Shown here: piece by piece, positions 1 to 64,000 of the stretch
How positions within the stretch are numbered: the stretch's first letter is position 1
How the letters are laid out: each line of letters starts with the position of its first letter
Source of the DNA: Methanomassiliicoccaceae archaeon
GTDB taxonomy: Archaea; Thermoplasmatota; Thermoplasmata; Methanomassiliicoccales; UBA472
DNA: 64,000 nt
Assembly: GCA_963806355.1 (NCBI GenBank)
Contig: CAWDXN010000005.1
Coordinates: 57,980 to 121,979, forward strand
Direction of reading: 5' to 3'
Notes under the pieces: generated by a model
Databases searched by the model: none
What the model was told of the DNA's origin: nothing
What the model saw: the letters and a program-made list of their open reading frames with translations, nothing else
Translations under genes and position numbers: made by a program

Positions 1-140
1 TTCGCGCCCATGGCCTCCGCCACCTTCTGGCGCAGCTCATCCCTCTTGGGGGTGGCCACACCATTGTGCTCGGCTGTGAAGGTCAGCTCCCATCTGTGCT
101 GGAGCGCGTTCTGTTTCTTGTTGTCGATCCTCAGGTTCAA
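1..140 (-). CDS. rps24e: 30S ribosomal protein S24e (3' end runs off window)
   Basis: Manual translation from TTG at 140: MNLRIDNKKQNALQHRWELTFTAEHNGVATPKRDELRQKVAEAMG; S24e-like N-terminus and canonical position after rpoE1-spt4-DUF359; start overlaps upstream stop (TTGA). Confidence 0.85.
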   Translation of the reverse strand, partial: MNLRIDNKKQNALQHRWELTFTAEHNGVATPKRDELRQKVAEAMGA

Positions 141-694
141 TTCGATTCCTCCATCTCGTTTATCAAACGTTTCGCTCTCTCGCGGACATTGACATCAATG
201 CGGACCATGGTCATCCCCCTTTTGGGGATGCCGTAGATCAGGCAGGAGCGGTCCGGTGCCACAGCGGCGCATACCAGCGCTGCCAGGTCCTCCTCGCCTT
301 CAATGAGCATTTTTGTGGGCGTCTTGATGCGCAAGGCCTTTTCGACCTCCTCCACCAGGCTCGGCCCTATCGTGCCCGGTTCGTTCTTGACCACCACGTT
401 CCTTCCCTCGATCTCGTCGATGTAACGGTCAAGGGCGGTCATGGGTCGCCTCTCTGTGCTCCGGTCATAGATGGTAAGGTGTGGGACGACATGGTTCTGG
501 ATCAAGGCCAGGGAGACGACATCTCCCACTGAGATGACCTTCTTGCACTTTTGTGCCTCCTTGACTATCTCAGACTCGGTCAAAATCTCACCCCACAACA
601 TCCGCATCTGCGGCCAAAGACGTTCAGGCAGCACCCATCCGTTCTTTGGGACTCGCAGTTCAGCGCACCTTGAGCGCGAACTTGCCGTTGACAT
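137..694 (-). CDS. GTP-dependent dephospho-CoA kinase (DUF359 family); true start probably near 660
   Basis: VGDVV, YDRSTER, GEEDLAAL, YGIP motifs; conserved archaeal synteny. Confidence 0.85.
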   Translation of the reverse strand: MSTASSRSRCAELRVPKNGWVLPERLWPQMRMLWGEILTESEIVKEAQKCKKVISVGDVVSLALIQNHVVPHLTIYDRSTERRPMTALDRYIDEIEGRNVVVKNEPGTIGPSLVEEVEKALRIKTPTKMLIEGEEDLAALVCAAVAPDRSCLIYGIPKRGMTMVRIDVNVRERAKRLINEMEESN

Positions 695-848
695 TTATGC
701 CCATCCTTTTGGCTATCTCGGACTTGGTGTGATCGATGATGATCACATAGCCCTGCCAATCCTTCGAGGTCTGGTTGCTGCACAGCGGGCATACATCCTC
801 CTCGGTTATGAAGCTGCAATGCTTGCAGGCCCTGAGCAGTTTGGTCAT
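660..848 (-). CDS. spt4: Transcription elongation factor Spt4 (RpoE2)
   Basis: RACKHC...CPLC zinc ribbon, WQGYVIIID, SEIAKRMGI, FALKVR. Confidence 0.95.
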   Translation of the reverse strand: MTKLLRACKHCSFITEEDVCPLCSNQTSKDWQGYVIIIDHTKSEIAKRMGINVNGKFALKVR

Positions 849-1410
849 GCCGCTCCCTTCTCCGCCTTCTTGGCCTTGTCCTCGTCGAGCCATTCCATCT
901 TGCCCAGACCGGGCTGCCTCATGGTCAGGCCGATCTTGCTCTCCCGCGGGTTCCTCTCGTTGAGCGAGAGAGCGACTATGCGGGCGCGCACCTTGTCGCC
1001 CACCCTCAGGTCCCGCTTGGTGTCCTTGCCGAGGAGGCGCTGGTTGACATCATCGATGTCGATGCGGTCGTCCATGACCTGGCTGATGTGGAGCAGGCCG
1101 TCGAGCGGCCCGAAGCGCACGAAGGCGCCGAACTTGAGCACCTCGACGATGGCCCCTTCCACGATCTCCTGCTGCATGGGCTTGAAGATCAGAGCGTCAT
1201 ACTTCACCGTCTGGTACACCGCGCCGTCGCCGTGGACGATGCGCCCTGGGCCAACGGCCTCGATGTTCCGGATGAGCACGGTGAGGGACTCCCCCTCGAT
1301 CTTGCCCTCGTAGGATTCCCTAGCTAGCTGTCGACCACCACTTCCAGGTCATCGCCCAGTCGCTCCGGAGGAATGCGAACAACGTTCTCACGTTGTGTCA
1401 ATAAGTACAT
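845..1410 (-). CDS. rpoE1: DNA-directed RNA polymerase subunit E' (Rpo7); apparent frameshift near 1328
   Basis: N-terminus MYLLTQRENVVRIPPERLG then GDGAVY, FGAFVRFGPLDGLLHISQVMDD, KIGLTMRQPGLGK. Confidence 0.95.
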
Positions 1411-1525
1411 TGATAGACCCCTGTAACTAACCAGCGATATGGTAAGCCTTATTTAAAGATTGACTATAAAAACCGATGGTCATCTGGTATCTGGATAAAA
1501 AAAGAAAAGATGGGGGAAAGGGTTT

Positions 1526-3691
1526 TCAAGGCGCGATCACGAACAGGCCGGCGAACACCAGGGTGATGGTGGCCAGGAGCTTGATCAGCACGTGCAGCGA
1601 AGGTCCAGCGGTGTCCTTGAACGGGTCACCGACGGTGTCTCCGACCACAGCCGCGGCGTGAAGCGGGGTCTTCTTCTGACCGGTGGACTCGACGTACTTC
1701 TTTGCGTTGTCCCACGCACCACCGCTGTTGTTCAGGGTCAGGGCCATCATCAAGCCTGCGATGGTACCGACCATGAGCAACGCGCCCACGGACTGATATG
1801 CGATGGTCCAGTCATCTGGATAGGCATACCTCATGACGAGACCTAGGGTCACCGGTACGATGACCGGTAGTATGCCTGGCAGGATCATGGCCTTCAGGGC
1901 ACCCTTGGTGGAGATGTCCACGCAACGGGCGTAATCGGGCTTGTCGTTCCCGGCCAGTATGTTGGGGTTCTCCTTGAACTGGCGGCGGACCTCGGAGATC
2001 ATATCTCCAGCGGCCTTACCGACCGCACGTATGGCCAAGGAGGCGAACAGGAACACAAGCATCGCACCGATGAGCGCGCCGACGAACACCGGGGGTTGAG
2101 CGATGTCCACTTCGTAGACCGTGAAGATCTCCGTTCCTTCTAAACCACGGATAGATGCGACCGCATCGAAGTAGGCACCGAAGAGCAGATATGCGGCCAA
2201 GGCAGCCGATCCCATGGCATATCCCTTGGTCAGGGCCTTGGTGGTGTTGCCAACAGAGTCGAGCTTGTCGGTGCGGTGGCGGATCTCCTCCGGCTGCTGG
2301 GACATCTCGACTATGCCACCGGCGTTGTCGGTGATCGGACCGAAGGTGTCCTCGGCCAGCACGAACGCGGCTGTGGCCAGCATGCCCATGGTGGCGACGG
2401 CGGTGCCGTAGAGACCGTATGAGAACAGTTCCCCAGAAGATGCTCCGGATGGGGCCGCGAGCTGTCCCAGATAATAAGCGCTTAGCAATGAGACGGCTAT
2501 GGCGATGACCGGCATGAACGTGGTCTCCAGACCGATGGCGAAGCCACTGATGATGTTGGTCGCCGCTCCGGTCTCGGAGGCCTTGGCGATGTCACGCACT
2601 GGACGGTAGGAACCGGATGTATAGTATTGGGTGATGTACACAATGACTATGCTGAGTATGACTCCCACGATCCCACAAGCAAGGAAGTAAATCCAGTTGT
2701 CTCCAAGCATCTGGCTGGCTGCAATGCCGAACAAGATGATGGCAAGGACACAAGCGATGTAATAGCCGCGATTCAGTGCCTTCATCGGCTCTTCGTCCTC
2801 GCTCCTCATCTTGACCATGTAAATGCCGACGATACCGGCGAATATACCTAGGCCACGAGCGACCAGGGGGAAGAATACGAATCCGATGTTCCCAGTGAGC
2901 CCATAGATGACGAAACCGAGTATCATGGCACCGATGTTCTCAGCCGCGGTGGACTCGAACAGGTCAGCGCCACGACCGGCGCAATCGCCCACGTTGTCCC
3001 CGACCAGGTCAGCGATGACCGCGGGGTTCTTGGGGCTGTCCTCGGGGATGCCTGCCTCGACCTTTCCGACCAGGTCAGCGCCGACATCGGCGGCCTTGGT
3101 GTAGATACCGCCGCCAAGTTGCGCGAACAGCGCAGCGAAGGATGCACCGAAGGCATAACCGACCGCAAGGAGGAGGGCGTCCTGCAAGCCCGTGTCCACG
3201 CCATTGGCGTTGATATCGGACCCCTGCAGGAACCAGAACAGGAAGACCACACCGGCCACACCGAGCAAGCTCAGGGTGACCACGGCGATACCAGAGACCG
3301 CACCACCTCTGAAGGAGACCTGAAGGGCCTCGGGGAGGGTGCGCCGTGCGGCGCTGGCGGTCCTGATGTTGGCGTTCACGGAAACGATCATCCCAATGTA
3401 GCCCGAGAGGGCAGAACAGAAGGCACCGATCAGGAACGCAGCACCGGTCAGCGGATCGATGGCGACCATGATGAGGACGCCAAGTACAACGCTGATGATG
3501 GCAATCGTCTTATATTGTCGAGCCAAGTAGGCCATGGCTCCTTCTTTTATGGCGTCGCTGACCACCCTCATCTCAGGTGTACCGGTGTCCTTCTTGAACA
3601 CCCAGCGCGTCAGCAGCCAAACGAAGAGCAGACCGACAAGACCCGCAATAGGAATCACATACAGTATTGGATCCAATTCCACTTCAATCAT
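1526..3691 (-). CDS. hppA: Membrane-bound H+-translocating pyrophosphatase, K+-independent type
   Basis: GGGIYTKAADVGADLVGKVE, DNVGD, GNTTKA (Lys marks K+-independent family), GGAWDNAKK, GDTVGDPFKDTAGPS. Confidence 0.95.
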   Translation of the reverse strand: MIEVELDPILYVIPIAGLVGLLFVWLLTRWVFKKDTGTPEMRVVSDAIKEGAMAYLARQYKTIAIISVVLGVLIMVAIDPLTGAAFLIGAFCSALSGYIGMIVSVNANIRTASAARRTLPEALQVSFRGGAVSGIAVVTLSLLGVAGVVFLFWFLQGSDINANGVDTGLQDALLLAVGYAFGASFAALFAQLGGGIYTKAADVGADLVGKVEAGIPEDSPKNPAVIADLVGDNVGDCAGRGADLFESTAAENIGAMILGFVIYGLTGNIGFVFFPLVARGLGIFAGIVGIYMVKMRSEDEEPMKALNRGYYIACVLAIILFGIAASQMLGDNWIYFLACGIVGVILSIVIVYITQYYTSGSYRPVRDIAKASETGAATNIISGFAIGLETTFMPVIAIAVSLLSAYYLGQLAAPSGASSGELFSYGLYGTAVATMGMLATAAFVLAEDTFGPITDNAGGIVEMSQQPEEIRHRTDKLDSVGNTTKALTKGYAMGSAALAAYLLFGAYFDAVASIRGLEGTEIFTVYEVDIAQPPVFVGALIGAMLVFLFASLAIRAVGKAAGDMISEVRRQFKENPNILAGNDKPDYARCVDISTKGALKAMILPGILPVIVPVTLGLVMRYAYPDDWTIAYQSVGALLMVGTIAGLMMALTLNNSGGAWDNAKKYVESTGQKKTPLHAAAVVGDTVGDPFKDTAGPSLHVLIKLLATITLVFAGLFVIAP

Positions 3692-3927
3692 AGGATATTC
3701 TCCAATGCGAGTTTAAGGGCAAATATGGATTCCTGTATAAGTCATTTGTTCTTTTGAGAACCACGTTTTTCGAATACTGGCTTCGATTAAGCCTAAGAGG
3801 TTTGATTTGATATTGATAATCAACCGGTTGACCTTCGCTTTCTACCAATTCTCCACTCAGAGGTAATATCTTCCCAATGAAAATGGAACGGGATTAAATA
3901 TATATGTGAAAATATAATATTTGGGAC

Positions 3928-5221
3928 GTGGCCGCCCTCACGGACCCGGATTTCCTGATCAACGCCCTGATAGCAGTAGGTGTGGGTGCCTTGGTCGGGC
4001 TGGAGAGGGAGCACCATCGTGACGAGGTCTCCTCTTATGCTGGAGTGAGGACGTTCGCTCTGGTATCGTTATTCGGATTCATCACCGCCTATCTGACCAC
4101 GCAGGACCCGGATTTCGCCTGGGTGCTGATGATCGGGGTCCTGCTGGTAGGCGCCTTCGCGATATTCCTTGCCTACATCAAATATGTGAAGGGATTCCCT
4201 GGCCTGACAACGCCCATGGCCATGATGGTGACCTTCTTCGCCGGGGCATTGGTGGGATTGAACCTGCTCTTCGCCGCGGCGGTGGTGACCCTGGTGGCCA
4301 CCTTCCTATTGGTATCGAGGCGAAGGCTCCACAAGTTCGTCGCCATACTGGAGGACGATGAGATAATCGGGGCTCTGCAGTTCCTCACCCTGGCCGTGAT
4401 CCTTTATCCCCTTAACGAACGAGCTGGACCTGCAGGAGCCTTGGGACGTGTTCAACCCCGGCGGCATCCTGGCCTTGAACTTCATCCTGCTGTTGGTGGT
4501 CTTTGTGAGCGCCATCAGCTTCGTTTCCTACGTCATCATCCGGAAAGAGGGGCCAAAGAGAGGTCTGGAGTTCTCCGGTCTGCTCGGTGGCATGATCAAC
4601 TCCGAGGCCACCACCGCCTCGATCAGCAACATGGTGAAGGAGCGCAAGGACCTGCTCAAAACAGCGATGTCCGGCATCCTTTTCGCCACGGGTGTGATGT
4701 TCGTGCGGAACCTCATCGTGGTGGCGCTCTCCGACCCCACCATGGATACTGCCCTCATCCTGTTGTTCCCAGCGGCGATCGCCACCGCGGTCGCCTTCCT
4801 GCTCGGGCTCATGATCAAGTCTGGCGAGGTCTCGCAGCAGAAGCTCGAGGTCAAGTCCCCGTTCGCCATAATGCCGGCCTTGAAGTTCGCCCTTCTGATC
4901 CTGGTCATATCGGTGATATCCTACGCCGCCAACGAATACCTGGGAGACTATGGTGTGTACGTTTCCGCCATCGGCGGTTTCGTCTCCTCGGCCGCGGTAG
5001 CGGCCTCCCTGGGAACATTGGTCTACACCAGTGGGTTGGATCCCCTCATCGCCGCGCAGACCATCATGCTTGCCTGCGTTTTCAGCTGCATCAACAAGAT
5101 CATAATCACCCGGTCGATCGATAAGGACCTGGCCTCCGCGGCCAAGAACCGATTGATAGCTGTCACGGCGGTCGCGGTCGTGAACACCGTGGCCCTTTTC
5201 ATCATCAGTCTGGTCGTATGA
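3928..5221 (+). CDS. MgtC/SapB-DUF4010 family membrane protein; frameshift near 4420
   Basis: GALVGLERE, AGVRTF, GLTT in ORF 3928; GGMINSEATT and GFVSSAA helices in ORF 4448-5221. Confidence 0.8.
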
Positions 5222-5227
5222 TTGCGC

Positions 5228-5947
5228 TCAGAACCTGGCTTTTAGGACTATGATGCCCTCGCGTCTGGAGATGTCGATGGGCTGACGTCCGGTGCCATGA
5301 TTGGTGCCTCTCATCTTCAGCACCTCGACATATTTCCTACGCGTTACGACCTCGTCGGAGAGCAAGAGCAGGATGATGCCATCGACGGCATAGGCTATCT
5401 CTGAGGGATAGAGCTCGTTGGGTTTGACCTCTCCAGTGACCACTGTCACAGCGTTCCAGTTCTTGAGACGGTTCGTAAGGTCGAACAGGAATTGACGATA
5501 GTCGCCGCCCATCATGTTCCCTATCACGGTCAATGGATCGATGACGATGCGGGTGGGCATGACCTCGGCGATCTTCTCATCGATGACGTTCAGTATCTCC
5601 TCTGGCTTCATGGTGCGGAGCTTGTCGCCCAGGTCCATGTAGACTATCTGGTCGTCGAAGTAGGAGGGGTCCATGAAGTCGAACTGCATGGCATAGCGCA
5701 TCATCCACTGGGTCGGTTCGCTCAATGTGGTGATGTACAAGCATTGCTCTCCTTTCTTGGCCCCTTCGCATAGGTATTTCATGGCGAAGGTGGTCTTTCC
5801 CGTGCCAGCACTGCCGGCCACCAGTATCACGGATGGGAATGGGAAGCCTCCCTCGATGGAATCGTCTAAACCGTTGATGCCGCTGGTAAGGCGGACGATC
5901 TCCGCCCGGGCCCTGACACATGTATCGGGAGTGCTCATTTTCTTCAA
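5228..5947 (-). CDS. KaiC/RAD55-family ATPase (single domain)
   Basis: SGINGLD..IEGGFP, Walker A GSAGTGKT, RIVIDP, DGII, VLKMRGTNH. Confidence 0.9.
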   Translation of the reverse strand: MKKMSTPDTCVRARAEIVRLTSGINGLDDSIEGGFPFPSVILVAGSAGTGKTTFAMKYLCEGAKKGEQCLYITTLSEPTQWMMRYAMQFDFMDPSYFDDQIVYMDLGDKLRTMKPEEILNVIDEKIAEVMPTRIVIDPLTVIGNMMGGDYRQFLFDLTNRLKNWNAVTVVTGEVKPNELYPSEIAYAVDGIILLLLSDEVVTRRKYVEVLKMRGTNHGTGRQPIDISRREGIIVLKARF

Positions 5948-6615
5948 ACCTCGTTAGAATCCACGATCCTGGCTATTCCATTCCGCTTGCTGGTGAGCGA
6001 CATCGAGGCCAGGATGCCATCGTTGACGCTTATCTCATGGGGGCAGAGCGAGCGCGCCGCCTCGTAGAGCATGCAGTTCCTCTCCTTGTCCACCAGCAAC
6101 GGGATCTGCACCCGAGCGTGGGAGGTGAGGACATCTATGAAATCCTGCAGGAAGACCTCTACGTTGTTGAAGCTGTTGTAGAGCAACAACGAGGATATGT
6201 TATCGATCATGGCGAACCGGCACCGTTGCAGGTCCATGGGCGCAGGATGGGGCGAATTGCCTGCCCAGTCCCTTATGACCGATGGCAGGGAGTCGATGTT
6301 GGATGGGGCGTTGAGAAGGTTGGCGGGGTTGTGGCTGTTCTTGGTGTCCGCCGCGAATCGACTTATGGCATCGATGAATATCAGGCCCTGCGGATCGATC
6401 TGATGCATGCCCATCAGATGCAACATGTAATGGTGCGGTCTGTCCACCGCGATGAACATCCCCGGACGTCCAGGCATGGATGAGAACGCCTTGAGAAGGA
6501 GCAGGTTGACCCTGACGAACTGAGTGGATTTGACGTCCAAGAGCACCGGGCCGTTGTCGAAGGCGCTCAAGTTGTCCTTGAGATAAGCCATTAGATACAG
6601 GTCCTTCTCGTTCAT
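5944..6615 (-). CDS. Hypothetical protein, degenerate RecA/KaiC-fold (no Walker A), co-transcribed with KaiC ATPase
   Basis: FIAVDRP, FIDAIS, MIDNISSLLLYN resemble inactive KaiC-like domains; overlaps next start. Confidence 0.55.
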   Translation of the reverse strand: MNEKDLYLMAYLKDNLSAFDNGPVLLDVKSTQFVRVNLLLLKAFSSMPGRPGMFIAVDRPHHYMLHLMGMHQIDPQGLIFIDAISRFAADTKNSHNPANLLNAPSNIDSLPSVIRDWAGNSPHPAPMDLQRCRFAMIDNISSLLLYNSFNNVEVFLQDFIDVLTSHARVQIPLLVDKERNCMLYEAARSLCPHEISVNDGILASMSLTSKRNGIARIVDSNEV

Positions 6616-6724
6616 TCCGCCACTTTCTATTCGATTGGCCCGAGGATATTTAAAATCACTCGGCAAATTATCATCGATATATCAGAAAATCGATATGTAG
6701 AATGATAAAATATCGATCTGCTGG

Positions 6725-7519
6725 GTGGACCTCGGTTCGACGCATGGGACAAGCCATTTTATATTTTCATCGCTTTCCAATGCTGATAACTTGAGCCAGG
6801 GAGACATCTGGGGGCTGTTGCTGGTGTATTCCTACATCGGAGCGGTGGTGCTCATCGCCAGCAAATCCGCTTATCTGAAGCGCACCAAGATGCACCGCAA
6901 GTTCATCCATATCATGATCGGGAACATCGTCTTCTTCTGGTGGGTGTTCGACAACGCATGGGCCATGGCCCTGCTCGCCGCAGCGCCTTTCATCTTCTTC
7001 TGTTACCTGCTCTCCAAGGAAGGCTCCAGGACCGATGAGCCCAAGTCAAAGGTGGAGAAGGAGCTCAAAGGGTCCATACTGGCAGAGGCATCGATCAACG
7101 GGCACAAGCTCGGACTGGTCTTCTATGCCATTTCCTGGACGTTGCTGGCGTTCGTGTTCTTCGACAACCTGATGATAGCTTCCATCGGCATAGTCAGCAT
7201 GGCCTACGGAGATGGCATGGGCGGACTTATCGGCAAGAGGTATGGGAAGCGAAAGATACACGATGGCAAGACCTTGGAGGGAACCCTCTCCGTTTTCATA
7301 TTCGCCATGATCGCCTGCGCCGTGGTCTTCGCCTTCTACAGCTACCTCAGCATCAATGGCATCTATGGCGACCACGAGGTGGAAGCCATTTGGATCCTTC
7401 CGATAAGCGCCGGCATCGCCGCCTATGTGGCGGTGGTGGAACTGTACACCCCGGGAGAGTATGACAACCTGGTCATACCCATAACCACGGTGCTCATCTT
7501 GGCGGCGGCGGGGATCTGA
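6725..7519 (+). CDS. Phytol/dolichol kinase family membrane protein (start uncertain)
   Basis: RKFIHI, GDGMGGLIGKRYG, KTLEGT, E..TPGEYDNL. Confidence 0.85.
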   Translation: MDLGSTHGTSHFIFSSLSNADNLSQGDIWGLLLVYSYIGAVVLIASKSAYLKRTKMHRKFIHIMIGNIVFFWWVFDNAWAMALLAAAPFIFFCYLLSKEGSRTDEPKSKVEKELKGSILAEASINGHKLGLVFYAISWTLLAFVFFDNLMIASIGIVSMAYGDGMGGLIGKRYGKRKIHDGKTLEGTLSVFIFAMIACAVVFAFYSYLSINGIYGDHEVEAIWILPISAGIAAYVAVVELYTPGEYDNLVIPITTVLILAAAGI

Positions 7520-7521
7520 GG

Positions 7522-8103
7522 ATGCGCTGGATCGTCGTGGACGGCATCGATGGCTCAGGCAAGAGCACGGTGGCCCATTGGATGGCGGACCGGTACAAAG
7601 AGGAGGGCTTCACGGTGCACCTGTTCGTGCACCCATCGGAGGGCTTGTTGGGGCGGATCTCCAAGGCGGCATTGCAATCGAAGGGCAGCCTCATGCACGC
7701 CATCGCCACGATGTTCTTCATCGCCGATGTGTTGGTCTCGATACGTCGGAAACGTGAGGCTGAAGGGTCCGAAGGACCGCGTGATATTCGTCCGATACCT
7801 AATGGGGGCGGCATACCTACCAGAAGGTCTGATGGGCACCGGATATGAACTTTTCAAGCGCATCATAGACACTTCCACCCGCCCGAATGCTGGTGGACGT
7901 CCTCCCGGAGGTGGCCTTGGCTCGGATCGAGCAGAGGGACCACGAAAGGGAGATGTTCGAGAACATCGAGGGACTGACGGAATCAAGACGGAAGACCTTG
8001 ATCCTGGCCCAAGGATGGATGGTTGGTCCTCGACAACTCTGGACCGGCCGAGGCGACCAAGGCGGAACTGAAGGTCATCATGGACCGCTGGGAATCGACC
8101 TAG
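7522..8103 (+). CDS. tmk: Thymidylate kinase-like protein; several frameshifts
   Basis: WIVVDGIDGSGKST P-loop, FVRY, LVDVLPEVALARI..R, EMFE spread over three frames. Confidence 0.75.
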
Positions 8104-9254
8104 TCACCTTGGACCGCAGCAATATGGACAGACCTATGGCGACAGTGATGGTGATGGCAGCGATGACCAGCACAGCGTCGTACCCCTGTTCCATGTAGAC
8201 CGAGCCTAGGATCAGGGGAGAGATCGCATAACCAAGGAAGCGCGAGCTATTGAACACCGATGAGACCGTTCCTTTGATGTCCGGAATGAACTCGACGGTC
8301 AAGGTGAACAGCGATGCCCACAATATCTGGGACCCTGTCCCGAGCATTGCCAACGATACACCGTACCACAGCACGCTGGTCGAGCTGTACAAGGAGATCA
8401 TGGAAGCGAGGACCACCATTAGGCCGAGGGAGGCGGTGGTGGCTCTGCCGATCCTCTCCACCAAGAAGCCGCCGAAGGGGGCGGCGAAAATGCCAGCCAT
8501 GCCGGTCAACGCCACCATCGCCCCTATCTCCCCTCCCGTGAGGTCCAATGGGGGCTTGGCCAGTATGTCGGATACATAGGAGAGCGCTCCGATGTAGCAG
8601 AAGAAATTGAGGAACCCTATGGCGGAGATAAGGATCACGCCATGGTCCTTCAGCGTCCGTTTGAGATTCGGCCGCATCGAGCGCATTGACGCTCCGGAGG
8701 ATCGGAATCCCTGTCCCTTATAGGTCGCCAGAATGGCAACGTTGCATATGATGCAAAGCACCGCTATGAGGACGAACGTGTAGCGCCAGTCCCATTGGCT
8801 CATGATCCCGGCGATGAGCGGGCCACATGCCACGCCTGCGGTGGTGGCGGCGGCCAGGAACCCCATGTTCCGACCTCGGGACTCTGGAGGCGACGACCTC
8901 TGCCAGTATCGCTACCAGCACCGGGTTCACGAAGGCATATCCGAATCCTTGCACCGCTCGAGAAAGATAGAACACCCCAGCGTCTTGGCTGAGGGCGCAA
9001 AGCACCGCCCCGGCGGCATAGACCATGAACCCGAAGGTCACCACCTTGCGTCGTCCATATATGTCCGAGATCGAACCAGAGAAGAAGCTGAATATCGCAA
9101 AGGGGAACATGTAGAAGCTGATGGAGATGAGCACCTCCGCAGCGGTGAGCGAGAACTCCTGCTCGAGGATGGGGACCACGGCCAGGACGGCGTTGCCGGC
9201 GAGCGGTCCGGAGAAAGCTCCGATGAAGACTGCCAGGCGGGCGTAGTTGACCAT
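8078..9254 (-). CDS. MFS transporter (DHA1-like); frameshift near 8880
   Basis: GSISDIYGRRKV and GFLVERIGR MFS motif A in both halves; about 12 hydrophobic segments. Confidence 0.85.
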
Positions 9255-9364
9255 CCGGGCCGAATCATCGCCGATGGATATTATCTTTCTGGAGGGCCGG
9301 ATAGGCGATCTCAGCAACATATTTCTAGGCCTATCGGGCTGACCAAAATGAGGATTGGGATCAA

Positions 9365-11302
<1,938 letters not shown>

Positions 11303-11395
11303 AACGATATTAGCGACGGTTTTAACGCGTTTCCGCCGTGTCAATGGTTGAAAGCTAAGATATACATGCGACTTCCAACCGGCTGTGGTGAGCAA

Positions 11396-11879
11396 ATGAG
11401 CGATGCAACGAGAAAGGCGGTATTCGCCGCTGGATGCTTCTGGGGCGTCGAGGCGGAGTTCCGTAAGGTGCCAGGGGTCGTAGATGCCCAGGTAGGTTAT
11501 ACCGGGGGATCCGTGGACCATCCCACCTATAAGATGGTGTGCAACGGTAACACCGGTCACGCCGAGGCGGTCGAGCTGGTGTTACGATCCCAAGGTCGTT
11601 TCGTTCGATCGTCTTCTCGATGTCTTTTGGAGCATCCATAACCCTACCCAGATGAACCGACAGGGAGTCGATGTGGGGAGCCAGTACCGTTCCGCCATAT
11701 TCTATCATGATGAGGATCAGCGCCTGGCCGCTGAGGATTCCATGGCCAGGTTGGGACGTTCTGGACGTTTCTCCAAACCCGTGGTCACGCAGATCGTCCC
11801 TGCCTCCACCTTCTGGAGGGCGGAGGAATATCACCAGAGGTACCTGGAGAAACATGGTCGGGCCTCCTGTCACATCTGA
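11396..11879 (+). CDS. msrA: Peptide-methionine (S)-S-oxide reductase; frameshifted
   Basis: [45 protein letters not shown]. Confidence 0.95.
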
Positions 11880-11965
11880 AGTGCCTGTAATAACATCATT
11901 TCACCGATGACGACGGATGATATGTCGCAGGTGTGATTCCATGTGCTGGGTAAGGGAAAAAGCTC

Positions 11966-11981
11966 GATATCAGCAATGATA
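11966..11981. promoter_or_regulatory. Palindromic operator TATCA-GCAA-TGATA, 14 nt upstream of a TATA-like box (TTAATAA 11996-12002) of the FN3 gene
   Basis: GATATCAGCAATGATA, identical to 22665-22680. Confidence 0.65.
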
Positions 11982-12051
11982 ATTTGCGAACTACCTTAAT
12001 AATCCCGCTCCGGGCTGCATAATCCGTAGAAAGCTAGCGGAGTAATACCCT

Positions 12052-14519
12052 ATGCTATCAGGAACGGCACCCGATCAGCGGCAAGAGTGCGGTCTTAACC
12101 CTTATCATGGCGCTGGCCATGGTTCTAACCGTGATCCCATTGGGGGTGCAAGCCTTCGATCCCGACGCCCCCACCGCACCAGTGCTGGTGGGACTGACCC
12201 CGGGCAATGGCACTATGGACCTGACCTGGACCATGCCCGCCTATTCCAACGCCTCCGCCGTCACTGAGTACCGCGTCTACAGGGGCGAGACCAATGTCAC
12301 CCTGGAACTGGTGGTCACCCTCGACAATGTCACCGGATATGTGGACGTTGGCCTGGTCAATGGGAAGACCTACTTCTACTCCGTGTCAGCGGTGAATTCG
12401 GCCGGAGAAGGGCCAAGGTCCGATCTGCTCAACGCCACGCCAATGACCGTGCCCAACCGTCCAAGGGAGGTGACGCTGATCCCGGGCAACATGTTCATCA
12501 ACGTCACCTGGGCGATGCCTGATTTCGATGGTGGTTCACCGGTCATCGGTTATGTCATATATCGTTCCGAATCAAATGTCAGGACCGAAGTGGGCAGGGT
12601 CATCAACCAGACCTATTTCATCGATTCCCTGTTGATCATCGGACATACCTACATCTATTTCGTGGCCGCCTTCAATCTGGCGGGTGAAGGGGCGCTCAGT
12701 TTGTCGAAGGAAGGCAGCACCGATATCGTCCCGGGCTCGGCTCGAGACCTGGCAGTGCTTGAAGGGGTGAGGAACGTCACCCTGGTCTGGAACGACCCTG
12801 TCGCCAATGGCGGCTCCTCGATCCTTGGTTACAAGATATTCCGGGGCAACACCTCCACCAACCTGAGCTACCTGGCCGCGGTCGGTCATGTCGGCTCCTA
12901 CCTCGACCTCGGACTGGAGGACAACGTCACCTACTACTACCAAGTGGTGGCCTTCAACCGTGTCGGCGACGGCCCTAAAAGCTACATCGTTTACAGCGCC
13001 ACCTTCGGTGCCCCAATTATCACCCTCAACGTGATCAAAGGCGGGAACCACAGCGTGGAGCTTATCTGGTACCCGGTGAACGATGGCGGGACCCCGGTCA
13101 TCCGTTACTGGATATACCGTGGCAGCAACGAGACCAATCCCACCCTCTATGCCACTCTTGACAATGTACTGAGCTATGTGGACCGACAGGCGGAGAATGG
13201 CGTCACCTACTTCTACCGGGTGGCGGGCGAGAACGCCGTCTGGAGTGGGATTGTCGCAGGTCCTGAACTGCACCCCCTGCACGACCCCTAACGCTCCTGT
13301 CTCTGTCACTGGCGAATCTCAGGACTATCATGTGATATTGAACTGGAGCGCTCCGTCCGACATCGGTGGGGCTCCCGTTTTGGCCTATAACATCTACAAG
13401 GGCGATAGCTCAGGTGCCGAGAGCTACCTAGGCTCCACGAACCGAACCTGGTACGTCAGCGCTGGACTGGAGATCGGTCAAACCTATTACTATCGAGTGA
13501 GCGCGGTCAACCGGGCCGGGGAGGGGCATCTCAGCCCCGAGCTTGCTTTGAAATCCGGTCGCACACCCACCGTCCCAAGGGACCTGCAGGCCTTCGGTTG
13601 GCAAGGCCAGGTGCAATTGGTATGGAAAGCCCCTAGCGACAGCGGCACAAGCTCCGTTCAACTTTACTCCATATACCGGTCCAACGACTCCGCTACGTCT
13701 GATTTCGATCTTATAGCCAATATCACTGGCATCTCCTATTCCGATACTGATGTGGTGAACGGTGATACCTATCATTACTATGTGATGGCGAAGAACTCCA
13801 TCGGTTACAGTCCGACCACACCGACGGTCAGCGCGCAACCCCACCTGAATGGCACCGTACCTAGCGCCCCGATGAACCTGATGGTGGTCAACGGCACCGA
13901 CTCGATATTCCTTAGCTGGGACCCGCCCATCAAGGACGGAGGACAGCCGATAACTGGATATGCCATCTATCGCGGGGTGATGCCGGACATCATGGTCTAC
14001 TATCGCACTGTTGAGGCGACGAGCTTCAACAACTCCGGACTCGGGACCGGTCTCACATACTTCTATAAGGTCGCGGCAGTGAACGACATTGGGACCGGTC
14101 AGGCCACGAACGTCGTCAATGGGACCACCGCCCTCCCACCCCCACCGGTGGAGGAGCCAGACCTCATGTGGCAGGTCCTTGGCAGCATGTTCTTCTACAT
14201 CGGACTGGTCCTTGCCGCATGTGCCTTGGCCGTGTGGTTCATAATGAGGCGCCGCAAACGCCGCAAGGCGAGGTTACGCGGGGCAAAGAAGCCGCAACGG
14301 CAGATGGGGGTCCCCACAAGGCCAGGCCAAGACCGCGCCTCCCGGTCAGCAACAGATGGGTCAGCTGCCGAAGAAGTGATGGTCAGAGGGTGCCACAGTT
14401 CCACGACCCTGACCTCATCATTTGATCGTGAAGCACAGGAAACATCGTCTCTGAAAGCTCCTGCCCATGATGGGATATTGTACCGATTCTACCAAAAGGC
14501 ATCTTTAATAGAATTATAG
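12052..14519 (+). CDS. Membrane-anchored surface protein with about 7 fibronectin type III domains; frameshifts near 12070 and 13240, C-terminus uncertain
   Basis: Signal peptide, repeated W..P..dGGs.i.gY.iYrg...Y.Y.V.A.N..G.G units, C-terminal TM followed by RRRKRRK. Confidence 0.9.
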
Positions 14520-14616
14520 CATCGCCTTGTAATTGATGAAAATATATCACGTGGATATCAATATCGCGCATCCCATGCCCTAGTCATTTATTATCAAGTA
14601 AGTAATTCACTGGAGT

Positions 14617-15425
14617 ATGGCCGCAGTGCCCCAACTGCGGTAAGAAGATCGGTTTGCTGATCAAAACCAATTGCAAGACGCTGCGGAACGAAATACTGCA
14701 ACGATTGCGGTGGACAATTATGGGGGCGGGATAGGGTCGAAAGGACCGAAAAGGACAACGGAAGGAAGACCCTTCACGGAGCACTTCGCCCTAAAATCCA
14801 CGATGTGCAAACCTTGCATCGCAAAGCCTGGAGCCAAGGTGACCACGGAGGCCTATGGCACGAACCCTTACGGGGCATGCCCTGCCTGCGGTTACGATTC
14901 GTCGCCCGACGAAATTCCGGTTTTCACTCAATGAAGGAGTGAACTTCGCATTCCCCGAACGAGAACGACTTCACCGTTCCCATGCTTTGCCTCAAGGCAT
15001 ATTGCCCGAAATGCACCAAGAACTATTCGAAGCAGTTCCTTTGGGTCCATGGGAACCCTTATGATGGACCATCCAACTGGAACGATCCGAAATGGTACAA
15101 TTACTCTCAGGCCAGGCTGGCCGAGAGCGTGGAACGCATCGAGGATGCCGCCAACCATTATGAGAAGGCCGGGCTCTTGGAGAAGGCGAAGCAGCTGAGG
15201 ATAAAGAACAAGAACCAGGTCGTGCACCATATCACCATCGATGTGAACAAGATGCTGGAGTTCCTAAAGGAGAGCAACTTCACCATCCCTTACAAATGCC
15301 CTTCATGCCACGGGACCATCAAATTGAACGGTCAGCGGGACGCCAACAGCTTCTTCATCTGCGAGTATTGCGGCACATCGCTACAGACCGTCGACGTTCA
15401 GAACATGATCAGCGCCATGATGTGA
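14617..15425 (+). CDS. Multi-zinc-ribbon hypothetical protein, probably one gene split by indels
   Basis: CPNC, CNDC, CKPC, CPAC, CPKC, CPSC, CEYC in alternating frames. Confidence 0.5.
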
Positions 15426-15475
15426 TGAGCAGTCTTGGCCGAGGTCGAGAAGAGTCGCTAGGTCAGAGAATGATA

Positions 15476-15562
15476 TGGTGCAGGGGTTGGGATTTGAACC
15501 CAAGGACCACTAAGGACTAGACCCTCAATCTAGCGCCGTTGGCCAGGCTTGGCTACCCCTGC
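15476..15562 (-). tRNA. tRNA-Leu(GAG), CCA encoded
   Basis: Reverse complement GCAGGGGTAGCCAAGCCTGGCCAACGGCGCTAGATTGAGGGTCTAG...GGTTCAAATCCCAACCCCTGCACCA; long variable arm. Confidence 0.97.
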
Positions 15563-15736
15563 CTGTCGACTCGGAATGCCCCGACCCTTTATCAAACTTT
15601 GCACCGGCCATGAGGATGGGCATACGAACCAAGAGGTCACCAGATCAACTATGATCGCACCGCACATGGCGGTACCGATTGAGTTGCTGGGCACTCAACT
15701 GTTACGGTTATATACGACAAAGGAGTAATGGGAATT

Positions 15737-16035
15737 GCCAGGAGAGGGAGGGCGGCTGACGGTAGGGCGCAAGCCCAGCTGAGGAAGTTCCCTCCTCCAT
15801 GAGAAAGGTGGACCGCAGTAGCGGTCTGGTGAGAGCCAAGGCAAGGACGCAGAAACGACACAGCCCCGGGGGCAGGATGATTCGTCTGGCGATGACGTTC
15901 CCGGGGATTTGGTGAAACGGTGACTCCCCACCGGAGCAAGCCCAAACAGCTGGAATGACGATCTCAGGACCGGCGGGTAGGGCGCTTAGTTGAATGCTGC
16001 CTGAAACAGAAGGGGGACTACTACCCTCACCTGGC
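15737..16035 (+). ncRNA. rnpB: RNase P RNA (archaeal)
   Basis: GAGGAAGTTCCCTCC, CAGAAAC, GGTGAAACGG, GAGCAAG, AACAGAAGGGGGACTA; terminal GCCAGG/CCTGGC helix; TTATATA about 25 nt upstream. Confidence 0.93.
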
Positions 16036-16122
16036 CCAACTTCCTTTACCGTGTCAGCGTTCGCCATGACATTTTTAGTCAATGTTATATGGGACCAAAG
16101 CGTTCGCCCACCGTTACCTCTG

Positions 16123-17439
16123 GTGGATGGTGAGAACATCAGTTACTGGAACCCAAGGATGGAACAGATGCCCCGCGAGGAGCTGAGGTCGCTCCAGTTC
16201 AAATCGATGAAGACCCTTGTTTACAAGTTGTACAGCTTTTCCGAGTTCTACCGCCGGCGTATGAAGGCGGCCAAGGTCCACCCTGACGACATCCAATGCT
16301 TGGAGGACGTCCGCAAATTGCCCTTCATGGTCAAGAGCGATCTCCGGGAAAACTATCCAGACAAACTTTTTGTAACGCCAAGGGACGAGGTGGTACGCTT
16401 CCATGCCTCATCCGGGACCACGGGAAAATCCACTGTGGTCGGATATACCCAGCACGACCTCGACGGTTGGACCACGTCATTGGCGCGGGCGCTCACGTCC
16501 TGCGGTCTGGGACGGGCTGACACCATCCAGGTCTCATACGGCTATGGCCTCTTCACCGGCGGTCTGGGATTGCACTACGGGGCGGAGCGCATCGGCGCAG
16601 CGGTGCTGCCCGCCAGTGTGGGGAACACTGAGAGACAGATCGAACTGATGATGGACATGCAGGTGACAGCCATCGCCTGCACCCCATCCTACCTCCTCCA
16701 TATGGGTGAGGTGGCCCAGAAGATGGGGGTTAACTTCTTACGGGACACCAAACTGCGCCGGGCGATACTTGGGGCGGAACCATGGTCGGAGCGCATGAGG
16801 AACAGGATCGAGGAAGACCTGGGCATCAAGGCCTATGACATCTACGGCACCAGCGAGCTCTCCGGTCCGTTGTTCACGGAATGCGAGGAGCAGAAGGGCA
16901 TCCATATCTGGGGGGACCTGGCGCTGGTCGAGATCCTGGACCCGGACACGCATGAACCGGTCTCGCCCGGAGAGCGAGGCGAACTGGTGGTGACCATGCT
17001 GCAGAAGGAGGCGCTGCCCATCATCCGTTACAAGGTGGGGGACATCACCACCTTGGATGAGGAGGTGTGCGCCTGCGGTCGAACCCATCCCCGCATCGGA
17101 CGGATCCAAGGAAGGGTGGACGACATGCTTATCATCCGTGGCATCAATGTTTTCCCGTCGCAGGTGGAGTATGCCCTGATGTCCATCCCTGAGGTGGGTA
17201 GCCATTTCATGATCGAGGTGGACCGGAAGGGCGAGTTGGACGACATGTTGGTGCGGGTGGAGCTGAGGCGGGAGTTCTTCAGCGACCGCATCGACGACCT
17301 GATGCGCATCAAGAAGAAGGTCACCCACACCCTGCGCGCGGCGTTGAACGTCAGCGTGGATGTGGAACTGGCCAACCCCGACTCTCTGCCCCGGTTCGAG
17401 GGCAAGGCGAAACGGGTGATCGATAGGAGGAGGATCTGA
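16123..17439 (+). CDS. paaK: Phenylacetate-CoA ligase family protein (start approximate)
   Basis: HASSGTTGK, YGYGLFTGGLG, GAEPWSE, DIYGTSE, GRVDDMLIIRGINVFPSQVE. Confidence 0.92.
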   Translation: MDGENISYWNPRMEQMPREELRSLQFKSMKTLVYKLYSFSEFYRRRMKAAKVHPDDIQCLEDVRKLPFMVKSDLRENYPDKLFVTPRDEVVRFHASSGTTGKSTVVGYTQHDLDGWTTSLARALTSCGLGRADTIQVSYGYGLFTGGLGLHYGAERIGAAVLPASVGNTERQIELMMDMQVTAIACTPSYLLHMGEVAQKMGVNFLRDTKLRRAILGAEPWSERMRNRIEEDLGIKAYDIYGTSELSGPLFTECEEQKGIHIWGDLALVEILDPDTHEPVSPGERGELVVTMLQKEALPIIRYKVGDITTLDEEVCACGRTHPRIGRIQGRVDDMLIIRGINVFPSQVEYALMSIPEVGSHFMIEVDRKGELDDMLVRVELRREFFSDRIDDLMRIKKKVTHTLRAALNVSVDVELANPDSLPRFEGKAKRVIDRRRI

Positions 17440-17870
17440 TGGTCAAGAAGCACCTTATTCAGCAGGTCTCGATGTTCACCGAGAACCGACCGGGACGTTT
17501 GGCGGCCTTCGCCCAAGCGATGGAGGAAGCAGGCATTGACATCTATGCCTTCAGCATCGCGGAGGCCGATGGTTTCGGGGTCATCCGGGCCTTGGTGTCC
17601 GATCCAGCCATGGCTTGCGATCGGCTCACCGATCTGGGCTTCATGGTGAAGATGACGGACGTGATCGCAGTGCGCATGAAGGACAGGCCAGGGGGCCTTA
17701 GGGAGGTGGCGGAGGTACTGGGGCGGGCGGAGATCAACATAGATTACAGCTACGCCTACAGCTCGAAGCACGGGGCCGTCCTCATCCTCAGGGTGGACAA
17801 GGCGGAGGATGCGGTAAAAAGCCTCAAAGAGAGCGGTGTGCCGTTGCTGGAATCCACTGAGGTGCATTGA
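17439..17870 (+). CDS. Tandem ACT-domain protein (paaK-associated)
   Basis: QVSMFTENRPGRL and DRPGGL...INIDYSY repeats. Confidence 0.9.
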   Translation: MVKKHLIQQVSMFTENRPGRLAAFAQAMEEAGIDIYAFSIAEADGFGVIRALVSDPAMACDRLTDLGFMVKMTDVIAVRMKDRPGGLREVAEVLGRAEINIDYSYAYSSKHGAVLILRVDKAEDAVKSLKESGVPLLESTEVH

Positions 17871-18171
17871 CCCAATTTTATCCGATAAGATAAACCCGCT
17901 ATAATGACGGATATGGTCTAAGGGCGGTAATGCGCTCCCATCTTCGTAAGTACTTGTAATGATGGAGATCTTGCTGGACGGATGTCGTCCCATGTAGAAC
18001 TTGTTCGGTTTCCCATAAAAAGCGTATCTTCGAGTCTAACAGGGGTTCTTACAAAAACCTCATTAATCCGCTTTAATGGCGGGCTCATACCCCCTTTTAC
18101 ATCGTTAATGCGTACAATCGGTATATCCTCAGACGGACAGACTTCGACATAAGTAATCGGGGAGGATAAGG

Positions 18172-18655
18172 ATGAAACTAGACAATGGAAAGATGTATCT
18201 CATCGAGGAAAGAGTGCCGTTGCGTACCCATCAGCTGCTCAGGAAGGAGCTTGCCCGGGGAAGGCCTGCATTGTACATTTCGAAGCATTCCCCGAATCAG
18301 ATCAAGGGACAGTTCACCAACCTCCACGAGCCCCTCACCACCAAATGGCTATCCCCTCGTCCCGATGATGAGTGCATCCCGCCCATGAACCTAGGGATGT
18401 TCGAGAGGCTATCTGGAGAAGTTCTTGCGGGAGAATGAGAACGGTATGGTGGTCCTTAACGGACTGGATGTGCTGGAGATGTGGAACGGTTTCAAGCCAG
18501 TGCTCAAGATACTCAAGCGGACCCAGAACCAGGTCAACGAGGGTTGCGGGCACAATTTCATCATCAGCCTCGACCCCAAGAACCATTATGACAAGCAGCT
18601 GGCAGAGCTCGAGGCGATCTCTGACGAGGTCGTGGTCAGCAATGTGGAGGCATGA
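18172..18655 (+). CDS. DUF835-like protein; frameshift near 18405
   Basis: LYISKHSP, WLS, IPP..L, VVLNGLDVL...NGF..VLK, ISLDP. Confidence 0.75.
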
Positions 18656-18723
18656 CCTCCTCATTATCCATTTTTATAATATAAGTGCAAATTCCTTAAT
18701 TAAGGAGCGTCATCTTTCGGGTC

Positions 18724-19554
18724 ATGAGACCGGCCTTGCAGGTCATGATCACCGCCATCATGGGCGATTCGATCTCCGGCGCGTCCGAGATGACCTCTAG
18801 ACTATTACAGGACCTGAGAGCGTTCTTGAGCAACAACCAGACCGTGCCTCGAGCGGAATGGGTGGAGTTCGCCACAGATGTGAGGATGGCGAGACCAGGT
18901 ATCGCTCCCTTCCACAACATCGCCAAGGAGATAGAGACGATCGCGGGGAACCAGTCGATACAGAACTGGAACGGCGCGATCACGATGATGGTCGAACAGT
19001 TCACCGATCAGGAGATCAACGCACCAAGCCGCATCGCCTCTAACTTCGTCAATCTGGTGCAAGGTGAGAAATTCCTCACCATGTCCTATTCAAGCACGAT
19101 CATGGCCTCACTGCTCATGCTGAAGAGCGAGAGGGAGATCGATGTCCTGGTGGCAGAGTCCCTGCCTATGGCCGAGGGACGGATCACCGCCAAGAAGCTG
19201 ATGAAGAACGGGGTCAAGGTCAGGGTCATCCCGGATTCGCTGGTGGGTGCGGTTATCGACGAGGTGGATTGTTGCCTGGTAGGTGCCGATGCCATAACCC
19301 CTATGGGTGTTTTCAACAAGGTCGGGACCAGGGCGCTCTCCACCGTGGCCATGACCGCGGGGAAACCCTTCAACGTGTTGTGCAGCGAGCTGAAGATCGC
19401 GCCGCTCGAACATGTCGACTTCGGCAGGAAGAAACTTGAGACCGATGGATTGCATGAGCTGACCCAGGTATTCGAGCTCACTCCCTTGGACCTCATCGAT
19501 ATGATCTATACCGACAAGAGGAGCGTAACCCCGAGATCGCTGACCTGGAAGTAG
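18724..19554 (+). CDS. eIF-2B alpha/beta/delta family protein (sugar-phosphate isomerase fold)
   Basis: SGASE, TMSYSST, ESLPMAEG, VGADAI, NKVGT, FELTP. Confidence 0.85.
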   Translation: MRPALQVMITAIMGDSISGASEMTSRLLQDLRAFLSNNQTVPRAEWVEFATDVRMARPGIAPFHNIAKEIETIAGNQSIQNWNGAITMMVEQFTDQEINAPSRIASNFVNLVQGEKFLTMSYSSTIMASLLMLKSEREIDVLVAESLPMAEGRITAKKLMKNGVKVRVIPDSLVGAVIDEVDCCLVGADAITPMGVFNKVGTRALSTVAMTAGKPFNVLCSELKIAPLEHVDFGRKKLETDGLHELTQVFELTPLDLIDMIYTDKRSVTPRSLTWK

Positions 19555-19594
19555 GACGCAAACTACTTCTTTTCTGTCGTCCCATCCATTGTGC

Positions 19595-20296
19595 ATGAAG
19601 GTCATCTCCATTGTGAAATCAGGGGACCTGGCGAGCATTGCTCTCTCCGGTTGTCCCATGAAGTGCGGCTATTGCGCCCACGGCCGGCAGGACAGAAGGG
19701 ATATGACCTTGGAGAAGGTGGTGGCAGAGGTCTCCATCGATGCCGTGAAGAGGGTCTACATCGGAGGGATGGACCCGCTGATACAGAGGAAGGAGGTCGT
19801 CCCCTTCATCAAGACCCTCAAACAGAGAGGGAAGGAGGTAACCCTAAAGACCTCTGGCAACGACCCGGTCACGATCCATGAGCTATTACCGTATGTGGAC
19901 CGTTTCGCCATCGAGATCAAGTGCCCCCTGGACGACCTGGGTTGCTGGTCCTCGCTCTCGGGTCAGGGCGAAGAGTGGGTGGAGGCCTTCCTCCCCAGGT
20001 TGAGGCAGAGCTTGGAGATGATAAAAGGAAGGCCCTTGCGCATCATGACCCGTGCCATCCCCCGTTACATCGATAAGGACAAGGTGCGGAGGATCGGGGA
20101 GCAGCTGGCACCATACGCTGACGAGGCGATACTGAACCAGTTCTTGGGGAATCCGATGAACGACGTCCCCTGGAACGGCATTGAGGTGGCCTCGCCCTCG
20201 GTCGAGGAGATGTTGGACCTCGGGGAAGAGCTGGTGAGGCACATACCCTTGGTCAAGGTGCAATGCTCTGGTTTCCAGCGCGAACTGAGACGTTAG
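19595..20296 (+). CDS. Radical SAM protein, glycyl-radical/NrdG activase-like
   Basis: GCPMKCGYC (CxxxCxxC), GGMDP, LKTSG, IEIK. Confidence 0.8.
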   Translation: MKVISIVKSGDLASIALSGCPMKCGYCAHGRQDRRDMTLEKVVAEVSIDAVKRVYIGGMDPLIQRKEVVPFIKTLKQRGKEVTLKTSGNDPVTIHELLPYVDRFAIEIKCPLDDLGCWSSLSGQGEEWVEAFLPRLRQSLEMIKGRPLRIMTRAIPRYIDKDKVRRIGEQLAPYADEAILNQFLGNPMNDVPWNGIEVASPSVEEMLDLGEELVRHIPLVKVQCSGFQRELRR

Positions 20297-20517
20297 CTGG
20301 GCTCCACCTTTTCGGCGAAGGCCGAGTTGCCGGAGACCTTGGTTATCCTGACCTCGAGCTCCTCACCGACCTTGGCACCCCGCACGAAGACCACCATCCC
20401 CTCCACCCTGGCCATGCCGTCGCCCTGCTTGCCCATGTCCCTTATGCTGACCCGATAGATCTCGCCCTCGCGCACCGTCGCCTTATGTTGCGGCGCGTCG
20501 AACTTCTTGAACTTCAT
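20293..20517 (-). CDS. Single TRAM-domain protein (archaeal RNA chaperone)
   Basis: VREGEIYRVSIRDMGKQGDGMARVEGMVVFVRGA..GE...VRITKV...AFAE. Confidence 0.9.
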   Translation of the reverse strand: MKFKKFDAPQHKATVREGEIYRVSIRDMGKQGDGMARVEGMVVFVRGAKVGEELEVRITKVSGNSAFAEKVEPS

Positions 20518-20529
20518 ATCGTAACCTCC

Positions 20530-20769
20530 TCAACCCAACCTCTTCAGGAACTCCTTCACCTGCCGGTCGAACCCTTCGGTAATGATGTCGACCTCTTTGC
20601 TCTCGCCTCCGCGAATTTGCACCGCGATGAAACCTTTCTCGCTCTCCAGCACCAATCGGGAAGCGGTCTCGTCGGTGGGTCGCAGGCCCAGGCCGTCAAA
20701 GCGCACCTTGGCCTGCCCTAAGACCTCAGCAGGGTTCAGCCTTGTCCTGCAGCTATATCTCATGGACAT
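20530..20769 (-). CDS. Small hypothetical protein
   Basis: 79-aa ORF in operon-like spacing with TRAM gene. Confidence 0.6.
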   Translation of the reverse strand: MSMRYSCRTRLNPAEVLGQAKVRFDGLGLRPTDETASRLVLESEKGFIAVQIRGGESKEVDIITEGFDRQVKEFLKRLG

Positions 20770-20861
20770 CGTCCGGATATCGCCTTATGCCATATTTCAT
20801 CGTGCGCTGAACGCTGTAACTCCCTTGCGCGCCAATTAAATACCATACGCTGGAATTGCAA

Positions 20862-22636
20862 ATGGGAGGAGTGGGGTCCATCGAACTTAGCCAGAATGCG
20901 TTGACCGTCCTGCAGAGGCGCTACCTGCAACGCGATCCCCAGGGAAGGTTGATGGAGACGCCAGAAGGGATGTTCAGAAGGGTGGCCAAGTGCATTGCCA
21001 TTGTCGATCGGGACTATGGGGATCGGGACGCCGAAACCGAGGAGGAGGAGTTCTATGCCGCGATGACGTCCCTGACCTTCCTGCCCAATTCCCCCACATT
21101 GATGAACGCCGGCACCCATATGCAACAGTTGGCCGCCTGTTTCGTGCTTCCGGTGGAGGATTCCATCGAGGCCATCTTCGATGCGGTGAAGTGGGCGGCG
21201 GTGGTGCATCAGAGCGGCGGTGGGACAGGATTTTCCTTCTCCAAACTGAGACCTTCGGGGGATAGGGTGATTTCAACTGGGGGTCTGGCCTCCGGTCCCC
21301 TATCATTCATGCGGGTGTTCGACGTCTCCACCGAGGCGGTGAGACAGGGAGGTAAGAGGAGGGGGGCATCCATGGGCGTGCTTCGCGTGGACCATCCCGA
21401 TATCGTGAGCTTCATCCATGCGAAGGACCCTGGGGAGGAGCTGACCAACTTCAACCTCTCGGTGGCGATAACAGATTCCTTCATGGACGCGGTCAGGGAG
21501 GGCGGCGATCTTTCCCTGCGAGACCCACGTACTGACCAGGAGCGCACCAGGCTCGATGCGAAGGCCTTGTTCGCCGATATCTGCTCCACCGCCTGGGCCC
21601 ACGGCGACCCTGGGGTGATCTTCATCGATGAGATTAACCGCAGCAACCCTACGCCTCAGCTCGGGATGATCGAGTCGACGAACCCATGTGGCGAGGTGCC
21701 CTTGTTGCCTTTCGAGGCCTGCAACCTAGGGTCGATAAACCTGGCCAAGATGGTCATGACCGGAACGAACGGCCCCGAACTGGACCTGGACCGCCTGGAT
21801 AGCATCGTCGACATGGCGGTCCGCTTCCTGGACAATGTCATCGACGCCGGCCATTACCCCCTGCCTCAGATAGAGGCCATGGTGAGAGGTAACCGCAAGA
21901 TCGGACTGGGAGTGATGGGCTTCGCCGATGTCCTGATCATGATGGACATCAGATATGGGACCCAGGGACTGCTTGGAGCTCATCGACAAGGTCATGGCCA
22001 GGATCGATGCGAAGGCCAAGGAGACGTCCAAGGCGATCGCTGAATCGCGCGGGGCGTTCCCGAACCTGCGCGGGAAGCAGGTTGAAAGAGGCGCAACGCA
22101 ACGCCACCTTGCTCAGCGTCGCTCCCACTGGCACCATCAGCATCATCGCCGGGTGCTCCAGCGGGATCGAGCCCCATTACGCCTTCCACATGGAGCGTCA
22201 TGTGCTCGAGGGCGAGGAGCTGCGCGAGACCGACCCCCAGTTCCTCCGGGCCTTGGCCCAACATCGATTGGATGTGGGACAGGTCCTTTCGGCCATGGTG
22301 GGCCACACCTCGGTGCAGGATCTGGACATATTACCCGATGACATCAAGCGTATCTTCGTCAGCGCCCATGATGTCCATCCCCTGGACCAGGTGCGGGTGC
22401 AGGCGGCGTTCCAGGAGCATGTGGACAACGCCGTCTCCAAGACCATCAACCTAAGGGCGGACGCTTCCATCACCGATGTGGAGGAGGCCTTCACCCTGGC
22501 CCACGATCTACGTTGCAAAGGCATCACGGTCTATAGGGAGGGCTCCAAGGCGGGACAGGTCCTCACCGCTTCCGGTCATCAGGAATGCCTGGCCTGCGGC
22601 CGCCTCGGGGCGATCGCGAACTCCATCCAGCCTTGA
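20862..22636 (+). CDS. nrdJ: Adenosylcobalamin-dependent (class II) ribonucleotide reductase; frameshifts near 21962 and 22065
   Basis: FLPNSPTLMNAG, ACFV, GGKRRGA, TNPCGE, CNLGSINL, APTGTISII, VDNAVSKTIN, KGITVYR. Confidence 0.93.
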
Positions 22637-22664
22637 GGACCTGTTGGAAAAAAGGTCCGTCATT

Positions 22665-22702
22665 GATATCAGCAATGATACCTTGATGCCGGGGTTTATA
22701 AA
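22665..22702 (+). promoter_or_regulatory. TATCA-GCAA-TGATA operator plus TATA box (TTTATAAA 22695-22702) between two convergent genes
   Basis: Same 16-mer and same 14-nt gap to TATA as at 11966. Confidence 0.6.
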
Positions 22703-22723
22703 GCATGTTCGCCAACTAGATAT

Positions 22724-22850
22724 TAAGCCCCGCGAAGCACGGCGTGGATCGAAACGGTCCGATAAAAAGGATCGACCGGCCTTACCCTCTGTCGCTGTCT
22801 CGCAACAATGGCTTTCCTCCCCTAGATTCCAGGGTAAGGCCGGGATTGTT
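22724..22850 (+). ncRNA. Putative small structured RNA (ends approximate)
   Basis: Own TATA; hairpin GGAUCG-AAA-CGGUCC; perfect 13-bp stem 22776-22788/22831-22843 closing a 42-nt loop; G-U pairs favour + strand. Confidence 0.5.
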
Positions 22851-22861
22851 CATTCCACTTC

Positions 22862-25800
22862 TCAGTCGAAGCGCAACACCTCGGCAGGGGACACTTTGCT
22901 CGCCCCTCTGGCGGCAGGGTAGACGCAAAGCACGGTCGCCGCGAATGCGGCAAAGGCCACCAGCAGGATCGGCCACCAGGGGATCACGAACGGGAATTCG
23001 AAATCGCCCATGAAGTTGCTCTTCCATATGGTGTACCCGATGATTATGCCCATGACGGTTCCGATGATGATGCCAATGGCCGCGACGAAGCCGGACTCGA
23101 TGGCGAAGTTGACCACCACCATCCGTTTCCGGAAACCTATGGCCCGCATCATACCGATCTCCAGCTTGCGTTCGTTGATGGAACGGATGGTGATGATGCC
23201 CAGACCCACTATCCCTATGACCAGGCCGATGGCCAAGAACGCCCGGAACAGCACGAACACGCTGTCGATGGCGCTGGTCACCATGCGGCCAGCTCCTTGA
23301 CGTTCACGGTCTGCCAACCCCCAAGGCAGGAACTCCTGCTCCAGCAGGGCGGCCTGTTCCGCCACGTCCAGACCCGGGGCGAAATTGATGAACATCACCG
23401 ATGGTCCGACCGCTCCGTATGTCGGATGCCACCAGGGCTCTCGTTCATGAACACACCGTTGAAGAACTGCTGCTTCATGATACCTGCCACCGTGACGTTC
23501 TGGAATGTGCCGAAGATGGACTCCAATCGCACCGTCGTCCCCACCTCCAGGCCGGGCCGCCCCCCCATGCCAGGTGGACCGAAGTTCATGGACGCTGAGG
23601 CCCATCCGCCATCCACTATGATCAGCGATGGGTCGTCCAGCACCGCTTGATAGACGGCGTCCTCGGAGGCGTACTGGCTGGAGTTCCATTGGGACAATGG
23701 GAAGTTCCCTTCGGTGAAGAATCGTTGATTGAAGCCGATGACACTGGTGCTCCTTTCCGCCATGACGCCGATCCCCCCGTGGCAGTCATACCGGTGATAA
23801 TTGGCGGTCACCGGCATCGGCCGGCAACCAGATCATGTTGGTGACGTTATCTGGCTGGAGTACTGTAGTGGGCTGCAATATTCGGAGGAATTGATGTATT
23901 CCCAGGGGTTGTCCGGCATGGGCGATGGCAAGGACTTCACCGCCACCAGGTCGAAGCCCCCCGAGGTCTCCTCCACCATGGTGGTCACTCCGGCCCCGAT
24001 GATGCTCGACATCATGCTCAGCACGGTGACCGTGAAGATGACCAGCCCGAAGATGAATATGCTCAGCCCGGTGCGGAACCGGGCCCGGAGCGGATATGAT
24101 ACCGCGGTCACCGCTACCGCCCGGTAGCTTCCCCTGGTGCGGAAAAGCTTGGTGATGAACCACACCAACGAGGATGAGTTGAAAATGACCAAGATCAGTG
24201 CACCCGGCCACCATGAACAGGCCGCTGACGATGAACATCTCAATGCCCCCGGTGGTGTTGGGGAAGATCTCGAAATCGCCCGGATAGGGCATCCATACCA
24301 GTAGGGTCGCGACCCCGGCGATGGACCATGCGGGCCTATCGCCGATGAACCGACGCAGGATGAGGCCAAGGGATAGGGTCATCAGGGAAAGCCCGGAGTA
24401 GGCCGCCCCAGCCTGCTCGGTCAGCAATCCCAAGACCATGATCAACGTCCCTCCGACCAAGGCCATGACTCCGAGCATGAAGGCACGCCGGTCCTTACGC
24501 TCCACCGGCGGCTCGGGAATGTTGCGGATGGCCCTGACTATGTTCAGGTTGGATATGCGCCTGGTGGTGAAGTAGACCGTGACCAATGTCAACAGGAAAC
24601 CGGCCACGAACGCCACGATCAGCCCGAAGGGTGTGAAGTAGAAGTATTGGGTCAGCTTCACGTCGCCGAACGAGAAGATGCCCTCGATGGCATAGACCAG
24701 CAGGTAGGCCAGACCCAAACCGACCAATGACCCCACCGCTGAGGCGGCCAAGGCGTACAGCAGCCCCTCATATGTAAGCAATCGACGGAGGTCCGCCCGA
24801 CGCATACCGAGCGCGCGTGCCATTCCCATCTCGCTCTTCCTCTCCTCACCTAACATGGTGAAGATGTTGATGACGAGCACGACACCAGCGATCACAGAGA
24901 AGGAACCGAAGACCAGGAACAGTTGGGTGAAGGTCTCCATGGACTTCTGCCCGCTGACCAGGATCTCTTTGACATCGAAGACTATCTCCAGGTCCTGACC
25001 CGGGAGCGTAGGTCGGCCAAGGTGGAGTTGATGCCTTCCCTGCACCTGATCGTTGTAACCGAACTGGTTCGATCCCTGCGGATCGTTATGGATGAACCAG
25101 ACGTTGGACTCGTCCACATGGCCGAAGGCTAGTGCGGATGGTGGCGATGTCCATCCACACCTGGCTCTGCAGGTCAGCCTGCCCCGGCTCGTTGTTCTCG
25201 ACGATGGCCTCCACGGTCAAGGTCAGGTTGAGGGTGCCCTGCAGGAGCACGACATGATCGCCCGGGATATGCCCCCAGGTCCTTGGCGGTGCGATCAAAA
25301 AGGTAGCATCCCAGGGCGGAGGGCGCGGTGTCGAATCTCGACCCGTCGACGTCTTGGAAGCCTCCGAACGGGCCTCCAAAGGGTCTCGTTGACACCGGTG
25401 GCAGTGACAGTGGGGGTGGATAGCTGGGTTTCGACGCAGTAGATGCTGAAGGATTGCGAGACCAACGCGGAGACGGCGCTGACATGCTGGATGCCTGCGA
25501 ATTCCTGGTCGGTTAGGCCGTCCGAGAAGGTGGAGTTGTAGAAGATGTAACCTCCCTGGTCGTCGGATCGGCCACCACGAAGTCGACGTCCCCGGCACCG
25601 GCAGTCACCTGTTCACCTATCATGTTGCCCAGGGTGTCCCCCACCACGAAGGAGGCGGATATTATCGCCGTCCCGACCATCAGGCCGCCGATGACCAGGG
25701 CGGTGGTGCTCTTCCTACGCATGAAGTTACGGCGGGCCATCCGGAACAGGACGATATGTTTTCGGGCGTCGATCAGGATGAATATGGCTATGAGAAACAC

Positions 25801-25902
25801 AACAGCGACCATGCTCCATTCCAATGGGAGGAACAGGAAGCATAGCAGGACCGCGGCGATGAGGGCCACGGCCCGGATGAGGTAACCCCTCGAGACCGTC
25901 AT
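22862..25902 (-). CDS. ABC exporter permease, double FtsX/MacB-type (about 1000 aa); many frameshifts
   Basis: EERKSEMGMARALG and ERKLEIGMMRAIG, PARGASKVSPAEVLRFD, ARRNFMRRK. Confidence 0.85.
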
Positions 25903-25906
25903 TCGC

Positions 25907-26632
25907 TCACCCTAGCTCGCAAATGTCCTTCTTGATGGCACCGATATGTCCGTTCTCGGAGATGACGCTGCCATCCCTCATGTGGATGATGCGGTCGCAC
26001 TGGGCCCCTACCTCGGGGTCATGGGTGACGATGATGAACGTCTCATTGTTATCCTTGTTCAGCTTGCGCATGAGGTTGACGACGTCATCGGCCGTCTTCT
26101 TGTCCAGATCGCCGGTGGGCTCATCGGCCCAGACCAGGGCCGGTTCGTTCGCCAGCGCTCGTGCGATGGTGACGCGTTGACGTTCACCACCCGACAATGC
26201 CGCCGGGCGGAGCGTGGCCCGCTCCTTCAGACCGACCGTGGTGAGGAGGTCCATCGCCCTTTTCTTGGCGACATCTGGTTTCTCGCCACATATGAGCAAT
26301 GGCAGCTCAACGTTCTCCACGGCGGTCAGTACGGGAAGCAGGTTGTAGAACTGGAAGACGAATCCCATGCGCTTGGCGCGGAAGTTGCTCTTCTGGTCGT
26401 CGTTAAGCAATGTTAGCTCAGTGTCCTCGATGTAGACCTTCCCGGAGGTCGGATCGTCGATGCCGGAAAGGCAGTTGAGCAATGTGGTCTTGCCACATCC
26501 AGATGGACCCATGACCGCCACCATCTCGCCCTTTTGGATCTCGAGGTTGATGCCGCGCAACGCCTCCACCACTACGTCCCCGGTCACATAGGTCTTCTTG
26601 ATGTTCTCGCATTTGATGATTGGAATGGGAAT
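25907..26632 (-). CDS. ABC transporter ATP-binding protein (LolD/MacB-type), start approximate
   Basis: [40 protein letters not shown]. Confidence 0.93.
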
Positions 26633-26844
26633 CCGCCCCTTCGATGAATCCGCCTTATCCTTAGCACGCTATATTAATAGTTCCGTTCTTAACCGAATCA
26701 AGATCAATTATACTGGCCAACGAATCGAATGTCCATTCCTCATAATGTATGGAGTTGAATCTCGATAGGAAGGAGTATTAATTGTATATTATTATACATT
26801 GTAGTCCTAAATTGTTATATATTGCATAAGCATTTCTTAATCTC

Positions 26845-28164
26845 ATGAGCTTGAAATTCGATCATATCCGCATCAACCTCGACGTCGATGAGATCCCGAG
26901 GAAATGGTACAACATCGCTGCCGATTCCCCCGAGCCCATCCCGCCACCGCTCAATCCGGCCACGAAGGAGCCAGCCCCGCCAGAGGCATTGGAGGCGATA
27001 TTCCCCAAGGCCATAATAAGACAGGAGATGTCCACCGACCGATACATCGACATCCCGGAGGAGATCCGGGAGGCCTATGTCCTTTTAGGCCGACCCTCAC
27101 CACTGCAGCGTGCCATCCGTCTGGAGAAGGCCTTGAACACGCCGGCCCACATCTACTTCAAAAGAGAGGACCTCTCCCCCTGTGGGAGCCACAAACCTAA
27201 CACCGCCATCCCCCAAGCGTACTATAATATGAAGGAGGGCATCGAGAACCTCACCACCGAGACCGGCGCTGGGCAATGGGGGTCCTCGTTAGCATTGGCC
27301 TGTGCCCACTTCAAGATGAAATGCACCGTCTTCATGGTGCGGGTCAGCTACGACCAGAAGCCCTATCGTCGCTACATAATGGAGACATACGGTGCGAAGG
27401 TATTCCCGTCCCCCAGCCCGGAGACGGAGTTCGGAAGGATGTTGCTGAAGCAGAACCCCGATAACACCGGTTCCCTTGGGATCGCCATATCCGAAGCGAT
27501 CGAGACCTGCGTCAAGGCAAAGAACACCAAATACTCATTGGGCTCGGTCGCCAACCATGTCATGCTTCACCAGACCTGCATCGGACAGGAGGTCATGGCC
27601 CAGCTGGATAAGGTTGATGAGAAGGCGGACTATATGATCGCCTGCGTGGGCGGCGGTAGCAATTTCGCGGGTTTCTCATTCCCTATGCTGGGTGAGAAGA
27701 TCCGAAAGAAGACGGACACTGTTTTCATAGCGGCCGAACCGAAGTCCGTCCCATCGATCACCGGCGGTGAGTACCGTTACGACTTCGGCGATACCGCTGG
27801 AATGACCCCGCTGTTCAAGATGTACACCTTGGGTGCTGACTTCATGCCATCGGCCATCCATGCGGGAGGCCTGCGCTACCACGGCATGGCCCCCACCGTC
27901 AGCCTGATGGCCCATCTGGGCCTGGTCAAAGGCATGGCCTACGAGCAGAAGGACACCTTCGCGGCCGGGCTCCAGTTCGCCCAGTCCGAGGGCATCATCC
28001 CCGCTCCGGAGTCGACCCATGCCATCCGGGCAGCGATCGACCTGGCCCTCGAGGCGAAGAGGAAGAACGAGAAGAAGACCATCGTCTTCAACCTCTCAGG
28101 TCACGGGTTGCTCGACATGGGCGGTTATGCCTCCTACATATCGGGCAAGATGAACGGCAATTGA
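26845..28164 (+). CDS. trpB2: Tryptophan synthase beta chain, TrpB2 type
   Basis: [54 protein letters not shown]. Confidence 0.95.
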
Positions 28165-28377
28165 GCCGATCCTTCGCAAACCCTTTACCCTTCATTTTTT
28201 TAATGGTTTTTGAATTATGATCATAAGGTCGATAGAGATATTCTTTATGAAATCGATGAGAATAACTCTATTGTTTGGAGCAGCACATAGGAGTCTCAAT
28301 GTACAGTTCTATCCGATTTAGTAAAATATTTTTCAATTGTTGATAATAAGTTTTGACCATCCGATGATATATTTTCG

Positions 28378-28498
28378 TATCATCTTCGATAAAACATTCT
28401 GGACCTTGTCTTTTTTTACTATTAACAAATGTTAATTTTCATTCTTGAAAAAATCACCAAGTTATAAATAGCCTACTTTACAACTATCGATATCGATA
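28378..28498. promoter_or_regulatory. Two TATCR-N4-YGATA sites (28378-28391, 28485-28498) flanking TATA box TTATAAATA (28462-28470)
   Basis: TATCATCTTCGATA and TATCGATATCGATA in AT-rich 420-nt intergenic region. Confidence 0.55.
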
Positions 28499-28584
28499 CA
28501 GATTCTGTTCCCATCTTAAACAGTATAGGGGCTGCGAAACATCGTTGAAAACGCAGATGAGAACAGGATAATGGGGAGGATTAA

Positions 28585-31500
28585 ATGAATAAATCAGGTG
28601 CCCAGAAAGTGGTAGCCATCATCGTAGTGCTAGCACTATGTACGGTAGGCGTCCTGTTATTGGTCGGAAGTATGAATCCAGATTGGTTCGGAAACGCCTC
28701 TGGATCATCTCAGACCAGTACACAGGTCAGCGTCGACCAGGATGCGCAACCATCTATAGCAACTACTCAAGCGTATGATTGGACCTTGAGTAAAACCGCC
28801 ACTCCTGACTTTTTGCTATTAGCGCCAGGAGAATCAGCTGACGTGACTTATACGATTACCGCGTCCCGTACGGCTTCTGACTCTGCTTCTGTGATGGCTG
28901 TCAAAGGCAGCGTCCACGTCAAGAACGTGGGCTCCGCCGCGACCAAGAACCTTGATGATCACAGATGTGGTGCAGGCCAACGTTGGAAACGGTTTCGTTG
29001 ACGTTGCCTCTATCGCAGTCGACACCAGCAAGAAGCCGGTGTTGGCAGCGGGAGAGGAGTTCTCGTACCCGTTCACCGTCTATTTCAAGCAAATAGAGGG
29101 TGCAACGTACCAGAACATTGAGCGCGTGTCGATCAGTAACCTGATCGACCGGACCGGCCAATCGATGGCCGCGGAAGCCGTCATGAGCGTAAAGGCAACA
29201 TCCGACGCCCTTGCAGGCGAACGGACAGGATGCCAACGCTACCTTGACAGACGCTTGGACCGCCCCCTCTGGATGGGTGACATCACCTGCCACCGTTGGG
29301 CCGTGGACCCTTACGGATAACCAAACGGTATCTTACACGATAAAGGTCACCAACGTCTTCGCGAGCTTCTTCTCGGAGGTCGATCTGACCAACACCGCCA
29401 CGCTCACTGAGAGCGACTCGGGCGCGACCCAGATGGCCAGCGAGACTGTGAAGCTGTCCACCAACTTCGAGCCTGGTATCAAGATCGTGAAGATCCGCAC
29501 CGGAGTGCGTCAAGAGGGGAGACATGATCACCTACACCTTCACGGTGTACAACATCGGTGATGCCTACCTCAACAACGTGACCGTGCTCGACCCGATGTT
29601 CCCTGACTCATTGAACCACTACATCGGCGACATGTCGGCCGGCAGCGAAGTGACCTTCACCGTCGAATACCAGACCGACGCGAACACGCCGAGCAAGGCT
29701 CGTGAACACTGCGACGGTTTATGGCAAGTTCGCTTGCATGCCGTTGTCTAACTCCTCCACCACCACGGTCAACGTGGTCAACCCGAGCATTAGCATCGAG
29801 AAGACCGGACCGGAGTGCGTCGGAGGCGGAGCGACCATAACATGGTCCTTCAACATCACCAACACTGGTGATGTTCTATTGAACAACGTGTTGTTCAGCG
29901 ATGAATTGTTGGGAATATCTAATGAGAACCGCGGCAGCCTTGCCCCAGGTGCCAGCATAGTTTTCACTAAGACCAGCACTGCACCGATGAGCGGCTCTGT
30001 TGAGAATGAGGCGACCGTAACCGCGACCGCCTCTTGCGGATTGACTGTGGAAGATGCGGATGATGCGACCGTAACTGTCGTAAACCCGTCCATGATCTTC
30101 CAGAAGGGCGGACCTGACTGCATCAGGATCGGCGACTCCATCACCTGGACGTTCTCCATATTGAACACCGGCGATGTGACGCTGACCAACCTGGTGCTCG
30201 TCGACCCGCCAGCCGGCGTGACTGTTCCCAAGGACAGCCTGGCCCCCGGTGAGCTTCTGGAACTTCACATATGTTACCACCCCGGCGCCACTGGAGCTGC
30301 GATCAACTACGCCTATGTGACCGCTGACGCCCCATGCGGAGCGCAGTCTGAACGTTACCGACGACCACTCTGTGATGGTCATCAACCCGGCGATCGATAT
30401 CGTCAAGGGCGGACCGAACAGCGAGGTCGGAGCTGGTAGCGAGATCGTTTGGACATTCTCCATAAAGAACATTGGAGACACCCCGTTGAGCAACGTGATC
30501 TTCGATGACCCATTGCTCGGTGTCACCAAGACCTATGATGATAATGGAGGAGTCCTTGCCGTCGGTGCCTATTGGAACTTCACATTGAGCTCCATCGCCC
30601 CGTCGGAGCCCGGAACTGTCACCAACGAGGCCACCGTCACCGGCCAGTCCGAATGCGGCACTGTGACCGATGTGTCCGATTCGTCGGCATGGGTGGTCGA
30701 GGTTGTCCTGGACAGCCCTGGTATTGAGATAATCAAGGAAGGCCCTGACTGTGTTCAGGTGGGAGCCCAGATCGTTTGGACCTTCACGGTCACGAACATT
30801 GGGAACATAAACCTGACCAACGTCCTGTTCGATGACCCACTGTTGGGCATCAACGACATGGCCTTGCCTGATATGGTAGTTGGAGCGGAACCCTATGTCT
30901 TCACCAAGACATCCAACGCCCCGATGACCTCCGGAACCGTGACAAATGTCGGTTCCGTCGTCGCTAGCTCAGATTTCGGCGACGTCAGTGACAGCAGCGA
31001 TTCTGTCTCGGTTAGCGTAGTTAACCCGAAGATCAGCATCGAGAAGAGCGCCCCTGACTCCGTTGAACCTGGTGCAGAGATCGAATGGACTATCATCATC
31101 AAGAACATCGGTGATGTTCCTCTGTCGAACGTAGTGTTCACTGACAGCGACCTCGGTGTCTCCTATCCGTACACCGAGAACGGTGGAATACTCGCGGTCG
31201 GAGCTACCTGGGAATTCTCCCTGTTCAGCACCGCCCCAGAGACCGGTGATGTCGACAACGTCGCCTCGGTTACCGCTCTCGGAGCGTGCGGTATACGAGG
31301 TAGAGGACAGCGATGACGCGCACCGTCGAGGTGAACGTCGCCCTGCGACTGTGACTGCCTGTTGGTCACCAAGACCGGTACAACCGAGGCAAAGCCTGGA
31401 GAGACCGTTACTTGGGAGTACAGCTTGTACAACTGCGCCTATCCTGGCCAGTACCCATGCATGACCAACTTCTGGTTGCACGATGAGATCACCCTCGGAG

Positions 31501-34500
31501 ACGGAACCGTCGTAAGCATATTCGACGCCTACTCCGGTGACCTGATCCCGTGCGCGAACGGCGTCGTATACGTGCCATACACCCTGATGCCGGGCGAGTG
31601 GTTCAAATTCTCGGTGACCTTCACGATCCCCAAGGATTGGACCTGGTGCGATGACGGCGAATGGATGAACAACACCTTCGACGGCCCAGGCCTGTTGCGC
31701 TGGCGGCTATGCCCGCGGAGAGGCCTCCTGGAGCACACACATCACTGACTGCTGCTCCATAAGGGTAGAGAAGTTCTCCAACGTTGATGAGGCCGCCCCT
31801 GGCGACCAGATCGAGTACACCTTGGTCATCACCAACACCGGAATGAACCGCCTCTGCGCCCTGAAGGTATGGGACCGTATGGAGTCCGAGAAGATCGATC
31901 TCGGCTGCGACCTTGACCCCTGCGAGAGCGTCACCTACACCTTTGTGTACACCGTGCCTGCCGATTGGAACTGGTGCGATGACCCACACATGATCATCAA
32001 CGAGGCTGGCGCCTGCGCCTACTGCTGCGACTGCGGCAAGTGGGTGAAGGACAAGGACTGCAACCAGGTCGAGATAGTCTACCCGCCCCAGATCGAGATA
32101 ATCAAGACCGCGAACGTCACCCAGGCCTGGGCTGACCCGATGTTCGGTAACAACATGATCGAATACACTGTTACCGTTAGGAACATCGGACCGACCCCGA
32201 TCACCTGCGTGCACGTGGTCGACGAGATGCTCGGACTGGACCAGTGGATCTGCTGCCTCATGCCCTGCTTCCCGTGCGGTGACTGTGACGGTACCGACCC
32301 GACGGCCACCCTAGTGGTTGACGGTGAGGATTGTGACTGCCCATCCTGCCATGGCAGGATGCATGAACTCCTGGACCTTCAAGAAGGTAGTAAAAGTCCC
32401 GTGCGACTGGTCCTGGTGCGATGATGGTGACTTCCTTGACAACTCCGCCACCGTTTCCGGTTGGGCCTGCGGTTACTCCGTCGGCGCAAGCGACAGCGTG
32501 TCGGTGAAGATAATCGATGAGTACCATCTCGAGATCGAGAAGACCGCCCCTGAGGTCGTCTATCAGGGAATGTCCGTCCCATACGTCATAACGGTCCGCA
32601 ACGCTGGAAGCAAGACGCTGACCTACATCGATGTCTTCGATGACTTCGAGGATGACGGTAAGATCGACCAGAACTGGACGATCGAGTGCTTGGCACCGTG
32701 CGAGAGCGTAACGTTCTACCCATCGTACATCGTGCCACAGGAATGCTGCAAGAAGGATTACAAGCTGGTCAACGAGATTTGTGCCACCGCCTGGGTCCGC
32801 AACATAATGGTCAAAGATATTGACCATGCGTGCTCTATGGGTCATGTGCCCGTGCAGCTTGGACATCGAAGTGATCGCCCCAGAGGGAGCGGAGCCTGGT
32901 CAGACCGTGCAGTTCACGGTCGTCGTCACCAATGACGGTAACATAACCATCGTTCAGATGGACGTGTACGCCATGATCATGTCCTGCGCCTGCCACAACT
33001 GGGAGAAGTACAAGCTTGGATGCATCATCTACCTGAACCCCGGTGAGTCGAAGGAGTTCACCTTCAACTACACCATCCCGACCTGCGAAGTGTGCTGCCA
33101 ATCCGGCTACAAGCTGATGCTATATGGCCATAGTTGAGGGAGAGTGCGGCTGCTCCGAGAAGGAAGTCTGGGATGGAGACATCGGATTCGCTGTGGGTAA
33201 GGGCATGCTGCGCCATCGAAGTTGAGATAACCGGTCCAGAGTGCGTCGAGCCTGGACAGACCGTGGTCTTCACCATCACTGTGACCAACCTGGGTGTCAA
33301 CAACCTGTGCTGTGTCAACGTGACCGCGTACGAGCTCGGATGGAGCAAGAAGATCGAAGGTCTGATGGCTGGACAGTCCATGAGCTGGGATGTACAGTAC
33401 ACGATACCTGCGAGCTGGAACCACTGCGACAACGGAGATAAGCTTTGTCGTGACGGTCTGCGCCGAGGGATTGTGCTGCGAGTGCTCCTCATGCTGCAAG
33501 GGCGCGCGCTGGGTCCAGGACAAGGTCGAAATGTACCGTTGGCCTGTAACGACCCGATAACCCTTATCGTCGATAAGACGTATATCGGAATCAGACAGGG
33601 GTCGGAAGTGAGAGCTTCGTCATTGAGAACCATGTCGATTCGAGGCCAAAACCGGGACAGATGGTCACTGTATGAGATCGTTGTCTACAACAAGGGTTGC
33701 CTGCCATTGAGCTGCATCGAAGTGTACGATGATCTTATCGGATACGTTGGATGCATCCCGTGCTTACTCCCCTGCGAGCAGAAGGCATTCAAGGTATTCT
33801 ATGAGATACCGTGCAACTGGACCTACTGCGAGAATGGCGAGTACCTGGTGAACACTGCGACCGCCGAAGGCTGGGCCTGCGACGTGGCAGTGAGCAGCAG
33901 CGACTCTGAGACCGTATTGGTGAACGCGGACCACATCGTTCAGGTGTACAAGTCGGGTCCAGCAGAGGCCACGCCTGGCGAGACCATCACCTATCAGATA
34001 AGCGTGTACAACGGCGGAAAGCAGCCCCTGTGCTGCCTGAAGGTGGTGGACTTCGTCAGCAACATGTGGGTAGGTAACTATCCGATGAGGCCGATCTGTG
34101 AGATGCTGAACTACACCGAGATCGACTGTCTGGAATCCCTGCGAGTGGTACAACTTCACGGTAACGTACACCGTGCCCGAGAACTGGACCTGCATGAACG
34201 GCGAATGGCTGTTCAACTGGGTCGAGGTCATGGGCAAGGCTTGCTGGCCGTGCGAGATGCTGACCGCTGGTGACCTAGTGTGGACCAAGATCGTTGACGT
34301 AAGCCCACCATCGAGGTGGAGAAGTACGCTCAGTGCGTTGCTGTGCCGGGTCAAGAGGTTCTCTACAACATCGTAGTGACCAACCCGAACTGCATGGCTT
34401 TGGGCTGCGTCGAGGTTGAAGACGAGATGCTTGACTACTATTACGTCATCCCGTGCATGCAGCCATTCGAGACGATCGTGATCCCAGTCTGGTTCACCGT

Positions 34501-37276
34501 CCCGGCGGACTGGTCATACTGCGAGAACGGAGAGTACATAAACAACACCGTCGAGGTGTCTGCGTGGGCGTGCACGAAGCGCGTGAGCGACTCCGCCGAA
34601 CACACCTTGATGATCTGGGACCCGATGGACCTGAGGATCAAGCAAGACCTCCGATAAGCCTGATGGAGTTAGGCCTGGCGAGACCATCACCTACACTATA
34701 ACGGTGTGGAACGCTGGCTCTAAGGTGCTGAGCTCCGTCATGATCGTCGATGAGATGCTGAACTTCTGCGAGACCATCGAGTGCCTGATGCCGTGCGACA
34801 GTGAGACCTACACCCTCACCTACACTGTGCCCGAGGACTGGACCTACTGCTGTGACGGGAGTAGGATCGAGAACATGGCTAGTGGCATGGGCCATAGGTT
34901 GCCCGCTGTTGATGCTCGGCTATGACATCGCCTACGACAATGTAGTGCGTCAAGGTCATCGACATCGATGAGAGCATCAGGGTCTGGAAGGAACTGGGTA
35001 CGTCGATGCCAACGACAACTTGCGCGGACGGAGGCACATGCCTGAGATCAACCCAGGTGACAAGCTGGTCTGGCATGTCTTCGTCAAGAACACCGGCAAG
35101 ATCGCACTGAGCTGCATCAACGTCACCGACATCATGACCTCGTGCCAGGGTGGCGAGTGGGTATTGTACGACAAGACCCTGACCTGCTGCCTGGCCCCGT
35201 GTGAGACAGGACTGCTTCGACATCGAATTCACCGTGCCTGAGGAGTGCTGTGGCGACTTCATGCTGACCAACAGCGTCACAGCAACGGCATGGGCGGAGG
35301 ATGTGTTCGTATCCTGGTACTGACAGGAGTGCGTCAATGGTGCAGGGCGACTGCGACATAGAGATAGCGAAGACCCCGCTGAAGGATGTGGTACTGGTCC
35401 GATGAGGTGATAGGGTGGAACATCACCGTCAAGAACGTCGGTGAGAAGAAGCTCTACTGCGTCAACGTGACCGATGACCTCCTGCCGGGTGGATACTGGT
35501 ACATAGCTGAGCTGGCAGTTGGCGTAGCAAAGTATACAAAGATGTGTTCGACAACTCGACGCACATTCCGTGCAACGGAACCGCAACGTGCGTGTACAAC
35601 ACCGCCTCTGTGTCCGCGAAGTGCTGCGCTCGATGGCAACAACGACGACTGCTGCGTTATCACCAAGGAAGCCACTGGAAAGGTCGAGGTTAGGCCAGTA
35701 TACTCACTGGATGTGGATGTCGACATACTATTCAGGTGTCAGAAGTGCATCGAGCAGAACTTTATGGAATGCCGGTGCTGCCCAGAGCCTGGAGATTGTG
35801 TCAAGATCCATGTCAGCGTGACCAACGATGGCAGGGAGACCATATACGGGTATGAGCTCGTTGACACTCTGATGGGTGTCCATGAGTATGTGCTCGCATC
35901 TGCTCCGCTGAAGTCTGGTGAGACCGACGACTTCTGGTATGATTACCAGATCCCGTGCAACTGGACCTACTGCGACGACGGCAAGTACCTTGAGGACTGC
36001 TTCACTGCGATGGCCTGTGAGGTCTGTCCAGTGTACGGCAGGGTTACCATAGTGGACAGCGACTGCGATCATGCAGGGAAGTGTGCGGCCCACAGCTGCT
36101 CATGACCAAGGATGCGTATGTGGATGGCAAGCTGGTTACCGAGGTTATGCCCGGTGATGTCGTGACCTACGAGATCACCGTGAAGAACGTCGGTGAGCAC
36201 TCCGTCTCCTGCATATACATCATGGACACGGTCATGATCGGTATGATGCCGGTATACTTCCAGTCGGACATGATCTGCTGCCTGGCGCCGTGCACCGAGT
36301 ACGTGTGGACCTTCGAGTACACCGTGCCTGAGTGGTTCTGCGAGTGGGGCGACTATCTGTGCGACAAGGCAGTGGCCTTCGGTCTGGTAAACGACATAGG
36401 ATGCTGCTTCGAGATGCAGAAGAAGATGGACTGCGGTTACAACCCGTGGTTCGAACTGGCCTGTGCAGAGAACAAGCTATTCGTGCATAACGAGTTCCAC
36501 CTTGAGGTCATGAAGATCAACAACTTCGGCCTTAGGTGCGCGGAACCCGGCGATATCATCCTGTACGAGATCTGGGTGGCAAACGCCGGTACATGCTCCA
36601 TCACCAACGTCTATGTTGATGACGACATGATCGGGCTGCACGCAAAGATCGACTGCCTGATGCCCTGCATCGACTGCAACCATGAGACCGTAAATGGAAT
36701 GGACTGCCATGCAACATGGCCGTCTTCCGTGGGTCTTACCAGATCCCGAGCGACTGGTCGTATTGCGATGATGGAAACGTCATCGTCAACACGGTCACCG
36801 TGAAGGGCTGGCAGTGTGGCGCGTCTCAGACCGTCAGCGACAGCAACTACGTCTATGTGTCAGACGCTTGCGACGTCCGCATCTATATCGACTACCCGCT
36901 TACCGCCAAGTCTGGCGAGACCGTCACTGTCACCGTAACGGTGAAGAATGAGGGTTCCGGAATGGCTTGCGGTATAAAGGTATGCGATCAGGTGTTGGGC
37001 CTGCACGAGATGATCTGGTGCCTCGCTCCGTGTGAGTCGGTGACCTTCACCAGGCAGGTAGCAATACCCGCCTGTGACGGCGTGACCCACTATGTGAGCG
37101 GGACCACCGAGATCGTCGGATGCTGCTGCGAGTGCTGGGACTGCCCGTGGATGCCGAGCGGCGCCCAAGAACTATCTGTGATGCCGAAGTGCTGCTGCGT
37201 ACACGAGGACGCAGGCTGGAGCATCATGATCGTTTGCGGATGCTGCGGTGGAGTACCGGTACCGGTACCAGTCTAA
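28585..37276 (+). CDS. Giant (about 2,900 aa) cysteine-rich surface protein with more than 20 DUF11-like Ig-fold repeats; broken into many ORFs by indels
   Basis: GGAGG SD, N-terminal hydrophobic segment; recurring i.K.gP....G..i.y.i.v.N.G...l..v.v.D units through all fragments; ends CGCCGGVPVPVPV. Confidence 0.8.
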
Positions 37277-37287
37277 GAGTCTAAACA

Positions 37288-37329
37288 GGGAGCTTAGCTC
37301 CCATCTTTTCCTTTTTTTTTTCTTTTTCT
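37288..37329 (+). terminator. Hairpin plus long T tract
   Basis: GGGAGC-TTA-GCTCCC followed by T-rich run. Confidence 0.75.
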
Positions 37330-37382
37330 AACAAATCTCATATCCATCTAGCATGTTCTCCATCCAGGTCCAGGTGTTCTGA

Positions 37383-38290
37383 TTGAGACGGATGATAGTG
37401 CATGGAGGGGCCTGGGACATACCCAAGGACCTTCACGATGACCATAAGAAGGGTTGCCTGCGCGCCCTTGGGCTGGGACAAGAGCTGCTAGAGTCCGGAG
37501 GTAACGCGATGGACGCAGTGGAAGCGGCAGTGGTCTCGATGGAGGAGGATTGCGTGTTCGATGCAGGATGCGGTTCCTTCCTGAACGAGAAAGGAAAGGT
37601 GGAGATGGACGCCATCATCATGGACGGGCGCACCTTGGCCTTCGGCGCTGTGGCGGCCATCGGCAATGTGAGGCATCCCATCAAGGTGGCGAGGTCGGTC
37701 AAGGAGAGGACCAGGCACTGCATGCTTGTGGGCGAAGGGGCAACCGGGTTCGCTAAGGAGATGGGCTTTGAGATGTTGGAGGACCACTGCTTGGTCTCCG
37801 AGAGGGAGCTTGCAAGATGGAAGGACATTCAACGCATCAAAGGCTTCCACCAGCGAGATGCCTTCAGCGGAAAGGCGCGTCTGCCCCGATGGGGACCGTG
37901 GGTGCGGTCGCGATCGATGATGAGGGCGATATCGCCGTCGCTACCTCCACGGGCGGAACTCCCAACAAGATGTCCGGAAGGGTCGGCGACAGCCCTTTGG
38001 TGGGGTGCGGCACATATGCCGACAATAGTTCAGCGGGCGTGTCCGCGACAGGTTATGGAGAGGCTTTGATGAAAATATGCGTCGCACGAAGGGTATGTCA
38101 GAATATTGAGGCGGGAAGGAACGCCCGGTCGGCAGCCAACGAGGCGATAGCGTTCTTAGAAAGAAGGGTGGGGGGGTATGGAGGTGTGATCCTCATCGAT
38201 AGGATGGGGGAGATATCCTATGCCCACAACACTCCAAGGATGGCGGTGGCCTATACCGATAAGATAGGGCGGATGAGAGCGATCATCTGA
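37383..38290 (+). CDS. Isoaspartyl peptidase / plant-type L-asparaginase (Ntn hydrolase); frameshift near 37875
   Basis: IVHGGAW, VEMDAIIMDG, GTVGAVA, ATSTGG, GRVGDSPLVGCG, SATGYGE. Confidence 0.92.
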
Positions 38291-38371
38291 TCCTGACACC
38301 ATTCGACCGTGTCTATAACAGACAAGCTCACCGCTATCCCTTCATCGATCATGACCTTTTTTCTCGGTCTG

Positions 38372-38950
38372 TCACATCGATGCGGTCAAAGGGCGGCCGG
38401 GATGCTGCCCTCCAGTTATCTGCCCTTGCGACATTGCCTCGCCCTGTCCGGATCGCTGGGCTTCCTTGACCGTGCTCTCGTCCAGCTGCATCTTGGGGAA
38501 CACCGCCCATAACCGGTCCAGGTCCTTCTGCTCCAGGGTGAGGGGGTCGATGCCGATGTACATCACCCCACCGTTCACCTTCAGAGCCTGGTTGATCTCC
38601 TCGAGTGTGGCGAGCAATTTGCGCATGTCATTCCAGAGCAGGAGGTATTCCAGACCGTCCAGGAAGAATATCACCTTCCGGTCCTTCGCCTCCAGCTTGA
38701 CCGCCTTCGACAGTGCGGTCAAGGTCTTGGGAGAGATCACGTTGTCCCCTTTGCTTCCGCTGAGCCAGTAGTACTTGGGCGATAAAAGACCGAACTTCTC
38801 CATCACGTACTCTGGATGCAACCGGGTTATGCAGACACCGGGGGTGCCATCGGCGATCATGCTGGCAAAGGAACTGAAACCGAGCCGAGGAAAACCCTCG
38901 ACCAGCATGACCACGTTCATATTGGCATCCTCAGGAGACATAACGTACAC
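38372..38950 (-). CDS. DUF835-like protein, divergent from STAND regulator
   Basis: CITRLHPE, YWLS, ISPKTL, FLDGLEYLLLWND, IDPLTL. Confidence 0.8.
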   Translation of the reverse strand: MYVMSPEDANMNVVMLVEGFPRLGFSSFASMIADGTPGVCITRLHPEYVMEKFGLLSPKYYWLSGSKGDNVISPKTLTALSKAVKLEAKDRKVIFFLDGLEYLLLWNDMRKLLATLEEINQALKVNGGVMYIGIDPLTLEQKDLDRLWAVFPKMQLDESTVKEAQRSGQGEAMSQGQITGGQHPGRPLTASM

Positions 38951-39029
38951 TCTGCTAGCACATACCCTTTCATTTTCGTGATATAAAAACTGATTTTGAG
39001 CATGCTCATTTTGAAATGAGAGTCTATCT

Positions 39030-39043
39030 TATCCTCAAAGATA
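39030..39043. promoter_or_regulatory. TATC-N6-GATA site in divergent promoter of DUF835 gene and STAND regulator
   Basis: TATCCTCAAAGATA; a second palindrome CTCAT-N6-ATGAG at 39005-39020. Confidence 0.5.
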
Positions 39044-39089
39044 ATAATTTGAAGGGAATTATTTTTATTCAAGAAAACAATCTTAGTCC

Positions 39090-41780
39090 GTGAACCGAGC
39101 CGCCCGGAAGTCATTATTGACTGCCCGGGAGAGGGTGCTACTGCACCTACTGTCCTACCAGAGGTACAGTCAGGACGCTGATGCCCCCAAAGCCGTTATT
39201 CAAGAGGGAATAGCGGATGCGGTTGAGGTCGGTCGCAACAATGTCGCCAAGATCTTGAACGAGATGGCCAACGAGCGCATCGTCGATATCCTTTCCAAGC
39301 ATGTCAAGGGCCTTCCGAGCGTCCGCCGGGTCTATTTCCTTTCCACCAAGGGCTTCGATGAGGCCAAGCATCTCAAGGAGGACCTCGAGGCGATGAAGGT
39401 CGAGGTCATCGACCTTAAGGGGGACGTGCACCAGGACGAAGTAGGTCGCCTTTCCGTCTATATGCCCGGCAATTACACCTTCCTGGAAATAATCATGGGC
39501 GTTGCCAGGGGTAAGTTCGATTGCCGATCCTTCCACGAGTCCAAGACCAAAGAGGAGAGGCGTTTCGTTGACTTCACCGACAAAAAGCCGGCGGTCCGAT
39601 CCTTCTTCGGCAGAGAAAAGGAATACCGTCAGCTGATGGACCTGATCAACGGTGAGAGCACCCGGGCCATCATAATCTATGGAATCCCAGGGATCGGGAA
39701 GACCACATTACTGGCGAAGTTCGCCCAAGATGTCCGAGAACAGACCAACGTGTTCTGGCTTAAGATTCACGAATGGGTCAACGTGCGAGGCCTGCTGCGA
39801 CCGCTGGCGGAGTTCCTCTCCCAACTGGGAAAGAAGAACCTGGAATGGTACCTCAATCAGAACGAGACCCCTCACACTGGTGAGGTCTTGCAGATCCTGA
39901 TCACGGACATGGGGGACATCCCGGTCCTGCTCATATTCGACGATGTGCACAAGGGCGAGCGCCTGGTGCTGGATTTCCTCAACGCGCTTATCAACATGAT
40001 CGAGGAGCTGCCCAAGGTCAGGGTGGTCTGCGCCACCAGGGAGGTCCCGGCCTTCTATTCTCGAAGCCTGGTCATCCGGAACCTGATCAGGGAGATGCAG
40101 ATGGAGGGATTGGACAGGGAGAGCAGCCTGAGGATGCTGAGGGCCCGTTCCATGCCCGAGGGCGACATAGAGCAGGTCATCCAGATCACGAAGGGGCATC
40201 CTTTGTTCCTCGAGCTCATCGAGGAGCCTCAATCGGCATTGGGGAAGAACATCCGCATGTTCATCGATCAGGAGGTGGTCTCCAAACTGGATGTGGCGGA
40301 GAAGCGCATCATGAACGTGGCATCGGTGTTCCGTTACCCGGTCATCATGGACGCCTTTTTCATCACCGAGGAGGAGATCCGCAAGGACCTCAACGGAAAG
40401 GAGATCGAGCTCCAGGACATCGATTACACCGTCTCGTATGAGACGGTCGACTCTCTGATTTCCAAATCCATCCTCCATGAGTCCATCGGGCGCATGATAG
40501 GCATGCACGACCTACTTCGTGAGTTCACTTATTCGCGATTGACGCCTAGGCAGAGAATGATCTACCATCGGGCCGCTTCAAAGTTCTATATCCAGGACTC
40601 CTCGCACTCATCCAAGGTGGAGGCTTTGTACCATTGTATCATGGCAAAGGACCTAGAGAAGGCAGTGGAGGTGGCGGCAGGGAGTGGCCAGGAGATCATC
40701 TCCAAGGGATACGCCATGCAATTCGACCCCTTGCTCAGCCGATTGCTGGTGGAGACAAAAGGTCAGGCGAACCGGGACCGAATGGAGCTGCTCATGTTGC
40801 ACGCCCAGATCCTGGAGCTGCATGGTGAGTACGAAAGGGCGGTGGAAGAGCTCGCCGAGATGCTAGAGGACCTGCCTGTCGACAAGGGCTCCCGTCTCAA
40901 GGCCGAGGTGCACAGGAGGCTGGGAGTGCTGGAGATGAAGCGCAACCTGTACGATAGCTCATCTCAACACTTGGCAGATGCGTCCAGCATAGCCAATGAC
41001 ATCCGGGACTCCCAGACCCTGGCGGACATATACTATGACACCGGGGGTTTGCTGGAGCGGCGCGGTAAGTTCGACGAGGCCGTGCAGAACTTCGAGGCGG
41101 CAGGAGACTTCGCTCGGGGCGTAGGGGATAAGATCGCCTTAGGAAGGTCCCTATATGGTCTGGGCAGGGTCAAGGCAAGTTTGTTGGAATACACAGAAGC
41201 GGTGCGATTGAAGAAGGAGGCCCTTAACATCCTCGAGCGCACCGGCGATGTGAACATGACCTCCAAGGTATGCATCGGCATCGGCAATGACATGCGCTCC
41301 ATCAAGCAGGGCGATGAAGGTTTGAAATATCTGGAAAGGGCGGTCGACCTGGCCACCTCGGTTGGCGACATCAACACATTGGCCTATGCGCTATCGAACC
41401 AGGCGGCGGAGTACCTGGCGAGGAACGACCTGGCCAAAGCGGACGAGCTATTGCATGAGGCCACCAAGCTTTTCATCAAGCTCAACGACCAGGTGATGAT
41501 ATCGAACATGCACTTCTATCGTGGCTTCCTCTACAATATGAGAGGCGATTGGGAATGGGCCAAGGAGGAGTTCAAGCTCAGCATTGACACCTTAAGAGGG
41601 TTCGACATACCCTCGAGGTTGGCGCTATGGCTGCTTGAGATCGCCTCGGTCTACATGGAGAACAACGAGAAGGAAGAGGCCATGAAACTTTACGAAGAGG
41701 CCTATTCCGTCGCTTCGCGCATCGGTCACGAGAGGATCATGCGGGATGCAAAGGAAAGCATGGCTAAGATCATGGCCTGA
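39090..41780 (+). CDS. wHTH - STAND NTPase (NB-ARC/MalT-like) - TPR transcriptional regulator
   Basis: N-terminal winged helix (QEGIADAVEVGRNNV...RRVYFLSTKG); FFGREKE, GIPGIGKTT, LIFDDVH, GHPL, MHDLLR; C-terminal TPR-like helical repeats; intact 896-aa ORF. Confidence 0.88.
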   Translation: MNRAARKSLLTARERVLLHLLSYQRYSQDADAPKAVIQEGIADAVEVGRNNVAKILNEMANERIVDILSKHVKGLPSVRRVYFLSTKGFDEAKHLKEDLEAMKVEVIDLKGDVHQDEVGRLSVYMPGNYTFLEIIMGVARGKFDCRSFHESKTKEERRFVDFTDKKPAVRSFFGREKEYRQLMDLINGESTRAIIIYGIPGIGKTTLLAKFAQDVREQTNVFWLKIHEWVNVRGLLRPLAEFLSQLGKKNLEWYLNQNETPHTGEVLQILITDMGDIPVLLIFDDVHKGERLVLDFLNALINMIEELPKVRVVCATREVPAFYSRSLVIRNLIREMQMEGLDRESSLRMLRARSMPEGDIEQVIQITKGHPLFLELIEEPQSALGKNIRMFIDQEVVSKLDVAEKRIMNVASVFRYPVIMDAFFITEEEIRKDLNGKEIELQDIDYTVSYETVDSLISKSILHESIGRMIGMHDLLREFTYSRLTPRQRMIYHRAASKFYIQDSSHSSKVEALYHCIMAKDLEKAVEVAAGSGQEIISKGYAMQFDPLLSRLLVETKGQANRDRMELLMLHAQILELHGEYERAVEELAEMLEDLPVDKGSRLKAEVHRRLGVLEMKRNLYDSSSQHLADASSIANDIRDSQTLADIYYDTGGLLERRGKFDEAVQNFEAAGDFARGVGDKIALGRSLYGLGRVKASLLEYTEAVRLKKEALNILERTGDVNMTSKVCIGIGNDMRSIKQGDEGLKYLERAVDLATSVGDINTLAYALSNQAAEYLARNDLAKADELLHEATKLFIKLNDQVMISNMHFYRGFLYNMRGDWEWAKEEFKLSIDTLRGFDIPSRLALWLLEIASVYMENNEKEEAMKLYEEAYSVASRIGHERIMRDAKESMAKIMA

Positions 41781-41843
41781 TCTTTTTTATAAAAAATAAG
41801 TAAGGCGTTTGAAAACAGTTTGGGAAGGAAAGATCTGCAACCC

Positions 41844-42260
41844 TTAGTGGGGATCCACGCCAGGGATCACATGCGGGTCGACACCGGGGATGACGTGTGG
41901 GTCAACACCAGGGATCACATGCGGGTCCACGCCAGGAATCACATGTGGGTCTACGCCCGGGATGGCATGCGGATCCACGCCAGGGATCACATGAGGGTCC
42001 ACGCCAGGTATCACATGTGGATCGACACCGGGGATGACGTGTGGGTCAACACCAGGGATCACATGCGGGTCTACGCCAGGAATAGCATGCGGATCGACAC
42101 CGGGGATGACGTGTGGGTCAACACCAGGGATCACATGCGGGTCCACGCCCGGGATGGCAAGGGCTGCCACACCTAGGAAGGAGCCCACCATCACAAGGCA
42201 CGCAAGCACGGCGACTACGCCGATCAATACGGCCATGATTTTCTTTGTTGCCTTCTGCAT
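41844..42260 (-). CDS. Secreted tandem-repeat peptide precursor: signal peptide + 13 x [V/A]IPGVDPH
   Basis: GGTGA SD before ATG 42260; basic n-region, hydrophobic h-region, A-L-A cleavage motif; repeat variation almost all synonymous in this frame. Confidence 0.88.
   Translation of the reverse strand: MQKATKKIMAVLIGVVAVLACLVMVGSFLGVAALAIPGVDPHVIPGVDPHVIPGVDPHAIPGVDPHVIPGVDPHVIPGVDPHVIPGVDPHVIPGVDPHAIPGVDPHVIPGVDPHVIPGVDPHVIPGVDPHVIPGVDPH
41847..42158 (-). repeat. 13 x 24-bp coding tandem repeat
   Basis: 312 nt = 13 exact-length units; third-position variation only, apart from V/A at one position. Confidence 0.95.
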
Positions 42261-42297
42261 CAACTTCACCTGCACCAAATTATTATGCAAACCTGTT

Positions 42298-42478
42298 TAT
42301 CATTGTTGATATTAAAAGCGTCTTTGAGCATGCTACACTAAACATTAAATATCAGTAATGATAAAAATCTTTCTATATTATTGAATGTTTATAATCTGTG
42401 ATAACGTGTCCAGATTTGAATGATTTATCAGATTTGATAATTAATAGTATTTATATTGAAATACTATCCGAATCGATA
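42298..42478. promoter_or_regulatory. Cluster of five TATC-N6-GATA-type palindromes upstream of the peptide gene
   Basis: 42298 TATCATTGTTGATA, 42350 TATCAGTAATGATA, 42390 TATAATCTGTGATA (1 mismatch), 42426 TATCAGATTTGATA, 42465 TATCCGAATCGATA. Confidence 0.75.
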
Positions 42479-42532
42479 AAAATCGTCCGGTCTATGATTT
42501 TTTATTAATTCGAACGTTCCTCACGTTATCAA

Positions 42533-43224
42533 ATGAGTGAAAGAAGGGAAGGACTGACGAAGCTCGGGATCGTGTTCGATCTAGACGGGACCTTGATCGA
42601 AAGCACTATCGACTTCGGGCTCATGAGAGATCGTGTCTTCAGATATCTGATCGATATTGGTTTGGGATACGTTCTGGAGCGATCGGACACTATCGCCAAC
42701 AACATGGACCGGGTGCGGCAAGAGATCCGCGATATGAATCTAGACCTCAAGACCGTCGAGACGAGCGTCGAGGCCATCTGCGTCGAGGTGGAGATGATGT
42801 CCGTGGATTACACGAAGGAAGTGCCTGGGGCAGGCGATGCATTGAGAACGCTTCGCGTCATGGGGATATCCGCTGGCATTGTTGACCCGAGGGTCCCGGA
42901 ATTATGCCACGCATGCTCTTCGCGCATCAAATCTTACAGGATTGCTGGACGCCATCATCTGCCGGGACGACTACGACCGTCTCAGAGGCGAAACCTCACC
43001 CGGAGGCCATGCGCCGGGCCGCCGCCGCCCTGAACCTGCGACCGGAGCAATGCATCTTGGTCGGGGATCATTTGATGGACCTGGAATGTGCCCTTTCGGC
43101 CGGCTCGATGTTCGTGGCGGTCCTGAGCGGACATAATGGTCGGAAGGGTTGGGAGGATCTGGGTGTGGAAAGGATGATCCCATCCATCGCCCAACTGCCG
43201 AGATATCTCGAGGAGATGACATGA
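42533..43224 (+). CDS. HAD-superfamily hydrolase (phosphoglycolate phosphatase-like); frameshifted
   Basis: VFDLDGTL, TR, KPHPE, VGDHLMD. Confidence 0.88.
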
Positions 43225-43276
43225 GGAACGTCTTCACTCCACCAACTATATCCCACTGACGTGGGATTCGGGAACC

Positions 43277-43657
43277 ATGAGGTCCATTGTAAAGAGCGAG
43301 GATGCGCCGGAACCGATCGGTCCCTATTCCCAGGCCGTCATCTCGGACCAACTGGTGTTCTGCTCAGGCCAGTTAGGTGTCGACCCTCGAACTGGAAGGA
43401 TGGTCGATGGCGGGACTGCCGCGGAGGCCCGACGTTGCCTCGAAAACCTCAAGGCCATACTGGAGCAGGCGGGGACAGACCTCACGAAAGTGCTGCGATG
43501 CACCATCTTCATGACCGACCTGATGGACTTCCAGGCCTTGAACTCGGTCTATGCGGAGTTCTTCTCGGCGTCGCCACCTGCCAGGACCACCGTTCAAGTG
43601 GCGGCGTTGCCCAGAGGGGCTAAGGTGGAGATCGATGCGATCGCGTCCCTGACCTGA
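43277..43657 (+). CDS. ridA: RidA/YjgF/UK114 enamine deaminase
   Basis: APEPIGPYSQA, SGQLG, PPARTTVQVAALP, VEIDAIA. Confidence 0.93.
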   Translation: MRSIVKSEDAPEPIGPYSQAVISDQLVFCSGQLGVDPRTGRMVDGGTAAEARRCLENLKAILEQAGTDLTKVLRCTIFMTDLMDFQALNSVYAEFFSASPPARTTVQVAALPRGAKVEIDAIASLT

Positions 43658-44272
43658 TCAGGCCTTGGCATTCACAGAATCGGCCTTGATGCCGTCGTAC
43701 TTGACCTCGAATCCCTTTTGGCAGACGGGACAACAGACGTAATACTCGCGGTCGTCCTTCTTGACCTTGTAAGCGTTGTCGTGGATCTCCTTCTTACAGT
43801 AGTTGCAGGTCAGCACCACAGAGGACTCTGGGGTGACGGTGGCCCTCTGGTTCTCCTTGACCACGGTGACGATGTTCGCAATGTCGAACTCGATGATCTC
43901 ATGGATGTCGGCCATCTTGGAAAGGAAATCGTTGATGAGGTGCTGGTGGTGGAAGGTGCACATGAGCATCAGCTTGCCGCTGCTGAGCATGAATATCTGC
44001 CTCACGCTCTCGTTCTCCTGGAACTGCTCCGCCACCTTCTTGATGTCAACTGGCTTGGTCTTGATGCTCAGGACAACGCTGATCCCTCCCAGTTTCTCTG
44101 GGTCGAGGGTGGCGGTGTAACCCTTTATGATGCCCATGTTCTCCATCGAGCCGACCTTGCTGCTGACCGTGGGAACGCTGACCTTCACCCTGTCCGCGAT
44201 CTGACGGAAGGATAGGCGACCGTTCTCCTGAAGGACCTTCAGGATCCTAACGTCGGTATTGTCCAGTTTCAT
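43658..44272 (-). CDS. Lrp/AsnC-type HTH regulator with C-terminal TRASH domain (archaeal CopR/CopT-like)
   Basis: LDNTDVRILKVLQENGRLSF HTH; CNYC...YYVCCPVC; divergent from copA. Confidence 0.88.
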   Translation of the reverse strand: MKLDNTDVRILKVLQENGRLSFRQIADRVKVSVPTVSSKVGSMENMGIIKGYTATLDPEKLGGISVVLSIKTKPVDIKKVAEQFQENESVRQIFMLSSGKLMLMCTFHHQHLINDFLSKMADIHEIIEFDIANIVTVVKENQRATVTPESSVVLTCNYCKKEIHDNAYKVKKDDREYYVCCPVCQKGFEVKYDGIKADSVNAKA

Positions 44273-44429
44273 ATGGAAAAGGGGAATTAAACAATCATTA
44301 ATAAAGATATCCGTTAAACGAACAAACTAGTCGAGGTTAACATGACGTTAAGAATGCAAAATACTCGTAACTATTCTTTGCATTCGTTGATAGACATGTA
44401 GATGAACCAAGAGCATGGATGTGGTGTAG

Positions 44430-46933
44430 ATGAGCGACGCAAAGGACGGAGGGTCCGACCGACCGAAACTGGAGTCCAAAGGAAAGAGGACGGCAAGCTT
44501 CGGGGTCACCGGTATGACCTGTGCCACCTGTGCTCAGACCATCACTGAATCGCTGCAGGGATTGGAGGGGGTGGAAGGGGCGAGCGTCAACCTTGCCACC
44601 GAGAAGGCCACTGTGGTCTACGACCCTGAGAAGGTGACCATGGAGAAAATGGCCTCCGCCATAGACCAGGCTGGATATGGGGTCATAGTTAACCAGGTCA
44701 CCATCGCCGTCGGGGGCATGACCTGCTCCTCCTGCGTTCTTTCTGTGGAGGAATCCTTGCTATCATTACCTGGCGTTCTTTCCGCCTCTGTGAACCTTGC
44801 CACCGAGAAGGTGACGGTGAGGTACGATCCACAGCAGGTACGCCTCCCTCAGATCAAGCAGGCCATCAAGGACGCTGGATACGATGTGCTCGAGGCGCAG
44901 ACGGTGGATGCGGAGAAGGAGCTTCGGGCTGAGGAGACGGCCCGCCAGAAACGATTGCTGGTCTTCGCTTGGACGCTCGCATTGCCGGTATTCGTCATAA
45001 TGATGCTGATGACGTTCACCACATTGGGCGATGAGCCCTTCCTGATGGACTATGGCAATTACATCCTGTTCCTGCTCACCACGCCGATCCAGTTCGTCGC
45101 CGGTTACCGATTCTACATCGGCGGTTACAAATCCTTGCGCAATGGCGTGGCCAACATGGACGTGCTGGTGGCGGTGGGCACCTCAGCGGCCTATTTCTAT
45201 TCGGTGGCAGTGACGTTCTTTCCCGACGCCTTCCCCTTCACATGATGTCTACTATGACAGCGCCGCCCTCATCATCGCGATAGTGCTGTTAGGCAAGTAC
45301 ATCGAGGCCAGGGCCAAGTCCCGCACCTCCGATTCCATACGAAAGCTGATCGACCTGCAGGCCAAGAGCGCCACCATAGTGCGTGAAGGCAAGGAGGTGA
45401 CCGTTCCTGTGGATGAGCTGGATGTCAATGATGTCATGGTCGTCCGACCGGGGGAGAAGGTCCCCACCGATGGCGTGGTGATCGAGGGCGAATCGGAGGT
45501 GGATGAGTCCCTGATCACCGGAGAGAGCCTGCCAGTGCACAAGGGGGAGGGCTCATCTGTGGTGGGAGGTTCCATCAACAGCAATGGATTGCTCAAGGTC
45601 AGGGCCACCCGGGTGGGGGCCGACACCGCTCTGGCCCAGATCATCCGTCTCGTGGAGGAGGCCCAGGTGTCCAAGGCCCCCATCCAACGCATGGCCGATC
45701 GGGTGGCCTCGGTCTTCGTGCCCATCGTCATCACCATCGCTGTCTCTGCCTTCCTCTTCTGGTACTTTTTTGGGGCCTCGTATTACGGGGTGGACCAGGT
45801 CTTCCCGTTCTCATTGTCGGTGTTCATCGCCGTGCTGGTCATCGCCTGCCCCTGCGCCCTTGGCCTGGCCACACCGACCGCCATCATGGTAGGGACGGGA
45901 AAGGGCGCGGAACTGGGCATATTGATCAAGAACGGGCAGGCATTGGAGATAGCCGGTAAGGTCGGGGTCATGGTCTTCGACAAGACCGGTACCTTGACCC
46001 AGGGCAGACTTGAGGTGACCGATATCGTTGCCATCGGAATCGCCGAGGAGGATCTGCTGCGAACCGCTGGTGCGGCCGAGAAAGGGTCGGAGCATCCCAT
46101 CGCCAAGGCCATCGTCAGGAAGGCCGAGGAGAATGTCCGAACTGCCGGAGGTGGGTCAGTTCGAGAACGTGCCTGGCAAAGGCATTTCGGCCCATATCGA
46201 GGGCAGGTGGGTACTGGTAGGGTCGAGGAGGATCATGCAGGATAACTCGGTGGACCTTGCTCCGGTCGAATCGCACATCGCTCGCTTGGAAGACCTTGGA
46301 CGGACCACTCTGGTGGTGGCCCAGGAAGGAGTGGCGGTCGGTGTGCTCGGGGTCTCGGATGTGGTGAAGGATTCCGCCCTGGTGGCGTTGAACGAGCTGA
46401 AGCGCATGGGGATCGAGGTGGTCATGATGACCGGCGACAACCGGCGGACCGCTGACGTCATCGCCAAGCAGCTCGGCATAGACCGAGTGCTGGCCGAGGT
46501 GCTTCCCGGTCAGAAGGCGGAGCAGGTGGCCGCCCTTCAGAAGGAAGGCAAGGTGGTGGCCATGGTCGGGGACGGGGTCAACGACGCCCCTGCCCTGGCC
46601 CAGGCCGACCTTGGCATCGCGGTGGGCTCTGGCACCGATGTGGCCATAGAGACCGGGGACATCGTCCTGATAAGGAACGACCTGAGGGACGTCGTGGCAG
46701 CGATCCAGCTGAGCGCAAGGACCTCAGTGAAGATCCGGCAGAACCTGTTCTGGGCCTTCGCTTTCAACACCATCGGGATACCGGTGGCCGCAGGTATTCT
46801 ATATCCCAGTTTTCAATTGTTGTTACCGCCCGCGCTGGCGGCAGGGGCGATGGCTCTGAGCTCAGTCACCGTCGTCACCAACGCCGCTCTGTTGCGGACG
46901 TATGTGCCTGAGATCATCAGGGAGAGGGAGTGA
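44430..46933 (+). CDS. copA: Cu(+)-translocating P1B-type ATPase; frameshifts near 45240 and 46135
   Basis: GMTCATC and GMTCSSC metal-binding domains, TGES, CPCALG, DKTGT, SEHP, GDGVNDAP, MALSS. Confidence 0.95.
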
Positions 46934-46934
46934 A

Positions 46935-47081
46935 ATGGCTATCGATCCGATATGCATGATGGAAGTGGACGAGAAGACCGCCAAGTGGAAATCCGAATAC
47001 AAGGGCAAGACCTATTACTTCTGCGCGCCTGGATGCAAGAAGAAGTTCGATGCGACCCCGGAGAAGTACATTAAGGCCTGA
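46935..47081 (+). CDS. YHS/TRASH small metal chaperone (48 aa, below ORF-track cutoff)
   Basis: MAIDPICMMEVDEKTAKWKSEYKGKTYYFCAPGCKKKFDATPEKYIKA. Confidence 0.9.
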   Translation: MAIDPICMMEVDEKTAKWKSEYKGKTYYFCAPGCKKKFDATPEKYIKA

Positions 47082-47179
47082 ATTGAGGATGTCTATCCCG
47101 TTCGTGCTAAGGGCGGGAAAATACCATAGCATTCTTTTTAATATTCCACAGCGATTAAATCCCTTCTTGGGGGCAGCAC

Positions 47180-50022
47180 ATGCAGTCGATATTCTGGGTC
47201 CTGGACAACGGTCAACCTTTTGTTGACTCGCTGAGGGAGGACCTGGTGAGCCGGGGCTACTGCGCCGGCCTGGTGGCCGACATCGATGCCTTCCTTGATG
47301 ACCAGATCAGCGGTTACGCGAGAGCGCTGATCATGCTGCACGACCCCCAATGCAACGTTATCCCAGTGCTGAACCACATCAACCAGCAGATGGTGACGAC
47401 CCCGGTGGTGGTCCTTTTCCAAAATGTGGACATCGTGGGCGTCACTGAACTGGCCAACAACGGGGCCGATCTCATCTATCCCCTGGACATGGACGTGGAC
47501 GATATGTTCCGCCGCCTCGTCGCCGACGTGGAAAGGCTTGGGGGCGGTTACAACGGGGACCACAACGAGCCGACCGAGATGAGCTTGTTGGACAAGATGG
47601 AGAACTTGGCCGATTGGGTGTGGCGCATCGACGAGAAGGGGCAGATAACCTTCTCGAGCGAGAGCGTGCGCAAGATCCTGGGCTATACTCACACCGACCT
47701 CAAGGGCAAGGTGCTCTGGAGGCTGACGCCCACCATCGAGATGCCACGGTTCCACTCCCAATTGGAAGAGGTCAGGCAGAATGCTCAGGAGCCCTCTGCG
47801 CTCCAGTTCGTGATCATATCCAAATCCGGCACCGTAGTTCACTTGGAGGGTCTGGCCATGCCTCTCTTCGATGTGGACGGCGCTTATATGGGCATGATCG
47901 CCGCCTGCAGGGACGTGACCACCCACAAGAAGGCGGTGGAGGACCTGATGATAGCGGAGGACCGCTATAGCATACTCTTCGAATCGTCCCCTGACCCGAT
48001 CATCACCCTCAGCCCGGGAGGGCGCATAGAGTCCGTGAACTTGGCAGGGGTCAGTCTGCTCGGGGCCACGAAGGCCAATGAGCTGATCGGCAGGAGCTTC
48101 TACTCCTTCATCGCGGAAGGTGAGAGGAACCGGGCCAACAACTACTTCCAAGAGCTGTTGCGGAACCACGAGCACTTCCAATCCGAGTTCATCTTTCAGA
48201 GGGACAATGGAACCAGCCTTTTGATGGAGATCAGCGCAGCGGTGCTACTGGAATCGACCGGGAAACCGTCCTGCATAATCGCGATATTGCACGACGCCTC
48301 GATGCGCAACCGCATCGCCTACGAGTTCCAGACCAACAGTGTGCATCATCCCCACCTCAACCTCCACTCGCAGGACATCTTCGCGGAGATAGACCAGGAC
48401 CTGAGCATCCGTTACCTGAGCTCCAACTTCGAGACCATCACCGGCATCCCGGTCCGGGAGGTTATAGGCAAGGCCCCCTTCGACCTCATGGAGGAGGAGG
48501 ACCGGTTGAGCTTGGTGGAGGAGATGGAACCGTTGCTGAGCCGCATGCAGCCCTTCTTCTCCGTGCGTTACCGTGCCCGACGTTCCGATGAGAAGGTCCT
48601 GCATTTCGAGATGAACGGCATACCCTTCTTCGACGATGACAACATGTTCCGAGGCTACCGGGCGCTGGTGCGGAACGTGACCGACCGGGTCGAGAAGGAG
48701 ATAGCCCTGAAATTGGAGCAACAGAAGCTCGAAACGATAATGCAGAACATCTCCGAGGATATCTGGATAACCGACCTTGACTTCCAATTCCTATATGTGA
48801 GCAACAACATGAGAAGGTCCCTGGGTCTGAACGGGGGACCGATCGATTTCGACATGATGAAACGGTGCCTCGACCAAGAGTCCATCGAGAAGCTTGAGGA
48901 GGCCTACAAGACCCTTAAGAACCTGGCCAAACAACATCGGGTCAAAGAGAGCCCGGTGCTGAAGGTGGAGACCAAGGTGTTGCGCAAGGATGGCACATTC
49001 TTCTGGAGCGAACAGAAGATGATGTTGATCCGCCGTGACAGCGGCGAGTCCGTGGGCATCCTCGGCATCGCCAAGGACATAACCGAGGAGAAGCGTCTTG
49101 AGGTGGGTCTGAGAAGGAGCGAGGCGCGCAACCTCTGTTTCCTCAGATCGGCCATGGAGATCGTCCTGGTCATCCATCCATACAAGGGCACCATCCTCGA
49201 GGCCAATCCGAGGAGCTGTTCCGACCTGGGCTATAGCCGGGAGGAGATGGTCGGTAACCATCTCTCCTTGATCGTGGAGGGTTGGAACCGAGATGACCTG
49301 GCCGCCCTAAGGGACAAGGTCGTCGCCGGAGAGTTGGTCAGGGTGGAGGGAAAGCATCGCCGCAAGGACCGCACCCTCATGGATGTGGAGACGTCCATGA
49401 TGGCGATGCCATGGGAGGACGATATGGCCATCGTCGCCTTCTCCCGAGATGTTAGCCATTCCAACGCTCTGGTGAGCAAGATCGCGGAGAAGAGGGAGGA
49501 CTTCCTGACGGCAGCAGGCCTGGCCAATCTATCCGAGGATTGCGTCACCGAGGAGGAGATGCTCGGGGAGGCTTGAAGCTCCTGATCGATCGAAACCGTT
49601 TTGAGGCCGGAGCGGTCTTCTTCAACAACGGTATTGGCGGTTTGAAGCTGGTGGCCCATCAGGGCATACCGAATGAGGGCCTTAGCATCCTGGACAAGAT
49701 GAACGGCCATTATCCCAATTTGATCCACTATTTGAATAGCCATGAGCCGGTCTGGGGCGAGAAGGCCATGGACCGGACCGATTGGGCCAGGACATGGGGT
49801 GTCGAGTCCTTCGTGGCATTCCCATTGACCAATGGCGCCAAACCCTATGGCATCATGGCCTTGGCCTCGACCAAGGAAGAGCTGATATCATATGAAAGGC
49901 GGGAGGTGCTGCGGACCTTCTGGAAACAGATATGCGATTCGCTAGCGCTGGTCCGTCTGAAGGAATTGATAAAACATGAGGTGGCGCAGACCTCCATCGA
50001 GGCGCTGCGCGTTAAGAACTGA
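47180..50022 (+). CDS. Multi-sensor protein: degenerate receiver-like domain, five PAS domains, C-terminal GAF-like domain (probable frameshift near 49570)
   Basis: Five PAS units ending RDVT/HDAS/RNVT/KDIT/RDVS; SFVAFPL...YGIMALAS GAF-like tail; no HisKA/HATPase motifs. Confidence 0.75.
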
Positions 50023-50038
50023 TGAAAAAAGGTTTTTC

Positions 50039-51631
50039 CTAGTGCTTGCCGCCTTCCTTGGGATGGCCGTGCACTGCTTCTTCGCGCTCCTTCTTGGCCT
50101 GCTGCTGTGCCAGCACCTCGGCCCTCTGCTCGAACGTGCCGTCCTTGGGCAGCACCTTCTTCACCGTGGCCATGGCGTCCATGCCGAACTCGAACAAGGC
50201 AGGCGGGATGCGGATGTTGCCCCTCAGGCTCGTTCCGACCAGTTTCCCGGGGTTCATGATGTCCTCGGGGTCGAAGGTGGTCTTGATGGCCCGGACGTAC
50301 TTGGCGCCCGGCCCGCGGATCTTGTCCAAGTTCGAGGCGAAGAACGCCCCGAATCCCAACGGGCGACCGCCATAGTCGTAGGACATGTCGGCGAACTTCT
50401 TGTTGAAACCGAAGGAGGTCAGGTTGGTCAGGTCGTCGAAGTCGGCGAAGTAGTAGGGCATGAACATCACGGTGTTGCGATCGGCAAGGATGCCGATGAT
50501 GGCGCCGGTCATGTTCATGTCCTCCATGAGCTTGTAGGTGCGCTGGGCGAAGACCTCGAAGTCCTTTAGCGGGACCACGGCCTCGCCGGGGATGTGGCCG
50601 ATGCCGATCTCGCGGGCGCGGAACTCGTAGCAGCGCTCATCCCACTCGTGCTCGGCGATGCTCTGCTCCAGCCTCTTGCCCCCATGCTTGGCCATGATCT
50701 CATCTATGACCTTCTCCTCGTATTCCACGATGGTCTTGTCGCCCTCCAGCATGATGTTGAGCATGGAGCCGACCTCGGGGGCGTGCTTGCCGGCCTTGCG
50801 GAGCATCTCGAAGTGCTTGCCGTCGCTGAAACCGATGTGCAACGGGTCGATGCGCTTGCGGCACATCTCCATCAAGGGCTTCCCCATCGCCATCAGGTTA
50901 TCGAAATCGTAGGAGATGGGCTTCATTACCTCGGGGCCGGGCATGAGCTTCAGGGTGACCTTGCTGATCACGCCCAAGGTGCCCTCCGCCCCGACGATGA
51001 GCCAGGTGAGATTGTAGGCGGACTGGTTGTCCACCACCTTTTCGAATCCGGTGTTCACCAGCGTGCCGTCGGGCATGACGACCTCGAGGTTGCGCAGGTT
51101 CTGTCCGGCCGAGCCGTACTTGTAGGAGCCGACGCCGATGCCACCGGTGGAGATCCATCCGGCCAAGGTGGCGCTGGGGAAGCTGGAAGGGTAGGAGCAG
51201 AGCAACAGTCCCTTCTCCATGCATGCCTCGTAGACCTGCTTCCAGGTGCAGCCAGGCTGGGCGGTGACGGTGAGGCCGACCGGGTCGATGTCCAGGATCT
51301 TGTTCATGCCCCCGGTGAAATCGATGAGCACTCCGCCATAGATCGGTATGGAACCTCCGAGCCCCCAGGTGGAGGAACCGCGCGGGGTGATGGGGACGCC
51401 TTCGTCAGCGCAGATGCGGACGATCTTGACCACGTCCTCGCTGGAGTGAGGGCGCACCACGATGTCGGGGATGTTCTTAAAGGCGATCTGGGTCAAATTG
51501 GGCAACGGGGCGAGGTCGTGGCTGTAAAGCACACGCTCCATCATGCTCGTCTTGACGTTCTCTTGACCGATCGCGTCCCTCAGCCTGGCGACCAGCTGCG
51601 GGTTGGCATTCTTGTCATCATTGGCATCCAT
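50039..51631 (-). CDS. FAD-binding oxidoreductase, GlcD/D-lactate dehydrogenase family
   Basis: PDIVVRP, PRGSST, ATLAGWISTGG, GAEGTLGVI, IKTTFDPEDIMNPGK. Confidence 0.9.
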   Translation of the reverse strand: MDANDDKNANPQLVARLRDAIGQENVKTSMMERVLYSHDLAPLPNLTQIAFKNIPDIVVRPHSSEDVVKIVRICADEGVPITPRGSSTWGLGGSIPIYGGVLIDFTGGMNKILDIDPVGLTVTAQPGCTWKQVYEACMEKGLLLCSYPSSFPSATLAGWISTGGIGVGSYKYGSAGQNLRNLEVVMPDGTLVNTGFEKVVDNQSAYNLTWLIVGAEGTLGVISKVTLKLMPGPEVMKPISYDFDNLMAMGKPLMEMCRKRIDPLHIGFSDGKHFEMLRKAGKHAPEVGSMLNIMLEGDKTIVEYEEKVIDEIMAKHGGKRLEQSIAEHEWDERCYEFRAREIGIGHIPGEAVVPLKDFEVFAQRTYKLMEDMNMTGAIIGILADRNTVMFMPYYFADFDDLTNLTSFGFNKKFADMSYDYGGRPLGFGAFFASNLDKIRGPGAKYVRAIKTTFDPEDIMNPGKLVGTSLRGNIRIPPALFEFGMDAMATVKKVLPKDGTFEQRAEVLAQQQAKKEREEAVHGHPKEGGKH

Positions 51632-51739
51632 CTGAAACCCTCTAACAATGGGAACGAACGAATTGTACCGGAAACAATTCGCTCTATTTTAAATGTATTG
51701 TAATCTGGCGCATCTGGAATGTATAAAAATCAACAATAT

Positions 51740-52033
51740 GGTCGGTCCGGGGCTTACCGGGCTTCTGGGTACTTCGGCGCTTGGTTCCGCCAAGGGTATC
51801 TGCAGATCACCTTGGTCGTAGGACCTGCGTCGCCCAATCTCCTCACTGGGCTTTTTCACCTCAATGGTGTAGGCCGCGTTGGGAATTCGCTTTTGCCTTC
51901 TATGGATTTACCATAGGGCGCAGGCGAACCGAAGCAAGGGCTTCGAATCGGGGCGGATACCTGGGGCGCCATCCTCAAATGACGCTGATATCAATCCGTT
52001 TTCCCCAGAGGGCATACGGCCCCCGGACCGATT
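51740..52033 (+). ncRNA. Putative about 294-nt highly structured RNA of unknown class
   Basis: 13-bp closing helix and nested long-range helices plus several hairpins; most G-U pairs work on + strand; no credible ORF. Confidence 0.6.
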
Positions 52034-52200
52034 GATTACTAGGCAGAGGCAAGTATTTCTAACCTTCGCAGACGAAATTTCGGGGCGCCCATCGTTTAAG
52101 AATTTGACCGAGCCAACATCGGCAAAGGACGATGTGATCGAAGGAGGCGCGCAAAGGATTTTCACTTCTAGCGTGAGAACGGAAAGTTATTATAAAGGGA

Positions 52201-52449
52201 TCAGGCGCCGCCTTTCTTTAACGCTTCCACCTTCTGTCGCAGATCGATGATCTTGGCGTTTATCTTGGCCTCCTTCTTGTGGACCTTATCTTTGACCTTG
52301 TCGAAGTGCTCCTTGTCCATCTCCTTCTTGCTTAGCTTGAACTGGGCCTCGTCCAGCTCCTTGCGGTAGTCCGCCTTGAGCGCGTTCAGCTCCTTTATCT
52401 TCTCCTCAAGCCTCTTGACCTTGTCCAAGATATCGACCTCTCCAGGCAT
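52201..52449 (-). CDS. Small Lys/Glu-rich coiled-coil protein
   Basis: 82-aa ORF with host-like codon usage; TATA-like TTATTATAT about 25 nt upstream. Confidence 0.7.
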   Translation of the reverse strand: MPGEVDILDKVKRLEEKIKELNALKADYRKELDEAQFKLSKKEMDKEHFDKVKDKVHKKEAKINAKIIDLRQKVEALKKGGA

Positions 52450-52500
52450 TACAGTATCGAGGTAGCTGGGATATAATAATGTGGTCGGGACCCCATTTCT

Positions 52501-52924
52501 CTAAGCTCCATCGAGCCAGCGCATCTCGTTGATGATGGTCGGCAGCATGTCCTCCTCAATGAGATGAAGATGGGTAGGACAGGCGCAATCTGACGACCCG
52601 AAGCCCTCGCACACCATGCGCGAGCCTTCCGTACCGGCGACCAACCGATTGATCTCGCACTCCCTGTCGTCCCCCTCGATCATTATCGCCGAGACCGGTT
52701 CGGCGTGCAATAGCAAGCGGTCGATGTGCCAGTGCACCTTCTTCTCGGTGGAGAAATGTCTTCCCACCCGTGCGAAAAGGGATGACTGGGCCGAGCCAGC
52801 GTAAACGTAGGTCCCAACTGGGGAAGGTGCATATGCCCGGGGCGCCCACGTGCAGTTCGACCTCTTCTCCTAAGTGGAAAAGGAGAAGATAGGAACCTTT
52901 TGGCGCCGAGGCCGGGGACATCAT
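52501..52924 (-). CDS. DUF123 / GIY-YIG (Uri) endonuclease family; frameshift near 52815
   Basis: KGSYLL, YVYAGSA, RH...KK.HWHID.L, EC, GFGSSDCACPTHL. Confidence 0.85.
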
Positions 52925-52933
52925 CGACTCGCC

Positions 52934-53494
52934 CTAGGTCCTCACCTTGGTGGCGAGGCTGGCCACCCTTTCACCTAAAGCCCGGGCCGCCTTCATGCTC
53001 TTCTCGTCGGAGCGTGCCGCCCCAAGCTCCCTCACCATGGAGTGGGCGAACGCGCCCGCAGGCAGCACGAACCCCTGCAAGGTCATGAAATCCATCAGGC
53101 AGGCGGTGGTCAGCTCATGCCCGGCCCGACCGCCCACCGCGATCACGCCCCCGACCTTTCCCTCCAGCTTCCGGCCCATCTTCGATAGGAGATAGGTCCG
53201 GTCCAACAGCGCTTTTGTCTGGGAGGTCATATTTCCGAAGTAGATCGGCGTGCCGATGATGATGGCGTCGGCCTCCATCATCTTGGGGTAGATGTCGGTC
53301 ATGTCGTCATCGATGAGGCACTTGCCCGCCTGCCCGCAGGTGGGGTGGGCCACGCAACCTTTGATGTCCTTCCCGGCCAAGGAGACGAACTCGACCTCAG
53401 CGCCCTTGGCCTTAGCCCCCTCCAGCGCCTCCATGATCAAGATCTCGGTGTTACCGTCCTTTCTCGGACTTCCAGAAATTCCCAGCACTTTCAT
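52934..53494 (-). CDS. Iron-sulfur flavoprotein / flavodoxin-family protein
   Basis: GISGSPRKDGNT, CVAHPTC..GKC.IDDD, ADAIIIGTPIYFG, KALLDR. Confidence 0.88.
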   Translation of the reverse strand: MKVLGISGSPRKDGNTEILIMEALEGAKAKGAEVEFVSLAGKDIKGCVAHPTCGQAGKCLIDDDMTDIYPKMMEADAIIIGTPIYFGNMTSQTKALLDRTYLLSKMGRKLEGKVGGVIAVGGRAGHELTTACLMDFMTLQGFVLPAGAFAHSMVRELGAARSDEKSMKAARALGERVASLATKVRT

Positions 53495-53562
53495 GTGAAC
53501 CACCGACAAAATCAGGTTGAGACGGTTTAAAGCTTCGCTCTGGAAAGGATCCCATTCATCGT

Positions 53563-54518
53563 TCAGGTATTGGCGGTGGCAGACTGAGATCGCCTGGCCT
53601 TGTCCTCTGACTCCACCTGGCTGCGGGTCTTGATGCGGATGAGGATGCTGCCGGGCATGCGGCTCGGCGATATCGTCGTCACCTCGCCCAACTTACGTCC
53701 GTAGACCTCAAGGTCGGCGATGGCAGCCGCATATTGCTCGAATGGCAGCTTGGCCCGCACGCCGTTGACGTGCAGGACCACGGGGGCCGGGCGCAGGTTG
53801 TCCTGGATCGCTTGCATCGAGTCCAGGCGGTCCTTGATCTCGGCCGGGTGCACGAAGAGCGGGTCATCGTCCGTGTCCTTGCGCTTCAGCTCGATGAGGC
53901 CTTGCACCTTCTCCGCCACCTCGTCCAGCTTCTGGATCTCCTCGGCCCGGCGCATGCGCTCCACCTTTCGCCCGATGCCGCACACCAGCGCATCGCAGGC
54001 GGGCAACGAGTCGAACTCCGGTCCACAGGTGGCGACAACCGGTATCTGGATGTCCTGCCAGAGCTTGAATTTGTGCTTCTCCACGCACTCCCGGAAGTTG
54101 CCGACCACGAAGACCGCCGCGTCGTACTCCTCGATGATGGCCTTCTCGTCGGCGCTGATCTGCGCGGTGTGCTTGCCCCTGCCCCGCGCCAGGCCCATGA
54201 CCACGGTGATGGCGCCGTAGCGACGCAGGTTCTCCGCGATGTCGCAGATGGGGTGGGGCATGTGATGCCTTCCTAGGGTCGGGCCCGACCACCACTATCT
54301 CCGTGCCGGCCAAGGGGACGTCGACCAACTTCGCCGCCCAGCTCCCGCGATCTTGCGCTCGATGATCGGCCGGTCCTCCTCCGGGATGGCAATGGTGATG
54401 ATTATCTGGACCTGGATGCTGGGTCTTCTGGATGACGAAGCCCGCCGATGTCCTCGATGAGCTCGTACAGCTCGTTGATCCGGTAGACACCACCGTCGAA
54501 CATCAGCACCTGGTACAT
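53563..54518 (-). CDS. mmp7: Methanogenesis marker protein 7; frameshifted
   Basis: MYQVLMFDGGVY, PLAGTEI, HMPHPICDIAENLRRYGA, GLARGRG; last gene of marker operon. Confidence 0.88.
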
Positions 54519-55076
54519 CAGGACGCCTCCATGGAATGATGCACTTTCTCAGCCGCATCCAACCAGTCCGGCTGGAAGCCGTGCTCGGTGTTGGCGATGG
54601 TCATCACGTCTCGGAGTTGAAGGAGTGGCGGATCTTCAGACCCTCTGGGACGAGCTTCCAGATGGCGTCAAGCACTTGGGCTCGCAGCTCCTCCTCCGGG
54701 TCCAGCTTCAGGTCCCATAGGTCGGTGCGGTTCTTCCCTGCCACGAAGATCTCCTAACGGGTCAACTGCTCCACCCGCTCCCGGCCGAAGGTCTTCCAGA
54801 GCAGGGCGAGCACGCGGGGGGCGAACGTCTCGTCGGTTATGGAGAGCATCACCCCGCCTTCCTTATCATCGAGCTGCACCACGTCGTAGATGGGACGGGC
54901 GCCGGCGGTGCGGCCGCATGCGCACCGAGATCACGAACAGCGGGTCGGCAGGCCGGACCAGCAGCATGACCTTGTCGATGCACGTTGGTCAGGCCCATGT
55001 CCACCAGGATGTCGCTCGAACAGCAGGGCATAGTCCTCCGCGCCCTTCTGGTCCGTGCCCTTCACCTGATCTCCAT
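54518..55076 (-). CDS. mmp17: Methanogenesis marker protein 17; heavily frameshifted
   Basis: Position between mmp15 and mmp7; fragments DPLFVIS, ITDETFAP, PEGLKIR. Confidence 0.7.
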
Positions 55077-55077
55077 C

Positions 55078-56314
55078 TCAATGCCCCTCAAGGAATCCCG
55101 ACGACAGCAATGCCGCGCCGACCGCCCCGATGTATTGGGAGTGGGGCGGCACGATCGGCCTCTCGCCCAGGGTGTGCTCCATGGCCGTGACCAGGCCAGA
55201 TGATCAGCGAGGTCCCGCCCACCTGGATGACCGGTTTGCGCACCTCGATCTCCTGGAGCTGCTGCTCGTAGATCTGTTCGGCCACGGAGTGGCAGGCGGC
55301 CGCGGCCACGTCCTCGATGGTGTGGCCCGCCGGCCAGCGAGGTGACCAGGTCCTGGATGCCGAATATCGAGCAATAGGAGTTCATGGGCACCTTCGTGTC
55401 GTCGCCCCGGTCCGCCATCGCCCCAGTTCGGTTATCTCCACCTTGAGCCGCTTTGCCGTCAGCTCCAGGAAACGTCCGGAGGCACCGGCGCATATGCCGC
55501 CCATGGTGAAGTTGTCCGGGATGCCGTCGCGCACGGTGATGGCCTTGTTGTCCATCCCGCCGATGTCGATGATGGTGGCCTCCCCCTTCTGCCGGTCGGC
55601 CAGCCAGACCGCGCCCTTGGAATTGGTCGTCAGCTCCTCCTGGATCAGCTTGGCATTGAACTTCTTGCCCATGGTGAAACGCCCGTAGCCAGTGGTGCCG
55701 ATGGCCTCGAGCTGCTGCCCGCTTGACCCCGGCCTCGGCCAGCGCCTCTGTCAGCGCCGTCTCGGCCGAGCAGAACACGTCCGCGGTCGGGAGCCAGAAC
55801 TTGCCGATGATCTCATTGTCCCGCATGATCATCGCCTTGGTGGTGGAGGAACCGGAGTCCATGCCTGCGGTCAGTCCGACCTGCCTTTCCCGGGCGAGCA
55901 GCTCCTTCCGTCTCCACGATGGTGACCAGCGCCTCCATCCTGGTGAGCAGCTGTCCGGACTTCGTCCTCTCGGTGAACGAATAGGTGACGACCGGCAGAC
56001 GGGTGTGCTCCTGGATGTAACTTCCTCAGCTCGGTGCGCACCAACGCCGCCTCGGCGCAACGGAAGCAGGAGGAGATGAACACGGCGTCGGCCTCGTAGC
56101 GTCCTTCGGCCAGGGCCATGGCGCGGGCGATCATCAGCTTCAGTTGCGGCGCTCACCGGGTTGAAGCCGAACTTCTCCACGGCCGATCTTGATCTTCTCC
56201 AGGTCCACGTCCGGGTACACCATCTTCGCGCCGACCGCGGTCGCGGCCGCTCTCGATCTCGGACTGGACGCCGGAGTACTCGGTCCCGCAGGACAACTGT
56301 GCGATCTTGATCAT
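55078..56314 (-). CDS. mmp15: Methanogenesis marker protein 15 (BadF/BcrAD-type ATPase); frameshifted
   Basis: [59 protein letters not shown]. Confidence 0.9.
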
Positions 56315-56749
56315 TTCACCAGTCCCTCCAGGAACGCCTTTATCTTTGGCACCATGACCTTGGCCTCTTCCTCGTTGGTCGGGTAGTCCAGCTCCAGCAA
56401 GGGTATCTTCCGCTTCCGGACCAGGAGCTTGATCATCTCGTTGGTCCGGGCGCAGCCGACGCAGCCGAACATGAACGGCGCGTCCTCCATGATTATCGCC
56501 GCCTCGGCCTCATCGACCAAGTGGTCCATAGACCGCCAGCCGACCCCTTATGCCCGACGGCACCTCGATGCCCGCGTACTTCAGGCCTTTCTTCACGTCG
56601 TCGACCGTGACGTTGATCGGCGGCGACTCGATCTCCTTGGACTGACTCTTCTCCTGGAGCACCCCCATGACGCTCAGGGGCTCATGGCCGAATCGTTCCA
56701 CCAGATCGAACAGTATCAGGCTGTTCGGCGGGACGATGAACACCTTCAT
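56311..56749 (-). CDS. mmp5: Methanogenesis marker protein 5; frameshift near 56540
   Basis: [52 protein letters not shown]. Confidence 0.92.
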
Positions 56750-57171
56750 GGACAGGCCTCCTCGCATACGTTCTTCAGGTCCTTGACGGGCATCTTGCCC
56801 TTCTTCTTGATGGGAGGGACCTTTTCCCCCCGCTCTAGGCATTGCAGGCCTTTCTCCACCATGGTCAGGTCCTTCACTTCCTTCTCCAGCTGGGCGAACC
56901 CAGGTCTCGAGCCATGATGGGCCCGGCACCTTCTCTGATCGCCCACTGGGAAGCCCCGCACCTTGGAATAGATGCGGGTGGGGTCCAGCTTCCGCACCTC
57001 GGTGAGGACCTTCCTCACCGCCTCGGTCTTGCCGGAGATGACCGCCCCGAAGCATGTCTCCTTGACGATGACGTCGGCATCGATGGTGTGTATGGTGCGC
57101 ACCAGCTGGTCCGGTGTCATGGTGCAGTCCGGGGCCAGAACTATGTATCTTGTCTCGTGGTCGAGCGTCAT
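56746..57171 (-). CDS. mmp6: Methanogenesis marker protein 6
   Basis: VKETCFGA, K.RGFPVGDQRRCRAHHGSRPGFAQLE. Confidence 0.92.
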   Translation of the reverse strand: MTLDHETRYIVLAPDCTMTPDQLVRTIHTIDADVIVKETCFGAVISGKTEAVRKVLTEVRKLDPTRIYSKVRGFPVGDQRRCRAHHGSRPGFAQLEKEVKDLTMVEKGLQCLERGEKVPPIKKKGKMPVKDLKNVCEEACP

Positions 57172-58812
57172 TTCTTCACCGCCTTCTTGGCCTTGGACGA
57201 CGAGGCCGTCTTCTTCGCCGCCGCCTTCTTGGGCTTGACCTCTGCATCATCGCTGGCTGACTTGCGCCGTGGTTTGGAGACCTTGTCAGGGCTGACATCC
57301 GTCTCGCGAAGGTACACGATGTCCCCATCCTTCAGACCGGCCATCATGCTCGTCTAGGTCGCCTGCGAAGCGACCGATGATGTTGGTCCCATGCTGTTCC
57401 TCCCCGGTGGGACCGAACTCGGGGCTCTCCTGCAGCCTGATGCCGATCAGGCCCCGATTCGGTCGGGACATGTTGGTGACACCGATGTCACCGCGACGGC
57501 TCATGTCCTTCCAGGACGGCTCAGGATAGAGGCTCGCACCCAGTTGGTCGTCCCCGTCGAAGGTGACCATGGACATGCCCTCAAAGGTGAAGTGCACCTT
57601 GACCGTACCTATGGGCTTGTGGTCCAGACCGGTGAGCTTCTCGATGTAGCGGACCGAGGCTGGCGCCTCGGACCGGAACAGGTACCAATCATGGATCCGA
57701 TCGGAGGTCGTACCGAATGTGTCGACCGAACCCTCCTCCATGACATGCATGGTAAGCTCCGGTTCCTGCTCTACGATGATGGCCGAGTCGTCGGTGATCC
57801 CTGTCCGCACCTGCCTCAGCCCCTGTGATTCCAGGAATCTCTGCCCTTCGGCCTGGGTCATGCCTATGACCATGACCCTCCCCGGTTTGGGGACGATGGT
57901 CACGGCCCCTCCCTCCGGGACGAGATGTATCAATTGGTGGCCGATCGATACCTTGCCGACGATGTTGTGGCTGTTGGAGACCTGCCTCCTGGTCTTGTAG
58001 AAGTATATCCGACCCATGCCGTCACCTTGGTGACGGACCGTCACCAGGTCAGGCTCGCGGATGGAATGGGACTCCTCGATCAGATTGACGTCCATCCTGG
58101 AGGAGTTGGCCGTGAACGACTCGGTCTTCTCGGTGACCTTGATGGTCCCTCCATCGACGGCCACCAGGAAGTGCTCCACCGACACTGGCGAACGGGGGTC
58201 CAGGTCGACCTGCACGAAGGTCTCCACCGACATGCCCGGTCCCAATCTGGTCTCAAGATCGTTGGTGGCCAATGCATCCTTGGACCGCAGCTCGATGATG
58301 ACCGGTCTGACTTCCAGGACCTTGTCCGCCTCATCAAGGGCATCGACGACATGCCTGCCGCTCGTCACCCTTCCGAAGACCGGGGCGGCCACGCCGTACG
58401 CGGCCTCATGGTCCTGGCGGGCGATCATGATGTAGGTGGTCTGGCTATCATAACCGCCCAGGGCGAAGAAGCAATCGTTGCGAATGAACTTGGCAGGGTC
58501 CCTCGAAGAAGGTATGGATGATGGGAACGATCCGATGGCGTCGATCTTGCTGGTGCGCCACCGCACACTGCGCCCCTCCAATCCTTTGTAGAGGTCGAGC
58601 CATGTCTGCTTCCATGCCCCCTCTTGCACTTGGACTATGAACGAACCCTTATCGGTGACGAACTCGAACTCGCTGGTCTCCTTTACCACCTGTTCCAGGG
58701 AACGGATGATCGCCAAATAGGTGCCGGGAACATAAGGTTGTCCTTCCAGGACATCGGCCAGCTTGGCCCCTTCCCCCACCTCGATGGGCTTGCCATTAAC
58801 ATTGATCCTCAT
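57168..58812 (-). CDS. mmp3: Methanogenesis marker protein 3; frameshift near 57350
   Basis: MRINVNG, IVEQEP, GLDHKPIG, IGVTNMSR, GIRL...EFGPTGE, TNIIG. Confidence 0.9.
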
Positions 58813-58988
58813 CTGGTCGGGGTGGGATGGCAGGGGGTGATAAAAAAGGTTTTGCATCATCTGGAAGGTCGAATTCCCACCCATTGGTGACGGTTTTTGG
58901 TCGACCCCCATCCCATAAAAGGATTGAGTGGTTGGCAAATCATTAATAAAAGGCCGTTTCCATATCAGATTCGTCTGGTGACATTTCT

Positions 58989-59775
58989 ATGCCGAGAAAG
59001 ACAACGGGTGCAAGGACTTCTAGAAAGGCCAAGAAGGAACCCTCCCCAACCGAGGGAATGGCCGATGTGGTTAACGAACAGGAGGCGATCGTCGAGAGCA
59101 TCGAGGTCGTGGAGAACGCTCCCATGGAGACGGAGAGCGTAGAGGAGGCTTCGTCAGACAATGCGGAGAATGTCGAGGCAGTGGCCGAACCAGAACCTGT
59201 TGCGGAAGAGGTCGTGGCAGAACCATTGGCTGAGATGCCTAAGACCCGCAAGCGCGCTCCGAGGAAGAAGAAGGAACCCATAACCCAAGAGGTCGAGCTA
59301 TCCATCCCAGTCGAGGTGATCCCACCCCCGCGAGAGGAGGCCGAGTTGGAGAAGCCCGCAGTGGAGGTACCGGCGGTCAAGAAACGGGGAGGGCGCAAAA
59401 AGGCGGTCAAGAGCGTTGTGACCCAGGCACGTTCCCGGTTCGGCTGGTGCGAGATAAACGGGATAAGGCATGAACATGACCTCATCATGAAAGCAGATGG
59501 AACCGTGGAACGCCGCGACAAGTCGTTGTCGAAGGACAAGAAGGACAAGTACGGCCACGTACCCCTGACCAGGAAGGAGCTCAAGACGCTTTTGGACGAC
59601 AAGGTCAAACTGGTGTTCATCGGAACGGGCCAGAGCGGAGGCATGCCCATAACGCCCAAGGCTGAGCAAGATGCTCGAGGAGATGAATGCGGTGGTCAAG
59701 CCCACCCCCGATGTGATCGAGGAGATGTTGGCGGCGAAGGAGAAGTTCGTGGCCCTGATCCACGTGACCTGCTGA
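58989..59775 (+). CDS. Low-complexity N-terminus fused to Mth938-like domain; frameshift near 59668
   Basis: FG.CEING..HEHD, HVPL, VFIGTGQSG, PTP, C-terminal ALIHVTC. Confidence 0.75.
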
Positions 59776-59824
59776 AAGGTCCGTGTTGACCGGGCGATCT
59801 TCGACTCGATGGACATGAGGTAGG

Positions 59825-60407
59825 ATGACCTTGGACCGTGACAAGGTGCTCAGGGCAGTGGAACAAAGGTCCCGGGATCTTCCTGGGGTGATCGATTTCC
59901 GATACCTCGATAAGGGGTTCAAGGACGACCTCGTCGCCTTGGAACGATCGGCCGAGGACAACGGTGCCTGCGGAGGGCTCATGCCTTTCGTCAACACGGG
60001 GGTCTGGAAGGCATTGGACCGCAGACACGGGTTCGTGCTTGTGGTCGACTCATCGATGATGATCCTTTCGCCGACCAGGGATGTGGTCTACATTGCGGAC
60101 CAGGAGGGACAGATCGTCGGTGAGTACCTGACACCGTCGCGCCGGGGGGAGATCCAGGACCGGGATGATGTTTGTTTCCTGAGCGAGGACTTCATCTTCT
60201 ACCTGAACGTTGTCCCGAAAGGGGAGCCTTACTTCGTGCTCCCTCCGATCCCATTCCATTTCCTTGATGATATCTCGGGTGTCAAAGAGGTGACCTCTGG
60301 GTCCATCTCCACCCTAGCGGACGATATGATCAGGGAACGGCTTAGGATATACCCAGACCAGGCACTGGACGCACCTGGTAGGGTTCAATATCGAGGACGA
60401 GGACTGA
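59825..60407 (+). CDS. Conserved hypothetical protein; frameshift near 60345
   Basis: GAGGT SD; ENGACGGLMPFVNTGVW-type motif; host-like codon usage. Confidence 0.65.
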
Positions 60408-60539
60408 GGGGGGCTTTCCATAAATGAATGAAGATATGGTGATGGTCGCACCATCATAATTGCAAAGTCTTTTATGTTTGGATTAATTATAATTAATTTA
60501 ACGCAAGTGACACTGGTCGTGCGCCAGGGGGAGGATGTC

Positions 60540-60725
60540 GTGGCAAGCAAATTGGCTATTAAGGTGGGTCTTGGCTCTTCAGCAGCTGTGGCCTTGCTCA
60601 TAACCAGCTACATCCTCGTCTATCACTCCGAGGTCCTTGGCATATCCCCGGCCTGGGATGTGAACTCCTTCCAGGTATGGTACCAGACCGCCTCGATCAA
60701 GGTAAGGACATTGCTGTCCGAGTGA
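60540..60725 (+). CDS. Small single-TM hypothetical protein
   Basis: GGAGGA SD before GTG; hydrophobic segment. Confidence 0.55.
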   Translation: MASKLAIKVGLGSSAAVALLITSYILVYHSEVLGISPAWDVNSFQVWYQTASIKVRTLLSE

Positions 60726-60792
60726 GACCATCTTAGGCCAGTCAATTTTCCCTTGATAGTTTTTTATCGTCCAGCGCATATCGGGCCAGTGG

Positions 60793-62090
60793 ATGAGAAA
60801 AGCCCGTTTCCCTGCCACCCCCCAGGACCGGATGAACGCGATATTGCGACATGTTTGCGACCAGCAGTTCCATGTCGTGATGGAGTTCCAGGCTAGGTTG
60901 GACGAGAAGGTCCTGGAAAGGGCGGTGAGGCATATCTTGCTCTCAGAACCGGAACTGGGTTGGAGATGGGTCGAGATACCTAGACCGGGTTGGAGGGCCA
61001 GACAGAACTTGGATTCATTACCTTTGTTCATGTTGATCGAATCAACGGACCCTCAGGAGGAGTTGGGCGTTTTCCTCACAACACCATCCGACCCTGGGGC
61101 TGACCCATTGATACAGGTCAGGCTGTTCCGTGGAAAGGAGGACATCCTTGCCTTGAAGGTCAATCATGTCGTCTGTGACGCGATCGGTGCCAAGGAGGTC
61201 GCTTACCAACTGTCCGAGGCGTACGATCATTTGCTGCGGAATGAGACGCCGTCCGGACCTCCGAAGCGACCCCAGGACCGATCCATGAGACCTATTTGGA
61301 GAAAGGTTGAACTGCGGGACCGATGGAGACTACGCCGCACAGCCCTGAATAGGATAAGAAAGCCAGAGAGGCCCACCAGTCAATGGTGCCTTCCCTTCAC
61401 CAGTAGAGAGACGAAAAACAGATCGATGTTGGTAAAGAGATTCGATTCCAACCGTTCCCAGTGCATATTCGACCATTGCCATTCCAACAAGGTGACCGTC
61501 GATGACCTTTTCCTGGCCGTCCTTTTCGAGTCGCTTTTTGAGACCATAAGACCGAAGCAGGGGGTTCCTGTTCCGATCCAAGTGGCGGTCGACCTGAGGC
61601 GTTTCGCTCCTGAGGCGGGACAGAAAGTGGCCAACCTCGATGGGGCGTTATTCCCTCGGTTTTCAGATGGAGGATGCCTCGGACCCGGAGAGGTTCCTCT
61701 TGAACGTCCACCATTTCATGGAAGCACAAAAGCAGAACGATTCGGCTTTGGTAAGCGTCCCATTACATCGAAATGACCTATGGCCTTTTACCATTCAATC
61801 TGACCAAGAGGAAGGTCGAGGAAGGTTATGAGGAAATGGTCAAGAGAAGGTCTCTGCCACCATTGTTCTACAATGTGGGTGTCCTAGAGGAGGGGCGATT
61901 GCACTTCGGTGACAAAGTTCCAACTGATTGCTACTTGACAGTACCCCTCGCTTACCCACCTATGCTCATCTTGGGATTGAGCAGTTACCAAGGGCGGTTC
62001 ACGCTGAGCATCGGATTCTGCTCTTATGGGACCGATAAGAAGGACATCGAAAGATTGTTCGATCTGATGGACTCCAAACTTCCGTCATAA
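60793..62090 (+). CDS. Stand-alone condensation-domain / CoA-dependent acyltransferase-fold protein; frameshifts near 61670 and 61770
   Basis: LDEKVLERAV, PLIQVRLF, NHVVCDAIG (HHxxxDG-like), TVDDLFLA, VDLRRF. Confidence 0.75.
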
Positions 62091-62295
62091 CTTCTCCTTT
62101 CATATTTCGCAACTAGAACTTTATTATTCCAAGCTCTCCTTCAATGGTCATTTTTATCGCTAACCTTGAGGTAGGCTTTTGATCTTGAACCCGGGGAATC
62201 AGCTCCCCTTCACGGATCTGAGGAGGAAATGGCCATCGTCTCGAGCATTCTATTGATTATAGAAAAGGAAGGGTCGAGATGACCAGGTCTGTCTT

Positions 62296-62339
62296 TGAAA
62301 AATAAAAATATGGGAAATGGGAAGGGCACCAGGCCCTTC
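62296..62339 (-). terminator. Hairpin plus T-rich tract after second Cys-rich gene
   Basis: GAAGGGC-N5-GCCCTTC then T runs on minus strand. Confidence 0.7.
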
Positions 62340-62360
62340 CGTTGTTAGCGTTTAGTCCCT

Positions 62361-64000
62361 TCAGTATCGGCACGGAGGTGGCTGGCAGGCGGGGTCAAAG
62401 ACATAGACCGCCCATCCATCGCCCCAGGTGGTCGAGACACCGTGGTAGCTTCCGTGCGCGCAGGCATAGTTGTTCAGCTCACCGCAGGAGGCACCCAACA
62501 GGTAGTCCGCCGGAATGTGAACTGGACAGAGAACACCCAGTGCTCGCCGACCTCTAGGACGTCGTTCTCCTCGTTCACATCATCCGCCAGGTAGAACCAG
62601 GCGGTGACGTGGAACTTCTCGAAGAGCGGGTCATAGACGTAGACGTTCTCCAGGGGGACCTCGCCATCGTTCCACACATTGAAGGTGAAGGTGATGGTTG
62701 TCCCGACCTGGGCGCTCTCTGGACCGGTCTTTATGATCTTGATCGATTCGTTCAGGATCTCGACTTTCCAGGTCGCCTGGTCTAGGTCGTAGCACTTGTC
62801 GCACATGGTCCAGGTCCCATTGACGTACACGGTGTTGTAGATCACGGCGCCAGGGTTGCACAGAGGCACATCATAGCTGTAGGTCGTCACGTTGGTGGCG
62901 CCCTTCGCTACTGGTATGACCTTGTCCAGACCGATCAAGACGTCCTGCACATGGACGTTGAGGTCCACATTGCCGATGTTCATGATGGTTATGGTGTAGG
63001 TGATCTTCTCGCCTCCGACCGCAACCTCCGGACCGGACTTCACGACCTCGACATCCGGCCTAGCCACGAACACACAGCTCTCGGCCTTGCCCTCCAAGAT
63101 GCAGTGCCCGTCGTTGAACGTATCAGCAACGACGCAAACGGTGTTGCAGACCGTGTCACTTGGGACAGTGCACAAAGCGGAGACTAGGCCATCGGTGTCA
63201 TAAGAAACGGTCTGTGGACCATTCCTTACCGACCTCGATGCAGACGTTCTTCCACTCCTGACCAGTCAATGGGTCCGTGATGGTAACGTTCTTCAGGTCG
63301 ACGTTGCCGGTGTTCTTCACGGTGATCGTCCACACGATGCAGTCGCCGTAGCAGACGTACTCTGGACCGCACTTGGTCACCTCGAAGCTGGGCAAGGCCA
63401 CGAACACGCAGTCCTTGTCATCATCGGAGACCTTGACGGTCTTGTAGAATCCATCCGCGTAAACGATGTTGCATAGAGCGTAGGTTTTGTTCCAGGGGCT
63501 GTCCTTGGTCACTAGATAGTCGGCGGTCATGAACTTTGACTCGCCGATCTTCAAGTCCCCGACGTTCCAGCTATCGCCGGTCAGGGGATCGTTGACGACC
63601 ACACCGGTCAAGTTGACGTTACCGGTGTTCTTGACCTCGATGGACCAGTTGACCCAGTGTCCCAAGGCGGTCATGGTCGGCTCCCAGCACTTGTATACCT
63701 GGATGCAGGGCTTGGCCACGAACACGGTGGTGTTGTCTGTGTCGTTCACGGTGGTGTCGGTGACATCATCGCCAGTGACGATCGCCACGTTCTTGAAGGA
63801 GTTGCCCTCGAACGGGTCGGGGATCGTGTAGCTGGCGTTGAACTGTACCACGGCTCCAACGGCCATGTAGCCGATGTAGTGGTACCAGTCGGCACCGAGC
63901 AACGCGTCAGTGACGTTCACGTTGTACAGCGGCAGGTTACCGTTGTTGGTCACGGTGAAGTTGAACTCGATTACCTCACCAGGTGAAGCTTCTGCGGGGC
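62361..64000 (-). CDS. 3' part of a second Cys-rich DUF11-like repeat surface protein (5' end outside window); frameshifted
   Basis: Same K.GP....G..i.y.i.v.N.GNV.L..V.v.D repeats; manual translation ends DPACQPPPCRY-stop at 62361. Confidence 0.8.

Follow-up and report, generated by a model that had tools for sequence, protein, structure and literature searches.

Organization of the locus

The window, the whole 64,000-nucleotide stretch of Methanomassiliicoccaceae DNA analyzed here, contains a compact locus formed by a DUF835 gene, a gene encoding a STAND-type regulator and a gene for a repeat-peptide precursor. The DUF835 gene (38372..38950, minus strand, 192 aa; Pfam PF05763 at E 1.8e-20, with 73.5 bits where the cut-off is 33.1) is divergent from the STAND gene (39090-41780, plus strand), with which the precursor gene (41844..42260, minus strand, 138 aa plus stop) is convergent. 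Since the stop of the STAND gene ends at 41780 and that of the peptide gene occupies 41844-41846, the two convergent stop codons are parted by a 63-nt spacer (41781..41843); in most orthologous loci this distance is 9-106 nt. Throughout the order Methanomassiliicoccales the surroundings are syntenic, with the gene series asparaginase - DUF835 - STAND - peptide - HAD - RidA - Lrp/TRASH - CopA. An initial annotation of this DNA had described the DUF835 gene, an intact STAND gene, the 63-nt interval, a multi-copy repeat peptide and one palindrome common to both promoters, and all five were recovered.

Assembled RNA-library contigs from four metatranscriptome runs (three studies), runs picked for holding this stretch, cover the DUF835 gene in all four runs (38431-38945 and similar spans) and the peptide gene in three (41929-42269); such contigs give neither strand, transcript ends nor expression level, and they cover the wider 20-kb stretch unevenly.

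The STAND regulator

The STAND gene encodes 896 aa free of stop codons, with Pfam matches to AAA_16, ATPase_2, NB-ARC and TPR_12/TPR_MalT. Its GTG start is kept in 36 of the 36 loci where a motif search located the start, a count that leaves out three loci in which the search gave none. The N-terminal effector (residues 1-101, 39090..39392) is predicted to be a winged helix-turn-helix, according to a 170-aa model (pLDDT 88.8) that lies nearest to AF1382, MepR/MarR and PadR-type proteins; the best Foldseek matches were AF1382, MepR/MarR and AspA (probability 1.00, E from 8.5e-4), and the putative recognition helix carries GRNNV. The NOD (NBD, helical domain and winged-helix domain; residues ~170-480, 39597..40529), assigned from Pfam and motifs, contains Walker A (GIPGIGKTT), Walker B (DD284-285), GxP (G369-H370-P371) and MHD (M472-H473-D474), all of them invariant columns in 15 STAND orthologues, and the orthologue profile matches PH0952 (6mfv) over residues 166-419 with E 9.2e-44. 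Both PH0952 and MalT belong to the STAND transcription factors that carry a TPR sensor and are triggered by an inducer (PMC6468293).

The remainder of the protein (residues 481-896 and the stop codon, 40530..41780) is modelled with good confidence (pLDDT 92.8) as an arm and TPR sensor of 21 helices. Compared by VIA-align, with Foldseek also used, the sensor model matched RapF-PhrF (Z 30.7, 352 of 372 residues aligned), phage phi3T Rap with its pheromone (Z 30.6), APPBP2 with a C-terminal degron (Z 30.5), MalT domain III (1hz4, Z 26.4) and NprR (Z 26.2). The model resembles peptide-bound Rap and NprR receptors as closely as it does MalT domain III.

The repeat-peptide precursor

The repeat-peptide reading frame is listed as 41844-42290 (minus strand), and the ATG at 42260, preceded by GGTG, is its likely start. 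From this codon the protein runs through a K-rich N-terminus (MQKATKK) and a hydrophobic stretch ending in ..AALA into 13 tandem units of IPGVDPH[V/A] (41847..42155, minus strand, delimited by TRF and codon comparison), the last of which closes the protein at ..DPH. TRF describes the array as 12.6 copies of a period of 24, with 76% nucleotide matches. Among the copies, variable positions comprise eight of eight third codon positions, one of eight second and none of eight first, and codon differences are synonymous in 276 cases and non-synonymous in 20; this codon pattern marks the minus strand as coding and shows purifying selection on each copy.

Across the order, precursors hold from 1 to 13 copies of I-P-x-x-[D/S]-P-H, which is their sole conserved part, and in some genera the cores are parted by spacers of 5-32 residues. 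The residue preceding the core is identical within each precursor, first copy included. One genus, g4 (seven genomes; L009-L014, L039), has a different core, LPGVGP[H/Y/V/W], placed behind a short hydrophilic leader that lacks a hydrophobic segment; secretion is therefore not universal.

These features bear on what the repeat product is for. It might be an output of the regulon instead of a ligand, with the STAND protein sensing some other small molecule and driving both the repeat product and DUF835; such a product, either secreted or membrane-anchored, could for example be a peptide with antagonistic activity, a His/Asp/Pro motif array serving adhesion or metal binding, or a surface decoration. 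We regard this as possible though rather unlikely. It would fit the one His and one Asp in each unit, the TRASH-domain regulator and CopA ATPase encoded two to three genes away in conserved synteny, and the MalT-type STAND inducers described in PMC6468293, which are small metabolites. On the other side stand precursors with one copy (L020) or two copies (L016-L018, L027), which make a structural or polyvalent role unlikely, and the restriction of conservation to a unit of 7-8 residues even where long variable spacers lie between copies. The precursor ends exactly with the core (..PH) in 24 of 35 cases, the g4 precursors keep their repeats beside the sensor gene despite having no export leader, and the likeness of the modelled sensor fold to peptide-bound TPR receptors also points away from a mere output.

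Distribution, synteny and joint loss

A single-copy STAND orthologue (45-99% identity) was found in 39 of 61 related genomes and, within the whole order Methanomassiliicoccales, in 63 of 261. The initial annotation had looked to short-repeat ORFs beside homologous regulators as support, and a convergent precursor gene with 1-13 cores is indeed present at 35 of the 36 orthologous loci with enough downstream DNA to be assessed. No comparable peptide gene accompanies paralogous STAND genes (6 loci) or STAND homologues outside the order (14 loci).

The operator described below, the peptide gene and the STAND gene are present together and lost together. G008 has a split STAND gene and lacks the peptide gene, the DUF835 genes and the operator; G032 has a split STAND gene together with a degenerate peptide gene. 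Other genomes count against the peptide-receptor reading proposed below. In G038 the DUF835 gene and operator are kept while an epimerase gene replaces the STAND and peptide genes, and two genomes of the window's own genus (G001, G003) have the STAND gene split near residue 680 and a peptide gene that is intact or nearly so; these splits could be sequencing errors.

The same neighborhoods were considered in the light of a RiPP-like pathway, in which a multi-core precursor would be excised and modified (for example by cyclisation or by cleavage after proline) by enzymes encoded elsewhere to give a natural product, the STAND protein being merely the pathway regulator. A leader followed by a repeated invariant core with variable intervening segments, and fixed prolines at core positions 2 and 6, would suit such a pathway, and STAND-TPR regulators of secondary metabolism exist, AfsR matching the profile at E 7.2e-10. 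This origin is nevertheless improbable: the 1.5-2.5 kb flanks of 39 loci contain no protease, cyclase, radical-SAM or transporter genes, their neighbors being DUF835, HAD hydrolase, RidA and asparaginase-family genes, and the cassette occurs as a single copy, is inherited vertically and keeps its synteny, whereas biosynthetic clusters are usually patchy.

Operators and target genes

The DUF835 and peptide promoters have a common element, (G)TAGCATGCTCAA, located 9 nt 5' of the TATA box. Operator 1 with its TATA box (38982..39008, minus strand) lies 5' of DUF835 and ~85-95 nt upstream of the STAND start, and consists of TGAGCATGCTCAA (38996-39008), a 9-nt spacer counted from AGCATGCTC, and TTTTATA (38982-38988; G000:C5:96961-96985); the same element is found at the same place in orthologous loci. 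Operator 2 with its TATA box (42310..42336, minus strand) lies 5' of the precursor gene and consists of GTAGCATGCTCAA (42324-42336), the spacer and TTTAATA (42310-42316; G000:C5:100289-100313), with an operator-to-ATG distance of 68-80 nt in most orthologous loci. The palindrome AGCATGCTCAA occurs twice in the window (38996-39006 and 42324-42334, both on the minus strand), against a mean of 0.04 in shuffled sequences, 0 of 100 of which reached two.

The pattern AGCATGCTC-N9-TTWWATA was matched in 40 of 61 genomes and its reversed control in none. It is present, at 2-3 sites per genome, in 37 of the 39 STAND-bearing genomes compared with 3 of the 22 STAND-less ones, and the assembly containing the window has exactly two exact matches, the DUF835 and peptide promoters. 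The operator is essentially confined to the regulon of the cassette and to genomes that carry the STAND gene. A third target is an AAA_18 kinase gene with a conserved leader, the operator lying 5' of both in 12 of the 17 retrieved loci with extra sites; the window's own genome has a near-match at this site. In four STAND-less genomes the kinase gene has neither operator nor leader, the script having located no kinase gene in a fifth.

Gene proximity might also reflect nothing but inherited synteny, another factor reading the operator and the STAND protein having unrelated targets. The asparaginase-to-CopA stretch is syntenic throughout the order and G038 retains the operator without the STAND gene, both of which this explanation would accommodate. 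We assign it little probability, given the co-occurrence of operator and STAND gene, the kinase gene devoid of operator in STAND-less genomes, the joint losses in G008 and the parallel change of both operators in G021 (GCAATC and GCAAGC); moreover, the cassette encodes no DNA-binding protein other than the STAND protein. The common operator itself indicates co-regulation only, a point in favor of the repeat peptide being a regulon output.

PMC5847659 lists DUF835 among the iKaiC output domains of archaeal response regulators. Each of the STAND-bearing genomes searched for the family has 5-13 copies of it, and the protein at the locus is a stand-alone form under the operator, in contrast to the output domain of archaeal signalling proteins. 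Control of adhesins, which the initial annotation had added to the regulon, found no support, as the two operator copies in the window both lie away from the upstream regions of the DUF11/DUF7507 genes.

Evolution of the sensor and the peptide core

No part of the STAND protein evolves faster than its TPR sensor, whose mean pairwise identity is 0.435 (residues 540-896) versus 0.591 for the NOD. In genus g2, genome pairs that differ in peptide core are 91-93% identical over residues 1-560 and 57-61% identical in the sensor; at the nucleotide level identity is 53-70% in the last ~1040 nt of the STAND gene, 76-91% upstream and 72-84% downstream. The sensor tree splits by core (support 96/93 for the IPFIDPH rows and 92/95 for the IPFLDPH rows), and clade tests run after the trees had been inspected found the IPFLDPH clade to be rejected by the N-terminal part (p-AU 4.5e-5), and the clade of the N-terminal tree by the sensor (p-AU 0.012). 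Among 110 close pairs, those with the same core exceed the others in residual sensor identity by 0.122, a value reached by 0 of 2000 within-clade label shuffles. As read from these alignments and trees, the history of the hypervariable sensor tracks the peptide core, and conflicts with the rest of the protein, in one genus.

The co-variation of sensor and core comprises few independent events. The receptor/peptide co-variation that the initial annotation had suggested testing is seen in one genus. L111, conversely, combines a G-to-S core change with 90% sensor identity. Sensors of the IPFLDPH group are only 57-72% identical to each other. If the peptide were an output, two aspects of these data would be readily understood: sensor divergence much exceeds the change in the core, being 57-61% identity where the core change is only I to L, and physical linkage alone could explain the co-variation, because the core-coding repeats abut the sensor-coding end and one recombination tract could shift both without a functional link.

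A proposed peptide-receptor mechanism

The three genes make up a genuine regulatory module that is conserved across the order, and this module is a strong peptide-receptor candidate. The explanation we prefer, with a confidence somewhat short of even, is that a PH0952-type STAND protein binds the operator 5' of the DUF835 and peptide promoters and is activated by the peptide derived from the multi-copy precursor. The N-terminal leader would take the precursor out of the cell, where it would be cleaved to octapeptides of the form x-I-P-x-x-[D/S]-P-H, and the peptide would return to the cell, perhaps by an Opp-type ABC importer. One Opp/Dpp-type binding-protein gene is present elsewhere in the window's own genome, and an SBP_bac_5 gene occurs in 39 of 39 STAND-bearing genomes searched and also in the STAND-less genera g5 and g7. 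Inside the cell the peptide would dock on the concave face of the TPR sensor and lift arm/sensor autoinhibition, as in MalT and PH0952; ADP would then be exchanged for ATP, the protein would multimerise and its wHTH domains would settle on the operator just 5' of BRE/TATA. This would activate the peptide gene itself, closing a positive feedback, together with the DUF835/iKaiC signalling gene and a third unit present in most genera, that of the AAA_18 kinase.

Of the STAND-based peptide system that the initial annotation had proposed, the order-wide cassette, the common operator, the RRNPP-like precursor, the Rap-like sensor model and the fast sensor, core-linked in one genus, speak in favor; adhesin control is not supported. 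A literature search for a published archaeal peptide signalling system found none, in agreement with the same annotation. If the STAND protein does sense the neighboring peptide, as is likely, the locus would represent the first archaeal system of this kind to become known.

Comparison with known systems

MalT, the activator of the maltose regulon in Escherichia coli, is an inducer-triggered STAND protein that activates transcription through an ADP/ATP switch and multimerisation. It has a TPR-like sensor, as does the protein described here, which matches Pfam TPR_MalT at E 8.5e-11, below the family cut-off. The DNA-binding domain of MalT is C-terminal and of LuxR type, unlike the N-terminal wHTH of the archaeal protein, which reaches 18 bits with the NCBIfam MalT equivalog, whose cut-off is 537. 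The inducer of MalT is maltotriose, compared with a gene-encoded candidate peptide here.

RRNPP systems of Bacillota and phages (Rap/Phr, NprR/NprX, PlcR/PapR, AimR/AimP) pair a cytoplasmic TPR receptor with an adjoining small pro-peptide gene, the signal being the C-terminal end of the exported pro-peptide, and some phr genes hold several peptide copies. The archaeal precursor has a similar layout, with an export-type leader and a short C-terminal core present in 1-13 copies. Superposition of the sensor model gives Z 29.6-30.7 with peptide-bound RapF, RapJ and phage Rap, Z 25-26 with NprR and Z 22 with AimR, and the STAND orthologue profile matches RapF at E 8.6e-10. Unlike RRNPP receptors, the archaeal protein has a STAND NTPase module between DNA-binding domain and sensor and a winged helix in place of an Xre-type HTH; the archaeal host, the convergent genes, the up to 13 tandem cores and the one genus without an export leader set it apart as well.

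Among archaeal STAND transcription factors, PH0952 of Pyrococcus horikoshii (6mfv) has the same architecture, with an N-terminal winged-helix effector, NOD, arm and TPR sensor, although superposition of the sensor domains is poor (Foldseek TMq 0.38). Inducer, operator and target genes of PH0952 are not named in the available part of PMC6468293; for the locus described here a candidate inducer gene can be named, as can an operator and three target promoters.

Organization of the module and its surroundings

The assembly that holds the module comprises 1.72 Mb in 12 contigs; the close relatives of its proteins are publicly named as Methanomassiliicoccaceae or Methanomassiliicoccales archaea. The whole feature set extends over positions 38372-42336 of the window, on both strands. 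The 38372 end of the set is taken up by a minus-strand gene for a DUF835 domain alone (PF05763, E 1.8e-20; 73.5 bits where 33.1 is the cut-off, with profile positions 12-132 of 136 covered), which is separated by a divergent intergenic region of 139 nt from a plus-strand STAND gene of 896 codons. A spacer of 63 nt follows and then a small convergent gene on the minus strand, with ATG 42260 as its likely start, which encodes a multi-copy peptide precursor. The three genes and the promoter element shared by two of them, as described in the initial annotation, were confirmed in the sequence.

Several neighboring features were recorded. An asparaginase-family gene (PF01112) on the plus strand at 37383-38290 appears as a pair of ORFs that overlap, 37383-38069 and 37817-38290, covering profile positions 3-152 and 172-300; the split is a frameshift, that is, a pseudogene or an assembly error, and in a relative (G003) the asparaginase ORF reads on past the site where the first ORF of the window changes frame. 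The region 42533-45245, as well as the related locus L055, contains genes for a HAD hydrolase, RidA (PF01042), an Lrp/AsnC regulator with a C-terminal TRASH domain and a CopA-type ATPase with heavy-metal-associated repeats, and this gene order after the module is kept across the order Methanomassiliicoccales. Farther away, at 15740-16032 on the plus strand, the archaeal RNase P RNA was found (RF00373, 215.5 bits). DUF835 itself is greatly expanded in these archaea: most of the genomes searched have 5-13 matches each, and the domain often forms the C-terminus of proteins 330 or ~1400 aa long. The 5 genomes of genus g14 gave no match, and the STAND module is missing from them too.

A STAND protein with a peptide-receptor-like sensor

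The N-terminus of the STAND protein is a winged helix (model pLDDT 88.8) with AF1382, MepR/MarR and the PadR-like AspA as best structural matches. It is followed by a NOD for which the Pfam models AAA_16, ATPase_2 and NB-ARC all exceed their cut-offs, and whose Walker A (G198-T206), Walker B (D284-D285), GxP (G369-H370-P371) and MHD (M472-H473-D474) motifs are invariant among 15 orthologues. The C-terminal part consists of an arm and a TPR sensor, modeled as 21 helices with a pLDDT of 92.8 (TPR_12, E 1.1e-19). A profile of the orthologues matched the solved archaeal STAND protein PH0952 with an E of 9.2e-44; the latter is described as a predicted transcription factor that combines an N-terminal ArsR-like domain with a sensor made of TPRs (PMC6468293). 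With a NOD carrying Walker A/B, GxP and an MHD-type His, a TPR sensor placed C-terminally after an arm, and an effector domain (wHTH) at one end, the receptor is, judged from its sequence, a member of the PH0952/MalT group of STAND proteins. A role in antiviral defense of the Avs type was considered and rejected: PADLOC gave only generic TPR matches (5.1e-12) and STAND_TPR at 2e-4, the effector is a wHTH, and throughout the order the gene is present in single copy and in conserved synteny.

The sensor model was compared with solved chains by VIA-align, and among the nearest were APC5 (Z 31), RapF with PhrF (Z 30.7, 352 of 372 residues aligned), the Rap of phage phi3T with its pheromone (Z 30.6), APPBP2 with a C-terminal degron (Z 30.5, rmsd 3.0), RapJ with CSF (Z 29.6), MalT domain III (Z 26.4), NprR (Z 25-26) and AimR (Z 22); since helical repeats commonly give high Z values, these matches show only that the modeled sensor has the shape of a peptide-receptor-like superhelix, which is not the same as binding.

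A separate protein of 462 aa is encoded in the same genome (C4:92152-93540, minus strand), with a winged helix 36% identical to residues 7-107 of the STAND protein. Its TPR matches are weak and sub-threshold and an NTPase match was not found, giving on paper a two-part, RRNPP-like architecture. This type of wHTH has a match in nearly all genomes of the order that were searched, including those devoid of the STAND module.

The convergent gene encodes a probable multi-copy pro-peptide

The precursor begins with MQKATKK; a hydrophobic stretch follows, with ..AALA at its end, and after it come 13 units of IPGVDPH[V/A], the last residues of the protein being ..DPH. The 13 units are 76% alike at the DNA level and almost identical as protein: variable sites occupy the third codon position in 8 of 8 codons, the first in 0 of 8 and the second in 1 of 8, codon differences are synonymous in 276 cases vs 20 non-synonymous, and a constant unit was found in none of the other reading frames of the array. 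Because the differences are almost all synonymous, each copy is under selection at the peptide level.

Across the precursors the number of copies varies from 1 (at locus L020) to 13, and what is conserved is the unit I-P-x-x-[D/S]-P-H, with a residue before it that does not change inside a given precursor; the variants include IPGTDPH, IPFIDPH, IPFLDPH, IPGIDPH, IPVSDPH, IPHIDPH, IPGNSPH, IPGNDPH, IPVLDPH and IPLIDPH. Variable spacers of 5-32 residues separate the cores in several genera, and in 24 of 35 precursors the C-terminal end is exactly the core. A basic N-terminus and a hydrophobic segment, a predicted export leader, are present in the precursors of all genera except g4, in which (7 genomes) a short hydrophilic leader, MKVKSTVNYHNVRSRGKN, precedes units of the form (N)MPLPGVGP[H/Y/V/W]. 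The leader, the discrete short core, the varying copy number and the C-terminal core argue for a multi-copy pro-peptide and against a structural repeat protein. An elastin-like structural role, brought to mind by IPGVD and LPGVG, was rejected in view of the precursors with 1-2 copies and of the variable spacers. The 1-13 repeated cores, with spacers in some genera, are also what a multi-core RiPP precursor of the cyanobactin/dikaritin type would present; clustered maturation genes, however, are missing, as ORF listing and Pfam scans of selected neighbors, which address linked genes only, revealed no protease, cyclase, tailoring or transporter genes within 1.5-2.5 kb on either side of the orthologous loci. 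When the precursor was searched against protein databases, just 2 proteins came back; hardly any member of the family is annotated, and protein databases thus cannot show its distribution.

Conservation within Methanomassiliicoccales

An orthologue of the STAND gene, single-copy and 45-99% identical, occurs in 39 of 61 related genomes and, counted over the order, in 63 of 261 genomes, with none in the 174 genomes of family f7. The 39 orthologous loci were read; in 3 of them the contig stops just past the STAND gene, leaving 36 assessable loci, of which 35 contain the convergent precursor gene. The expectation of the initial annotation that peptide genes would accompany homologous regulators was thereby borne out within the order. 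Outside it, an IPxxDPH gene was found beside none of the homologues at 14 loci (26-33% identity), and peptide gene and operator are both absent from six loci with paralogous STAND genes (24-28% identity).

At these six loci (L058-L063) the paralogous wHTH-STAND-TPR gene (~940 aa) is always divergent from the gene of a signal-peptide protein, ~500 aa long in the four loci that show the whole gene. Among the loci outside the order, one (L064) has a divergent DUF835-like ORF, assigned by eye from the sequence, and at another (L066) a hydrophobic ORF of 44 aa converges on the STAND gene. At loci L074 and L077 a distant STAND homologue (26% identity) adjoins a convergent 147-aa ORF, whose product has a signal peptide and then a D/G-rich acidic tail; here too a receptor of the family has a small gene of secreted type as its neighbor.

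The module also appears to be carried by a cultured methanogen, Methanomassiliicoccus luminyensis: a protein of genome G311 is identical to one publicly named from this organism, and in this genome the two operators are found along with a precursor that has 6 x (T)IPLIDPH.

A shared operator and a small regulon

Read on their coding strands, the DUF835 and precursor genes are each preceded by the element (G)TAGCATGCTCAA, 9 nt (counted from AGCATGCTC) upstream of the TATA box, and in most loci the start codon lies 68-80 nt further on. AGCATGCTCAA occurs twice in the window vs 0.04 times expected, and the composite pattern AGCATGCTC-N9-TTWWATA matches only the DUF835 and precursor promoters in the whole assembly. 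The same pattern is present in 40 of 61 genomes (reversed control, 0 of 61), namely in 37 of 39 STAND-bearing genomes vs 3 of 22 STAND-less ones. The exceptions are instructive: G021 has the STAND gene with both operators centrally changed alike, to GCAATC and GCAAGC; in G008 the STAND gene is split, and DUF835 genes, precursor gene and operator have all gone together; the precursor gene of G039 sits at a contig end and G033 is 64% complete; and G038 retains DUF835 and the operator, with an epimerase gene in place of the STAND and precursor genes. The element thus delimits a small regulon, whose inheritance and loss go along with those of the STAND gene. As the sole DNA-binding protein of the cassette is the STAND protein, we infer that it binds the operator.

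Additional operator copies occur in several genera, and in 12 of 17 such loci a conserved leader and an AAA_18 P-loop kinase gene lie downstream; the kinase is presumably Fap7/AK6-like. The loci with this third operator are L041-L053, L057 and one that lies outside the window in its own genome (C1:23359-24041, minus strand), where a near-match of the operator at C1:24041 precedes the leader and the kinase gene. The leader consists of GGGGAAGG..CC..GGGG, a variable hairpin and a T-run. Four STAND-less genomes possess the kinase gene, free of both operator and leader; in a fifth the gene was not located by the script used. An Rfam search of 9 loci with the third operator site gave no family at E up to 0.1, and RNAalifold on the GGGGAAGG..CC..GGGG leader yielded only -3.09 kcal/mol and 1 compensatory pair, a covariation that is not convincing. 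One genome has an operator copy in front of an archaellin gene (L046, G044:C14:313-1035; Arch_flagellin, E 3.1e-30), a hint that its regulon may include motility.

Variation of the sensor and the peptide core

The sensor is the fastest-evolving part of the STAND protein, with a mean pairwise identity of 0.435 for the TPR part (residues 540-896), 0.591 for the NOD and 0.557 for the wHTH. Some pairs within genus g2 are 91-93% identical over residues 1-560 and 57-61% in the sensor, and their cores differ (IPFIDPH vs IPFLDPH); at the DNA level, identity drops to 53-70% across the last ~1040 nt of the STAND gene, from 76-91% upstream of this dip, and is 72-84% downstream. The sensor tree places three IPFIDPH rows (support 96/93) apart from seven IPFLDPH rows (92/95), whereas in the tree of residues 1-560 the IPFIDPH rows are grouped with four of the IPFLDPH rows (98/99). 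In clade tests run post hoc, after inspection of the trees, the N-terminal data rejected an IPFLDPH clade (p-AU 4.5e-5) and the sensor data rejected the clade of the N-terminal tree (p-AU 0.012). NOD-corrected sensor identity was 0.122 higher for same-core pairs (110 close pairs, 44 non-identical receptors), an excess reached by 0 of 2000 within-clade label shuffles, with the signal of co-variation coming from few events.

The co-variation of receptor and peptide anticipated in the initial annotation is upheld in part: the sensor tree follows the core in g2, but the events are few and one G-to-S core change has no corresponding sensor change. Besides, as the core repeats lie within tens of nt of the sensor-coding end, one recombination tract would move both, functional tie or not. 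Even so, sensor and cores act as a single variable cassette within a conserved frame, as in bacterial pherotype loci.

Cover in RNA libraries

Assembled contigs, 90-100% alike, were taken from four metatranscriptome runs of three studies, picked for holding this stretch; such contigs prove neither transcription, strand nor level. All 4 runs have contigs on the DUF835 gene and 3 of them on the precursor gene, and the STAND gene is represented by short contig pieces only. Over a 20-kb stretch the cover is concentrated on the DUF11-type surface-protein genes, DUF835 and the precursor gene; the STAND, asparaginase and HAD parts left uncovered are not evidence of silence. This unevenness fits RNA as its source better than a carry-over of DNA.

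The heaviest cover of the 20-kb stretch falls on the Cys-rich DUF11/DUF7507 surface-protein genes (34879-37276 and upstream to ~31000), with a summed contig depth of up to 142 over the four runs. These genes have no operator copy nearby or upstream, and the control of adhesins, put forward in the initial annotation as part of a signaling interpretation, was rejected. That interpretation as a whole is supported in part, and the regulatory module is real, conserved and specific.

Proposed mechanism and comparison with known systems

By analogy with MalT, PH0952 (PMC6468293) and the RRNPP systems we infer a mechanism, including every step from export on. The precursor would be exported and then cut into octapeptides, and the peptide would return into the cell, perhaps by way of an oligopeptide permease; an SBP_bac_5 gene, a candidate for its binding-protein component, is present in the genome of the window and in all 39 STAND-bearing genomes searched, as well as in some STAND-less genomes. 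Binding of the peptide to the sensor would release autoinhibition, and an ATP-bound multimer on the operator, beside BRE/TATA, would activate the precursor gene, DUF835 and the kinase unit. The leaderless precursors of g4 suggest another export route or an intracellular interplay of peptide and receptor in that genus.

Taken together, the module is the best current candidate for archaeal peptide signaling. The full reading is offered tentatively, as we hold it to be somewhat improbable: it would make the x-IPxx[D/S]PH octapeptide (up to 13 copies per precursor) the first archaeal peptide pheromone and its receptor the first STAND ATPase receptor for such a signal anywhere, the exported and re-imported peptide acting through the TPR part on an ATP-dependent wHTH multimer at GTAGCATGCTCAA operators, with auto-induction of the peptide gene and a switch of iKaiC (DUF835) and the AAA_18 kinase, and with sensor and cores as a recombining specificity cassette like bacterial pherotypes. 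The module would also give the PH0952 clade of STAND regulators its first candidate inducer, and it would be a natural example of a peptide-gated NOD switch, NOD being the module underlying NLR-type immune receptors. With candidates for both signal and receptor, an operator and three target promoters to hand, the question is directly testable, and M. luminyensis would allow tests of binding and physiology.

Knowledge of signaling between archaeal cells is scant. A 2025 paper gives three true cases of archaeal quorum sensing, none of them peptide-based and only one with a known signal, a carboxylated AHL (PMC12240190). A literature search on DUF835, Methanomassiliicoccales, RRNPP and archaeal quorum sensing found no archaeal peptide-receptor system, in agreement with the initial annotation, to which no described archaeal equivalent was known.

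A further comparison is with RRNPP systems. Their receptors have an HTH or a Rap N-terminal bundle fused directly to the TPR part, with no NTPase, whereas here a complete NOD of ~310 residues lies between wHTH and TPR; because of this NOD, of the winged nature of its HTH and of its archaeal host, the receptor is not an RRNPP protein. The likeness resides in the adjoining small gene for a predicted exported pro-peptide with the signal at or near its C-terminus, present in 35 of 36 assessable loci, and the module would, on paper, work like an RRNPP system.

Follow-up and report, generated by a model that had tools for sequence, protein, structure and literature searches.

Gram-positive bacteria and fungi characteristically use ribosomal peptides to signal between cells, and our search of the literature found no such system for archaea. 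In MalT and in PH0952 of Pyrococcus horikoshii (PDB 6mfv) a NOD is combined with a TPR sensor; the ligand of MalT is a sugar, and no genetically encoded peptide partner beside a TPR-sensor STAND protein was found in the literature. The accessible parts of two papers describe the RRNPP(A) systems, whose members include Rap-Phr, PlcR-PapR, NprR-NprX and AimR-AimP of Bacillota (PMC11343458; PMC10075063). Their TPR sensors bind peptides of 5-10 residues encoded beside them, with 1-4 copies in some of the propeptides (PMC11343458), and the propeptides measure 10-100 aa (PMC10075063) or 50-120 aa (PMC11343458). A five-criterion signature is given in PMC10075063 and includes an HTH + TPR receptor of about 250-500 aa. 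Kex2-processed repeat proteins, among them yeast alpha-factor and the ustiloxin precursors, have a signal peptide followed by many identical short cores and sometimes yield unmodified pheromones, according to the accessible part of PMC7329392. For archaea, the accessible part of a RiPP survey does not mention Methanomassiliicoccales, the order in which the locus described here is found.

In the window (the whole stretch of 64,000 nucleotides that was analysed), a small gene for a putative peptide precursor lies convergent with the gene of a large regulator (Table 1). The locus resembles RRNPP(A) systems in having a small propeptide gene immediately next to a cytoplasmic HTH + TPR protein (the two stop codons are 63 nt apart, and the regulator matches TPR_12 at 1.1e-19), in the export-type N-terminal leader, and in a C-terminal, repeatable unit that differs between close relatives. 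It differs from them in its archaeal host, in having up to 13 copies rather than 1-4, in including one genus (g3) without an export leader, and in the candidate receptor, a STAND NTPase of 896 aa that is larger than the RRNPP(A) receptors and not composed of HTH and TPR only. The propeptide encoded in the window has 138 aa. With MalT and PH0952 the regulator shares the NOD and TPR-sensor architecture, but its candidate ligand is a peptide encoded next door. The arrangement of many identical cores behind a leader recalls the Kex2-processed proteins, although here there are no dibasic sites between cores, the host is prokaryotic and no homology exists. The precursor lacks the conserved protease sites that flank the cores of multi-core RiPP and Kex2 precursors, no RiPP enzyme family was found among 21 neighbouring ORFs, and the precursor family lacks the invariant liganding residues per unit of His-rich metal-binding repeats.

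Table 1. Features of the precursor locus, in window positions
Feature	Position	Strand	Remarks
Stand-alone DUF835 gene	38372..38950	-	Divergent from the regulator; PF05763, E 1.8e-20
12-nt palindrome TGAGCATGCTCA	38997..39008	.	DUF835/regulator intergenic region
wHTH-STAND(NOD)-TPR regulator	39090..41780	+	896 aa; convergent with the precursor gene
TPR sensor part of the regulator	40770..41777	+	Residues 561-896; coding end adjoins the repeat cores
T/A-rich spacer TCTTTTTTATAAAAAATAA	41781..41843	.	63 nt between the two convergent stop codons
Precursor gene	41844..42260	-	P0001; 138 aa + TAA stop
Repeat region	41847..42155	-	13 x IPGVDPH with V/A linkers; 24-nt units in a 72-nt higher-order period
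Leader MQKATKKIMAVLIGVVAVLACLVMVGSFLGVAALA	42156..42260	-	Residues 1-35
TATA-like box TTTTAATATC	42308..42317	-	8 nt downstream of TAGCATGCTC
Upstream element TAGCATGCTC	42326..42335	-	Precursor promoter
HAD-family hydrolase gene	42533..43224	+	Two ORFs here; divergent neighbour of the precursor

Precursor gene and selection on its repeat units

The ORF translation agrees with the anatomy given in a preliminary description of this DNA, in which MQKATKK, a hydrophobic helix and A-L-A are followed by repeats only and the stop codon comes at once after the last His. The leader has the basic n-region MQKATKK and an uncharged hydrophobic stretch of 28 residues, with A-L-A directly before the first unit. 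From residue 36 to residue 138 there follow 13 identical IPGVDPH units, with a single residue as the linker between neighbours (12 linkers, 10 V and 2 A). Tandem Repeats Finder reports a period of 24 with 12.6 copies and 76% matches in the repeat region, together with a higher-order period of 72 with 4.1 copies and 86%. The gene is present as a single copy in its own assembly. A TTG at 42290, which would extend the product to 148 aa, appears as an alternative start in the ORF listing; the ATG at 42260 is preferred because orthologues start at the same MQKATK and because the TATA-like box probably puts the transcription start near or after the TTG.

AlphaFold2, given the single precursor sequence, is confident only in an N-terminal helix at residues 2-34 (block pLDDT 79-96), with pLDDT 42-52 and no predicted secondary structure in the repeats and a mean pLDDT of 56 for the whole protein. 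The 28-residue hydrophobic stretch within this modelled helix could be an uncleaved membrane anchor. A lipobox at the end of the h-region has the pattern [LVI][ASTVI][GAS]C; Cys-containing ends are VLAC in the window precursor, ISAC in g8, and SIAC and AIAC in g5, while the leaders of g7 (G028/G029), g2, most of f5 and most of f6 have no Cys. Searches with the precursor gave only a sub-threshold chance match (Mtr2) in Pfam, no match in NCBIfam and no usable match in the ESM Atlas.

The 13 seven-codon cores differ at synonymous sites only (pS = 0.74, pN = 0), using all four Pro and all four Val codons, three Ile codons, and both codons of Asp and of His, as previously reported. To derive them takes at least 13 codon-type changes that are synonymous and none that alters the amino acid, a pattern with a probability of about 2e-8 under neutrality (about 25% of single-base changes being synonymous). 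Across 36 orthologues, the units within a gene are about 0.8 identical in nucleotides; their codon-type differences are synonymous in at least 300 cases and non-synonymous in 3. These codon comparisons establish purifying selection on each unit and uphold the strong protein-level selection that had been claimed.

A STAND regulator linked to the precursor gene

Judged from its sequence features, the regulator is a STAND NTPase, with a NOD containing Walker A and B motifs, a C-terminal TPR sensor and a separate effector domain. Besides TPR_12, its Pfam matches are AAA_16, ATPase_2, NB-ARC, TPR_2 and TPR_MalT, and among solved structures its best relative is the TPR-sensor STAND protein PH0952 (6mfv_A; E 4.5e-20, residues 165-820). 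Walker A (G198-T206, GIPGIGKTT) and the pair D284 D285 are invariant in 24 regulator orthologues. The N-terminal region is conserved, with a mean pairwise identity of 0.56, and has no Pfam match at E<=0.01, so that the designation wHTH is our own reading of the sequence. The spacer between the convergent genes likely holds the terminators for both; a terminator scan gave a single terminator-like site, on the + strand at 41762-41777, a sigma-70/terminator scan not being informative for an archaeon.

In all 16 loci of the family the precursor gene is convergent just past the regulator stop, and four other families have it beside the regulator in 18 of 20 loci. A comparison of 251 genomes from the order shows regulator and precursor present or absent together by genus. 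In family f7 the regulator was found in none of 164 genomes and the precursor in four, three of which have 3-10 in-frame stops. Together with the DUF835 gene, whose start is likely the ATG at 38941, they make up a three-gene module that the genome comparison shows to be conserved across the order. The surrounding 12-kb block, copper genes included, is likewise syntenic throughout Methanomassiliicoccales, so that neighbourhood by itself may reflect descent. DUF835 has been labelled inactivated KaiC-like (iKaiC) in the accessible part of PMC5847659.

A promoter element shared with the DUF835 gene and coverage by RNA contigs

The precursor gene is preceded by the box TTTTAATATC, which we take to be an archaeal TATA box, and the palindrome TGAGCATGCTCA lies 7 nt (38990-38996) from the TATA-like box of the DUF835 gene at 38980-38989. 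A combination of GCATGCTC, 6-11 nt and a TATA-like box occurs at exactly two sites in the 1.72-Mb own assembly, one before the precursor gene and the other before the DUF835 gene. Five near-complete relatives have 2-4 such sites each, always including these two, with 0 sites for a reversed-pattern control. The element is not exclusive to the module: a third good site precedes an adenylate-kinase-like ORF in three of the five relatives, and a third copy lies in the HAD gene promoter in family f6. Rfam gave no match for the third promoter site.

The precursor sequence (41869-42278) is covered by contigs in four of four metatranscriptome runs from three studies, as is the DUF835 gene (within 38431-38945), this evidence consisting of assembled contigs that give no strand and no level and for which DNA carry-over is not fully excludable. 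The regulator is touched by contigs in one of the four runs and a bin inside the HAD gene (42701-43191) in none, missing coverage of this kind being weak evidence of silence. Elsewhere in the window, an abundant RNA without an Rfam match is found at 51.7-52.0 kb.

Orthologues across Methanomassiliicoccales

A homologous-protein search returned just two relatives of the precursor, and the family emerged from whole-genome searches, which found related arrays across Methanomassiliicoccales. The orthologue core is I-P-x-x-[D/S/E]-P-H in 1-13 copies, the same within a gene and different between species, with GV, FI, FL, LL, VS, GN or HI at positions 3-4. Cores are in tandem in g1, g5, g7, g8 and f6 and are 8-20 variable residues apart in f5, f2 and f3; neighbouring cores are linked by a single V, A, I, N, T or S or by unrelated spacers, and the residue preceding each core is constant per species, even after spacers. 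Nearly all orthologues terminate exactly at ...PH. At the orthologous position and behind the same promoter, all eight g3 loci, two of which are broken into several frames, have a basic hydrophilic leader without a hydrophobic segment, so that export is not universal.

A profile search gave 208 proteins at E<=1e-3, with at least about 30 small full-profile matches among the best 150 of the 208, a visual count based on the columns for length and matched range. Twenty sequences were fetched, of which the small ones are family members (46-125 aa for the small full-profile matches). Large matches, such as a 1669-aa protein with TDPVYTPG repeats, align in the repeat part only and look like unrelated low-complexity matches.

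In g8, nucleotide identity between a genome with IPFIDPH and two genomes with IPFLDPH is 0.79-0.89 along the locus and drops to 0.51-0.68 in the segment that begins with the TPR part and extends through the cores. The TPR-part tree requires two core-type changes, which is the minimum and was reached by 0 of 200 shuffles, whereas the tree of the other flank requires four (18 of 200 shuffles) and contains a 100/99 clade that mixes core types. At the sequence level, this shows the TPR-coding part of g8 diverging jointly with the core peptide and against the flank phylogeny, in a signal that concerns adjacent DNA and comes mainly from one split, {G037, G040} versus four genomes. Strong divergence of the TPR parts is also seen in pairs that share a core (L039 versus L035, 0.16 against 0.40). 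Over all 276 pairs, an analysis of the residuals of TPR against N-terminal divergence gives a small difference (same-core residual -0.09) and saturates at family-level divergence.

A candidate peptide signal and its alternatives

These comparisons favour the cut-up, pheromone-like precursor proposed earlier, through the conserved unit, its synonymous-only divergence, the neighbouring TPR regulator, the shared promoter element and the RNA. We see about an even chance that the locus encodes a multi-copy secreted peptide signal together with its cytoplasmic STAND receptor, operating like RRNPP systems but outside that family. The leader would direct Sec export with cleavage at A-L-A, and the 13 IPGVDPH units would be released as peptides of 7-8 residues. 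Since X-Pro and Pro-X ends stop exopeptidases, the invariant N-terminal X-Pro and C-terminal Pro-X could define the ends of the peptide. The peptide may then re-enter the cell; candidate importers are the family-5 binding proteins (SBP_bac_5) found in the own genome and in five of five relatives, which may just as well import nickel. Inside, it would be bound by the TPR sensor of the adjacent regulator, whose wHTH domain would bind the palindrome, and the regulator is predicted to act on the precursor and DUF835 promoters via their common GCATGCTC element. A high copy number would yield more peptide from each transcript, and signal specificity would lie in the species-specific x-x residues.

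Were the leader instead an uncleaved signal anchor, the repeats would form a disordered, multivalent surface tail showing I-P-x-x-D-P-H to an external partner, which we consider unlikely. The uncharged hydrophobic stretch of 22-32 residues in orthologue leaders, the single predicted helix with unstructured repeats and the lack of a processing enzyme in the locus are all in keeping with such a tail, but orthologues with one or two motifs, 46-58 residues in total, would make a poor one, those of g3 have no anchor at all, and in most lineages the protein ends exactly with the last motif, as for a C-terminal mature peptide. That g3 keeps position, promoter and repeats without a hydrophobic leader would also suit an intracellular repeat protein that partners the STAND regulator or the DUF835 protein as a ligand, decoy or scaffold, with the leader of other forms as a membrane tether; the joint coverage of precursor and DUF835 genes in the RNA libraries points the same way, and TPR domains bind extended Pro-containing peptides. 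We nevertheless regard this role as improbable: a basic n-region stays inside by the positive-inside rule, which would turn the repeats outward in leader-bearing forms, and released units are a better fit to spacer-separated, exactly conserved short cores.

The units might also be modified, for example cyclised, by enzymes encoded elsewhere, given that the leader, many identical cores, variable spacers and C-terminal last core resemble multi-core RiPP precursors as well as, in the accessible part of PMC7329392, fungal Kex2-processed repeat proteins. The RiPP-like character that was first suggested for the core finds little room here and appears a long shot, modification being unsupported: among the 21 ORFs at 33134-51631 no family of modifying enzymes (radical SAM, YcaO or cyclase), of peptidases or other proteases, or of transporters was found, no RiPP enzymes, peptidase or transporter were found in the conserved block of relatives, where an SDR-type epimerase in f5 and f2 is the sole variable insertion, and no dibasic or other conserved cleavage sites separate the cores in the orthologues compared. 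A His/Asp metal-binding array belonging to a copper-resistance block is very improbable. In its favour, each unit has one His and one Asp, CopA, YHS and an Lrp-TRASH regulator lie within 5 kb, and their block is syntenic across the order. On the other side, G027 has Ile in place of the His and g3 has Val, Tyr or Trp, the Asp gives way to Ser, Glu or Gly in some orthologues, one- and two-copy forms exist, and G085 keeps the module in a block without CopA. The promoter element common to the DUF835 gene was found before no copper gene in the own-assembly scan or in scans of the relatives' loci. An elastin-like structural polymer had been considered because IPGV resembles VPGVG, the repeat unit of elastin, but the descent of copy number to one or two, the unrelated spacers between cores in three families and the free variation of positions 3-4 between species leave it scarcely credible.

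Returning to the secreted signal, a fuller version is held more tentatively, at somewhat less than an even chance: it would be the first genetically encoded archaeal peptide-pheromone system, with a secreted heptapeptide, sensing by a STAND TPR domain, feedback on its own promoter, and pherotype-like diversification, perhaps exchange, of the cassette. Tied to this version, and equally tentative, is a spread of the candidate system through free-living Methanomassiliicoccales methanogens; a search of 164 f7 genomes did not find it there. If true, wetland and sediment methanogens would coordinate their behaviour via a peptide signal, and peptides would be an added ligand class for STAND NTPases. 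Experimentally, the module would be simple to approach with a synthetic heptapeptide, a single regulator and the two target promoters, and species-specific cores with joint divergence of the sensor would be a natural system for the evolution of signal and receptor specificity.

Regulator homologues in Thermoplasmata

Regulator homologues with 25-33% identity are widespread in Thermoplasmata, occurring in 122 of 301 genomes. Counting of 4-mers in 14 stretches downstream of these homologues gave 0 repeat ORFs. In one Thermoplasmata locus (L109), the palindrome precedes a 159-aa ORF with a signal peptide.

Repeat gene and selection on its units

The leader, units, stop and codon variety of the repeat gene were given correctly in all details by the preliminary description, as the 138-codon frame and the codon counts bear out. 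The TAA stop directly follows the His of the last unit. As DNA, the 24-nt units match each other at just 76% and the 72-nt super-unit at 86%, with all four Pro, all four Val, three Ile, both Asp and both His codons in use. The seven-codon cores give a pS of 0.74 and a pN of 0. Their differences call for 13 or more synonymous codon-type changes and none that is non-synonymous, an outcome with a probability of ∼2e-8 under neutrality. These values uphold the protein-level selection proposed earlier, and the substitution pattern proves the reading frame.

Features of the repeat-gene locus (window coordinates)
Feature	Position	Strand	Remarks
Asparaginase gene	37383–38290		Broken into two ORFs by frame shifts
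DUF835 gene	38372–38950	−	
Palindrome before DUF835 gene	38997–39008		Perfect; TGAGCATGCTCA, 7 nt, then TTTTTATATC
Regulator	39090–41780	+	wHTH-STAND-TPR
Repeat gene	41844–42260	−	Open frame, 138 codons + TAA
Leader	residues 1–35		Basic MQKATKK, 28-residue uncharged hydrophobic stretch, A-L-A
Repeat region	residues 36–138		13 identical IPGVDPH units, single-residue linkers (10 V, 2 A)
Element before repeat gene	42326–42335		TAGCATGCTC, 8 nt, then TATA-like TTTTAATATC at 42308–42317
HAD hydrolase gene	42533–43224		Broken into two ORFs by frame shifts
copA	44430–46933		Broken into three ORFs by frame shifts

The assembly containing the window (1.72 Mb in 12 contigs, 59% complete by markers, with McrA encoded) keeps the repeat gene unbroken. 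Its indel errors are probably behind the split genes of the window; these splits, with the marker completeness, point to indel errors in assemblies rather than pseudogenes. The regulator is also broken in two same-genus genomes (G016 and G017). A run of Cys-rich ORFs at 29702–37276, with DUF11, DUF7507 and CARDB matches and fragmented into many frames, probably derives from one large surface protein or two that assembly indels have disrupted.

Distribution and architecture of the family

Whole-genome searches, scored at E ≤ 1e-4, matched the repeat gene in 53 of the 251 genomes of the order Methanomassiliicoccales, and a regulator orthologue was found in 65. The two genes co-occur or are jointly absent genus by genus, with genus g3 an apparent exception that is accounted for by a leaderless form of the repeat gene. 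In the f4 genome (G049) the repeat gene sits where a contig ends, and no regulator was found there.

Genomes with repeat gene and regulator in each family of the order
Family	Repeat gene	Regulator
f1	23/46	35/46
f2	1/1	1/1
f3	3/4	3/4
f4	1/1	0/1
f5	8/10	9/10
f6	12/24	16/24
f7	4/164 (three at 25–26% identity with 3–10 in-frame stops; the fourth a 32-residue stretch)	0/164

All inspected loci share a single architecture, a leader followed by I-P-x-x-[D/S/E]-P-H cores that are the same within one gene and different between species (positions 3–4 being GV, GT, GI, GN, GL, FI, FL, LL, VL, ML, VS, VN, HI or LI). Copy number is one in G030, two in five genomes, and reaches 13; two same-genus genomes have a gene 92% identical to that of the window with 12 units counted in each, to which G016 adds an aberrant unit, AFRCDPH, outside the count. 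Cores are separated by 8–20 unrelated residues in f5, f2, f3 and some others; the residue preceding each core is fixed within a species even after such spacers, so the unit, judged from this conservation, may be an octapeptide. Most orthologues end exactly at PH, with four residues past the final PH in genus g8, three in G027 of g7 and one or a few in g3. Within the genes of 36 orthologues, units show at least 300 synonymous versus three non-synonymous codon-type differences, a count that leaves out strongly diverged units such as the one in G016 because cores were picked by pattern. Searching 1.84 billion representatives with a profile yielded 208 matches, and the 150 listed include roughly 30 small proteins, counted by eye, that match over the whole profile. 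The large proteins inspected matched in the repeat part alone and look unrelated.

The g3 genes occupy the equivalent position and promoter, start with a basic, hydrophilic MK[V/I]KST.NY.NVR.RGKN and carry 7–12 copies of (M/N)P-LPGVGP[H/V/Y/W]. This form occurs in all eight g3 loci (L049–L054, L056, L057), split over several frames in two of them. No hydrophobic segment was found in these leaders, and the in-frame sequence upstream is the promoter itself. All 12 units of one g3 genome (G005) are identical in DNA, which points to recent expansion.

Neighborhood and regulator

The gene block is kept in all 16 family loci and in nine of nine wider loci from five families, in the order DUF835 (−), wHTH-STAND-TPR regulator (+), repeat gene (−), HAD (+), RidA, Lrp-TRASH, CopA, YHS and FAD oxidase. 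Lrp-TRASH is present in eight of the 16 family loci and all nine wider ones; the G085 block is without CopA. This order-wide synteny may reflect inheritance, so the copper genes are no evidence by themselves, and the repeat gene is more closely tied to the regulator than to them. In f5 and f2 an NAD-dependent epimerase/dehydratase-like (SDR epimerase) gene lies between the HAD and repeat genes (L084:8181–9275, L086:8347–9324).

The regulator, 896 aa long, has a STAND NTPase module (AAA_16, ATPase_2, NB-ARC) whose Walker A and DD of Walker B are unchanged in 24 orthologues, and its C-terminal part consists of TPRs. The conserved N-terminal region, for which no Pfam match was found at E ≤ 0.01, is read as a putative winged helix. 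Among solved structures its best relative is PH0952, a STAND protein with a TPR sensor (6mfv_A, E 4.5e-20). A published description presents DUF835 as a KaiC-like domain, inactivated, that serves as an output domain in response regulators of archaea (PMC5847659).

A shared promoter element

The window's own assembly has exactly two sites with the pattern GCATGCTC followed after 6–11 nt by a TATA-like box, one at the promoter of the repeat gene and one at that of the DUF835 gene. Both sites are found in 15 of the 16 family loci, G020 having an exact match at neither; the precursor-promoter site is present in 8/8 g3 loci and 19/20 loci of other families. Five f6 loci (L070, L071, L073, L078, L080) have a third copy (GAGCATGCTC plus TATA) before the HAD gene, so the f6 HAD hydrolase, on the basis of this copy, may belong to the same regulon. 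Five near-complete relatives contain 2–4 sites per genome, with none in the reversed control. In three of them (L114 in G028, L115 in G089, L116 in G065) an extra good GTAGCATGCTC plus TATA site lies outside the module; the element is therefore rare, though not exclusive to it. The extra site precedes a conserved GGAGAAGGNCCACGGGG stretch, with an adenylate-kinase (Fap7-like) ORF next in two of the three loci; the region gave no Rfam match, and in the window's own genome the stretch is on contig C4 without the element.

Archaeal activators act at sites directly upstream of the TATA box. In a genome of another Thermoplasmata family (G367, L109:880–1470), a distant regulator homologue faces, in convergent orientation, a 159-aa ORF whose start resembles a signal peptide and which has the palindrome TGAGCATGCTCA and a TATA-like box in front of it. 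STAND regulators may therefore be paired with small secreted proteins beyond the heptapeptide family too. This palindrome beside a regulator homologue, and the persistence of the element in seven g8 loci (among the 16) where the fetched locus showed no Lrp-TRASH gene, both favor the STAND protein as its putative binder.

Sensor and peptide divergence in g8

Across 24 regulator orthologues, variation is greatest in the TPR part (mean identity 0.42 versus 0.56–0.59 elsewhere). Of the 17 g8 genomes, 13 were compared; G032, G033 and G038 (gene at contig ends) and G044 (no match) were left out. Between G040 (IPFIDPH) and G042 or G045 (IPFLDPH), nucleotide identity is 0.79–0.89 along the locus, falls to 0.51–0.68 over the stretch running from where the TPR part begins to where the cores end, and rises again in the leader, promoter and HAD gene. 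The same-core pair G042/G045 keeps 0.75–0.91 throughout the TPR part; its sole low window (0.47) is in the repeat array, where copy number is two versus five units. Among the 16 closest pairs, the ratio of TPR to flank divergence is 0.28–1.14 for eight same-core pairs and 1.53–2.21 for eight different-core pairs, which all span one split.

The TPR-part tree needs two core-type changes, the minimum and a value that none of 200 shuffles reached, and supports the IPFIDPH clade at 93/93. The HAD-side flank tree needs four (18 of 200 shuffles), and a 100/99 clade mixes two types. In g8 the sensor therefore tracks the peptide and not the flank; the signal comes from few events and from adjacent DNA, since the genes are convergent and the TPR-coding end adjoins the cores. 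Same-core pairs with diverged TPR parts also occur.

Proposed mechanism and alternatives

We give about an even chance to a secreted peptide signal, encoded in many copies and sensed by a cytoplasmic STAND-TPR receptor, RRNPP(A)-like in working but outside that family. The precursor would be exported and its units released as a signal that the cytoplasmic regulator would sense, forming a circuit with positive feedback. Released units, which invariably begin with I-P and finish with P-H, could thereby be shielded from exopeptidases and have their ends set. Import might use the family-5 binding proteins found in the window's own genome and five of five relatives; these may serve nickel. In RRNPP(A) systems, propeptides exported by Sec carry the pheromone, of 5–10 residues and sometimes repeated 1–4 times, at their C-terminal end, and their genes adjoin those of HTH-TPR receptors (PMC11343458). 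The module is not a member of RRNPP(A), because its host is an archaeon and its candidate receptor, of 896 aa with an NTPase module, falls outside the defining signature (PMC10075063). Neither this gene family nor archaeal peptide pheromones were described in the literature searched, and the main text of an archaeal RiPP survey mentions neither Methanomassiliicoccales nor multi-core precursors.

The leaderless g3 form is unexplained by export and suggests instead that the repeat protein is an intracellular partner, which we consider improbable. An uncleaved surface tail is somewhat less doubtful, yet still unlikely. Two alternatives raised in the preliminary description lose ground among the orthologues: a metal-binding array, because His and Asp are replaceable, and an elastin-like polymer, because one- or two-copy and spacer-separated forms exist. 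A locally encoded RiPP pathway is likewise disfavored, as no RiPP enzyme family was found among the 21 ORFs at 33134–51631.

RNA libraries

Part of 41500–42700 is present in 20 listed public runs from 13 studies, six of them RNA libraries. In four metatranscriptome runs (three studies), contig cover of this stretch is limited to 41869–42278, and four contigs stop at 42264–42269, 4–9 nt before the repeat-gene ATG. When the same runs were compared with 37300–52000, the repeat gene was covered in all four, the DUF835 gene in four (at most 38431–38945), the regulator in one (two short contigs) and a bin inside the HAD gene in none, as assembled contigs that carry neither strand nor level and in which uncovered parts are weak evidence. 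A lack of transcription, named earlier as grounds for rejecting the precursor, thus finds no support. The DUF835 cover is independent of run choice, because runs were picked by the repeat-gene stretch.

A very abundant RNA maps to 51740–52030 (contig depth 4245 in one metatranscriptome run and 90–153 in the other three) and matches no Rfam family at E ≤ 0.01. Complementary sequences lie at its 5' and 3' ends (GGTCGGTCCGGGGC ... GGCCCCCGGACCGA), and three runs show a junction leading from about 52015 back to 51754, suggestive of a circular or permuted molecule or else of a loop in the assembly.

Follow-up and report, generated by a model that had tools for sequence, protein, structure and literature searches.

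Gene organization around the array

The window analyzed here, a 64,000-nucleotide stretch of DNA from a Methanomassiliicoccaceae archaeon, contains a gene cassette composed of a DUF835 gene on the minus strand, a wHTH-STAND-TPR gene on the plus strand, a convergent peptide precursor gene on the minus strand and a divergent HAD gene on the plus strand. The host is a methanogen, as it encodes McrC. The wHTH-STAND-TPR gene (positions 39090–41780, plus strand) encodes a PH0952-like NTPase of 896 amino acids (hereafter referred to as the STAND), which has Pfam NB-ARC, AAA_16 and TPR matches and gave a profile match to PDB 6MFV (PH0952) with an E value of 1.6e-43. Its NB-ARC/AAA_16 domain lies at about residues 170–377, and its DNA-binding domain is N-terminal. 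Most rows of close STAND orthologues were from Methanomassiliicoccales.

The peptide precursor gene (41844–42260, minus strand) encodes 138 amino acids, comprising a basic/hydrophobic leader and 13 copies of IPGVDPH. The STAND and peptide genes stay together across the order, with a repeat core that varies (IPGTDPH, LPGVGPH, IPFIDPH, IPVSDPH, IPGNSPH and others). No hydrophobic leader was seen in the precursors of genus g4 (loci L008, L009 and L010; LPGVGP repeats), which speaks against export by the Sec route in this lineage. The DUF835 gene (38372–38950, minus strand; Pfam PF05763) is KaiC-like; DUF835 has been described as an inactivated KaiC (PMC5847659). The HAD hydrolase gene (42533–43224, plus strand) is split over two frames in the assembly and forms a single frame of 229 amino acids in genome G002. 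Many other genes of the window, including those for asparaginase, ribonucleotide reductase and surface proteins, are also split over frames, probably by assembly indel errors.

Contigs of three of four RNA runs covered the peptide gene and those of all four covered the DUF835 gene, with small shares (0.05–0.08) and in a form that is not proof of transcription. The contigs of three studies ended at 42264–42269 and none covered 42282–42643; such contigs cannot show start sites. Rfam gave no match in 38300–44500, and a sigma-70 promoter scan, which uses a model unsuited to archaea, stayed at the chance level. Further downstream (43658–46933), a gene for an AsnC-type HTH-TRASH regulator is divergent from an ATPase-like gene, which we take to be of the heavy-metal P-type; the two look like a copper module unrelated to the array described below.

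Five TATC-N6-GATA palindromes between the peptide and HAD genes

The sequence-only reading of this DNA had placed five sites in front of the peptide gene, starting at 42298, 42350, 42390, 42426 and 42465, and our re-reading reproduced these positions and their spacings of 52, 40, 36 and 39 nt. The repeated unit is a 14-bp palindrome, TATC-N6-GATA, to which no strand is assigned; four sites are exact and the one at 42390 has a single mismatch (TATA for TATC). The likely minus-strand TATA box of the peptide gene, TTTTAATA, is present at 42317–42310 as had been stated, and the first site overlaps it by 2 nt.

Four genomes of the genus were compared. Site 1 (42298–42311), which covers the 3′ end of the peptide TATA box, site 2 (42350–42363) and site 5 (42465–42478) were exact in all four. 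Site 4 (42426–42439), exact here, was exact in two of the four, and site 3 (42390–42403) was exact in none, being degenerate in all the genus relatives. As the mean column identity of this comparison was 93%, the invariance of sites 1, 2 and 5 is weak evidence. These three sites are also aligned in helical phase (0, 4.95 and 15.9 turns), sites 3 and 4 being out of phase. Outside the genus, only site 5 had a counterpart, in locus L007, near the HAD start and with its place relative to that start retained.

Exact matches to TATC-N6-GATA numbered 11 in the window, against 0.48 expected. We then subjected the intergenic stretch (276 nt, 72% AT) to 3000 dinucleotide shuffles. In no shuffle did TATC-N6-GATA itself occur twice; none of the 3000 contained four copies of a 4+4 palindrome class having G or C in the half-site, and 11 contained four copies of some class when AT-only classes were also counted. 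At the level of sequence, these results confirm that the five repeats are real palindromic DNA sites.

Distribution of the motif and its likely targets

To follow the motif across genomes, we used the N7 spacer as the control; a reversed-pattern control was dropped as unfair. Over 41 genomes of the order, TTATC-N6-GATAA was found 257 times as compared with 55 for its N7 form, and N6 exceeded N7 in 33 of the 41, kin genomes not being independent of each other in these motif counts or in the locus counts given below. The genome-wide N6 count of genome G000, 28, was not above those of other spacers (9–34); an N6 excess appeared there in AT-rich context only (14 versus 0–9). We set aside recurrent TGAGCATGCTCA matches that lie within a coding region (G000 C6:31574), taking them to be a coding artefact.

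Archaellin-like genes had an exact upstream site in 13 of 28 cases, five of which were genus orthologues, as compared with 0–3 for the controls. By inspection, the other likely targets are secreted or surface proteins, and sites are also scattered before and behind unrelated genes. In the window, further exact sites start at 11968, 17879, 22667, 28378 and 28485. For the one at 11968, 14 nt separate its end from a TATA-like octamer that lies upstream of a gene for a fibronectin-III protein, and two window sites stand before a large DUF7507/DUF11 surface gene. Site 22667 lies in a convergent gap, its end 14 nt ahead of TTTATAAA, and the listed ORFs include none of at least 120 amino acids on the plus strand directly behind it; from its position, it could possibly serve a small or antisense RNA. 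Archaellin-like genes of different genera (L187, L199, L202, L203, L206 and L207) share a common leader in the last 70 nt before the start, a possible RNA element.

Candidate binding proteins of TATC-N6-GATA

Three regulator candidates with sites in G000 were examined: mreA, an ArsR PF09824 regulator gene and a tandem wHTH gene pair. The pair consists of two small ArsR-like wHTH genes that follow a gene for a GvpD/KaiC-like ATPase (G000 C8:62337–63077), with the recognition helix IPIA-x-x-YRR; it has no family in NCBIfam and no structure in PDB. We examined 30 wHTH-pair loci, in which the upstream gene was found in 22 and no upstream paralogue in eight. In 17 of the 22, the 130 nt in front of the first wHTH gene contained an exact site, with varied spacer sequences, and the N4, N5, N7 and N8 controls all gave 0/22. 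At these 17 promoters the gap from site to TATA was 16 nt in 14, 15 nt in two and 19 nt in one. In the window genus the site before the pair carries one mismatch (4/4), and in genus g5 a site lies just behind the TATA of the second wHTH gene as well (3/3).

The wHTH family was not found in any of 12 genomes of family f7, in which N6 and N7 were level (27 versus 26). Upstream of wHTH-family genes of distant Thermoplasmatota, exact sites were seen in 3 of 26 cases and sites within one mismatch in 12 of 26 (controls 3–7). The signal outside the order was weak, with N6 versus N7 counts of 151 versus 114 in 26 genomes having the wHTH family and 294 versus 275 in 81 without it. The conserved site before the pair indicates regulation of the pair, not necessarily autoregulation. 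On the strength of these associations, the ArsR-like wHTH pair is our best candidate for the binder of TATC-N6-GATA, one that we favor by a little.

MreA is represented by a single orthologue (NCBIfam NF053756; 130.8 bits, cut-off 100). With MreA as the binder, or another global or chromatin-like factor, the two-regulator layout proposed below would be kept and the array would mark a coated, silenced AT-rich region instead of a place of discrete repression. MreA was found in 36 of the 41 genomes of the order and in none of three f7 genomes, the same distribution inside the order as that of the wHTH family; it binds several sites per probe (PMC3419521), and an exact site lies upstream of mreA in the window genus. 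The scatter of sites before and behind unrelated genes would also suit such a factor. However, an exact upstream site was present at only 5 of 30 mreA loci, four of them in the window genus, so that autoregulation of mreA through the motif is not supported. Moreover, an exact site stands at 15 nt before a wHTH-family gene in G133, a genome without MreA over the cut-off. The available text of PMC3419521 gives no MreA motif, which counts against this assignment; together with the shared distribution, it also keeps MreA as the main rival binder, although we consider this possibility rather unlikely. The ArsR PF09824 regulator was rejected: a single locus of 24 had the exact core, and all 41 of the 41 genomes, those of f7 among them, had the gene. 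As a separate observation, a CCAG direct repeat with copies about 11 nt apart recurs across families 60–130 nt upstream of mreA (L061–L087), representing a third motif.

A different palindrome accompanies the STAND gene

The array had been read as a MalT-like activating array of the STAND, which would oligomerise on the five sites and activate the peptide gene cooperatively. STANDs multimerise on activation (PMC6468293), a MalT promoter carries four sites (PMC10427625), sites 1, 2 and 5 are in helical phase, and a sixth TATC-N6-GATA site (39030–39043, no strand), which is genus-specific, stands in the promoter region of the STAND gene itself. The latter ends 18 nt before a possible STAND TATA box (39062–39069) and, given this position, might either activate or repress the STAND gene.

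Despite these features, the motif was nearly absent from the orthologous loci, in which the STAND wHTH is conserved. An exact TATC-N6-GATA was found upstream of the STAND gene in 3 of 52 loci, all three with at least 97% protein identity to the window STAND. A peptide gene was called in 36 of the 52 loci (many of the 16 without a call are shortened sequences), and three of these 36 had any exact site at the peptide promoter, two being from the window genus. Five of the six site-bearing peptide or STAND promoters came from the same genus, and an earlier, overlapping set of loci outside the genus had given 1/20 and 0/19. Conversely, the motif was enriched in genomes without the STAND: TTATC-N6-GATAA was found 113 times versus 20 for N7 in the 14 genomes that had no STAND match of near-full length (completeness below 85% in three). 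One of the 14, the 95% complete G014, had 28 N6 and one N7. In addition, site 1 lies on and downstream of the peptide TATA box, and none of the five sites has the spacing of 15–16 nt before a TATA that is typical of the motif at other promoters. The locus distribution and the presence of the motif in STAND-less genomes led us to reject the STAND as the binder of the array, and we regard cooperative activation by it from these sites as improbable. By these counts, TATC-N6-GATA is an order-wide motif and the five-site array is genus-specific.

The palindrome that does co-occur with the STAND is a different one. A central box, GTAGCATGCTCAA (42324–42336, minus strand), with the core AGCATGCT at 42327–42334 and its center at 42330.5, lies between sites 1 and 2. 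Its second copy in the cassette, TTGAGCATGCTCA (38996–39008, no strand; core at 38999–39006), lies between the DUF835 and STAND genes and likely targets the DUF835 gene, whose likely TATA box (38982–38989, minus strand) is 9 nt away. The core was exact upstream of 50 of the 52 STAND orthologues and within one mismatch upstream of all 52. It was also exact in 32 of the 36 called peptide promoters, one of the four non-matches being a variant box. Upstream of distant STAND paralogues, by comparison, it was found at 1 of 24 loci. The consensus of the 52 box contexts has a TATA-like octamer 9 nt after the AGCATGCT box, with one per flank at the peptide side. The wHTH residues G48, R49, N50 and N51 were invariant in 19 of 19 aligned STAND orthologues. 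This co-occurrence suggests that the central box is likely the operator of the wHTH-STAND-TPR protein.

Several other boxes were seen. Genome G026, which lacks the STAND and peptide genes, has a single hybrid box (L037:2282) that joins a peptide-side left flank, with a mirrored TATA and an epimerase-like gene, to a DUF835-side right flank, as expected from a deletion between two direct-repeat boxes. Variant boxes in L048 (G021) and L050 (G008) differ in their central bases; the STAND of G008 is split and no peptide gene was seen there. A third conserved box with mirrored TATA boxes (L038:1773, L039:1745, L040:1774, L041:1759; G000 C1:24034) precedes a gene pair, presumably P-loop kinase-like and phosphatidyltransferase-like. 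An archaellin-like gene in L188 (genome G032) has a STAND box that is followed, after 9 nt, by a TATA; the box lies about 170 nt upstream of the match at 481, and the STAND regulon of G032 may include a surface filament.

Geometry of the two-way promoter

The peptide TATA box (likely; 42310–42317, minus strand) lies 9 nt from the central box, the spacing at which the consensus of box contexts shows its octamer. On the other side, also at 9 nt, a likely mirrored TATA box, ATTAAATA (42344–42351, plus strand), faces the HAD gene; as judged from 16 sequences read in the HAD sense, it is TTTAWATA consensus-like in relatives. This mirrored TATA, both copies of the AGCATGCT core and the sixth TATC-N6-GATA site had gone unnoticed in the sequence-only reading. 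The elements form a mirror-symmetric unit of 66 bp, in the order site 1, minus-strand TATA, 9 nt, AGCATGCT, 9 nt, plus-strand TATA and site 2, in which the centers of sites 1 and 2 are equidistant from that of the central box, at 26 bp on either side. Sites 1 and 2 each overlap the 3′ end of their TATA box by 2 nt. The TATC halves of these sites share bases with the TATA boxes, and in some relatives the same place has TATC but lacks GATA; this makes it easier for sites 1 and 2 to have arisen.

In archaea, a regulator that binds within a promoter or downstream of it represses (PMC5937170, PMC4158304), and the activator position described for TFB-RF1 is a palindrome just upstream of BRE/TATA (PMC5937170). 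By this analogy, the overlap of sites 1 and 2 with the TATA boxes likely places them in a repressor position. The proposal of the sequence-only reading that the sites could affect both the peptide and the divergent HAD genes gains support from their conservation and position.

It is also conceivable that the sites are mainly for the HAD-RidA side, or activate transcription, and that they hardly affect the peptide gene. Site 5, for which alone a counterpart was seen outside the genus, at an unchanged place with respect to the HAD start, has its end about 20 nt ahead of a possible but weak HAD-proximal TATA (42499–42508, plus strand; about 25 nt before the HAD ATG), assigned from sequence only. 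However, no TATA lies at 14–17 nt from any of the five sites on either strand, and site 1, exact in four of four genomes, overlaps the TATA of the peptide gene, making a HAD-centered or activating role improbable. The least credible account is that the array arose in an AT-rich intergenic stretch by chance or neutrally, since, for all the decay of sites 3 and 4 within the genus and the closeness of the genus sequences, no shuffle reached four copies and the motif elsewhere is spacer-specific in its enrichment and fixed in its geometry.

Discussion

The array sites are likely real operators that were misassigned to the STAND in the earlier reading. We propose, with a probability of roughly 60%, that the five palindromes are operators of a global, dimeric winged-helix regulator, which in the window genus would repress a STAND-activated two-way promoter. 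The STAND wHTH would bind the central box just upstream of BRE on both sides and recruit TFB/TBP to the peptide, HAD-side and DUF835 promoters; that the STAND acts through this box on all three is likely, judging from the distribution of the box. The TATC-N6-GATA factor would activate when its site ends 15–16 nt before a TATA and would block TBP/TFB when its site overlaps one. Occupation of sites 1 and 2 would then shut both directions, with sites 3–5 as auxiliary sites that add affinity or serve the HAD gene, to which site 5 would be tied. We think that this position-dependent scheme, with its division of labor among the sites, is the probable one. As a result, peptide output would be gated, an active STAND and a release from the global factor both being needed; the same factor would also mark the promoters of archaellin-like and other surface proteins.

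MalT boxes are asymmetric, whereas the five sites here are palindromes and do not track the STAND. The likeness to MalT of E. coli lies in the use of a STAND NTPase with a TPR sensor as a transcription factor and in the several sites per promoter (PMC10427625). The locus does encode a STAND transcription factor having a NOD, a TPR sensor and a DNA-binding domain. On the other hand, the wHTH is N-terminal, one likely box is present per promoter, and the array sites neither co-occur with the STAND nor stand upstream of the core promoter as activation would require. A closer relative is PH0952 of Pyrococcus horikoshii (PDB 6MFV), which has the same archaeal wHTH-NOD-TPR architecture and is predicted to act as a transcription factor, its N-terminal domain being ArsR-like (PMC6468293). 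The available text of that paper does not name an operator or inducer for PH0952, whereas the STAND gene of the window is linked both to a candidate operator and to a gene for a candidate peptide ligand.

The TATC-N6-GATA palindrome shares its outer TATC and GATA bases with the TGM of TrmBL1/Tgr in Thermococcales (TATCAC-N5-GTGATA), a global regulator that activates from upstream of BRE/TATA and represses from downstream (PMC4158304). Nevertheless, the spacer here is 6 rather than 9, and surface and signalling genes, not those for sugars, seem to be the targets. Membership in the TGM regulon was ruled out by the spacer, the N9 form not being enriched (2 versus 14 for N6, in AT-rich context). 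The AGCATGCT box resembles the element of TFB-RF1 (PF1088) in being a palindrome that stands at a fixed distance just upstream of BRE/TATA (PMC5937170), and differs from it in motif and protein and in that one box serves two mirrored TATA boxes. As found for archaeal dual activator/repressor operators, the TATC-N6-GATA half-sites are conserved around a free spacer at 17 of 22 wHTH-pair promoters and at archaellin-like promoters, the distance to TATA is fixed (16 nt in 14 of 17), and sites 1 and 2 overlap TATA boxes. By analogy, the promoter likely works as a TrmBL1/Tgr-type dual regulator acting over a TFB-RF1-type activated promoter.

In RRNPP quorum sensing (PlcR/PapR, NprR/NprX), an HTH-TPR regulator is encoded next to a small peptide gene. 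The cassette resembles these systems in that an HTH and TPR regulator gene adjoins a small, exported-looking peptide gene, that the likely box of the regulator stands in the peptide promoter, so that the two genes have a common putative operator, and that the peptide variants are lineage-specific. It differs in its archaeal host, in the STAND NTPase between HTH and TPR, from which RRNPP regulators are free, and in the up to 13 peptide copies per precursor. The linkage of the genes, the TPR sensor and the self-activating layout point to the processed peptide as a possible inducer of the STAND. Tentatively, and with less confidence than in the promoter scheme itself, the cassette may be an archaeal peptide quorum-sensing loop under the veto of a second global regulon. 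A PH0952-class STAND would sense a lineage-specific IPxxxPH heptapeptide, bind GTAGCATGCTCAA and turn on its own signal gene together with DUF835 and the divergent operon, to which some genomes would add an archaellin-like gene; in the window genus, the TATC-N6-GATA regulon, represented by the ArsR-like wHTH pair beside a KaiC-like ATPase, would exert the veto by covering both TATA boxes.

A string search for TATC-N6-GATA in the accessible literature returned only papers on RhpR of Pseudomonas syringae, a bacterial two-component regulator that has the same string in an inverted repeat; no link to the archaeal motif is implied. Among the papers listed from the accessible literature, in which TATC-N6-GATA was the motif looked for as a string, no archaeal account of either motif or of the cassette was found.

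On its own, the array is an unremarkable addition at the level of one genus. Tracing it led to two operator motifs, for each of which there are now exact coordinates and a candidate protein. Of these, the AGCATGCT box is a candidate target promoter element for a PH0952-class STAND and makes an archaeal peptide-receptor loop directly testable. TATC-N6-GATA, for its part, outlines an order-wide methanogen regulon that would include archaellin-like and other surface genes. In the scheme proposed here, one lineage would have recruited this global regulator onto a local signalling circuit.
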